From: Nemertoderma westbladi
Taxonomy: Eukaryota > Animalia > Xenacoelomorpha
Length of the DNA: 41,357 nt
Assembly (NCBI GenBank): GCA_032718475.1
Contig: JAUCBJ010000037.1
Location: 1-41,357, forward strand
Direction: 5' to 3'
In this document: one piece after another, positions 1 to 41,357 of the stretch
How positions within the stretch are numbered: the stretch's first letter is position 1
How the letters are laid out: the number at the start of each line of letters is the position of its first letter
Made by a program: the position numbers and the translations under genes
Notes under the pieces: generated by a model
Seen by the model: only the letters and a program-made list of their open reading frames with translations
The model's database searches: none
What the model was told of the DNA's origin: nothing

Positions 1-1218
1 ATATATAACTATATAAGTATTATTACAGACTAGGTTTATCTCCGAATACCGGTATAATTTTAGCACAAATATATACAAATATATAATAGGCCTATCGGAA
101 TACCGGTATACAGCTTACAGTTTGCAGTATATATAATTCTGGAATAGAATTAATTACAAGTACCGGTATAATTTCAGCCTAGATTTATAGAAATAAGATA
201 ATAGGCCTATCGTAAATACCGGTATATCAATTATTTCAAATAATTGAATTTCTGTTACTTTAGGGTTACTTTGTTACTTTACTTACTTTATTACCGTTAT
301 TTGAGCAGTAGTCTAACTGATATTGAGACCTAATGGTTGTAAGGTAGGCCTACTATTTATAAATCGTTAGATTTGATTTATAATATATATATACCCGTTT
401 TAATGGGTTTTGTCAATGTTTGAAATAAATGTTATTATTTCTGGGGAGTAATCACTACACAAAGCGGTGTGCTTTCAGTGAAGTGTTACTTATAGGACAC
501 TAAAACAAATAATTCTAATTTACCTAAGTTACTTAATACTACAAATTACGTACAATTCGGGTGAGATTACAAACTCTAAATAAACACAAAAATTTACAAA
601 ACACAAAATACGAATTTTTAGGGTAATTTTACAAGAAGTCTACAAACCAGCCTAACAAAGGGTTAGAATTCTGGTTATTACAACGGACAGGGTACTACGG
701 TATTTGAAATAATAAGTAGTAGTAAATACACTGCGTTGTCTAGATAGGAAAATACCACTGCCTGACGACCTATAGCCGTATCGCTATAGGTTCTACGTTA
801 TGTATCACGGAGTGTTCCTACCTAGAAGTTAATAGAGCTAATCGAATGTGCCTATCAACCACTTTACAACACAAATATAATGCCTACACTAATTACTTCG
901 GAAAGTACTGTACACTAAACCCTAAATTAGGTACGAGTACTTGTACAACAGATAATCAGTAGTTAAATATACTTGAACAGCTAAAAGAACCACGGCATCT
1001 GCTGGAGTGACCGATGCACAAAATCACCAGTCTTTACCTACGCCGAGCAGCCCGTGTAGTACCGGGGTTAATTTAACTATAGCGGTATGTATAACAAACA
1101 CAATTACTGTAGGAACAAACTTGGGGAATGAATGTTGCGGATAATCGCATAAACTCTGAATAATAAATATTACGCTACGCGTACAAACTACTCAAACAAA
1201 ATACAGACCGAACACTGA

Positions 1219-1734
1219 CAGACTACTATCAAGCCTAAACAAACTACGGTATATGCAGACTCCGAAATGATTAGGGAGTATGCGCTCTAACCCAGTAGTG
1301 CGACTTATTCTTTAGTTGGGGGTTTACCTTACAGCGTTCGCTGCCCCTACTGCCTAACCGTACTTAATCGGACAGATGATCTACACACGCGGCAATCCGT
1401 TCAGACCTAATAACAGCCAGACAACTATCCAGCCTACAAATTATCTAAGTAAAATTATACGCTACCCGTACAGACTTACACAAACAAAGTACAGACTAAA
1501 CGATGGCAGACTACTCTCAAGCCTAAATAAACTACAGGACATGCAGACTCCGAAATGATTAGGGAGTATGCGCTCTAACCCAGTAGTGCGACTTATTCTT
1601 TAGTTGGGGGTTTACCTTACAGCGTTCGCTGCCCCTACTGCCTAATCGTACTTAATCGGACAGGTGATCTACACACACTGCAATTCGTTCGGACTTAACA
1701 GCAATCAGACAACAGCTCAGCCTACAAATTGTCT
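1219..1734. repeat. Direct duplication, two copies of about 228 bp (1219-1446, 1507-1734), period 288 bp
   Basis: Core TCCGAAATGATTAGGGAG...CTTAATCGGA (1261-1372 vs 1549-1660) differs at a single position; the flanks are more diverged. Confidence 0.9.
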
Positions 1735-3623
1735 GTACAATCTGATCAGGCTTACACGCCTTCTGTTCAATACTGGCCTACAAATAAATAAAACTTGACA
1801 GAAATAAGTAAACCATATAAAGGAATAAGGGGTGATCAATCCCTAATCCCTCAAACAGCCTACCGGTATACAACAATCAAATCGAATAATACTAGTGTAC
1901 TTATACGGAAGTACCGGTTAGAACAGTTAGGCCTACTGACCTACAGAATGTACCGGTTCAGGTTTACCGGTTGACCGGTACTTTCAACTTTATTGCTTAC
2001 TGCAACAAAGAAGCTAAATATCCTTTAATGTTCGCGCTTTCAGACCTTTGGCAGTTTAACCCGCCAAATTAAGATGTCTTCTAGATATTAAATCGCTTTT
2101 TAGCTTAGGACAAGTATTTGATTCACTACACTAGTCGAAACCAATCCGTGCGCGACCATTCACCCGCTGGATATTCCCGGGAGATTGGGTTCGACGGTTT
2201 AATTTTATTGCTATGTAAGCCTAATGTATTATTCGACTGACAGTATTATATAATCTCTGACAATATTATTCACCTTCGGGAATATTAACAGTTCCTTTAG
2301 GACGTGGCGCTTTATCTATATAAACAGAGTTATGACTTAAACTACTCACAACGATATGGCTTAATTATAATTCACATATATGGCGCATTCTTTAGGAATT
2401 GCTTCTTTAACAGACTCACTCATACGCAATGCTGCACAATACTGCACACTAATCTGCCAATCTTCACTGATTTTAATCACATATAAAAGGAACACAGACT
2501 GACTCATGTAGGGTCTATCAAATAACATTAGATTCACTTCAAACCACTTTAACATAAGTCACAATCGTTATTGATAACCTTTCTCTCTTACCTTCGGTAT
2601 ATCAAGAATATTGGGTGTCGGGGTTATTTCTCGTTATTCCAATATAATAATTCATCAACAAATATAATGAATAACCGACAACAAATAGCAGTATACAGTA
2701 TTGATTGAGCAGTTAATTTTAGCAGTTTCAGCAGTTATTAAAAGCCGTGTGTCAGCAGTTGCTGTCGCCAGGTCAGTTAAAGGATATATGTCCTTATAAT
2801 TAAACCTCCTAGTGTTGAGCTAAAAAGCAGAAAACACAAAACACTAAAAAGCCGTTCTTTCGTGGCTTTGAAAAACTCGTGACTACTGCTCTATACGAGG
2901 ATACCAACTCCCTTATTCCACGAAGCTCCCGTTCAACACAGAGAAAGAGCAGTGAGATAGGCAAATTTCAGTTCAGTAGCCTGTGATAGGTCAAAATCAA
3001 GGCTAACTCAAATTCTATTGGGAGATACAAAAACAAGGCTATGACGCAACCTCCCTAGGCTTGTTGGCCGATTAAACAGAGCCCAGATGCCTGCGTACAG
3101 CAAATCAGCCAATAAGCTGGTAACTTGCACTATTTTTAGCTGTAGATCACTTTGAGAGTATTCTTAGCGACTGGGGGGGAACTGGCCAACAAGGCAAACG
3201 AATCAGTTATCCCACAAAAGCTTTTACAATGACATTAGTTCGCATAGGCTGCAAATGTGCTAAAATCGCAAACATTTCGCATGCTAATATTCAGGTTATC
3301 CAGGCTTCCAATTCGCAAGTGTCGCATTCGTTTCGCTTACTATTCGCACGCAATCTGTTTGCTGGATACGTAATCTGGTAATTCACGTGATGATCGAAGT
3401 CCCATCAGTGTGTCTATTTACTAACTAAGTGTTTCTACATGCTGCGCGAAGGGCCCAATACTGCATATTTATTTCATTTAACTCACGTGCTGGGTGCTGC
3501 GCGAAAGGCCATACAGTATCTACAGTTACTACATGTAAGTCACGTGCTGCTCGAAAGTTTCTACAGTCAGTAGGGTAAAATAGCCCAATTTTACAGTATA
3601 TTAGAACAATTAGAATAAAGTAT

Positions 3624-3698
3624 AAAAACTTTATAGTGAAAACGTACCCAATATCTATCTGGGTTCGTTATTGGGTACGTTTTCACTATAAAGTTTTT
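3624..3698. repeat. Inverted repeat, 30-bp arms, 15-nt spacer
   Basis: AAAAACTTTATAGTGAAAACGTACCCAATA ... TATTGGGTACGTTTTCACTATAAAGTTTTT. Confidence 0.85.
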
Positions 3699-5184
3699 CT
3701 TCTTTCACAAGAAATAAAAAAAGCCAATTATATTTGCTAAGCATACGGTATAATTGATCTTCTAATATACTGTAAAATGTTCTAGTCAACAAGTTTTATT
3801 TTTACATTGTTACTTTTTCGATCGAATGTACCCCAAAATTTACCTATACTGTAGGATTGCATCGATTTTACTTTTTTCCCGTTGGAAATAGTAAAATAAA
3901 ATATTTTGCTGGAATTTCTTAAATTTGATTGAATACTTGTGTTGAAAGAGCATTGAAGTAAAAAAGGTTTGCATGTAATTTGAACAAAATCCATTCACAC
4001 ACTCAAAAGTTATTGCAACTTCAGTATCTGCAAGGAACTCTTGTTTCTATTTCAGGATGGTGCAATACTCATTGCTTTTCGAAAGAGTTATCGAAATCGA
4101 AGTAGAAAAACTGTGCAGAAGTGCAGTGTTCACGTGATTTCAGCAAAACCAATAAGTTACTGACCCACCGATAACATTGCATAAGGTATTTCATTTCAAA
4201 CACCTAAAGGTAAGTCTATGATACAATTGACCAAGGAGAACCGCTCCTTCACATTACAAAACAGTACAACTTACATTATTAAACATTTTTGGTAACTGGA
4301 CAGTGGACACCAACCCAACCACCACCACCCCCCCCCCCCCCCCCCCCCCTGTAGAGATTATCTAAAAATAAAACAGCTAAAAATAGATATTTCTATGTTG
4401 TCCTCTGACATATGATATTATGAAGTTAGTAAAAAAAGTATTCTACTCTTTGGCATTATTGCATCTTACTGTGGTAATCATAACCTTTGTAGGGAGGGGG
4501 CGCAGTGAGGGGGATCGGGGGACGTTCTCCCAGACGCATTCACCCGGGGGCGCAGTTTGTTGCCACTCATGTGGAAAAGTTTTCTCTGCTCGCTTCGCTC
4601 GCCTGTCAATACATTATAAGTGCACTTTATCATACTAGTGTGTAATGAGTTTCGTTTATTGTTTTGATTAGAATAACGTACCACTGTAACCTGCTCCTTT
4701 CCCTAAATTGAGAATTTAACATTGAGGCGCGATATTAATTCTTCAAGATGGGATTTGTGTCCCCACCCCCCTGCCTCCCGCAATCAGTGGAAATCTGGTT
4801 TCTGGTGACCGTTACACAATATCTCCCAAAAACTGGTCGATCTCACTTTTTGTTGTTTTGCAATTCGTTATTCGTTTTTGAACTGAGTATTGTAATGTGT
4901 TTTTTACTATTCGCACCAATAAGTTATTATAAAAAAATGTTTTAGAATAGTTAGTAGTGATTGGAGGGGTTTACCTATTGTGAGTTGATTATGTATTGTG
5001 ATTGAGTATGAAGATTATATTTCCTTTCGAAAATTAGATGGCACCAAGTCGAAGTCCTCGGGGTCAACGACACATTCTAAAGTACACTAATAAATCTATC
5101 TTCTAATAATATATGCAAAAATAGTTAAGCTGTATTGTCTCATAATGTTGCTATTCAACAACATTTAAAAGTAAATGTAATAAT

Positions 5185-5695
5185 TAGGGATGTTGCGAAT
5201 GTCATATTATAACATCCGCGGATGCAGATGTCTGATGTGACATCCGCACGGATGCGGATGTCTATTAAAACATAATTTTGATATAAATTTTTGCCTGGCC
5301 TCCCTTTTACATCGGTTATACCAGCATTTTAATATTATATTCTAATCTTATATTAATAAACTAACAAGGGTCTAAGGTTATAGAACAGAATGGGACATAA
5401 TATAACAAAACAATAATACAAGAAACATTTTTTATAATGTTCCCGTCGAGTGTTAGTGTATTTTTAGTATTAGTGTAATTTTAAGATAAAATAAAAAAAA
5501 TTCATAAGGGAAAAAGTAGGCTAATTATTATTGATAATTTAATTGAGTGGTTGCTGGGCCTTCCCTTCAGACAGGATGCTTGGATAGTGCATGTAACATC
5601 CGCATGTCACATCCGCATGCCATGGGTGCGGATGCGATTGCGGATGCGAAAAATCATGCGGATATCCTCGGATGCGGACATTCGCCACATCCCTA
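5185..5695. mobile_element. Non-autonomous DNA transposon (MITE), hAT-like termini
   Basis: TIRs TAGGGATGTTGCGAATGTC / GACATTCGCCACATCCCTA; many subterminal CATCCGC/GCGGATG motifs at both ends; no recognisable 8-bp TSD. Confidence 0.7.
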
Positions 5696-6307
5696 ATTCA
5701 AACACACTTTTGGGATCAATGAGTGTTTGGTATGAATTGGTCAAACAGAAAATGTAATGATGTATAACTAATTTAGTTTGTTACGGAATGACCACGGTGT
5801 TATTTATGAATGGTCCCAGATCGCTTTAGCCGAAATGAAAAATAAATAAATAAACAATGTATATCTACGTGTTTATTTGATTCGTTGGGATATATATAAA
5901 TCAGTAACTAAGTACTGATTTAAAATCAGTACTCAATTCATATAATTGTTATACTAATTTCAATACCGGAGTCATTTTATGTTAGACACAGTAAACAAAA
6001 GTTATACGAAATATAAATATAAACACATGTTAAAATATTACATAGGTTCTGGGGGGGAGGTCAGGAGAGGGGGTTCTAAAATATTATACCACGGTATTAC
6101 TATACATAATTAATTATTACTAATAAACTAAATAAAGTAATTAATAAAAATTCAGAAGGTTAGTTAGTTAATCAATAAAAATACGAAAATATAAGTTGAA
6201 CAATATTGGAAACTGTTTAGTAGTTATAATTTTTCACATTATATTCTAAACAAATACAATTAAAAATTTCTGTATAATTTCTTACTCTTCTACAGTTCCA
6301 CGACTCT

Positions 6308-7447
6308 CTATCTCCATATTGTATAGAAAACCCAAAGTTCTTGGTAAGAGGGAACACAGACAGTCTCCTTAGAATAATTCACTTTGCAGGAGAGCTTAGA
6401 TAACTCGATCTCGTACAGTTTCAACGCATTCACGCAGTTGAACCCGTTCCCTTGAGTGAAGTATCTACCATTGGGGGCTAACACGCCCATAGACAACTCC
6501 AAGATAAGTCTCATAAAGTCCCACTGGGAGCCAACAGGCTGCGTACTTAGTGGGATGGCGGTCAGGTCGTTAATAACGTAATCAAACTCCCTACCGTCGT
6601 CGACAAATCCTTTAAGAAGAGGAACACAATCGCCAATGATAACCTTGTAATTATATCCAGTAAGATTATCTAAAGCGTCTCCACAAATTCCAGGTAAATG
6701 AACCTTAGCAGCATCTATAACTAGTTGGTCTATCTCTAACATGACAATCTCTTCAGCATCTACGTCTTTCAACGCTTTCAGTATCCCTCCATCCCCTCCT
6801 CCGAGCACGAGGATTCGTTTCCCACTAAAGTTCTCCTTCCCCCCTCCGGTTATCGTATCCGTGTAGATGCAATCGCTCTCGGAAAGGTTTAGATCGCCGT
6901 CGAGGAACAACATGTTCCCGAACTGGTTGGAACTGTAGATGGCGATATGTTGAAACGGGGAGTCGGCCTCGTAAACCACACCAGTGAAGTCGTACTCTAC
7001 AATCCTCCCATCGGACGTCGGGACGTACGGATTCACGTCTAAACCCAAGCGAATAGGGTCCACTCGGTACGATTTCTCCGCTCCTAGACACGATCGCACT
7101 TCGCTCTCCAACTCAGCTAACCACCTTCGTTCTAACCCACTCCTTGGATTTTCCTCAACGGTTAGTGTTGTTAGATTTTGCTCAATGTTATGCCGTATGA
7201 CTATATGGCTTCCATGGTTACTCACGTAAACAATCAGGATTGTTTTATCATCGGAGAAACGGTGAACTGCAATTGGTTCGCATTTGAAGTTGTGTCGAGC
7301 GACACACTCACCCAAGGCCTCGACCATAGACGTCCCAAAGATCACTGTTGTATCAGACTCATTTCCTCTGGCCGTATTCACACCGTTTGGACGGCTGTGA
7401 GGCGACGGCGCTGATGTTTTGAAACAAATGTGGGAAACAGTCGACAT
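6308..7447 (-). CDS. SMS: Spermine synthase, single-exon, 379 aa
   Basis: Motifs YVPTSDGRIVEYD, SPFQHIAIYSSNQFGNMLFLDGDLNLSESD, ILVLGGGDGG, FDYVINDLTAIP, KETVCVPSYQELWVFYTIW match animal spermine synthase, including the long N-terminal domain absent from spermidine synthase. Confidence 0.93.
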   Translation of the reverse strand: MSTVSHICFKTSAPSPHSRPNGVNTARGNESDTTVIFGTSMVEALGECVARHNFKCEPIAVHRFSDDKTILIVYVSNHGSHIVIRHNIEQNLTTLTVEENPRSGLERRWLAELESEVRSCLGAEKSYRVDPIRLGLDVNPYVPTSDGRIVEYDFTGVVYEADSPFQHIAIYSSNQFGNMLFLDGDLNLSESDCIYTDTITGGGKENFSGKRILVLGGGDGGILKALKDVDAEEIVMLEIDQLVIDAAKVHLPGICGDALDNLTGYNYKVIIGDCVPLLKGFVDDGREFDYVINDLTAIPLSTQPVGSQWDFMRLILELSMGVLAPNGRYFTQGNGFNCVNALKLYEIELSKLSCKVNYSKETVCVPSYQELWVFYTIWR

Positions 7448-7587
7448 ATTATTTACAATACAGCAGTAGTGCAGTAGTGTAACGCTAATACCGGTATGTC
7501 GTTTATCTATAAAGTAGGTAGGCCTAGTCTACGAAAACATTAGTGACAGCCTTAGGTGCCTTTGTTAACAGATCTGCCACAGCCAAG

Positions 7588-7686
7588 CCAATAGGAAAAC
7601 AAATATTAATCATCCAATCGTAGCTCACTTTAGAATAGGCTACTGGAATAGAATGCACTTCCACTAATGGATCCGCCCTCACGTCA
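7588..7686. promoter_or_regulatory. Putative proximal promoter of the SMS gene
   Basis: Two CCAAT boxes (7588, 7614), GC box CCGCCC (7673) and CRE-like TCACGTCA (7679), 140-240 bp upstream of the ATG; motif matches only. Confidence 0.4.
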
Positions 7687-7715
7687 ACCTTAACTTTAAT
7701 AATTTATATTTTTAA

Positions 7716-8427
7716 GGGGGGGGTACACCATTTTCGGACAACTCTTCGATTTATCATTCTCAGCGTTTCAAAATTGTTTGGTTTTGGCTAAAATTTAGCA
7801 TATAAGTGCCTAAGATGCTATTCTATATGACAGAAAAAACATTTTTTCCGCTATTTAATATTAGTTAATACTAGTTAACAATAAAAAAAACTTGGTTGCG
7901 CTTAAAACCCTAAGGCTTTTACAGTTTTGAACCTAATCACATGAAAGTTTTTTTATATGATAGATCAAAGATGGGGCAACATAACTACCGGTATCAGGCG
8001 AAATTTTGAGAAAATAATTCTGCACCGCTAGGTGGCGCTGCAAATTTATGCTAATTTTTAGGTTTTTTATAAATAGTATTAAATTTTATTAACAAAAAAT
8101 TTCGAAAAGTTGCCTGATACTTTTATGCAGGGTGGCAATCTAGACACCCACAGGAAGTTTCAGACTAATTACTCAAAAATTGTAGAAGTAGTAGGGTTTT
8201 GAAGTTGACAATTTCATGAAAAAAATATTTGGAGATAATCGACCTTTCATTAGACATAGTAATAGTAATTTCAATAGGAATCCCTAAATGGAAATTTACA
8301 TAACTTGAAAACTAAAAGAGCTATTTAATAGCGGTTTTCAGATTTGTAAACACCATTCAATGGTGCATTATAATAGACCATAAAAAAAATTTCGACATAT
8401 TTTGGACCAAAATGGTGTACCCCCCCC
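7716..8427. mobile_element. MITE with TTAA target-site duplication, Kolobok-like (purine 5' terminus)
   Basis: Perfect 19-bp TIR GGGGGGGGTACACCATTTT / AAAATGGTGTACCCCCCCC flanked by TTAA at 7712-7715 and 8428-8431; no ORF. Confidence 0.85.
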
Positions 8428-10930
8428 TTAATATTATTTTATTTATATTTAATAGTTAACTTTATTACAGTATAATCCCGTAATCTATGATACACCTGCG
8501 ATACCGATTAGGCGACTAGTTTTAAAATATATTTCGATCATTGGATGCACCCCGCCTGCGTCGGCAAATATAGAGACGCATATACATACACTAACCCTGT
8601 CGCTGTCAGCCTGTTAGAAGAATGGCACTGTCCAAAATGTTTCGTAGAACTAAATTGGGAAGATTTTAAAAAATGATATCTAATTTTGGCGAATTAAAAG
8701 CCGGGATTATTTTAAAATTATTATTAATATTATTACACTCTATTAAAATTGTACTATAAATAGGCTACACATAAACAATAGGAATTGTACTGCAAATAGG
8801 CTGTACATAATTAAAGTTTAAAATAAAAATTGAAAAAAATAGACATTGATACGTTAACACTTCAAAATAAAACAGAAATAAAAATAAAAACGGCTCGTGG
8901 TAGACCAAATAAACAATATTATAGGCCTAATAAAAATAATCTATACCCCCCCCCCCCCCCCCCCCCCAGCGGGGTAAATGGTTAATTTTTTTTCATTTCG
9001 CTGTGTTACCGGTACTTCAGTACTTGTTTGTACATGTTTTAAAATAGTACTGTAGTAGACCTATAGTACATTGTAGTATAATACAATGACAGAATGAGAT
9101 AAATGTGTTTGATACAACCAATTCTATCTTATTTTCAATAACCGTCATTCATCATTTTTAACAAGCTTATAGGCCTACCCTGTCTGCCTGTTACTTACTG
9201 TCTGGCTGTTGTTACGTCAGCACCCTTGCACCTTGTGCTTGTGCGAGGTCCTCAGGCAGTCAGGTCTTTTCTCCTGTCTCTCCAGCTACTGCTGTACTGG
9301 CCTAGGGGAATGAAATTTTTTCTGACTACAACCGTCAAAAAAACTTCGCTCACACATGAAAATTCACGATTTTTTTTCCACCACGCACCTGCGCACCACC
9401 ATCCCATCATGAACCCCTACCAGCCTGACTGTCCTGCTGTCTGTGATTAAGGACGAATTTAAATGGATAAAGTCAGTAGTCACAGGCATTAAACATAAAC
9501 AGCTACTGAGCTTGAGCTACAGATAAACCGGTATTCTGCTAATTTCAGTCATACAGTATGTAGTGTATAGTGTGCAGCCCGGTAAGGCTATAAAGGGTAC
9601 ACTGTACATTCAAATTTTGCACTTCCTTCTTACGGAACTCTATTTCAATTTGTGGTATGCGGTGCACGCATGTCGCACATACCCCACTGCATTCTTAATT
9701 GAGGTCGAGGTCAGGTGGTGTGGCATGTAAATAAGGCAAGAGAAATTGGGAGATTCCTAACAATAAACAATTGTGTGGTGGTGAATACCATCTCATAAGA
9801 TCATGATTATTGGAGTTTTATTAATTATTTACGTCAAGATTAAGAAGCTTTATAACGACAAGTAATTCGCAATAAAATATAACACTAAGTAATTTAAACA
9901 GGGATGTTACAAATAAAAATAACACAGTAATTACATGTAATCTTTGTAATTGAAGTACTTTACTTACTGTATATGTCTATAAATTTTTAATAGTGAAATA
10001 AAGAAATATGTAAGTCAGCGGGCCAATGGCATGGGTCCGAAATTAGTATACACGGGGGTGGGGGGTGGGACTATCGTACTGGTAGTCAGTTAATAGTTCT
10101 GTAGTCTTCTACTGCACTGTAGTTCCCTTGGCGCCATTAAATACATTATACAGATTATATTTCGCATTAAGTAATTGAAGCAGCCAGCTTGTTCTAGTGG
10201 TGACATTCCTGGGTTTCCAATCAACAGGATGCCCTTGGTTCGACCCATTGTTGGGGCAGCACTGTTTGGGCACATTGCTTTAAATGCTGTAGCCTAGCCC
10301 AACCCAGGTTTTCATACTTGACTGGTCTATAATTGGGAACTGAGGTAGGCCTAACTTGCGAAACAGAGCGGAATGATTTACTGCAGAAGATCACAGTGAA
10401 CCTCCATTCCGTGGCCTAAATGATTTCTCCATTCCTTAAAATGTTTCGAATAGTAATATTTTTATACAGTACTTTGCCTGTCTATTTATTTTATGGCTCA
10501 ATTTCATTATCCCTCTCCCCCTCACTCCCCGGGCTTTCTTCATTTTGTTTTTGCGCACCTTTCTCGGCTGGCTTGCCCCCTCCCCACCCCTCCCCATTCC
10601 GTGGTGGTGATGAAGGGGCGTGTGGGCAAGGCGTTGCGTGTGAGGCGCCGTGGGGGTGTGGTTGGGTGCCGACCTCCACATTGTACGCCTACTGTATGAT
10701 GATTTATTAGAATACCGTTAGGACTTCTTACTGTACACGTATTCACTATCTACTGTATCTATCTATCTACAGTATGTAGGCCAATACCAATGTATCTACT
10801 GTATATATGTATATCGGGTGAATTCCTCCGAAGCTATAGCTCGTCCGTCAATGAAAGTTATATCAATCGACGCAGCTCAACCCCAGGATGTGGAAAACAA
10901 AGTTTCGAAAAAATTATCAAAGTTCTGTGA

Positions 10931-11040
10931 CCCTCATTAATGTTTTGTCTCATCATTAATGTTTATTAACCTCATTAATGTTTGCACCCCTCGTTAAAGC
11001 TAGGGAACCTCATTTTAATGTTCATGGCCCTCATTAGTGT
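10931..11040. repeat. Short degenerate tandem repeat (about 20-bp unit, CTCATTAATGTTT core)
   Basis: About 6 imperfect copies of CTCATTAATGTTT. Confidence 0.55.
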
Positions 11041-13334
11041 TTGTTATTCCTGCAATTTACGTATATTTATCTGAAATATATATATTTGGCGCTCCGAAAA
11101 AGTAGGAATTTTATTCAAATTTTTCGAGCGCGGCAACGTTAATAAAGGTTATTTTCATACCCCAGGGAAGTTTATTGGTAGGTTGTCAATATTGTATGTG
11201 TTTAATAGATGAATATAATATATATACTATATAATAATAGGTACCGCGTACCGGTATATATTTCTTATAAAATATATAACATAATTCCTACACTATGTTT
11301 CTTCTTTTGTTTATTAGGTCTCAAGTTGGAGTTGTTTATGTCAACTAATTTATAGAAACTTACAGGGGCGTGTGATATTCTCCATGTAATCAAACTCACT
11401 ATGGGTTTACACTCTTTTTCTCATAATAACTCCAGAGAGAACGACTAGAAATCATACCCGGATTTAACAACAAGACAACAATGGAACGCCTGTTCTATAA
11501 CCGGCTCTGGCAAACCGAACGCAAGTTTAAAATCAATAACATACAATCATTTACGCCCTGACCCATCCCAAACGTCGTCCTCACCTGTCAATGGAACAAT
11601 AGATGGCACATTCACATGGCAAAAGTGAAGTGATAATCTTTTGTCACTCGAATTGGGCTAAGAGTAATCAATACTCCTGATATAATGGGAACGTATGAAG
11701 TACTACAATCGACAATCTCTTACATTTTTATTACACCACTATCAAGTTTCTTTGAGCGCTATCTATAATATTATTCCCACCCCACCTGCGCTAGTTTATC
11801 ATTGTGATCCGCCGCATATAAATTGAAGGCGGCACTCCAATATCGCCAAAGGAATCCCATTTTTCCTGTAATGCACCTTAATAAGGCCTGCTGATTTATC
11901 CAAGATCACAGTTGCTATGCGACAATACAACTGGTAATCTGATTCGGTTGGCCAACCAATTGCCGATGGCTCTGCTTCTTTGAGGCGGCATATTGATAGG
12001 AATCTGTCTGTTCTCTCGATGCCAGTTCGACATCCGGCAATTCTCGTACATACGGTAAGATGCTTTTACTTTTAAGAAATAATCCTCTTAACAATGCGAG
12101 CTATTTAATCCGGTAATCTGTCAAACGCAATCAGTCCTATTCTGACCATCATTATAAAGATAATTATTTTGATACAGGTACAGAGTACAGAGTATTTCAT
12201 ATTTTAAATAAAGCTATACTTGGAAACTAAAAAAATCCACTCAAACTATTAAAATTTGATTTATCTTTTGGCGCTTACAGATTTTTCAATCTATTTTTAC
12301 CTGGAATGTTTGTTTTAAGATCAATAATAACAAATTTTCCTGCGAAATAATTGCGATCTGTGTTTTATCACACCGTAATTGCAGCGGAAAATACATCGAT
12401 TTGGGTTATTGGAAAACATTGATTTGAGTCAACATACACTGCGTGTAACTAAGTGTTCGTTTATGAATTGGACTCTACAATGTATATCGAACAGTGTTTT
12501 AGAAAGTTCGGAAAGTTCCCCACTGTGTTATAAAGTGCTACTTTATCAGGATTCCAAAGCCGGCAGAGTGAAGAAATTTCCCAAAGTGTGTTTGTTGGTT
12601 TCCATAATGTACAGTATTTGTTAGGCCGTAAATACAAATCCTATAATGTTGTTTTCCATGCTTTTTGTCTACACAAAAAACACTCAATCATGATATTAAT
12701 TAATGTAATTAATAGACCTTATGTTAGTATCTTTTATAATTTTAGTCGACTACACACACATAGTAGGAAATAATAATAATATGTCCACCAATATTATTTT
12801 TTGAAGTTATATTATAATTAATTGGCAACAGTTAGGGGTATCCATAGTAACAATGGACAATGCCCAAGGTTGTGAGTATGATCGTAACGCGACAGATGTC
12901 GCTCTACTTTATCAGACCAACTAAATGAATTACTGTAGTAGTACGGTATAACTGGTATAATTATTGTTTGAGCAAGAAGCATTAAATGTTACTGTCAATA
13001 ATAGTTACTATTTCCTGCCAAAGTGAATGTAGATTTTATTGAAATTAAAACCGAAATACTGTAAGCATTTTACAGTCGGGAGGAAATACTGATTATATTT
13101 AGTTTGTATATTTTCATAAATCCTTCTTTCGGAAACAAAACCATTGCCCCTAAGGTGTAAGTGAGTAATGCGTAAATATAAATACTGAAGACCTATAGAA
13201 AATCTATTGTTTGAGTATTTATTTACTGTATGTGGGCCTAATTAGCCTCACTTAGCTCGAAGTAAATATTAATTATATCTGTTTATTTATTAGAATTTAA
13301 CTGCTCATAATAGTTAGGCTTATATGATTAAAAA

Positions 13335-13452
13335 ATGTCTGGAAATTTGGAAAAAACATCTTCAACTAGAAGCCTTCTGGACGACTTCCCACTGTTCCAG
13401 AAACTTCCGGCATCCTGGTTCATGGAGGTCTGGGACCATTATGATGAAAACG
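13335..13452 (+). CDS. Calbindin/secretagogin-like hexa-EF-hand protein, coding exon 1
   Basis: MSGNLEKTSSTRSLLDDFPLFQKLPASWFMEVWDHYDEN-G|GTAAGT, phase 1; resembles calbindin ASQFFEIWLHFDAD. Confidence 0.8.
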
Positions 13453-13667
13453 GTAAGTCATTGTGTCAGCATGTTGTGTTCTAGAACTAAATATTGTAGC
13501 CCACGTTTTTTATTTAACGCGGAATGCCAGGACTAGCCGGGGTATCCTAGTGTTTTGGTTGTACCTGTACCATCTACCGATGTTCCCCTGTGGTCGCCCA
13601 CCTCATAGCTAAACCTGGTTAAATTCCTAGATTTCACTTCTTTACATGAAACGGATTTTTATTTCAG

Positions 13668-13738
13668 ATAACGGTTACCTTGAAGGTCTGGAGTTGGAAA
13701 AGTTCTTGAAAGACTTAAGTACAAAGCTTGCCGGGAAG
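13668..13738 (+). CDS. Calbindin/secretagogin-like, exon 2
   Basis: TTTCAG| (D)NGYLEGLELEKFLKDLSTKLAGK |GTTAGT; completes EF-hand 1 loop DENDNGYLEGLE. Confidence 0.85.
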
Positions 13739-16700
13739 GTTAGTTCAATTAATTCGGTACAAAGCTTGCCGGGAAGGTTAGTTCAATTAATTCGGTACAA
13801 AGCTTGCCGGGAAGGTTAGTTCAATTAATTCAGTACAAAGCTTGCCGGGAAGGTTAGTTCAATTAATTCGGTACAAAGCTTGCCGGGAAGGTTAGTTCAA
13901 TTAATTCAGTACAAAGCTTGCCGGGAAGGTTAGTTCAATTAATTCAGTACAAAGCTTGCCGGGAAGGTTAGTTCAATTAATTCAGTACAAAGCTTGCCGG
14001 GAAGGTTAGTTCAATTAATTCAGTACAAAGCTTGCCGGGAAGGTTAGTTCAATTAATTCAGTACAAAGCTTGCCGGGAAGGTTAGTTCAATTAATTCGGT
14101 ACAAAGCTTGCCGGGAAGGTTAGTTCAATTAATTCAGTACAAAGCTTGCCGGGAAGGTTAGTTCAATTAATTCGGTACAAAGCTTGCCGGGAAGGTTAGT
14201 TCAATTAATTCAGTACAAAGCTTGCCGGGAAGGTTAGTTCAATTAATTCAGTACAAAGCTTGCCGGGAAGGTTAGTTCAATTAATTCAGTACAAAGCTTG
14301 CCGGGAAGGTTAGTTCAATTAATTCAGTACAAAGCTTGCCGGGAAGGTTAGTTCAATTAATTCAGTACAAAGCTTGCCGGGAAGGTTAGTTCAATTAATT
14401 CAGTACAAAGCTTGCCGGGAAGGTTAGTTCAATTAATTCAGTACAAAGCTTGCCGGGAAGGTTAGTTCAATTAATTCAGTACAAAGCTTGCCGGGAAGGT
14501 TAGTTCAATTAATTCAGTACAAAGCTTGCCGGGAAGGTTAGTTCAATTAATTCAGTACAAAGCTTGCCGGGAAGGTTAGTTCAATTAATTCAGTACAAAG
14601 CTTGCCGGGAAGGTTAGTTCAATTAATTCAGTACAAAGCTTGCCGGGAAGGTTAGTTCAATTAATTCAGTACAAAGCTTGCCGGGAAGGTTAGTTCAATT
14701 AATTCAGTACAAAGCTTGCCGGGAAGGTTAGTTCAATTAATTCAGTACAAAGCTTGCCGGGAAGGTTAGTTCAATTAATTCAGTACAAAGCTTGCCGGGA
14801 AGGTTAGTTCAATTAATTCAGTACAAAGCTTGCCGGGAAGGTTAGTTCAATTAATTCAGTACAAAGCTTGCCGGGAAGGTTAGTTCAATTAATTCAGTAC
14901 AAAGCTTGCCGGGAAGGTTAGTTCAATTAATTCAGTACAAAGCTTGCCGGGAAGGTTAGTTCAATTAATTCAGTACAAAGCTTGCCGGGAAGGTTAGTTC
15001 AATTAATTCAGTACAAAGCTTGCCGGGAAGGTTAGTTCAATTAATTCAGTACAAAGCTTGCCGGGAAGGTTAGTTCAATTAATTCAGTACAAAGCTTGCC
15101 GGGAAGGTTAGTTCAATTAATTCAGTACAAAGCTTGCCGGGAAGGTTAGTTCAATTAATTCAGTACAAAGCTTGCCGGGAAGGTTAGTTCAATTAATTCA
15201 GTACAAAGCTTGCCGGGAAGGTTAGTTCAATTAATTCAGTACAAAGCTTGCCGGGAAGGTTAGTTCAATTAATTCAGTACAAAGCTTGCCGGGAAGGTTA
15301 GTTCAATTAATTCAGTACAAAGCTTGCCGGGAAGGTTAGTTCAATTAATTCAGTACAAAGCTTGCCGGGAAGGTTAGTTCAATTAATTCAGTACAAAGCT
15401 TGCCGGGAAGGTTAGTTCAATTAATTCAGTACAAAGCTTGCCGGGAAGGTTAGTTCAATTAATTCAGTACAAAGCTTGCCGGGAAGGTTAGTTCAATTAA
15501 TTCAGTACAAAGCTTGCCGGGAAGGTTAGTTCAATTAATTCAGTACAAAGCTTGCCGGGAAGGTTAGTTCAATTAATTCAGTACAAAGCTTGCCGGGAAG
15601 GTTAGTTCAATTAATTCAGTACAAAGCTTGCCGGGAAGGTTAGTTCAATTAATTCAGTACAAAGCTTGCCGGGAAGGTTAGTTCAATTAATTCAGTACAA
15701 AGCTTGCCGGGAAGGTTAGTTCAATTAATTCAGTACAAAGCTTGCCGGGAAGGTTAGTTCAATTAATTCAGTACAAAGCTTGCCGGGAAGGTTAGTTCAA
15801 TTAATTCAGTACAAAGCTTGCCGGGAAGGTTAGTTCAATTAATTCAGTACAAAGCTTGCCGGGAAGGTTAGTTCAATTAATTCAGTACAAAGCTTGCCGG
15901 GAAGGTTAGTTCAATTAATTCAGTACAAAGCTTGCCGGGAAGGTTAGTTCAATTAATTCAGTACAAAGCTTGCCGGGAAGGTTAGTTCAATTAATTCAGT
16001 ACAAAGCTTGCCGGGAAGGTTAGTTCAATTAATTCAGTACAAAGCTTGCCGGGAAGGTTAGTTCAATTAATTCAGTACAAAGCTTGCCGGGAAGGTTAGT
16101 TCAATTAATTCAGTACAAAGCTTGCCGGGAAGGTTAGTTCAATTAATTCAGTACAAAGCTTGCCGGGAAGGTTAGTTCAATTAATTCAGTACAAAGCTTG
16201 CCGGGAAGGTTAGTTCAATTAATTCAGTACAAAGCTTGCCGGGAAGGTTAGTTCAATTAATTCAGTACAAAGCTTGCCGGGAAGGTTAGTTCAATTAATT
16301 CAGTACAAAGCTTGCCGGGAAGGTTAGTTCAATTAATTCAGTACAAAGCTTGCCGGGAAGGTTAGTTCAATTAATTCAGTACAAAGCTTGCCGGGAAGGT
16401 TAGTTCAATTAATTCAGTACAAAGCTTGCCGGGAAGGTTAGTTCAATTAATTCAGTACAAAGCTTGCCGGGAAGGTTAGTTCAATTAATTCAGTACAAAG
16501 CTTGCCGGGAAGGTTAGTTCAATTAATTCAGTACAAAGCTTGCCGGGAAGGTTAGTTCAATTAATTCAGTACAAAGCTTGCCGGGAAGGTTAGTTCAATT
16601 AATTCAGTACAAAGCTTGCCGGGAAGGTTAGTTCAATTAATTCAGTACAAAGCTTGCCGGGAAGGTTAGTTCAATTAATTCAGTACAAAGCTTGCCGGGA

Positions 16701-17403
16701 AGGTTAGTTCAATTAATTCAGTACAAAGCTTGCCGGGAAGGTTAGTTCAATTAATTCAGTACAAAGCTTGCCGGGAAGGTTAGTTCAATTAATTCAGTAC
16801 AAAGCTTGCCGGGAAGGTTAGTTCAATTAATTCGGTACAAAGCTTGCCGGGAAGGTTAGTTCAATTAATTCAGTACAAAGCTTGCCGGGAAGGTTAGTTC
16901 AATTAATTCAGTACAAAGCTTGCCGGGAAGGTTAGTTCAATTAATTCAGTACAAAGCTTGCCGGGAAGGTTAGTTCAATTAACTCAGTACAAAGCTTGCC
17001 GGGAAGGTTAGTTCAATTAATTCAGTACAAAGCTTGCCGGGAAGGTTAGTTCAATTAATTCGGTACAAAGCTTGCCGGGAAGGTTAGTTCAATTAATTCG
17101 GTACAAAGCTTGCCGGGAAGGTTAGTTCAATTAATTCAGTACAAAGCTTGCCGGGAAGGTTAGTTCAATTAATTCAGTACAAAGCTTGCCGGGAAGGTTA
17201 GTTCAATTAATTCGGTACAAAGCTTGCCGGGAAGGTTAGTTCAATTAATTCAGTACAAAGCTTGCCGGGAAGGTTAGTTCAATTAATTCGGTACAAAGCT
17301 TGCCGGGAAGGTTAGTTCAATTAATTCAGTACAAAGCTTGCCGGGAAGGTTAGTTCAATTAATTCAGTACAAAGCTTGCCGGGAAGGTTAGTTCAATTAA
17401 TTC
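13718..17403 (+). repeat. 38-bp tandem array (97 copies) spanning the exon 2 splice donor
   Basis: Unit AGTACAAAGCTTGCCGGGAAG|GTTAGTTCAATTAATTC = last 21 nt of exon 2 + first 17 nt of intron 2; 3686 bp / 38 = 97. Confidence 0.97.
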
Positions 17404-18063
17404 TATTACTTATTTTTAGCTACTACAGTAACTAATATTTAAAAACGAACAGAAGTTTGATTTGTGGATTCTTCAACGATAGTTGCGGACCAAGCAAGAC
17501 CTTGGAGGGGAGGGTAGGGGTATGGGGGGGGGGGGGATTAGATGGTACGATAGGGGTGATATATAGGGGGTTATTGAAAGGTGAAAAATTTGAAGTGAAA
17601 ATTAGAATATCAGTGCTAATATTCCACAACATGTAATACTACGTAATAACTATTTACTTGTATGCTTGTATGTAAAGTAGAACTTTGGGGTGTGATGATC
17701 CGAGTGGCTTTGTTACACGAACGAACGTTAGTGAGTGAGTGAAAATAAAGCCACGAGGATCAGAACACTGTAAAGTACTTTGTAACAAGTATGTATGTAG
17801 TTTTATTCCAAAATTTTAATATTACGAAATGATTGTACATATACATGATAAGTGATAGAAACTGCACAAATTATATTAGTTACTGTATAAATAAATGTAA
17901 AAATGACATAAATTATGTTATAAATAAGTTAGCTTATATTTATGGTGGCGTTTGGAGCAATATTATAATAATATAGCTAGGCCCTACTGGTTATTGATAG
18001 CTATACCCCGCCTACCGGTAGGTAATGCAGTAGGCCTATCTGGCTGTCAGGCAAATTTCCACC

Positions 18064-18159
18064 TATTGTTTACGTGGTATCCAATGACGGCGTTAAGTAA
18101 TGTCCCATCAGTGGACTGGACATTACTTAACGCCGTCATGGGTTACCACGTAAACAATA
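18064..18159. repeat. Inverted repeat, about 42-bp arms
   Basis: TATTGTTTACGTGGTATCCAATGACGGCGTTAAGTAATGTCC ... GGACATTACTTAACGCCGTCATGGGTTACCACGTAAACAATA. Confidence 0.8.
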
Positions 18160-19332
18160 ACACCAAATACAATACTAAATGTACAGGCCAATACAATGCT
18201 GTAATGTTCTCTAAAGTCTTTCATACACTGAGGTCGATAAAATGAGGACCAGTTGAATTACGGGGGGGAAAAACAAAGGAGTGACGCCCCGCCCACCCAC
18301 CCTTATCTTCTTGTAACAGCTATCGAAAAAGCAGCCTTTGGGTAAGCTCCGCCTTCTACCGACTGTTTTCATGAACATGCTGGTTTGCTTTTGCTTGCTA
18401 TAGATATTATATAGGCATGCTGTTGTTTCGCTACGCAAGAGATAAATCATCATTTTTAGTGCCGCCCTTCCGTCCGTAGTCGGCAATGATAAAGTCAACA
18501 TAATAATTTGTACAAAACATCTAACATGTTGGGAGTTTGGGAGGAACTTCAACTTCCAAGCATCCAACTTATTAATCCAAATCGTCTTAAATCTTATTAT
18601 GCAAAGGGAAATGGAAGCCAATTAAATTAAATATCCTTGATTAACGTCGTACACAGTACGAATGCCGAAATTTTGTCAATATAAGCTGACATGAATGACT
18701 GGAAGGATAATTTAGAAAGCAATGGTGACAGGCAATCATTGGACCATGGGTTGATTATGCAGCTAGTGGTACATTCTAATTCCCTGCAAGGGAATTTAAA
18801 CTGTTGCTTGCCATCAAAAAGTGAATTATTTAAAAACGAGTAATATTTTTCTTCCTGGAGCTCCATAAAGAGGGGGGGGGGGGGGGGGGATACTTTAAAT
18901 TCATTCCTCTCCAGACATCGACGCAAATAACAGCTGATTACGAGCGACAATTGATCTGTAACCTGTGCTATTGACTTTTTTAACAACCGTAATTTGTAAA
19001 CATATGTAGGCCTATGTAACTTTACGTTGTCAATAGTTAATATATTTTTTTCACATTGGGTAAATGATGTTGAAAGGTAGGTCTAATATATATTTGAAAA
19101 CTGGTATGATTATCTAATTATATATTTCACTGGAAATAAAATAGCCGCTGACCACGTCGTATAATTTGACGAGCAGGCGAGATCAATGGTAAAAAATTAA
19201 GGGCTTATAAGGGGAATAAAGCTAATTTATTTTGAGGTAAAATTAAAATTAATTCTTAAAATGGGTAACTGGTAATTTATATTAGGTTTTCATTCGAAAT
19301 AATTCATTTTATCACACGGTATTATGCTATGT

Positions 19333-19406
19333 GTCTCTGTGGCGCAATCGGCTAGCGCGTTAGACTGTTAATCTAAAGGTTGGTGGTTCGAGCCCACCCA
19401 GGGACG
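19333..19406 (+). tRNA. tRNA-Asn (GTT), intronic
   Basis: GTCTCTG/CAGGGAC acceptor stem, A-box TGGCGCAATCGG, anticodon arm TTAGA-CTGTTAA-TCTAA, T-arm GGTGG-TTCGAGC-CCACC, TTTT shortly downstream; near-identical to metazoan tRNA-Asn. Confidence 0.93.
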
Positions 19407-19439
19407 ATGCCATTTTGTAATACTTATATTATTTGTTTT

Positions 19440-19503
19440 ACTCAAAATAATACTCCCGGTACTTAACTTAATTAAGTTAAGTACCGGGAGTATTATTTTG
19501 AGT
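19440..19503. repeat. Perfect 64-bp palindrome
   Basis: ACTCAAAATAATACTCCCGGTACTTAACTTAA|TTAAGTTAAGTACCGGGAGTATTATTTTGAGT. Confidence 0.95.
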
Positions 19504-19749
19504 CTTAGTCAATATTTATTTTGAATGGGTAATAATATATTACTTATGCCATTTCAAAAAATCGGTAACAGGCATATTATTTGGGATGCAGTCAACCTTT
19601 TAAAATATTATGTTGACTGTATAATTTTATACAGTCAACATAATATTTGAAAAAGTTGACTGCATCCCAAATAATATGCCTGTTACCGATTTTTTGAAAT
19701 GGCATAAGTAATATATTATTACCCATTCAAAATAAATATTGACTAAGAC
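19502..19749. repeat. Near-perfect 248-bp palindrome (foldback)
   Basis: Arms of about 123 bp, GTCTTAGTCAATATTT... / ...AAATATTGACTAAGAC, 2 mismatches seen, centre at 19625/19626. Confidence 0.92.
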
Positions 19750-20132
19750 GTATACTTTTATAGCTTTAAGAAGTATACGCTCCACGATTATTGTTCTTGG
19801 TTGGTCTGCTGATTGACTTTTTTTTATTAGAAGATCATGCCACTGTAATCTTTTACGTTGATACTGAACACTTTTAATTTTCCGAGATGGGATATGCGTC
19901 CGTCAATTGGGAGTGATTGGGAGTCATTGGGAGTGATGCTATTGATTCAATCAACATTCAACCCTGTACAAGGGAAAATAACCGTACATGAAATATTCTT
20001 GTATAAGAACCAAGATCAAAATATTGTCTTATATTGTCATTATATATTCAACGTGCTACCAATTTCAATAATTTTGTTTTAACTATTATGGCATTATATA
20101 ATGTAAACCTACCGTCCCAATCGATATTACAG

Positions 20133-20222
20133 GTTCCTCAGGATTCCGAATTACAAAAAATGAAGAAGAAACTTATGAAGAAGTACGATAAAGCGGGTGA
20201 TGGTAGAATATCTCTAGAAGAG
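20133..20222 (+). CDS. Calbindin/secretagogin-like, exon 3
   Basis: TATTACAG| VPQDSELQKMKKKLMKKYDKAGDGRISLEE |GTTAGT, phase 0/0; EF-hand 2. An in-frame alternative acceptor lies 9 nt downstream. Confidence 0.82.
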
Positions 20223-22298
20223 GTTAGTGGCTGGGTGGGTGATGGTAGAATATCTCTAGAAGAGGTTAGTGGCTGGGTGGGTGATGGTAGAATATCTCTA
20301 GAAGAGGTTAGTGGCTGGGTGGGTGATGGTAGAATATCTCTAGAAGAGGTTAGTGGCTGGGTGGGTGATGGTAGAATATCTCTAGAAGAGGTTAGTGGCT
20401 GGGTGGGTGATGGTAGAATATCTCTAGAAGAGGTTAGTGGCTGGTTGCGTGGGTGATGGTAGAATATCTCTAGAAGAGGTTAGTGGTTGGGTGGGTGATG
20501 GTAGAATATCTCTAGAAGAGGTTAGTGGCTGGGTGGGTGATGGTAGAATATCTCTAGAAGAGGTTAGTGGCTGGTTGCGTGGGTGATGGTAGAATATCTC
20601 TAGAAGAGGTTAGTGGCTGGGTGGGTGATGGTAGAATATCTCTAGAAGAGGTTAGTGGTTGGGTGGGTGATGGTAGAATATCTCTAGAAGAGGTTAGTGG
20701 CTGGGTGGGTGATGGTAGAATATCTCTAGAAGAGGTTAGTGGCTGGGTGGGTGATGGTAGAATATCTCTAGAAGAGGTTAGTGGCTGGGTGGGTGATGGT
20801 AGAATATCTCTAGAAGAGGTTAGTGGCTGGGTGGGTGATGGTAGAATATCTCTAGAAGAGGTTAGTGGCTGGTTGCGTGGGTGATGGTAGAATATCTCTA
20901 GAAGAGGTTAGTGGTTGGGTGGGTGATGGTAGAATATCTCTAGAAGAGGTTAGTGGCTGGGTGGGTGATGGTAGAATATCTCTAGAAGAGGTTAGTGGCT
21001 GGTTGCGTGGGTGATGGTAGAATATCTCTAGAAGAGGTTAGTGGCTGGGTGGGTGATGGTAGAATATCTCTAGAAGAGGTTAGTGGTTGGGTGGGTGATG
21101 GTAGAATATCTCTAGAAGAGGTTAGTGATTGGGTGGGTGATGGTAGAATATCTCTAGAAGAGGTTAGTGGCTGGGTGGGTGGGTGATGGTAGAATATCTC
21201 TAGAAGAGGTTAGTGGCTGGGTGGGTGATGGTAGAATTTCTCTAGAAGAGGTTAGTGGCTGGGTGGGTGATGGTAGAATATCTCTAGAAGAGGTTAGTGG
21301 TTGGGTGGGTGATGGTAGAATTTCTCTAGAAGAGGTTAGCGGCTGGGTGGGTGATGGTAGAATATCTCTAGAAGAGGTTAGTGGTTGGGTGGGTGATGGT
21401 AGAATTTCTCTAGAAGAGGTTAGCGGCTGGGTGGGTGATGGTAGAATATCTCTAGAAGAGGTTAGTGGCTGGGTGGGTGATGGTAGAATATCTCTAGAAG
21501 AGGTTAGTGGCTGGGTGGGTGATGGTAGAATATCTCTAGAAGAGGTTAGTGGTTGGGTGGGTGATGGTAGAATTTCTCTAGAAGAGGTTAGCGGCTGGGT
21601 GGGTGATGGTAGAATTTCTCTAGAAGAGGTTAGCGGCTGGGTGGGTGATGGTAGAATATCTCTAGAAGAGGTTAGTGATTGGGTGGGTGATGGTAGAATA
21701 TCTCTAGAAGAGGTTAGTGGCTGGGTGGGTGATGGTAGAATATCTCTAGAAGAGGTTAGTGGCTGGGTGGGTGATGGTAGAATATCTCTAGAAGAGGTTA
21801 GTGGTTGGGTGGGTGATGGTAGAATTTCTCTAGAAGAGGTTAGTGGCTGGGTGGGTGATGGTAGAATTTCTTTAGAAGAGGTTAGTGGTTGGGTGGGTGG
21901 GTGATGGAAGAATATCTCTAGAAGAGGTTAGTGATTGGGTGGGTGATGGAAGAATATCTCTAGAAGAGGTTAGTGATTAGGTGGCTGATGGTAGAATATA
22001 TCTAGAAGATGTTAGTGGCTGGGTGGGTGATGGTAGAATATATCTAGAAGAGGTTAGTGGCTGGGTGGGTGATGGTAGAATATCTCTAGAAGATGTTAGT
22101 GGCTGGGTGGGTGATGGTAGAATATATCTAGAAGAGGTTAGTGGCTGGGTGGGTGATGGTAGAATATCTCTAGAAGAGGTTAGTGGCTGGGTGGGTGATG
22201 GTAGAATTTCTCTAGAAGAGGTTAGTGGCTGGGTGGGTGATGGTAGAATATCTCTAGAAGAGGTTAGTGGCTGGGTGGGTGATGGTAGAATATATCTA
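20195..22298 (+). repeat. 42-bp tandem array spanning the exon 3 splice donor, left part (about 50 copies)
   Basis: Unit GGGTGATGGTAGAATATCTCTAGAAGAG|GTTAGTGGCTGGGT = last 28 nt of exon 3 + first 14 nt of intron 3. Confidence 0.96.
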
Positions 22299-22299
22299 T

Positions 22300-22923
22300 C
22301 TATAATATGTCTAATCTATCTTTAAGTTGAACATAAATTGCTCTTTTCGCTGGAAACAGACAAGAAATGGCATCACCATTAAACTTGAAATTCTCGCTAA
22401 CACATATGGGAGTAACTACCCTGTTGGGGGCCTTTACATAAGTAAACTCAGTAATGCAACTCGGGTGAGTTTCAAGCACAGATATGATTTTGTTTCTAAT
22501 TTCCTCAGCTGTATCTATGCTACAGAAATCGAGCATGCAATGCTTCACTATGTTAGAATGTTTGATAGTAATTAATTCATCTTTATAATGCTTCCCACGT
22601 ACTACAACCATTGCCTTACTGAAAGTCGTTGCTGCTGGCCTTCCACGGGGAGAAGAAAGACGTGCACGAGATGGAGTTATTCGTCGTCGGCTTACTGACC
22701 CAGTTGGAACCGATGCATATGGTGCAAATTGACGATTTAGTTCAGCTATTAACTCACGCCTATTTGAACTAGGAACTGAAGCAATATCGCAACTGGTGCC
22801 ACAATGTGAACAAAACTTATCCTCAGCACTAAGAGTTTTACTGCAATTCTGGCAGATCATAGTTCTGCATTGACGGCGGGAAATTGTCAAATATTTTTTC
22901 AAGCTACAAATGCAATCTGTCAA
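22300..22923 (-). CDS. Hypothetical transposon-borne protein with N-terminal zinc ribbon (CQNC...FCSHCG); probably truncated
   Basis: 207-aa ORF (first Met at about 22860, MICQNC) with two CxxC pairs; its stop lies at the insertion junction. Confidence 0.5.
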   Translation of the reverse strand: MTDCICSLKKYLTISRRQCRTMICQNCSKTLSAEDKFCSHCGTSCDIASVPSSNRRELIAELNRQFAPYASVPTGSVSRRRITPSRARLSSPRGRPAATTFSKAMVVVRGKHYKDELITIKHSNIVKHCMLDFCSIDTAEEIRNKIISVLETHPSCITEFTYVKAPNRVVTPICVSENFKFNGDAISCLFPAKRAIYVQLKDRLDIL

Positions 22924-23063
22924 TAATATTTTCCTAATAAATGTTTTATATTGTAAAGTATGTAGGCTTCTACATACGGTGGCTGAATTCCAAAATTAAT
23001 TATTAGAATGAAATGGTGACTTACATGTGGTGGTGAACAGGCATTATTCCTTGGCTTAACGGG

Positions 23064-23277
23064 CGCAGTGGCAGTACGGCTAATGTCGCATTACGGAAAG
23101 TCGCGTTACGGCTAATCTCTCAAAAATTTAGCTGTAACGCGACAATTAGCCGTAACGCGACAATTAGCCGCAACGCGACTTTTAGAGTAGCCGTACCGCG
23201 ACTTTGAAAGTCGCGTTACAGCTAATCTCTCATAAAATTAGCCGTAACGAGACATTAGCCGTAACGAGACCACACCG
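23064..23277. mobile_element. Nested Mutator-like MITE
   Basis: 9-bp flanking direct repeat CTTAACGGG / CTTAACGAG; termini CGCAGTGG / CCACACCG; internal inverted arrays of GTCGCGTTACGGCTAA. Confidence 0.6.
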
Positions 23278-23366
23278 CTTAACGAGCCTAAAAGATTCTC
23301 CCATTCATAATATAATTAATTTTGGCCCAATTCAGCCAACGTATCAACAGCATAATACTAATAATG

Positions 23367-23647
23367 GCCCATGTGAAGAATACCAGACTTTCTGCCGTTA
23401 TATTTCACTTTGCGGTTACCCCCCATGTGAAGAATACCAGGTTTTGACCAAAAACACAGGTTACAGAAGGGCTGAATTTAACCAAAACAATAAACGAAAT
23501 AGTATATGTATGTACAGGTTATAAGACAGAAATAAACGCATATAAAACATTTATTAAAGATAAATTTAAAAAAAATTAAAAATCTTAATATAAAATTCCA
23601 ATAAAAGGTCGTCCGAAAAGTGAAATCCTGGTATTCTTCACATGGGC
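23367..23647. mobile_element. Nested MITE remnant
   Basis: 20-bp inverted repeat GCCCATGTGAAGAATACCAG / CTGGTATTCTTCACATGGGC, with a further direct copy near 23421. Confidence 0.5.
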
Positions 23648-24065
23648 GTATGGGCGCAAATTATAAACTGTAACACTTAATATAGTACATCAATTTAATG
23701 GTTTGTTGAATTATTAATTTTTATTGAATTTAAAAGAATCACATTAAGTAGAAATCATGCATCTGACTACTGCTAAACAAAAATTCAGTCCAGAATAGGG
23801 ACCGCCGCGCCGCGCGGCTATTGTACCAAAGTACAAATACAATATTGCAACTCTGGCTTGTATAAACAAACATGCTACCCTAAACTCGACACGACGCCCC
23901 TTAATACAGACAGGAGGCAGAGATAATGTTACGGTATGCTGAAATGAATGATATAGAAAGAAGGCCTATTTAATACCTATTATATATATCCCTATTGCAC
24001 CTATAAGGGTATTTCCTCTGCTGCTATTGGATGGCCGTTTCCTACTGTCCCAATTAACAGCCAAT

Positions 24066-26709
24066 CGCGATTTTTTTCGCGAGATGTGTATTTTTCTCGC
24101 GAGTTTAATCATTTATCTCGCGAGATTAATTATTTTCTCGCGAGTTTAATCATTTATCTCGCGAGATTAATTATTTTCTCGCGAGTTTAATCATTTATCT
24201 CGCGAGATTAATTATTTTCTCGCGAGATTAATTATTTTCTCGCGAGTTTAATTATTTTCTCGCGAGTTTAATCATTTATCTCGCGAGATTAATTATTTTC
24301 TCGTGGGATTAATTATTTTCTCGCGAGTTTAATCATTTATCTCGCGAGATTAATTATTTTCTCGCGAGTTTAATCATTTATCTCGCGAGATTAATTATTT
24401 TCTCGCGAGTTGAATCATTTATCTCGCGAGATTAATTATTTTCTCGCGTGTTTAATCATTTATCTCGCGAGATTAATTATTTTCTCGCGAGTTTAATCAT
24501 TTATCTCGCGAGATTAATTATTTTCTCGCGAGATTAATCATTTATCTCGCGAGTTTAATCATTTATCTCGCGAGATTAATTATTTTCTCGCGAGTTTAAT
24601 CATTTATCTCGCGAGATTAATCATTTATCTCGCGAGTTTAATCATTTATCTCGCGAGATTAATTATTTTCTCGCGAGTTTAATCATTTATCTCGCGAGAT
24701 TAATTATTTTCTCGCGAGTTTAATCATTTATCTCGCGAGATTAATTATTTTCTCGCGAGTTTAATCATTTATCTCGCGAGATTAATTATTTTCTCGCGAG
24801 TTTAATCATTTATCTCGCGAGTTTAATCATTTATCTCGCGAGATTAATTATTTTCTCGCGAGTTTAATCATTTATCTCGCGAGATTAATTATTTTCTCGC
24901 GAGTTGAATTATTTATCTCGCGAGATTAATTATTTTCTCGCGTGTTTAATCATTTATCTCGCGAGATTAATTATTTTCTCGCGAGTTTAATCATTTATCT
25001 CGCGAGATTAATTATTTTCTCGCGAGATTAATCATTTATCTCGCGAGTTTAATCATTTATCTCGCGAGATTAATTATTTTCTCGCGAGTTTAATCATTTA
25101 TCTCGCGAGATTAATTATTTTCTCGCGAGTTTAATCATTTATCTCGCGAGATTAATTATTTTCTCGCGAGTTTAATCATTTATCTCGCGAGATTAATTAT
25201 TTTCTCGCGAGTTTAATCATTTATCTCGCGAGATTAATTATTTTCTCGCGAGTTTAATCATTTATCTCGCGAGATTAATTATTTTCTCGCGAGTTTAATC
25301 ATTTATCTCGCGAGATTAATTATTTTCTCGCGAGTTTAATCATTTATCTCGCGAGATTAATTATTTTCTCGCGAGTTTAATCACTTATCTCGCGAGATTA
25401 ATTATTTTCTCGCGAGTTTAATCATTTATCTCGCGAGTTTAATCATTTATCTCGCGAGATTAATTATTTTCTCGCGAGTTTAATCGTTTATCTCGCGAGA
25501 TTAATTATTTTCTCGCGAGTTGAATCATTTATCTCGCGAGATTAATTATTTTCTCGCGTGTTTAATCATTTATCTCGCGAGATTAATTATTTTCTCGCGA
25601 GTTTAATCATTTATCTCGCGAGATTAATTATTTTCTCGCGAGATTAATCATTTATCTCGCGAGTTTAATCATTTATCTCGCGAGATTAATTATTTTCTCG
25701 CGAGTTTAATCATTTATCTCGCGAGATTAATTATTTTCTCGCGAGTTTAATCATTTATCTCGCGAGATTAATTATTTTCTCGCGAGTTTAATCATTTATC
25801 TCGCGAGATTAATGATTTTCTCGCGAGTTTAATCATTTATCTCGCGAGATTAATTATTTTCTCGCGAGTTTAATCATTTATCTCGCGAGATTAATTATTT
25901 TCTCGCGAGTTTAATCATTTATCTCGCGAGATTAATTATTTTCTCGCGAGTTTAATCATTTATCTCGCGAGATTAATTATTTTCTCGCGAGTTTAATCAT
26001 TTATCTCGCGAGATTAATTATTTTCTCGCGAGTTTAATCATTTATCTCGCGAGATTAATTATTTTCTCGCGAGTTTAATCATTTATCTCGCGAGATTAAT
26101 TATTTTCTCGCGAGTTTAATCATTTATCTCGCGAGATTAATTATTTTCTCGCGAGTTTAATCATTTATCTCGCGAGTTTAATCATTTATCTCGCGAGATT
26201 AATTATTTTCTCGCGAGTTTAATCATTTATCTCGCGAGATTAATTATTTTCTCGCGAGTTGAATCATTTATCTCGCGAGATTAATTATTTTCTCGCGTGT
26301 TTAATCATTTATCTCGCGAGATTAATTATTTTCTCGCGAGTTTAATCATTTATCTCGCGAGATTAATTATTTTCTCGCGAGATTAATCATTTATCTCGCG
26401 AGTTTAATCATTTATCTCGCGAGATTAATTATTTTCTCGCGAGTTTAATCATTTATCTCGCGAGATTAATTATTTTCTCGCGAGTTTAATCATTTATCTC
26501 GCGAGATTAATTATTTTCTCGCGAGTTTAATCATTTATCTCGCGAGATTAATTATTTTCTCGCGAGTTTAATCATTTATCTCGCGAGATTAATTATTTTC
26601 TCGCGAGTTTAATCATTTATCTCGCGAGATTAATTATTTTCTCGCGAGTTTAATCATTTATCTCGCGAGATTAATTATTTTCTCGCGTGTTTAATCATTT
26701 ATCTCGCGA
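24066..26709. repeat. Satellite of alternating 21- and 20-bp monomers (41-bp dimer), each with CTCGCGAG
   Basis: TTTAATCATTTATCTCGCGAG + ATTAATTATTTTCTCGCGAG, roughly 125-130 monomers; recurring variant blocks indicate higher-order structure. Confidence 0.96.
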
Positions 26710-26773
26710 CTAAATTCAGAAGAATATCAAGGGGAAATAAAATGTCGAATAAAAATACTAAAAGTATGCCATA

Positions 26774-28475
26774 TAGAAGAGGTTAGTGGCTGGGTGGGTG
26801 ATGGTAGAATTTCTCTAGAAGAGGTTAGTGGTTGGGTGGGTGATGGTAGAATTTCTTTAGAAGAGGTTAGTGGCTGGGTGGGTGATGGTAGAATTTCTCT
26901 AGAAGAGGTTAGTGATTGGGTGGGTGATGGTAGAATATCTCTAGAAGAGGTTAGTGGTTGGGTGGGTGATGGTAGAATATCTCTAGAAGAGGTTAGTGGT
27001 TGGGTGGGTGATGGTAGAATATATCTAGAAGAGGTTAGTGGCTGGGTGGGTGATGGTAGAATATCTCTAGAAGAGGTTAGTGGTTGGGTGGGTGATGGTA
27101 GAATATCTCTAGAAGAGGTTAGTGGTTGGGTGGGTGATGGTAGAATTTCTCTAGAAGAGGTTAGTGGCTGGGTGGGTGATGGTAGAATTTCTCTAGAAGA
27201 GGTTAGTGGCTGGGTGGGTGATGGTAGAATTTCTCTAGAAGAGGTTAGTGGCTGGGTGGGTGGGTGATGGTAGAATTTCTTTAGAAGAGGTTAGTGGCTG
27301 GGTGGGTGATGGTAGAATTTCTCTAGAAGAGGTTAGTGGTTGGGTGGGTGATGGTAGAATTTCTCTAGAAGAGGTTAGTGGTTGGGTGGGTGATGGTAGA
27401 ATTTCTCTAGAAGATGTTAGTGATTGGATGGGTGATGGTAGAACTTATTTAGAAGAGGTTAGTGGCTGTGTGGGTGATGGTAGAATTTCTCTAGAAGAGG
27501 TTAGTGGCTGGGTGGGTGATGGTAGAATTTCTCTAGAAGAGGTTAGTGGCTGGGTGGGTGGGTGATGGTAGAATATCTCTAGAAGAGGTCAGTGATTGGG
27601 TGGGTGATGGTAGAATTTCTCTAGAAGAGGTTAGTGGCTGGGCGGGTGATGGTAGAACTTATTTAGAAGAGGTTAGTGGCTGGCTGGGTGGGTGGGTGAT
27701 GGTAGAATTTCTCTAGAAGAGGTTAGTGGCTGGGTGGGTGATGGTAGAACTTATTTAGAAGAGGTTAGTGGCTGGGTGGGTGGGTGATGGTAGGATTTCT
27801 CTAGAAGAGGTTAGTGATTGGGTGGGTGATGGTAGAATTTATCTAGAAGATGTTAGTGGTTGGGAGGGTGATGGTAGAATTTCTCTAGAAGAGGTTGGTG
27901 GCTGGGTGGGTGGGTGATGGTAGAATTTCTCTAGAAGAGGTTAGTGATTGGGTGGGTGATGGTAGAATTTATCTAGAAGAGGTTAGTGGTTGGGAGGGTG
28001 ATGGTAGAATTTCTCTAGAAGAGGTTAGTGGTTGGGTGGGTGATGGTAGAACTTATTTAGAAGAGGTTAGTGGCTGGGTGGGTGGGTGATGGTAGAATTT
28101 CTCTAGAAGAGGTTAGTGATTGGGTGGGTGATGGTATAATTTTTCTAGAAGAGGTTAGTGATTGGGTGGGTGATGGTAGAATTTATCTAGAAGAGGTTAG
28201 TGGCTGGGTGGGTGGGTGATGGTAGAATTTCTCTAGAAGAGGTTAGTGATTGGGTGGGTGATGGTAGAATTTTTCTAGAAGAGGTTAGTGATTGGGTGGG
28301 TGATGGTAGAATTTATCTGGAAGAGGTTAGTGGCTGGGTGGGTGGGTGATGGTAGAATTTCTCTCGAAGAGGTTAGTGATTGGGTGGGTGATGGTAGAAT
28401 TTTTCTAGAAGAGGTTGGTGATTGGGTGGGTGATGGTAGAATTTATCTAGAAGAGTTGGTGGTTGGGTGGGTGAT
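26774..28475 (+). repeat. 42-bp exon 3 donor array, right part (about 40 copies, progressively diverging)
   Basis: Same unit as 20195-22298, with more substitutions and GGGT slippage toward the 3' end. Confidence 0.94.
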
Positions 28476-28622
28476 TGAGGAATATATATAATTCGTGGGT
28501 GGATATCTCCAGAGGAGGACGTGGTTTTTGGTAGGTGACGGTACGGTTCACTGGAAGAGGGAAGAGCTTGCATACCATTGACATTATTCAGTTCCACTTC
28601 ACTCCACATCATTTTGTTTTAG

Positions 28623-28766
28623 ATGACTTCGATATTGCCCACAGACCAAAACTTCATTCTATTGTTTCAACGGGATCAGAAACTAACATCGAGTGTTGAA
28701 CTTCTCACATTGTGGCGAAAATACGACCTGGACAAGACTGGCTTTATTAACCAACAAGAACTTAAA
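28623..28766 (+). CDS. Calbindin/secretagogin-like, exon 4
   Basis: TTTTAG| MTSILPTDQNFILLFQRDQKLTSSVELLTLWRKYDLDKTGFINQQELK |GTTAGT; matches the family signature LPxEENFLLLF...SSVEFMxxWRKYD. Confidence 0.92.
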
Positions 28767-28883
28767 GTTAGTTTTTAAAAATACAATTATTATAGCTGGC
28801 TATAAGACCGAATAATAATAATAATAACATAACTGTTTGTAATTTAACCTATTAGTTAAATTCATGTTTATTAATTTTTGCAG

Positions 28884-29067
28884 CTCTTTGTAAAAGATTG
28901 GATCGAGAAAGCCAATCCTTCAGGTGTGACAGACCAAAAGTTAGACGAATACGTTCAATGCATCCTAAAGAACTTTGTCAAGGAAGATAAACTCTCTTTA
29001 CATGACATGGCGAGATTGTTAGACACACGGACTAACTTTCTGGTTGAGTTTGAAGATGCATCGAAAG
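28884..29067 (+). CDS. Calbindin/secretagogin-like, exon 5
   Basis: TTTTGCAG| LFVKDWIEKANPSGVTDQKLDEYVQCILKNFVKEDKLSLHDMARLLDTRTNFLVEFEDASK-G |GTAATA, phase 1; KLxEY and MARLL..NFL signatures. Confidence 0.9.
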
Positions 29068-29199
29068 GTAATAGTTGTGATTATAATATATATTGTCTTT
29101 ATATCTATTATTGTCATCATGCACTTCTAGTAACTAACACACAATTAAATGATGTTTCGTTTATTCGTATTGCAGTTTATATATAAGAATATAGATTAT

Positions 29200-31130
29200 G
29201 GTGTCACTCTCGGTGCTTTTTGTTTTAGGCAGAGAGAAGGGTGTCACTCTCAGTGCTTTTTGTTTTAGGCAGAGAGAAGGGTGTCACTCTCAATGATTTT
29301 TGTTTTAGGTAGAGAGAAGGGTGTCACTCTCAGTGCTTTTTGTTTTAGGTAGAGAGAAGGGTGTCACTCTCAGTGCTTTTTGTTTTAGGTAGAGAGAAGG
29401 GTGTCACTCTCAGTGATTTTTGTTTTAGGTAGAGAGAAGGGTGTCACTCTCAATGCTTTTTGTTTTAGGTAGAGAGAAGGGTGTCACTCTCAGTGATTTT
29501 TGTTTTAGGTAGAGAGAAGGGTGTCACTCTCAATGCTTTTTGTTTTAGGTAGAGAGAAGGGTGTCACTCTCGGTGCTTTTTGTTTTAGGTAGAGAGAAGG
29601 GTGTCACTCTCAGTGATTTTTGTTTTAGGTAGAGAGAAGGGTGTCACTCTCAATGCTTTTTGTTTTAGGTAGAGAGAAGGGTGTCACTCTCGGTGCTTTT
29701 TGTTTTAGGTAGAGAGAAGGGTGTCACTCTCAGTGATTTTTGTTTTAGGTAGAGAGAAGGGTGTCACTCTCAGTACTTTTTGTTTTAGGTAGAGAGAAGG
29801 GTGGCACTCTCGGTGCTTTTTGTTTTAGGTAGAGAGAAGGGTGTCACTATCAGTGCTTTTTGTTTTAGGTAGAGAGAAGGGTGTCACTCTCAGTGATTTT
29901 TGTTTTAGGTAGAGAGAAGGGTGTCACTCTCAGTACTTTTTGTTTTAGGTAGAGGGAAGGGTGTCACTCTCAGTGCTTTTTGTTTTAGGTAGAGAGAAGG
30001 GTGTCACTATCAGTGCTTTTTGTTTTAGGTAGAGAGAAGGGTGTCACTCTCGGTGCTTTTTGTTTTAGGTAGAGAGAAGGGTGTCACTATCAGTGCTTTT
30101 TGTTTTAGGTAGAGAGAAGGGTGGCACTCTCGGTGCTTTTTGTTTTAGGTAGAGAGAAGGGTGTCACTATCAGTGCTTTTTGTTTTAGGTAGAGAGAAGG
30201 GTGTCACTCTCAGTGATTTTTGTTTTAGGTAGAGAGAAGGGTGTCACTCTCAGTACTTTTTGTTTTAGGTAGAGGGAAGGGTGTCACTCTCGGTGCTTTT
30301 TGTTTTAGGTAGAGAGAAAGGTGTCACTCTCAGTGCTTTTTGTTTTAGGTAGAGAGAAGGGTGTCACTCTCGGTGCTTTTTGTTTTAGGTAGAGAGAAGG
30401 GTGTCACTATCAGTGCTTTTTGTTTTAGGTAGAGAGAAGGGTGTCACTCTCGGTGCTTTTTGTTTTAGGTAGAGAGAAGGGTGTCACTATCAGTGCTTTT
30501 TGTTTTAGGTAGAGAGAAGGGTGTCACTCTCAGTGATTTTTGTTTTAGGTAGAGAGAAGGGTGTCACTCTCAGTACTTTTTGTTTTAGGTAGAGAGAAGG
30601 GTGGCACTCTCGGTGCTTTTTGTTTTAGGTAGAGAGAAGGGTGTCACTATCAGTGCTTTTTGTTTTAGGTAGAGAGAAGGGTGTCACTCTCAGTGATTTT
30701 TGTTTTAGGTAGAGAGAAGGGTGTCACTCTCAGTACTTTTTGTTTTAGGTAGAGGGAAGGGTGTCACTCTCAGTGCTTTTTGTTTTAGGTAGAGAGAAGG
30801 GTGTCACTATCAGTGCTTTTTGTTTTAGGTAGAGAGAAGGGTGTCACTCTCAGTGATTTTTGTTTTAGGTAGAGAGAAGGGTGTCACTCTCAGTGCTTTT
30901 TGTTTTAGGTAGAGAGAAGGGTGTCACTCTCGGTGCTTTTTGTTTTAGGTAGAGAGAAGGGTGTCACTCTCAATGATTTTTGTTTTAGGTAGAGAGAAGG
31001 GTGTCACTCTCAGTGATTTTTGTTTTAGGTAGAGAGAAGGGTGTCACTATCAGTGCTTTTTGTTTTAGGTAGAGAGAAGGGTGTCACTCTAAAATATTTT
31101 TGTTTTAGGTAGAGAGAAGGGTGTCACTCT
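29200..31130 (+). repeat. 40-bp tandem array (48 acceptor copies) spanning the exon 6 splice acceptor
   Basis: Unit CAGTGCTTTTTGTTTTAG|GTAGAGAGAAGGGTGTCACTCT = 18 nt of acceptor + first 22 nt of exon 6; AG ends at 29228, 29268 ... 31108. Confidence 0.97.
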
Positions 31131-31236
31131 AAAAGATTTCGAAAAGGTTTTTAACTATTACGATAAATCTCAAACGGGTTACCTTGAAAATGAAGAAATT
31201 GATGCTTTCGTCAAGGATTTCTTTGAGTTGGCTTAT
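31109..31236 (+). CDS. Calbindin/secretagogin-like, exon 6
   Basis: TTTTAG| (G)REKGVTLKDFEKVFNYYDKSQTGYLENEEIDAFVKDFFELAY |GTAAGT; EF-hand 5; phase agrees with exon 5. Confidence 0.88.
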
Positions 31237-31380
31237 GTAAGTTTTCTGTCATCAATCTTTAAATGTAGGTAGATCCTCTGCGCACAGTTTTTCAACTTTG
31301 GTGTAATTAATTTGACATTATGGACGAAGCAAAGCGAAAAAAAACAAAATTCACCTTTTGATAGAGTTAAATATATTTAT

Positions 31381-31472
31381 TTAAAGTAAATTCAATTTAC
31401 TTTAAGTTAATTAAATTTACTTTTTTAAGTAAATTTAATTTGCTTTAAGTAAATTAAATTTACTTTAAGTAA
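31381..31472. repeat. Short AT-rich quasi-palindromic tandem repeat (about 21-bp unit, about 4 copies)
   Basis: TTAAGTAAATTAAATTTACT-like units. Confidence 0.6.
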
Positions 31473-31663
31473 AGCCTATTGAGCCTGGTTTCAGCTGGTA
31501 GGATTAACCTGTTCACAACCTTTTGCTATGGAAGCCTGAAAACAAGAATAGACGTGGTGGACAGCCAATGGCTTGCCAATGGCCTGCTCAAGTAAATCGG
31601 ACTTCAGAATAGGGATGAACTGGGAAATTGTATGGCTGGCCGTAAGATCTGGGTGCGCTGTTG

Positions 31664-32730
31664 TTGTGTCCGCCGGTAGGGGGTGCTATGTTTCTGGGTC
31701 CGCCGGTAGGGGGTATTATGTTTCTGGGTACGCCGGTAGGGGGCGGTATTTTTATGGGTCTGTCGGTAGGAGGCGCCATGTTTCTGGGTCCGCCGGTCGG
31801 GGGTGCTATGTTTTTGGGTCCGCCGGTTGGGACTGCTATGTTTGTGGGTCCACCGGTAGAGGGTGCTATGTTTCTGGGTCCGCCGGTAGGGGCTGCTATG
31901 TTTGTGTGTCCGCCGGTATGGAGTGCTATGTTTTTGGGTCCGCCGGTTGGGACTGCTATGTTTGTGGGTCCACCGGTAGAGGGTGCTATGTTTCTGGGTC
32001 CGCCGGTAGGGGCTGCTATGTTTGTGTGTCCGCCGGTTGGGGGTACTATGTTTTTGGGTCCGCCGGTTGGGAGTGCTATGTTTTTAGGTCCGCCAGTAGG
32101 GGGTGCTATGTTTCTGGGTCCGCCGCCGCTAGGGGGTGCTATGTTTCTGGGCACGCCGGTAGTGGGTGGTATTTTAATGGGTACGCGCCGGTAGGGGCCC
32201 CTAAGTTTCTGGGCCCGCCGGTAGGGGGTGCTATGTTTCTGGGTCCGTCGGTAGGGGGTGCTATGTTTTTGGGTCCGCCGGTAGGGGGTACTATGTTTCT
32301 GGGTCCGCCGGTAGGGGGTGCTATGTTTGTGGGTCCGCCGGTAGGGGCTGCTATGTTTCTGGGTCCGCCGGTAGGGGGTGCTATGTTTTTGGGTCCGCCG
32401 GTAGGGGGTGCTATGTGTCTGGGTCCGCAGGTAGGGGCTGCTATGTTTGTGGGTCCGCCGGTAGGGGCTGCTATGTTTCTGGGTCCGCCGGTAGGGGGTG
32501 CTATGTTTTTGGGTCCGCTGGTAGTGGGTGCTCTGTTTCTGGGTACGCCGGTAGGGGGCGGTATTTTTATGGGTCCGCCGGTAGGGGCTGCTATGTTTGT
32601 GGGTCCGCCGGTAGGGGCTGCTATGTTTCTGGGTCTGCCGGTTAGGGCGCTATGTTTCTGTGTTCCCGGGAAGGGGCTGCTATGTTTCTGGGTCCGCCGG
32701 TAGGGGGCGCTATGTTTGTGGGTCCCGTAG
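31664..32730. repeat. 30-bp GC-rich minisatellite (about 35 copies) in intron 6
   Basis: Unit GGGTCCGCCGGTAGGGGGTGCTATGTTTCT with many variants. Confidence 0.95.
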
Positions 32731-33133
32731 AGGACTCTTTCTTCATTTTTTAAGTTGACATCCATAATGACGAAAGGCAGACCAATCAAACATACATGTT
32801 TCATGTAAGTTGGCGAGGTGGTGAAGCGGTACTCACTGTATGCGCATACAATGGCGCCTAAATAATAATAATTTAATATAAAATATAAATATAAAAATGG
32901 CTCATACCATTTTTACCTTAAAAGTTTTCAGATTAATGCAGATTCTGCTTAGAACTTAGCAATTTTCTGTACCAAGTCGTATAGTGCATAAGGTGTCCTA
33001 CCCTGTCGAAGACACCTACCTCAATAATTTGTTATATTCAAAGATATGCGACCGAACCATTATATTGGCCCGGCTTATGGGCTTATATATTATTTAGTTA
33101 TATAATTAATGATTATCGCAAACATATTTACAG

Positions 33134-33268
33134 CCTGGGATTACCATTGGACAAATAGATCGATTTAAAGGCGGCCTAATGGGCCTGTGCAAAGTCGACC
33201 AGGATAAGGACGGGAAGATAAGCAAAAAGGAGCTAGCCATGATATTAATCAACGCTAAGGACAAGTGA
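33134..33268 (+). CDS. Calbindin/secretagogin-like, exon 7 (last)
   Basis: TTTACAG| PGITIGQIDRFKGGLMGLCKVDQDKDGKISKKELAMILINAKDK*; EF-hand 6; AATAAA at 33509 and 33548. Total CDS 870 nt = 289 aa. Confidence 0.88.
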   Translation, partial: PGITIGQIDRFKGGLMGLCKVDQDKDGKISKKELAMILINAKDK

Positions 33269-34547
33269 TTAGAAAGAATGCCACAAGATACAATATAATA
33301 TTTCCGTGGTAAAGGTATACTTTCGCCGTAATCCTTAAACTAGCAGCTACTTTCATTATAGTCACTGATATCGTGTTTTATATTCATGTATTTCTACTTA
33401 AGTTTTTTTCATGTATTGTTGTTGTTTATACTATAATTTAAACTCATTTCAATATTTAGTATTACAAGTTGATCAACCATTTTTACCTGGATTGTATTTT
33501 GTTTATACAATAAACTCAATGAAATGAATTTCGACATTTAGTTCTACAATAAATGTGACCATCGTTAAGATTTGTGTCTTTAATATTATTTTAATGCTGT
33601 TGTTTCCGCAGTTTTCATATATCTTAGATTTTCCTTTGTGGTAACTTTATATTCCTTGAATTTTGATTTTGCATGAGTTTTATTCATGTAATTGTTTGTG
33701 CATCTTTGCTAACTATTTTGTTGAACTTCTGCAGATAATATGCGACAGCATCTTATTGTGTTTCTTTTGTGTGTCATTTTTGCATAAAGTAAATAAAATG
33801 GTGCAATCATTGTGGTTTGAAATCCTAATTTTTTTAATTTTAAAAATTTGCACTGGAATAATGGAATAATATTGAATAACCATTAACAATAAGCGATATC
33901 TGATTATTTGTATTTATGATGAAAATTTTGTTAGCAAAGTTGCGAATTTTATACTTCTCTCAAACTTCATTTACTAACATACCTTTGAAAGCATTTATTG
34001 GAAAAATGTCAATTTAGATATAAAAATTATGTTAGAGATTTAAGAGAAACAATATGTGAAATAATATATATTAGGTAGGCCCAAGAATTATGTTCATATC
34101 GTCCTAGTGTTATGACGGAACTGGTTATAAATCATTGCATTTGCTAAAATCGAATTCCTGCCTGACTGCTGTAATGAAACATAATTACACGCTTATTATT
34201 AATTTATGCATTGCAATTGCGACTTGTAAACGAATCATTCTTTCACATTCATTTAATCAGGTTGCTCCGCTGTGCTAATAAACTTATTAGGGATTTGCAA
34301 AGAATTTGTTGTTCCCGTTTGTATTTATATTATAAATACTCCAATGTTAATTATCAGCATTATTACGTATAAATATAGAAACATTTATATTCAAGATTAA
34401 AACTTAGAGACTCAATACTCGAGTGCAAATATCTGAAATCAAACATCAAGTAGTCTTCATCATTTAATCACCAAAGTTTTGGAACAAAGTGTTACTGTAG
34501 TGATTGGGTTGCGTCATGACCTATAATTACCTATAAATACTATAAAT

Positions 34548-35451
34548 TAGTGTTGCATCGGGATCCTGATGGAAAATCCCGATCCCGATCCCGTTCCGAT
34601 CCCGATTCCGATGGAAAAATATCGGGATTTTCCTGGATATGCTATTTCTAAATTTATATGCCATGCAGCTTAAAATTTGTTAAATTGTATAAAAATGTAC
34701 ACTTTTTGCCAATAACAAAAACAAAAATTTTAAATTTTTAAAAAATTTTTAATTTCTAAAAAAAAGATTGTGACTTTCTGTTTTGTCAATTTCATTATTA
34801 AACAAGTTTTATATTGACGCATTTTCGGAAATTAATACATTTTCAATTTGAAATCTTTCACAATTTTACGTTATTTTGCTAGTTTATACACATTCGGAAT
34901 CTGAAAACACATAGGAAAACACAAGTTGAGTGAGACACTATAAACAAGTGATTCCTGGCTTCTTAGTGGTGTTGACCTGGTTCGTTGTCTTGACTCCTGT
35001 GACCGTAACTACGGGTGAAGTATATTTTTCGGAATTTTCCTTGAAAAAACATATTTCCGGAAAACTCACATCCCCAATGATTGATGAAGGATAGGTTGAT
35101 TTACATGATTTATAACTAATTTTTGAATCTGAATTTAAATCTGAAATTAATTCATTAAATATATTTAATTATACATGAATGTCTATAAATAATGAAACAC
35201 TTGTTGCTTTTCATTGAATACGATATACATTTTTATGTGGCAGCGATTAAGTCACACTGCTGTAGATATATTAAAAATGTTTCAGAGATTGTATTAAAAA
35301 CTATGTGAAATGAAATACGTACGCGGGAAATAAACTACGCATAAACTAACAATAAAGTTAGAAATCCCGATCCCGAAAATCGGGATAACGACAGTTGCAA
35401 TCCCGATCCCGAATCCCGATAATTGTGGATCCCGATCCCGTTGCATCACTA
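34548..35451. mobile_element. Non-autonomous DNA transposon (MITE), hAT-like termini
   Basis: TIRs TAGTGTTGCATCGGGATC / GATCCCGTTGCATCACTA (16/18); subterminal ATCCCG repeats at both ends; TSD not evident. Confidence 0.7.
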
Positions 35452-35504
35452 ATTACACCTCTTACATTATATTTAGTAGGTCATAGTTGCATTGAATTCA
35501 CATC

Positions 35505-35738
35505 TCTCGGGGGGTCGTAGATTTGATACCTGAACGGGTCAAGGGCAGTTTTTGTTTCGGCACGAATGCTTTACAGGGACCAGCCCGGGCCCATCTCCGC
35601 CGTGCATCCTTAAATTGTAGCTAAATGAATTTTGGGGTTTCCTCAGGGAGTATAGTACTGGGGGGACCGCACTGGAAATGCGTCGTTAGACTTTGTGTGT
35701 AATCCCTGGCCTTCCGGGGGAAGAAAACTTTACTTTGC
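35505..35738 (+). mobile_element. Possible 5'-truncated SINE
   Basis: GC-rich island with degenerate B-box-like GTCGTAGATTTGATACC and ACTTTACTTT tail; weak evidence. Confidence 0.3.
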
Positions 35739-36441
35739 GTTATTAATATTAATAAAGTCAAGTACATCTAATGCCAACATTGATTATTACAACTACTAAT
35801 TGAAACCAAGATAGTCTAGTCTGCCTGTAGTATGGTCATAGTATGAATATTGTTTGACGGAACCCGGCAGACCTACTTCATCACCAAACTCGAGACTCCT
35901 CTGATAACATAATGATTTATAGGCAAATTTGTTAAATTATTAGTGAAAAAAATAATATCGTCAGTTTTTTGTATATTTTCTACTTTTTAATATATCAAAA
36001 AAGTAATTAGGAATTGGAGAACATTGTTTGGTTGTAATGGCCACTGTGGGTGCAATAAAAAAAGAAATCTTAAATGATTAGTTGATATTAATTCAATTTA
36101 CCGCCATTCGAGGCTGTTAAATTTGTTTTGTTACGTTAAATATTTACAAATAAAAAATATATTAATAAGATTCCTCCTGAGTAATGGAAAAATTAATGTT
36201 TATTGTCTCTTTATTTCCACCATATTTATAATAATTATACTCTCAACAGCTTTGGAGATTATTATATGTAAAACTACCCGAATAAGTTATTTTACAACTA
36301 AATAAATAAGCCTACTGCACAACATTCACTTTATGTATTAGCATTAAAATTCAGTTCGGATTATTTTGTTTTAAATAATGTCCCATGTTTATTTTTCTGG
36401 ACTGTTTATGATTTATATACCCAGAGGTTCCTTGTATTCTA

Positions 36442-36571
36442 TTATAGACCGCTGGTGCATCCGTTTTGTTCCATCGGTGTTTCTTTTAGAATATCCGTCG
36501 CACATCTAGCAAAGACAGACCACGCACGATCAATATCCTTTGGCTGAGTGTAATAGTTTCCTATCGAAAAC
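36442..36571 (-). CDS. DDC: Aromatic L-amino acid decarboxylase-like, last exon
   Basis: TTTAG| (R)FSIGNYYTQPKDIDRAWSVFARCATDILKETPMEQNGCTSGL*; phase agrees with the previous exon. Confidence 0.8.
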
Positions 36572-37447
36572 CTAAATATAAAATTAGTTATTATTTAATT
36601 AACTAATTATTCGTTCCATTAGAGACCAGCTATCATATTAGAGAGGCGGGTGTTTATTCTTAAAAATAGCCTTTGTCCCGTTCTGTACAGTAGGTCTACA
36701 GCTACAGATTTAAGTTTGTACATTTTGTCCCGGCGGGAGAATAACATTATCAATAACCATGCCTTTCCATAGTCCTATACTGACCATAATTAAGGATATG
36801 GAATGCAGTGTCGATCTTTGTACTTTTTAGTGCCAATTTATCATGCTGATGCACTCGCTGCCCACACCAAATTTTATCCACGATCACCTCCTTAGTTACT
36901 TATTACTAAACCAACGCAATGGACAAATTAAAACGAATGTTGATTTTAAGTAAGACAATAACTAAAATAAATTAATTTAATTGCTTATAATATAAAGTAC
37001 AACATGCTGATTATTACATTACTATATTGCAAGTAAAAATTAAATTAACACAACTATTAACATCAATACTACCAACATGATTCGAATAGGCCTACAAATA
37101 TTACGGATAACAAGTTAATCCAGAATGGATCACAATTTTGACATCCTTATATAAAGATTTAAGCACTATTCCTTCCGATAGACAAAGCACACAACATGTA
37201 CCACCACAAGATGCCATTTTATGTTTGCAATGATTGAAGTTATTATGGCTTTCCAAAAGTAATGCACCACGTCCACCATGTAGATTGGAATATGACATAA
37301 TAATTATATATAATATTATTATATTAGGACTACATAACTGAATATACTGAATTTTGTTTGTTGAAAACAAAAATGCTTCATTGCGTGAATTGATATAGAA
37401 AATTGATCATCTACCTTTTGAAATATTTATGATATGTTTTTAGATAC

Positions 37448-37647
37448 CTGATTACGTATTTTCCGCTAATGCGTGTTGGAACACAATAAATCCCACCATC
37501 TTTGTTCGCCATGGCCAGAAGTTGCTCGTTAGTTTTGTCCGACGCTTTCAGTCGGAAACAAACTAGACTCAGCAAGACATTGTTTGAAACTTCAAAGCGA
37601 TTATCAGTGAGAACGAGTTCCTGGAATTGCTTAGCTAATGCCACATG
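37448..37647 (-). CDS. DDC: Aromatic L-amino acid decarboxylase-like, exon
   Basis: TTTTCAG| HVALAKQFQELVLTDNRFEVSNNVLLSLVCFRLKASDKTNEQLL...GKYVI-AG |GTATCT; LVCFRLK signature. Confidence 0.88.
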
Positions 37648-37799
37648 CTGAAAAAGTGAAATAAGTATTAAAATAGAGGGCGTTTGAGATAATACCCATG
37701 AATGAAATGATATTGTAAGAAGTCCATGAAGTTAACACCTTCACAGTTGGCGATCAGCTATGCAAACCCACAATTCATATGCATTATCCGGCCGAGTGA

Positions 37800-39530
37800 C
37801 CTTTATTAACAGTGCAGTCGCAACCCAGAACATTGGTCTAGTTTGTCCAGCTCTAAAGACTATAGTGACAAACTGCTACAGCCAGCCCACAAAACTCTTC
37901 ATTATTGGGGGCGAATACATTTCCTCCTCCGAGTGATTCACCCAGGGCGACCCGCTTGTAATGCCAAGCTATGCAATCGGAATGATCCCACTCCTGGATG
38001 AGTTGAAAGAGGCATCCGACACAATCCAGAAGTGGTATGCGGATGACGGGAATGCTGCTGGAGAGCTGTCCGAGATCAGAAAGTGGTGGGACGTACTATC
38101 CAGACGGGGGCCACTCTATTGGTACTTCCCCACCAAGTATACACTTCTTGTGAAACATGAGTTCCTTGTCGAAGCCCAGCAACTATTTACCAAACCATGT
38201 TTCGCCATTGGCATCCGAGGTAGTAATTGGAGTAATTGGTAATGACGAGTTCCGGGTCGAGTTTATTCAACACAAGGTGGCAGAGTTCATCCAACAGGTC
38301 AAACAGCCATAGCGACCATTGACCCCCACTGTGCCTATGCTGGTCTTGCTATAGGGTTGTCGGGCCGGTGGCGTTACCTCTCTAGGGGAGTATCAGGAGC
38401 GACCATACAGTTTGGAGAATTTGAGGATGCTGTTACTAACTCTCTGGTTGCGCTCACCGGTCAGCCCACTATTAGCCCCTCGGAAGTGCCACTCCCAGGC
38501 GACCTGGTGACACAGTTCAATAACTCTCGGTCATTATGCGAGCCATTCAACCAATTTGATGACCCAACAGATGCAAGGAAAGCACAGGAGGAAGCCGCGA
38601 AGGGGATAAAGGCAGTGGAAGCAGTCTGGCTAACAGTGAGGGAGGAAGAACTAAAGACACCACTGCCCCAGAACTACAACTACGACTTCAGGAGCTGACC
38701 TCAGAGAAGGGTGCATCGTCCTGGTTGAACTCTCGACCCATGACGTTACACTGCACCCATCTGAACAAACAGGAGTTCTGTGATGCTTTGTGCCTGCGCT
38801 TCGGTTGGCAGCCACGACTTCTCCCGGCCCGGTGTGCCTGTGTGACGCGATTTTCCGTCAATCATGCTTTGTCATGTCCCACAGGTGACCCTTCCATCCG
38901 CCATAACGAAGTCCGTGACTTCTTTGCAACTACCCTGACAGAAGTAACTCATAATGTCGCTGTTGAGCCACACTTGCAGCTAGTCACTGGTGAGCAATTC
39001 AGCCTTCGCTCAACCTCCACTGACCAACATGCTCGTGTCCTGTTGCGGGTTTTGGGGATCTTGTTCCCAAAAGTCATTCCTTGATGTCTCGGTATTCAAT
39101 CCCCTGGCTCAGTCGAAAGCCGCCATGAACCTCGAGTCTGCCCATCTACACCACGAGGCCCGCAAACGCAGCCACTATGAGGAACGGGTACGTGAGATCG
39201 AGCTCGCCACCTTCACGCCTTTGATTTTTTCGGCATTTGGTGGACTCCCCCCCGACGACAACCCAGTTTATCAAACGTCTTGGAATTCTCCTGTCAGAGA
39301 AGCGCGAGACGCCTTATTCGGAGTGCGTCCGCTGGGTTCGTCGGGAAGTGAGTTTCGCCCTCCTCCGTGCCGGCATACTGTGCCTCCGAGGTGCACGCTC
39401 TGCTCGACTTCGACCTGTACGCTGCGAGGGTCCCCTTCTAATGGTCAATTCGGACATTGACGTCTGATGGTGGAGAGAAGCAGAGGAGTCGGAAAGAAGG
39501 TATCGAAATCGAAAACAGAAGAAAAAAAAA
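37800..39530 (+). mobile_element. Decayed, 5'-truncated non-LTR retrotransposon, CRE-like (RT + restriction-like endonuclease), antisense in a DDC intron
   Basis: TQGDPL and WYADDG RT motifs; CAC..FSVNHALSC..RHNEVRD; GFW..FLDVSVFNP; HEARKRSHYEERVREIE..TFTPLIFSAFGG; several frameshifts and stops; A-rich tail ending at 39530. Confidence 0.85.
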
Positions 39531-40338
39531 TCGGGAGCAACTTTATTTTGACTGGACTTATATACGAACCAAAACATATCTACAATATAAACTGTGTAAT
39601 ATTGAGGCGGGATATAATTAGTATTAACATGTAGGCATTGCATTGTTGCCGAGTGTCCTGAACGATTCGGGAAGGTCAATCGTTCACCACCACGTTTCCT
39701 TTGCCTTTCTTTCCCCAACCATATAACCAATTATATAACAATCATATAACAAGATCACGCCCAGCTAATCAATACTACGGTTGCAACTCTCATCTTCCTT
39801 CGTGTCTGCTGGGTGGAGATTGAGATAATAATGATGTATCAATAATGAAGATGAGCTTAAGATGGAGGCCGATGAATGTGTGAAGATCGATCGAAATAAT
39901 TGATTTGCTACTAATTAACAATGTTATTACCGTTTTTATCTAGAATATTTCTTTCTCACCATATCATTGAAAGTTGAAATGGACTTTTAACGATCATGCT
40001 GTCCTTGTTAGAGAGGAAATTTTATGTTGAGATAATTTTAAAAGTTTTAGTTTATTAGTTGAACAATATTCACGGATGATGATGGGGCAGTGTGATGGAA
40101 CACCATCTTGAAAAGGTTATATTCATGACCAATCTTATGTTCTTATTCAATTATAATTAAAATCGATTCTTAATATAAATATAAATCTAAATAAATCAGA
40201 AATATATAATAAAAATTACGACCAAATTTATTATGTATTAATCTACACTTATCTACACTCATCACTTATCTACTTACACTATTATTAGTTGGCAATTTTC
40301 ACCCCGATAGACCTTAAAAATTATAGAAATGAATTTAC

Positions 40339-40410
40339 ACCTCCGTGGTGTAGTGGTTAGCATACCTGAACGTTTATCGGGAGACGCGGGTTCGATCCCC
40401 GCTGGTGGCG
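40339..40410 (+). pseudogene. tRNA-like element (tRNA pseudogene or SINE head)
   Basis: A-box TGGTGTAGTGG, B-box GGTTCGATCCC, paired anticodon and T stems; loop ACGTTTA lacks U33 and purine 37; two acceptor-stem mismatches; T6 downstream. Confidence 0.65.
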
Positions 40411-40715
40411 AATTCATTTTTTCCGCTCCATTTGCTATAGAGTTGGATCATCCTTAGTCCTGTTTAATTACTTATAATTTATAGAAACGAATCTTGCAAT
40501 TTTTGATTGATTTAAAAATTGAAATACGGTTTCTGGAATGTCCATCAATGACAGTAATTAATAGATTTCTCTAGGCCGATTTTATATTTAGTCTGTGACA
40601 TTTCTGCATGTGTGTAGTAAAAATCTCCATAGAGCATTGCAATTTGTTTTAGTTCTCACACTATCTTTGCTGCCCTAAATATGTAAACGTTTTACGAAAT
40701 AAAATAGAAGCTCAC

Positions 40716-40905
40716 CCGACGAATATGGGACTGGAGACCATTAACTCCTATCATACGCAAAACCATCCACAGTTTAAGAGCGCGAAATCGTCGACCTAAT
40801 CCCACTTGCCAGTGGCGATAATCGATAACTTTGGATTCTTTGTCGTGTTGAAGATACAATGGATTTACAACAAAGGACGAAGCGAATTCATGTCTGTCAT
40901 CAACC
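40716..40905 (-). CDS. DDC: Aromatic L-amino acid decarboxylase-like, exon
   Basis: TTCTAG| (W)[63 protein letters not shown] |GTGAG. Confidence 0.92.
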
Positions 40906-41275
40906 CTAGAATAAAAAAGCATAAGAACTCCAGTGATATTAAAACTAGATAGCAAAAACACATTTAATTTTAAATAATTTATATTTTGAATAATGTTTGA
41001 AACGTTTTCATTTCTTTTTCCATAGAGATACACCTTTCATTTTTACACTCAGGGTCTCTTTCAGCATTTAGGCAATAACCCTTAACCCATACGATGGTCT
41101 CGATAAATTGTGGATACAGGAGCAGCATCGTGTGATAGAAGGTAAATATATCCATAAGATTACTTACGTTTTAAATACATCACATTACCAGCGTATTATC
41201 TGTAGCGGCTGCGGACTAATCGTTTTGAAAACAAATTTATATTAACACAATAATAGTTTTAATAATTACACTTAC

Positions 41276-41357
41276 CACAAGACTGACATATCAAAATTAG
41301 TCAATAACCATTTATGAGCGTTAAAGTTGTACGACTTCGCATATTCCAATCCCTTCG
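41276..41357 (-). CDS. DDC: Aromatic L-amino acid decarboxylase-like, partial exon with the PLP-binding lysine (continues beyond the window)
   Basis: KGLEYAKSYNFNAHKWLLTNFDMSVL-TG |GTAAG; corresponds to SFNFNPHKW in group II PLP decarboxylases. Confidence 0.9.

Follow-up and report, generated by a model that had tools for sequence, protein, structure and literature searches.

Three minisatellite arrays at exon-intron junctions of a calbindin-family gene in Nemertoderma westbladi, a likely high-copy case of a known repeat type

The window analysed here is the whole stretch of 41,357 nt of Nemertoderma westbladi DNA. Its (+) strand carries a gene of the calbindin/calretinin/secretagogin family which, according to an open-reading-frame (ORF) model, has seven exons, an intact 289-aa ORF and GT..AG boundaries at all introns. 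Two sets of assembled contigs, X3 and X4, bear on this model; they are not on record as RNA and were treated as transcript assemblies on the grounds of exon-only coverage and skipped GT..AG introns. The exons are as follows.

13335..13452, + strand: exon 1, coding part, from the ORF model; the GT..AG intron 1 is spliced out in X3 and X4.
13668..13738, + strand: exon 2, with AG|GT donor 2 at its 3' end; the X3 contig runs directly into exon 3.
20133..20222, + strand: exon 3, with an AG|GT acceptor without array and AG|GT donor 3 at its 3' end; authentic length from X3 contig offsets.
28623..28766, + strand: exon 4, from the ORF model and contigs; secretagogin match at E 1.4e-17, calbindin match at E 7.1e-17.
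28884..29067, + strand: exon 5, with the array-free AG|GT donor 5 at its 3' end; from the ORF model and contigs.
31109..31236, + strand: exon 6, starting at the true acceptor, which is the final A3 copy; in X3 and X4, exon 5 runs on into the unique part of exon 6.
33134..33268, + strand: exon 7, coding part to the stop; the junction of exons 6 and 7 is that of the ORF model only.

The predicted protein is identical to P0001 at 131 of 287 positions and contains five canonical-looking EF-hand loops. Homology extends across EF-hand pairs and the length falls within the roughly 260-295 aa of the hexa-EF-hand family, so that the putative product is assigned to the calbindin/calretinin/secretagogin hexa-EF-hand proteins at the level of the family, not of one subfamily. 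Exon 4 aligns with about residues 81-127 of chain 6fie_B, an alignment that presumably fits the CALB1 exon boundaries; introns 2 and 3 may occupy vertebrate positions, intron 3 apparently at a CALB1 boundary, and intron 5 appears to match none of the vertebrate calbindin intron positions. Our literature search returned no paper giving these positions, and the available text of PMC7552167 gives '11 exons' and no intron positions. The adjoining spermine synthase gene has its best match in lancelet, at 56% only.

Five large arrays, three of them junction-spanning (A1, A2 and A3), make up 13,028 of the 19,934 bp of the gene.

13718..17403, + strand: array A1 (donor 2, intron 2), 97 x 38 bp; 21 nt of exon 2 end plus 17 nt of intron 2 start.
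20195..22298, + strand: array A2 (donor 3, intron 3), proximal part, about 49 x 42 bp; 28 nt of exon 3 end plus 14 nt of intron 3 start.
22299..26773, no strand assigned: 4.5-kb insertion interrupting A2 inside one unit at a TA, with palindromic elements and a 41-bp array within.
24092..26709, no strand assigned: array of about 64 units of 41 bp that contains no junction; it has a palindromic core, and its unit occurs nowhere else in the window.
26774..28475, + strand: array A2, distal part, about 40 units, more diverged.
28476..28561, + strand: two to three eroded units that form the decayed tail of A2 (alignment score 51, reached by none of 1000 shuffles).
29200..31130, + strand: array A3 (acceptor 5, intron 5), 48 x 40 bp; 18 nt of intron 5 end plus 22 nt of exon 6 start.
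31668..32725, no strand assigned: GC-rich array of about 35 units of 30 bp inside intron 6, containing no junction.

The array calls and the seven-exon model bear out the original prediction that three arrays of this exon-plus-intron design, with these coordinates and periods, amplify AG|GT junctions, and that introns 1, 4 and 6 have no such junction. The more than 200 decoy splice sites that it announced come to about 230 (96 + 87 + 47). We further note what it had omitted, namely the two non-junction arrays, the array-free AG|GT acceptor 2 and donor 5, the split and decay of A2 and the distinct acceptor 5. This gene is prone to repeats in general; no array of comparable size occurs in the other 21,423 bp of the window, and the units of A1, A2 and A3 have no copy in the rest of the window. 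The periods of the junction arrays (38, 42 and 40 bp) span a tight range despite unrelated unit sequences. All three are G-rich on the sense strand, and one of the two non-junction arrays has the same G skew.

The three arrays differ in their internal structure. A1 is young-looking, with only three unit types and 85 of 96 units identical; its 96 decoy donors match true donor 2 over a 9-mer, a check of the array ends found no terminal microhomology, and the intron 2 remainder outside it measures 2.7 kb. A2 comprises about 88 x 42 bp over both parts and holds 87 donor-like sites, 76 of which are identical over 12 nt. Divergence of its units from exon 3 grows with distance (Spearman 0.75, 87 units). 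Synonymous variants in its exon-derived part (6/12, against 25% expected) give a borderline P of 0.051, on which we place no weight. The ends of A3 share an 11-nt terminal direct repeat, and its units follow a higher-order pattern at lag 8 (4 of 5000 shuffles), with no divergence gradient over the 22 exon-derived nt (Spearman 0.07). Among its 47 acceptor copies, 45 have a T-rich tract plus AG|GT; the first two units carry AG|GC instead. The last unit is unique, in that the intron part of true acceptor 5 differs from that of every one of the 47 decoys, which likely helps this acceptor to win.

Array lengths and copy counts are as in the assembled contig, and no long read was seen to span an array. 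This, the near-homogeneity of A1 and its copy number by crude contig depth ratio (21-58 in DNA sample X1 and 7-11 in X2, against 97 in the window, depth not being copy number) would fit an assembly or amplification artefact. We nevertheless regard an artefact as highly improbable. Contigs with units of all three arrays, unit-to-unit sequence included, are present at high depth in both X1 and X2, which come from different studies, and the exit of A1 into unique intron sequence is present in X1. The variant patterns, the gradient, the decayed tail and the insertion are likewise marks of real evolution.

The main mRNA uses the authentic sites, and the main spliced contigs show regular splicing undisturbed. 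One 1532-nt spliced contig of X3 crosses donor 2, donor 3 and acceptor 5 with authentic exon lengths, and X4 has the authentic joins at donor 3 and acceptor 5; no array unit is inserted at the three junctions covered in X3 or at the two of three covered in X4. As assembled contigs lose rare isoforms, low-level use of decoys may escape this comparison. The introns that hold the arrays are spliced at the modelled boundaries, and the suggestion that the arrays are tolerated fits. The original prediction also raised a selected splicing rheostat, in which copy number tunes productive splicing or in-frame A2 donors add 14-aa repeats. In A2, the first five decoys keep the reading frame and meet no stop, the crude depth ratios suggest a difference in A1 length between samples, and in human CBS and 6-16 one or two nearby pseudo-sites are used, as summarised in the available text of PMC1557585. 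The spliced contigs, however, carry authentic junctions only, the A2 frame is lost from the sixth unit on by 4-nt indels, the A1 decoys are out of frame, and all seven of the nearest A3 decoys tested run into stops. We consider such a rheostat very unlikely.

Another reading is that the arrays created their introns, by intron gain in progress through tandem AGGT duplication (the Rogers model). Both ends of introns 2 and 5 read AG|GT, as this model would have it, and the available text of PMC3087553 reports its proposal for lancelet 'mirage' minisatellites. The far end of each array intron, however, is unique sequence, and the array introns are not built end to end of duplicated flanking exon sequence. 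When the model was tried on the sequence, the head of the intron and the next exon, and the tail of the intron and the previous exon, proved alike over 3-5 nt at most. Intron positions point both ways, intron 5 apparently fitting no vertebrate position and intron 3 apparently coinciding with a CALB1 boundary. Intron gain is accordingly the least probable of the readings, and the unlikeness of intron heads to the next exon heads supports the earlier proposal that the arrays grew at pre-existing introns.

We propose instead that A1, A2 and A3 are most likely products of ordinary minisatellite growth in a once-compact gene, filtered by survival and combined with exon-proximal choice of splice sites. 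A duplication of roughly 40 bp would arise by slippage or microhomology, of which the 11-nt terminal direct repeat retained in A3 may be a trace. Duplications spanning a junction would spare the exon, with the extra copies landing in the intron, and wholly exonic ones would be purged; the available text of PMC13167724 describes tandem duplications as neutral for the most part and as eliminated from coding DNA. With introns of 76-215 nt, about a third of viable seeds would be junction-spanning, and more if G-rich seeds were favoured. Slippage and unequal exchange would then enlarge and homogenise the array, leaving exon-proximal units the most exon-like, while decoys would be silenced by exon-proximal choice (first donor, last acceptor) and nonsense-mediated decay would clear most errors. 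The gradient and decayed tail of A2, its interruption by the insertion and the lag-8 pattern of A3 are marks of such ordinary turnover.

How far the placement of the arrays is unexpected depends on the intron length assumed at seeding. The array-free introns of the gene measure 215 and 117 nt; intron 5 shrinks to 150 nt once its array is collapsed, and intron 3 to about 76 nt when the 4.5-kb insertion is left out. Under a null with compact introns, the probability that at least three of five arrays are junctional is 0.24, or 0.67 when seeds must be G-rich; with present-day non-array intron lengths it drops to 0.0015, or 0.0004 with a GC filter. Three junction arrays in five are therefore unremarkable if introns were short at seeding, and not with today's lengths. 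The compact-intron premise is unproven for A1, a young-looking array beside a 2.7-kb intron remainder.

If introns were short, no splicing-coupled mutational process is needed. A process coupled to splicing or transcription (R-loops, RNA-templated repair or small circles) that seeds or amplifies duplications at junctions would draw on the P of 0.0015, on the sense-strand G-richness and tight unit lengths of all three arrays, and on the globin paper (PMC3087553), whose available text calls the mechanism of mirage formation unclear. The units, however, are genomic (exon plus intron) and not spliced sequence, and so give no hint of an mRNA template; two arrays without a junction lie in this gene too, one of them with equal G skew; and since the window was chosen from very many for this feature, a P near 0.001 is expected by selection. 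We consider a coupled process unlikely. Within the non-subscription literature searched, we found no genome-wide test of junction enrichment of minisatellites, and a search for work on human UPF3A/CUL4A VNTRs returned nothing relevant.

Ordinary growth leaves two points uncovered, that all three junctions are AG|GT and that three unrelated units are all 38-42 bp. Arrays occupy three of the five AG|GT junctions of this gene and none of the seven others, a bias that is weak (P 0.045 pooled, 0.067 stratified and 0.077 with three DDC junctions added) and post hoc. At an AG|GT junction each unit-to-unit interval is itself a GT..AG interval, and re-splicing could thus mend the use of a decoy. Junction minisatellites might then be non-random, arising or surviving preferentially at AG|GT as self-correcting recursive-splicing ladders of recursive or dual-specific sites: a transcript spliced to a decoy would be cut a second time to give the exact mRNA, letting arrays persist and grow and 50-100 decoys per intron accumulate in the lineage. 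The bias, the T-rich A3 decoys and the use of AGGT dual-specific sites in tandem repeats of human UBC, enriched 8.4-fold according to the available text of PMC10809524, are in line with such a filter. Against it stand the marginal P values, the poor acceptor context of the AG in A1 and A2, which a purine-rich exon tail precedes, and the human F7 donor array, which sits at UGG/gu and not at AG|GT (PMC1557585, available text). No intermediate junctions are seen in the X3 and X4 contigs, which would hardly reveal them. We hold this filter, and the accumulation built on it, to be quite unlikely; if true, as an excess of AG|GT across the genome or removal in steps would indicate, the survival of repeats would be tied to recursive splicing and to the growth of introns.

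As found, the gene is a clean natural system in which to study splice-site choice: the main transcript picks exon-proximal sites although 96 donors are identical, 47 acceptors nearly so, and some donors form an in-frame ladder.

The original prediction knew of no described system like this one, a view that the literature does not sustain. The available texts of PMC3087553 and PMC3902484 describe 'mirage' minisatellites in lancelet Adh3, the globins BflGb6 and BflGb9, troponin C and PGBD5, which are alike in anatomy, occur in both 5' and 3' forms and leave splicing undisturbed. As in mirages, the units of A1, A2 and A3 cross an exon-intron boundary, the terminal copy is the true junction, unit size lies within 10-160 bp, copies retain GT or AG splice signals, and concerted evolution leaves distinct edge units (the A2 gradient, and the last and first units of A3). 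In contrast to the 3-6 copies described for lancelet globins, 48-97 are found here, in a non-lancelet host and with a single gene bearing three arrays whose periods nearly agree; mirages at high copy number are thereby extended to an invertebrate other than lancelets. In humans, the available text of PMC1557585 lists donor-spanning VNTRs in F7 IVS7 (37 bp, 5-9 copies), CBS IVS13, 6-16, LMNB2 and PDGF intron 4. In F7, only the most upstream of the identical donors is used; as here, the true donor lies inside the first unit, identical pseudo-sites follow and unit length is similar. Unlike here, the human cases described have one array per gene, at donors only, with at most 25 copies, and in F7 the junction is other than AG|GT. 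Tandem repeats of human UBC and VCX3A are also described as containing dual-specific AGGT splice sites (PMC10809524, available text), with one AGGT per unit, as in our arrays, and hence unit multiples bounded by GT..AG; those sites take part in splicing and belong to coding repeats, whereas ours are intronic, have separate true partners and show no use in the contigs. A1, A2 and A3 thus probably belong to a repeat type already described in lancelets and humans, of which they would be an ordinary, if dense, example.

The host gene is modelled as seven exons (13335 to 33268, plus strand) that encode an intact 289-aa protein and are separated by introns that are all GT..AG. Among known structures, exon 4 is matched by secretagogin at E 1.4e-17 and by calbindin at E 7.1e-17, and the best match of exon 3 is secretagogin. 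These matches place the gene in the hexa-EF-hand calbindin/calretinin/secretagogin family at large. Introns 2 and 3 may match vertebrate positions, judging from CALB1 boundaries and the exon 4 alignment. The fourth EF-hand loop, in exon 5 (28960-29000), appears degenerate and is two residues shorter than in the homologue P0001.

Tandem Repeats Finder places six large array segments in the window, every one within this gene. Three arrays span splice junctions, with the positions, periods and exon-plus-intron unit design described in the original prediction:

13718-17403, plus strand: donor-2 array (A1), 97 units of 38 bp (21 exon and 17 intron nt)
20195-22298 and 26774-28475, plus strand: donor-3 array (A2), about 88 units of 42 bp (28 + 14 nt)
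29200-31130, plus strand: acceptor-5 array (A3), 48 units of 40 bp (18 + 22 nt)

The three arrays together hold about 230 decoys, that is, splice-site copies within the units. A1 consists of just three unit types, and all of its decoy donor 9-mers (96/96) equal the true donor. A2 is interrupted by a 4.5-kb insertion inside one unit; the divergence of its units from the exon rises with distance (Spearman 0.75, 87 units), and it ends in a decayed tail whose score was matched by 0 of 1000 shuffles. Relative to present exon 3, the most eroded A2 unit (28515-28561) carries three synonymous third-position differences, as though an older exon state had been kept there while proximal units tracked the exon. 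A3 has an 11-nt terminal direct repeat, and its last unit is unique and identical to the head of exon 6 at 30 of 31 nt, so that the 'intron' half of every unit may in part be exon sequence that has eroded. This last unit alone supplies CTAAA at about -16 to -20 of the true acceptor 5, and the corresponding spot in 45 of the 47 A3 decoys holds CAG, CGG-type or similar sequence. CTAAA is closer than these to the branch-point consensus. Just 5' of A3 (29133-29175), a good-looking acceptor is formed by ACTAAC, a T-rich tract and TTGCAG in succession; the spliced contigs show no use of it, and it would meet a stop at once.

Four of the six runs listed contain the stretch, and these four were compared over two stretches. 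One DNA sample (X1) is a possible source of the window and was excluded from independent evidence; the other (X2) is a different sample from a different study and carries substitutions and indels of its own in the flanking sequence. In both, contigs made of A1, A2 and A3 units reach depths far above unique DNA, and the exit of A1 into unique intron 2 is present in X1. The arrays are thus real, though 97 copies for A1 is an assembled, provisional figure. Crude depth ratios, which are not copy numbers, are 21-58 in X1 and 7-11 in X2 for A1, 77-205 and 38-47 for A2, and 24-78 and 28-38 for A3, a hint that array lengths vary between samples.

Two further samples (X3 and X4, listed as 'DNA?') were treated as transcript assemblies because their coverage is confined to exons and they pass over introns 1 and 4 at GT..AG. 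One 1532-nt X3 contig spans exons 1-2-3-4-5-6 in order, and its offsets leave no space for an additional unit at any of the three amplified junctions (donors 2 and 3, acceptor 5). X4, whose contig ends short of donor 2, concurs for donor 3 and acceptor 5. The main form is thus spliced at the authentic sites. No X3 or X4 contig matches the intronic units of A1 or A3; low-level decoy use is possible, since contigs lose rare forms. Decoy use is predicted to shift the frame in A1, to keep it for the first five decoys only in A2, and to bring in stops at the nearest A3 decoys (7/7 tested).

The junctional arrays are three of five in the host gene; the other two (41-bp x64 and 30-bp x35), absent from the original prediction, include no junction. 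Arrays occupy 13,028 of the gene's 19,934 bp, and none of comparable size is found in the other 21,423 bp of the window. Further features of the window are as follows:

6308-7447, minus strand: intronless spermine synthase adjoining the host gene, single ORF, 379 aa; best named matches in a protein collection search lancelet (56%, the highest identity), then sea stars (54%), so that the host animal lacks close kin in that collection and cannot itself be a lancelet
36400-41140, minus strand: last exons of a decarboxylase-like gene (translated here; the DDC name is from the original prediction)
37750-39450: GC-rich stretch in an intron of the minus-strand gene, by eye resembling a decayed non-LTR retroelement
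19332-19407 and 40338-40411: two intronic tRNA-Asn(GTT) calls, possibly tRNA-derived repeats
19440-19749, 18064-18159, 23056-23282 and 7706-8437: long palindromes or inverted-repeat elements (longest with 123-nt arms, 98%), likely small non-autonomous mobile elements
1171-1734: 288-bp tandem duplication (89% identity) outside genes

AG/GT occurs at 5 of the 12 host-gene junctions, with acceptor 2 and donor 5 array-free. The post hoc chance of all three arrays falling on AG/GT is 0.045 when junctions are pooled, 0.067 when donors and acceptors are stratified, and 0.077 once three DDC junctions are added; the last DDC intron (about 876 nt) is, as previously stated, AG/GT at both ends and array-free. 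The boldest reading compatible with the data is that an AG/GT filter acting through re-splicing explains the placement of the arrays, an idea partly published already for coding repeats; we consider it unlikely.

Junctional placement was compared with chance using viable 40-nt seeds, either fully intronic or junction-spanning with at least 6 (donors) or at least 18 (acceptors) intron nt. For present-day non-array introns, the junction share is 0.055, and three or more junctional arrays in five have a probability of 0.0015. Compact introns (76-215 nt, with long ones trimmed to 75-nt ends) give 0.35 and 0.24, or 0.59 and 0.67 if only G-rich seeds count; a GC filter on seeds has little effect. 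Compact ancestral introns are plausible, because introns 1 and 4 measure 215 and 117 nt, intron 5 shrinks to 150 nt without its array and the intron 3 insertion is younger than A2; for A1 compact ancestry is unproven. The P values must also be read in light of the window having been picked from very many for this very feature. Three junctional arrays in five therefore need no special mechanism, and the data are compatible with one too. Our search of a literature library that excludes subscription papers found no genome-wide test of junction enrichment.

The arrays would have been born by short duplication; microhomology-mediated duplication is described as a general process, neutral in most cases and eliminated from coding DNA (PMC13167724). 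A survival filter would spare junction-spanning units because their additional copies land in the intron, and slippage and unequal exchange would expand and homogenise them. Splicing would favour the exon-proximal site, a choice with experimental proof for donors in human F7 (PMC1557585), and exon definition, aided by the unique last A3 unit, would probably guide acceptor 5. The arrays did not make the introns, the intron heads and tails being unlike the flanking exons.

The original prediction knew of no described system, and here the literature corrects it. Lancelet 'mirages' are tandem repeats that straddle exon-intron boundaries and come in both a 5' and a 3' version; their units measure 10-160 bp, their length is unstable, splicing is normal, and how they arose is termed unclear (PMC3087553, PMC3902484). 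Donor-spanning repeats are reported in human F7, CBS, 6-16, LMNB2 and PDGF (PMC1557585), and UBC makes use of AGGT dual-specific sites that lie within tandem repeats (PMC10809524). The three arrays are real, well formed and of the known junction-spanning kind, and the host gene stands apart from known cases only in having three high-copy arrays of similar period.

Follow-up and report, generated by a model that had tools for sequence, protein, structure and literature searches.

A minisatellite spanning an exon-intron junction reiterates an in-frame splice donor in a secretagogin-like gene of Nemertoderma westbladi

INTRODUCTION

Which splice donor does a gene use when the end of an exon and the beginning of the following intron have been copied in tandem many times over? 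The question is raised by a 41,357-nt stretch of the genome of Nemertoderma westbladi (Xenacoelomorpha; assembly GCA_032718475.1, contig JAUCBJ010000037.1, positions 1 to 41,357 of the forward strand), hereafter the window, in which the third exon of a predicted gene is followed by a long array of 42-nt units that repeat its donor. An initial annotation of this DNA proposed that choice among the repeated donors could yield isoforms with one to five extra 14-residue units, and that evolution of the coding sequence is linked to that of the repeat.

Minisatellites that span splice junctions are known from lancelet (amphioxus) and human genes (PMC3087553, PMC3902484, PMC1557585). In amphioxus, "mirage" minisatellites occur in Adh3, troponin C, the globins BflGb6 and BflGb9, and PGBD5; they lie at both exon boundaries, and splicing is reported to be undisturbed (PMC3087553, PMC3902484). 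Five human cases have been described. A 37-bp VNTR in intron 7 of F7 (IVS7) is reported to be spliced from its most upstream donor only, and some of its pseudo-donors would cause no early stop yet stay unused. Mutating the F7 donors in turn activates the next donor and raises exon skipping, which grew as the usable donor shifted downstream and did so only after upstream donors had been mutated; in the same source, LMNB2 and PDGF are reported to use the authentic donor only (PMC1557585). The remaining two, IFI6 (6-16), with a minisatellite in intron 2, and CBS, with a 31-bp VNTR in intron 13, are described as using two downstream repeat donors (PMC1557585, PMC4526556, PMC2630376). For IFI6, three mRNAs are reported, and the shortest protein, a 130-residue form, predominates (PMC4526556).

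RESULTS

A secretagogin-like gene with seven predicted exons

The host gene lies on the forward strand (13335-33268). Its seven exons, modeled on the basis of sequence and homology, are joined at canonical GT-AG sites and give a 289-aa open frame. The coding part of exon 1 (13335-13452) runs from an ATG start to a GTAAGT donor. Exon 2 (71 nt, 13668-13738) has its last 21 nt within the first unit of a 38-bp donor array, and exon 3 (90 nt, 20133-20222), which is in phase 0 at both ends, stops at loop position 12 of EF-hand 2. It is followed by exon 4 (144 nt, 28623-28766), whose top solved-structure matches are secretagogin and calbindin, exon 5 (184 nt, 28884-29067), exon 6 (128 nt, 31109-31236), and the coding part of exon 7 up to the stop (33134-33268). 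Exons 3, 4, 6, and 7 match EF-hand families in Pfam with scores below the curated cut-offs, as expected because the queries are fragments, and exons 1, 2, and 5 have no EF-hand family match in Pfam. Of the six EF-hands expected of a secretagogin, five have loops that fit a simple pattern. The fourth would be expected in exon 5, which has no Pfam hit of its own and found nothing as a protein-search query, and this loop of the predicted protein looks degenerate. A search with exon 7 and its 3' flank (33100-33860) listed no RNA data set containing it, a result that says nothing about expression.

In a midpoint-rooted tree of 29 rows, which included 28 fetched homologs chosen by score and name, the predicted protein clustered with named secretagogins in a seven-row clade (support 99/97), apart from calbindin-32 and calretinin. 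Within that clade it grouped with an unnamed protein (P0001) and with the secretagogin of the sea cucumber Holothuria leucospilota (P0006), its closest named homolog (support 97/94). Secretagogin is a member of the calbindin subfamily (PMC3296734, PMC5539292). The likeness is distant: the nearest homologs are just 39-46% identical to the predicted protein, which sits on a long branch (1.17). P0001 and P0006 have the same spacing as the predicted protein at the exon 3/4 junction, and the exon 5/6 linker is 34 residues in all three. For the neighboring spermine synthase gene, amphioxus and echinoderms provide the best hits (50-56%), pointing to a source that is probably an invertebrate, perhaps a deuterostome.

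The donor array and the insertion that splits it

Each 42-nt unit consists of the final 28 nt of exon 3 together with the opening 14 nt of intron 3, and thereby spans the exon-intron boundary. In the frame of exon 3 the unit translates without a stop as VSGWVGDGRISLEE, and it carries the same GAG|GTTAGT splice signal as the authentic donor at 20223; on both points our analysis agrees with the initial annotation. With a permissive pattern we found 88 donor-like sites in about 90 unit copies: the authentic donor, 48 more to position 22263, and 39 from 26782 to 28414. The sequence GAAGAG|GTTAG is present at 81 of the 88. Two metagenome scans yielded no related DNA: a 24-nt stretch from the exon end had 0 exact matches, and none of 496 pattern hits to the exon 4 peptide was confirmed. 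Given the minisatellite size of the unit (42 bp) and the reiteration of the splice signal in its intronic copies, the exon 3 array is a junction-spanning minisatellite of the mirage or F7 type.

The array had been annotated as one tract ending at 28475. It proved instead to consist of two forward-strand blocks, one of 49.5 copies (20195-22298) that includes the authentic donor and the 48 copies, and a more diverged one of 39.7 copies (26774-28475) with the other 39 donor-like sites. Moreover, local alignment traced degenerate forward-strand copies beyond the second block, from 28476 to about 28570, with a score of 59.5, where shuffles averaged 32.5 and none of 500 came up to it. Between the blocks lies a 4.5-kb insertion (22299-26773) unrelated to the unit. 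It contains an open reading frame for a 186-aa zinc-ribbon protein on the reverse strand (22300-22860), nested inverted repeats (about 22935-23730), and a 41-bp array that is likewise unrelated to the 42-bp unit (24092-26709). At the insertion ends we detected neither similarity to the 42-bp unit nor a terminal inverted repeat.

Tracts capable of forming G-quadruplexes, which had also been suggested, were not borne out in their canonical three-tier form. There were no four-run G3 motifs in either block with loops of up to 7 or 12, and the motifs that did occur in the two blocks were all of the two-tier G2 kind (45 and 30 matches), with modest G4Hunter maxima of 1.48 and 1.56.

Similarity to the exon declines with distance

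The units nearest to exon 3 match it exactly, and divergence rises toward the distal end, as had been noted at the outset. Exact matches to the 28-nt exon part were found at 23 of 23 copies for donors 1-23, 11 of 25 for donors 24-48, 5 of 19 for donors 50-68, and 0 of 19 for donors 69-87, bins that omit the truncated copy at 26782. Divergence correlated with distance from the exon (Spearman rho of 0.74; the 87 copies are not mutually independent). The 28-nt contexts upstream of the first 24 donors were identical. Within bins, mean pairwise distance was 0.46, 1.97, 2.06, and 2.96 from exon-proximal to distal, and the mean distance between units was 1.8 at lag 1 and reached 3.6 at lag 80, a sign of local homogenization. 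Homogenization between the exon and the proximal units, one part of the initial proposal, is supported as a pattern. The gradient fits units that arose, or were homogenized, at the exon end, although the mechanism itself is something we infer. A narrow literature search, which is weak evidence of absence, found no paper in which minisatellite polarity was combined with homogenization with an exon.

The second part of that proposal, a link between the repeat and coding evolution, was not demonstrated. The commonest variant of the exon part is a T carried by 32 of 38 block 2 copies, and it is synonymous. We considered whether distal units might record an older allele of the exon, and rejected this idea since the two degenerate copies of the tail both have A, like the exon, at this commonest variable site; T is therefore more likely to have arisen inside the array. 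Among distinct variants of the exon part, 6 of 12 were synonymous, against 27-32% expected (P = 0.08 to 0.14; copies not independent), as were 9 of 23 among all distinct unit variants (P = 0.07 to 0.15). The two commonest unit variants, present in 40 and 33 copies, are both synonymous in the coding frame. This excess is a weak hint of coding constraint and is not significant, which leaves coding selection on the units unsupported.

The same gradient bears on whether the arrays were inflated or created by assembly error, or whether the gene is a decaying copy. Suspicion could fall on the exon 2 array, where 86 of 97 units are identical, and on the long branch of the protein. Yet the exon 3 array comprises 38 different unit sequences whose order is graded, ends in a degenerate tail, and is interrupted by an insertion; the frame of 289 aa is undamaged, its splice sites are canonical, and residues 13-283 align to a homolog at 46% identity. 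We consider artifact or decay the least likely account of the locus.

An open frame at chance level

Beyond the authentic donor, five more are in frame and stop-free (20265, 20307, 20349, 20391, and 20433), such that translation continued past exon 3 would run through five perfect repeats of 14 residues. The unit after donor 20433 is 46 nt long, and the 4-nt insertion brings in a TGA at 20454-20456. This much of the initial description is correct.

An open run of this kind could be the product of selection, as it would be if the array served as a regulated ladder of one to five extra repeats derived from the EF loop that tunes the protein. The five perfect units adjoining the exon and the weak excess of synonymous variants are what such a ladder might leave behind. 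However, both the frame and the length of the run are at chance level. When duplications of 30-60 nt were placed over four donors with unique flanks, 649 of 2,692 (24%) were in frame and stop-free, and when unit order was shuffled, the opening in-frame run reached at least five in 34-43% of 3,000 trials. Furthermore, among 86 complete units, 14 depart in length, at 46 or 50 nt (+4 or +8), and every one of them breaks the frame. A unit length divisible by three is likely an accident.

Extra units would disturb, not extend, the EF-hand

An EF-hand consists of a calcium-binding loop flanked by two helices, and the loop consensus has an Asp at position 1 that serves as the first ligand. When the repeat is aligned to the loop register, Gly, Trp, and Val take positions 1-3, which Asp, Lys, and Ala occupy in the real loop, so the repeat lacks the first ligand; its 14 residues are also too few for a loop with helices. 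On both counts we rejected the repeat as a calcium-binding EF-hand loop. Although the initial annotation spoke of extra copies of part of EF-hand 2, then, the repeat rebuilds no such loop. We mapped the exon 3/4 junction onto a structure model of the closest homolog, P0001 (mean pLDDT of 87.9), in which the equivalent junction (residues 94/95) falls inside a helix spanning residues 92-98. Judging from this model, an insert would sit in the exiting helix and would likely disrupt EF-hand 2 rather than create a loop.

Homologs pointed in the same direction. Of 147 fetched, 118 align across the exon 3/4 junction; the first-donor protein is the best-scoring form for 115 and a longer isoform for the other 3. 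The comparison used one representative per 50% cluster, is blind to minor isoforms, and has a built-in bias toward the ungapped form. Spacing at the junction was 24 residues in 91 of the 114 homologs shorter than 500 aa, 25-26 in 12, shorter in 9, and longer in 2. The two longer rows have inserts of unrelated sequence that resemble intron read-through, and the 14-aa repeat was absent from all 114. By this comparison, the first donor is shown to give the predicted protein in its family-standard form.

Two sister arrays are out of frame

The same gene harbors two further junction-spanning minisatellites on the forward strand. A 38-bp array at the exon 2 donor (13718-17403) has 97 donors and the 86 identical units mentioned above, and a 40-bp array at the exon 6 acceptor (29200-31130) has 48 acceptors. 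Both are out of frame. At exon 2, all seven alternatives tested (donors 2-8) lead to early stops. At exon 6, six of six alternatives do so, and among the last seven acceptors tested only the exon-adjacent site at 31109 does not. An intact gene therefore requires either that the exon-adjacent site wins or that the wrong products are destroyed. Of the five long arrays in the gene, three span a junction, against 7-9% expected per array (P = 0.003 to 0.007), a post hoc figure from a window picked for its oddity.

The gradient seen at exon 3 does not extend to these arrays. In the acceptor array, the 22-nt exon part shows no gradient (rho of 0.07), with the last unit most exon-like over 32 nt, and the exon 2 array varies too little for a judgment. 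We consequently rejected polarity as a general rule. We also rejected the idea that exon 6 has gained sequence from its acceptor array, given that the linker has the same length as in the two nearest homologs.

Taken together with the helix position of the insert, the missing ligand, and the absence of the repeat from homologs, the out-of-frame sister arrays make a selected ladder very improbable. The proposed isoforms with one to five extra units are possible on paper; the case that they are selected finds no support in a frame at chance level, in sister arrays that break the frame, or in the spacing of homologs.

DISCUSSION

Our preferred explanation, to which we give roughly two chances in three, is that the exon 3 array is a tolerated minisatellite that was seeded by slippage, grew at its exon end, was later split by an insertion, and is spliced at a first donor chosen by its position. 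Slippage may have seeded the array where the exon end and the intron share GGGTGAT, a short microhomology suggested by the distal end of the array. Growth or homogenization would then have been concentrated near the exon, leaving older, decaying copies distally, and an insertion resembling a mobile element would later have interrupted the array. Because the first 24 donors share identical upstream contexts, choice of the first would have to be made by position, through exon definition or 5'-to-3' scanning, as for human F7. Under these circumstances splicing most likely proceeds from the first donor, which yields the normal protein, and the copies are largely ignored, while donors 2 and 3 may see minor use, as in human IFI6 and CBS.

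The resemblance to F7 is close in design and less so in scale. Both arrays begin with a unit that straddles the donor, and identical pseudo-donors lie downstream of it. F7 has 5-9 copies with 4 exon nucleotides per unit, compared with 88 sites and 28 exon nucleotides here; in addition, donor use was shown experimentally for F7 in a mammalian system and is predicted for the exon 3 array (PMC1557585). The amphioxus mirages are much shorter as reported (3-6 units in BflGb6 and 2-7 in PGBD5, compared with 48-97 sites here), and one array in the present gene differs from them in having an in-frame unit. Boundary units of BflGb6 are described as lying outside homogenization, whereas the exon-side units of our array are identical to the exon and its distal boundary is degenerate (PMC3087553, PMC3902484).

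Ranked by confidence, the main rival to a tolerated repeat is leaky donor choice, in which donors 2 and 3 would be used as in IFI6 and CBS to make minority forms with 14 or 28 additional residues and a disrupted EF-hand 2, as tolerated by-products that are not selected. We regard this as unlikely, but it is the alternative that deserves most attention. Both human genes use downstream repeat donors, and IFI6 makes several isoforms, a precedent for the ladder idea as well (PMC4526556, PMC1557585). Here, donors 2-6 are identical to the authentic donor, exon 3 would remain at most 300 nt long, and the kind of extension seen in IFI6 and CBS, one that keeps the frame, is available at chance level. 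The cost might also be softened if EF1 and EF2 bind calcium weakly, as is reported for human secretagogin (PMC5539292). On the other hand, two extra donors are used in the human genes, compared with five in-frame candidates in the exon 3 array, and, unlike in IFI6 and CBS, the predicted insert falls inside a folded EF-hand. No such use is reported for F7, LMNB2, PDGF, or the amphioxus mirages (PMC1557585, PMC3087553, PMC3902484). If the exon 2 array, with its 97 donors, leaked to a similar extent, transcripts would be wasted as frameshifts. In-frame splice products would escape nonsense-mediated decay, and leakage would for this reason persist and be more visible at the exon 3 array, unlike at the sister arrays.

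A bolder version would make the array a splice dial. Forms of secretagogin with one to five 14-residue inserts would unfold EF-hand 2, and, with new units arising at the exon end, slippage would reset the dial's length from one individual to the next and could carry array variants into the exon. We think this improbable. An even fainter prospect than a regulated ladder is that the array mainly weakens recognition of exon 3 and causes skipping of the exon rather than its extension. At 90 nt and with phase 0 on both sides, exon 3 could be skipped in frame, and skipping in F7 rose as the usable donor was moved downstream; but the F7 effect required mutated upstream donors, and the authentic donor of exon 3 is intact (PMC1557585).

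As a tolerated repeat, the exon 3 array as it most likely stands is one more junction-spanning minisatellite and not a discovery in itself. Its most interesting real feature is the gradient anchored at the exon, from 23 of 23 exact copies to 0 of 19, which shows where such arrays turn over. Arrays that span junctions are also traps for gene prediction. If regulated use of the in-frame donors were true, it would represent a repeat-driven route to protein variants in a neuronal calcium sensor. More generally, the gene offers a natural test case, with three arrays of 48-97 sites, two at donors and one at an acceptor, of which one is in frame and two are not. RNA from this gene would separate positional choice of a donor from the decay of wrong products, and would do so in an invertebrate.

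Splice junctions and the sequences amplified with them

The splice sites of the secretagogin-like gene, a predicted seven-exon gene on the forward strand (13335-33268), differ in whether they have been multiplied. GTTAGT serves alike as the donor of exon 2 (13739), exon 3 (20223), and exon 4 (28767); two of these three donors have been amplified, and the third is unamplified. At 31069-31140, the last unit of the 40-bp array at the exon 6 acceptor resembles the continuation of the exon over 32 nt, with 2 mismatches compared with 3 to 7 in the other units. This closer match suggests that the exon-derived part of the acceptor unit was perhaps longer originally than it now seems.

The array that spans the exon 3 donor is itself split by a 4.5-kb insertion (22299-26773). 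At the left edge of the insertion is a 186-aa ORF on the reverse strand (22300-22860), whose stop codon adjoins the insertion end and whose N-terminal zinc ribbon matches Pfam PF13240 at 27.8 bits, against a cut-off of 25. Presumably, it is similar to the small ORFs that are carried with mobile elements in marine invertebrates. The insertion also contains a 41-bp array of 63.8 copies (24092-26709), which is rich in TCGCGA palindromes and unrelated to the exons.

Other repeats and the neighboring gene

A 30-bp GC-rich array in intron 6 (31668-32725) spans no junction and yields long repeat ORFs on both strands, which are probably spurious. By eye, intron 2 holds two neighboring long palindromes, one perfect (19440-19503) and one near perfect (about 19504-19748), and the pair is foldback- or MITE-like. 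Intron 2 also contains one of two forward-strand tRNA-Asn(GTT) predictions (19332-19407 and 40338-40411), which are either real tRNAs or tRNA-derived repeats. By-eye reading of a GC-richer stretch on the forward strand (about 37900-39450) found QGDPL and YADD, which we take to be reverse-transcriptase-like motifs; this stretch is probably a decayed non-LTR retrotransposon. A 288-bp tandem duplication in two copies with 89% matches lies at 1171-1734. The secretagogin-like gene lies head to head with an intronless spermine synthase ORF of 379 aa on the reverse strand (6308-7447; PF01564 and PF17284), for which the best matches were amphioxus and echinoderms (50-56%).

EF loops and homolog insertions

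The fourth EF loop, in exon 5 (28884-29067), appears degenerate, and neither a Pfam match nor an EF loop pattern was found in this exon. Among the homologs compared, only two, P0105 and P0094, carry an insertion at the exon 3/4 junction. Both insertions begin with Val, directly after loop position 12, as expected for read-through of a phase-0 GT intron, which suggests that the intron position is old.

Follow-up and report, generated by a model that had tools for sequence, protein, structure and literature searches.

A 48-copy minisatellite across a splice acceptor of a calbindin-family gene in Nemertoderma westbladi, probably carrying silent upstream acceptors

Introduction

Which of 48 tandem splice acceptors is used at the end of a single intron, and what selects it, is the question raised by a minisatellite in the genome of Nemertoderma westbladi (Xenacoelomorpha). 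The array lies in intron 5 of an EF-hand gene and was analysed together with its whole surroundings, a stretch of 41,357 nt (contig JAUCBJ010000037.1 of assembly GCA_032718475.1) that is called the window hereafter. An earlier note on this DNA had described each acceptor as an AG/GT, ratchet-like site, and had proposed that wrongly chosen acceptors might be rescued by recursive re-splicing or, alternatively, that exon definition together with the donor at 31237 picks the last copy.

An array of this type is known in kind, as repeats spanning splice junctions have been described in amphioxus and human genes; what is distinctive here are the copy numbers, the fact that one gene has three such arrays, and the clean test that they offer. 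A literature search, most subscription journals being outside its scope, found neither a genome-wide survey of the amphioxus type of repeat, known as mirages, nor a study of the mechanism at work in an acceptor array.

The Host Gene

The gene is predicted to have seven coding exons on the plus strand, separated by introns that are all GT-AG, and to encode a protein of 289 aa (Table 1). The spliced product can be aligned over its full length with the homologous protein P0121 (131 identities over 289 aa), and the alignment is gap-free over the exon 5/6 and exon 3/4 junctions. Its identity to all 14 aligned homologues (P0121 plus 13 of 16 search hits, kept by a length of 170-320 aa) ranges from 30 to 46%, and the ten homologues whose names were checked are all calretinin-, calbindin- or secretagogin-like; identity to Branchiostoma proteins is 38-41%. 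The best PDB matches of exons 4 and 6 are secretagogin/calbindin chains (E 1e-17 and 9e-17), and EF-hand models were matched by four of the six exons scanned, each below Pfam's cut-off, as expected when single exons are scanned. With its similarity over the full length, its EF-hand matches and a size within the range of about 270-300 aa, the predicted protein is accordingly placed in the calbindin/calretinin/secretagogin family, at the level of the family as a whole. Colinearity with P0121 supports the proposed junction between exons 5 and 6, and with it the gene model of the earlier note, short of proof because the linker at this position varies across the family (31 to 47 residues among the homologues spanning it). 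A word-index protein search with exon 5 returned six candidates, none of which was confirmed, a metagenome scan with the exon 4 peptide gave 496 pattern matches, likewise with none confirmed, and a metagenome scan with a 32-nt piece of the repeat unit gave no matches.

Table 1. Coordinates of the host gene, its junction-spanning arrays and related features within the window
Feature	Coordinates	Strand	Remarks
Coding exon 1	13335..13452	+	alignment with P0121, open frame
Coding exon 2	13668..13738	+	alignment with P0121, open frame
38-bp minisatellite	13718..17403	+	97 copies across exon 2 donor; TRF
Coding exon 3, EF-hand	20133..20222	+	open frame, profile match
42-bp minisatellite, first part	20195..22298	+	across exon 3 donor, 49.5 copies; TRF
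Insert splitting the exon 3 donor array	22299-26773		4.5 kb
Exon 3 donor minisatellite, second part	26774..28475	+	39.7 copies (TRF), past 4.5-kb unrelated insert
Coding exon 4	28623..28766	+	best PDB matches secretagogin and calbindin
Coding exon 5	28884..29067	+	184 nt; donor at 29068, phase 1
Intron 5	29068..31108	+	2041 nt; about 161 nt minus the 47 extra units
Acceptor-like site upstream of array	29134..29175	+	CTAAC at -39, followed by a pyrimidine tract and CAG at 29175
40-bp minisatellite	29200..31130	+	48.3 copies across intron 5/exon 6 acceptor; TRF
47 decoy acceptors (putative)	29227..31068	+	AG ends 29228, 29268 ... 31068; stop within 41-65 nt if used
Last divergent unit	31069..31108	+	predicted productive acceptor, AG ends 31108; sole branch-like CTAA core of 48
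Coding exon 6, EF-hand	31109..31236	+	128 nt; starts with GT; donor at 31237
Coding exon 7, stop codon included	33134..33268	+	open frame, profile match

Structure of the Acceptor Array

The minisatellite has a period of 40 and 48.3 copies (TRF; copy number as assembled), and its extra units make up 92% of intron 5. A script found a T-rich tract followed by TAG in all 48 copies, with AG ends running from 29228 to 31108 and an acceptor-to-acceptor spacing of exactly 40 nt in each of the 47 intervals. The acceptor is followed by GTAGAG in 46 copies and by GCAGAG in the first two, so the tandem acceptors reported in the earlier note are all there, in a regularity that far exceeds chance. Each unit consists of 22 nt from the start of exon 6 and 18 nt from the end of the intron, closing in the acceptor. 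Among the 47 full units, 14 variant types can be told apart, the mean identity to the consensus is 97%, and the variation is unevenly placed: unit positions 1-22 are a near match to the start of exon 6, with five variable columns, and at positions 23-28 all six columns vary and units are up to five bases off the exon. This clustering of the differences between unit and exon has a P of about 1e-4, uncorrected for a window chosen post hoc. The simplest reading of these positions is that they were originally intron sequence; the alternative of a 31+9 unit with later drift would need many changes within six bases. The last 12 nt of the acceptor (unit positions 29-40) are invariant in all 48 copies, a pattern (none of 12 columns variable, P about 0.09) that is not significant as a sign of constraint and leaves the idea of selection keeping the acceptors intact unsupported.

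The two ends of the array differ from its interior, the first two units and the last unit each being unique among the units. Only the last one contains AAAATATTT, one base off the AAAAGATTT of the exon, and over 31 nt this unit and the exon are one base apart; the other units differ at positions 23-28, where exon 6 has AAAAGA, the last unit AAAATA and an internal form CAGTGC. The simplest reading is that an exchange with the exon, out of register, replaced the earlier sequence of the last unit, which agrees with the exchange between exon and repeat already suspected from the resemblance. Within the array, units 33-40 are an exact copy of units 13-20. In 2000 shuffles of the unit order the longest repeated block was of six units and none reached seven or more, so this 8-unit repeat points to a block duplication by unequal exchange and argues against pure assembly stutter; real repeat turnover fits the pattern better. 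In sum of its architecture, the array has head-to-tail copies of minisatellite size, a boundary-spanning unit, and inner turnover combined with a divergent boundary unit, which are three structural features of a mirage.

Between the exon 5 donor and the array lies one further acceptor-like site (29134-29175), with a branch motif better than that of any unit and an AG-free stretch of 43 nt. Splicing to it would define an intron of 108 nt and run into an immediate stop, and the site looks unused.

Predicted Outcomes of Splicing to Each Copy

Joining exon 5 to any of acceptors 2-47 brings in a stop 41 nt past the junction, and joining it to acceptor 1 brings one in at 65 nt. The earlier expectation that upstream acceptors either shift the frame or stop was right in that all of them fail, and has to be amended in that every one stops, including the 15 that keep the frame. 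Among the 48, only the last acceptor yields the open 289-aa frame, just as had been claimed; when all AGs from 29075 to 31236 are considered, direct splicing leaves the frame open only at 31108 and at three AGs inside exon 6.

Several signals might mark out the last copy. With three branch-like motifs tested, copy 48 is the only one of the 48 with a match (a CTAA core with its A at -17) and none of the other 47 has one, a contrast that is post hoc and loose, one of six authentic acceptors also being without a motif. An extra AG stands 13 nt before the acceptor in 31 of the 47 upstream copies and is absent in the other 16; the AG-free stretch at five other authentic acceptors is 26-116 nt long. 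As for exon definition, the exons made from copies 45-47 would be 168-248 nt long, which is a normal size, and for this reason exon definition alone does not exclude these copies, which are among the last few that could borrow the donor at 31237. Selection of the last copy by exon definition from that donor, as the earlier note had offered as one option, is nevertheless the most likely chooser on the sequence data. In each of the three junction arrays of the gene it is the outermost site that gives the family-like 289-aa protein.

Two other ideas were tried and rejected. Hairpins that mask the acceptors of copies 1-47 but keep that of copy 48 exposed are contradicted by local folding, in which copy 48 is predicted to be among the least accessible (rank 47-48 of 48, under three settings), a position that would hinder its choice instead of favouring it. 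A productive microexon within the array has in-frame options on paper only (such as one of 12 nt that stops before an internal GT, with a donor of 3/9), and the donors are poor, none reaching 7/9.

Sister Arrays and Other Repeats of the Gene

The two other junction arrays lie on the donor side. At exon 2, the 38-bp unit comprises 21 nt of exon and 17 nt of intron, the array has 99% matches and is probably the youngest, and the frame is open from the first donor only, of 97. At exon 3, about 86 copies (49 + 37 pattern matches) of a 42-bp unit are present, and this unit is stop-free: with donors 2-6 (20195-20432) the frame would stay open, for proteins of 303-359 aa that contain additional EF-loop-like repeats of 14 residues, so that leakage at this array would escape NMD, unlike leakage at the acceptor array. 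The 4.5-kb insert that splits it is likely a mobile element; it contains a stop-free frame of 231 aa on the minus strand (22300-22995) with a zinc-ribbon match, and a palindrome-rich 41-bp array of 64 copies (24092-26709). Intron 6 contains a GC-rich array of 35 copies of 30 bp (31668-32725), in which no match to exons of the host gene was seen by eye.

Of five large arrays in the gene that count as independent, three lie across a splice site. When the arrays are collapsed, the per-array chance is about 0.04-0.07 and the P is 0.0008-0.0035 under a crude null and for one gene, and with the array under study left out (two of four) it is 0.011-0.029 on the same crude, single-gene terms. That the lineage has a mutational process seeding minisatellites at splice junctions is a tentative thought, and rather to be doubted than accepted.

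Other Features of the Window

The window also holds a spermine synthase-like frame (6308-7447, minus strand), which is intronless and has at best 56% identity among the proteins listed, with 55-56% to Branchiostoma proteins. In a quick tree of 34 hand-chosen sequences out of 120 listed hits it forms a long branch, in no supported group and outside the Branchiostoma pair; the intronless gene may be atypical. Exons of a pyridoxal-dependent decarboxylase gene lie at 37100-41036 (minus strand), and one of its introns contains a decayed reverse-transcriptase-like stretch (~37800-39470), recognised by eye in the reading frames. Within introns there are also two tRNA-Asn(GTT)-like sequences, 19332-19407 and 40338-40411.

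Discussion

The array is best explained, with a probability of about 0.78, as a mirage minisatellite whose 47 upstream acceptors would be silent passengers that leave together with the intron when exon 5 is joined to the last copy by a single ordinary splice. This is supported by the make-up of the unit, the stops after copies 1-47, the block duplication and the two sister arrays at donors. The array could have begun as a small tandem duplication spanning the acceptor, later amplified through slippage or unequal exchange, and would have been tolerated since the exon stays intact at the outermost copy. This last acceptor would be favoured as the nearest to the exon 6 donor (128 nt) and the one with the full exon sequence behind it, perhaps with the assistance of its better branch point, and rare slips to other copies would produce stop-containing RNA that is degraded.

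The ratchet-like character attributed to the 48 sites has a simpler origin. Exon 6 starts with GT, as exon 3 does (two of the six internal exon starts of the gene), and its copies have inherited this start and with it the AG/GT; the sister arrays at donors have the same design without any AG/GT logic. What this reading proposes is that exon 5 is joined to an upstream copy and that the AAG/GTAGAG donor so formed is spliced again to the last acceptor, in one step or several. The mRNA left by a zero-length re-splice to acceptor 48 would be the correct one to the letter and AG/GT is present in 45 of the 47 upstream copies, which could make of the intron a self-correcting ladder, a recursive intron newly built by a young minisatellite, in which landing on any of these 45 copies is followed by zero-length ratcheting. 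The regenerated donor scores 5/9, one match below the 6/9 of exon 5's own donor (a crude nine-position count of matches to the U1-pairing consensus, not MaxEntScan), and weak regenerated sites can function upon EJC loss (PMC8184009). The same score is, on the other hand, the lowest of the seven donors compared, against 6-7/9 in all six authentic donors of the gene (7/9 at 31237); the regenerated donor lacks the G at +5, and no donor-like 9-mer of at least 7/9 is found between 29068 and 31237. In Drosophila Bx any weakening of the ratchet donor switched its use off, and ratchet points are described as lying mostly in long introns, as ultraconserved and as dependent on a cryptic exon that has a donor of its own downstream (PMC8605326). 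Intron 5 is short (2041 nt), which counts against a ratchet as a tendency and not as a strict rule, and the invariance of the last 12 nt of the unit does not reach significance. Among ratchet-point features, AG/GT is present in 46 of 48 copies, and a donor strong enough to outcompete the downstream one and a long intron are missing. Copies 1-2, the first to be transcribed, have GC. Moreover, the correct mRNA bears the same junction, and re-use of it would leave out exon 6 (128 nt) and shift the frame, so that the gene needs the regenerated donor to be off; the EJC is reported to keep donors that re-form at new junctions repressed (PMC6224609, and also PMC8184009). Recursive rescue, including its ladder form, is judged from the sequence to be quite unlikely as the main route, low-level use being possible; should it be true, it would show a route by which ratchet points arise.

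A second rival keeps the mirage and differs in what the upstream acceptors do: a real fraction of the transcripts would use them and be degraded by NMD, so that copy number tunes expression. Each of the 47 upstream copies leads to a premature stop ahead of a later junction, and the nearest ones yield exons of normal size. In the human genes 6-16 and CBS pseudo-sites are indeed used, and a title cited in the same source ties the CBS repeat to reduced activity (PMC1557585). For the acceptor mirages of amphioxus, by contrast, aberrant mRNA is absent according to PMC3902484 and PMC3087553, and the present data have no sign of selection on the array, which makes such tuning improbable, if somewhat less so than recursive rescue. 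An assembly artefact, accounting for the whole array or for the greater part of its length, is very hard to credit. The amphioxus draft genome did contain one mirage in wrongly assembled form (PMC3087553), but here the 14 unit types, the ordered block structure and the distinct boundary units speak against an artefact, as do three junction arrays of different sequence within one gene.

The silent array proposed here has its closest counterparts in the amphioxus mirages, minisatellite-like duplications of intron-exon boundaries in Adh3 and globin genes (PMC3087553), whose members include BflGb9 (PMC3087553) as well as troponin C and PGBD5 (PMC3902484). In both cases, tandem copies span the boundary, acceptor and donor versions exist and the splice signals are kept; the globin BflGb6 carries the acceptor version, made of the 3' end of an intron and the 5' start of an exon, and the 40-bp unit falls inside the 10-72 bp range of Adh3. 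The amphioxus repeats are described as keeping AG/GT, being unstable in length and having boundary units outside homogenisation (PMC3087553), and here too a boundary copy is set apart from a homogenised interior. The difference is one of scale, BflGb6 having 3-6 copies against 48, 97 and about 86 in the present gene. In amphioxus, splicing was undisturbed by RT-PCR (PMC3087553). The mechanism by which mirages form is called unclear in PMC3087553.

Human genes provide a second set, the VNTRs at junctions of F7 (IVS7, 37 bp x 5-9), 6-16, CBS (IVS13), LMNB2 and PDGF (intron 4) (PMC1557585). As predicted for Nemertoderma, the true site is the outermost one, in the first or last monomer, and sequence-identical pseudo-sites are mostly silent there: F7, LMNB2 and PDGF use the authentic site alone, and 6-16 and CBS use two pseudo-donors besides it (PMC1557585), so leakage has precedent. 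These are donor arrays, comparable to those at exons 2 and 3, whereas that at 29200-31130 is an acceptor array. According to the same source, classical experiments with duplicated sites conflicted over which copy is used (PMC1557585). With recursive splice sites (ratchet points of Drosophila and vertebrate RS-exons) the array shares AG/GT at the acceptor, and exon 6 formally regenerates a GT donor, as do 3.6% of human exons at the published threshold; it differs in its weak regenerated donor, its short intron and its young tandem origin; for a cryptic exon, the array itself offers no donor of at least 7/9, but its last few copies could borrow the one at 31237. Tandem copies each with AG/GT also recall the gain of introns by tandem duplication of an AG/GT proto-splice site (Rogers 1989, via PMC3087553), with the difference that the copies here lie inside an existing intron and create no new productive exon with a donor of at least 7/9.

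The choice of the outermost site has been studied for donors (PMC1557585). The array of Nemertoderma is a natural substrate for testing how the spliceosome picks the outermost of 48 identical acceptors, with two donor arrays in addition, and the presence of three junction arrays in one gene makes it more pressing to ask why repeats of this type arise where splice sites lie.
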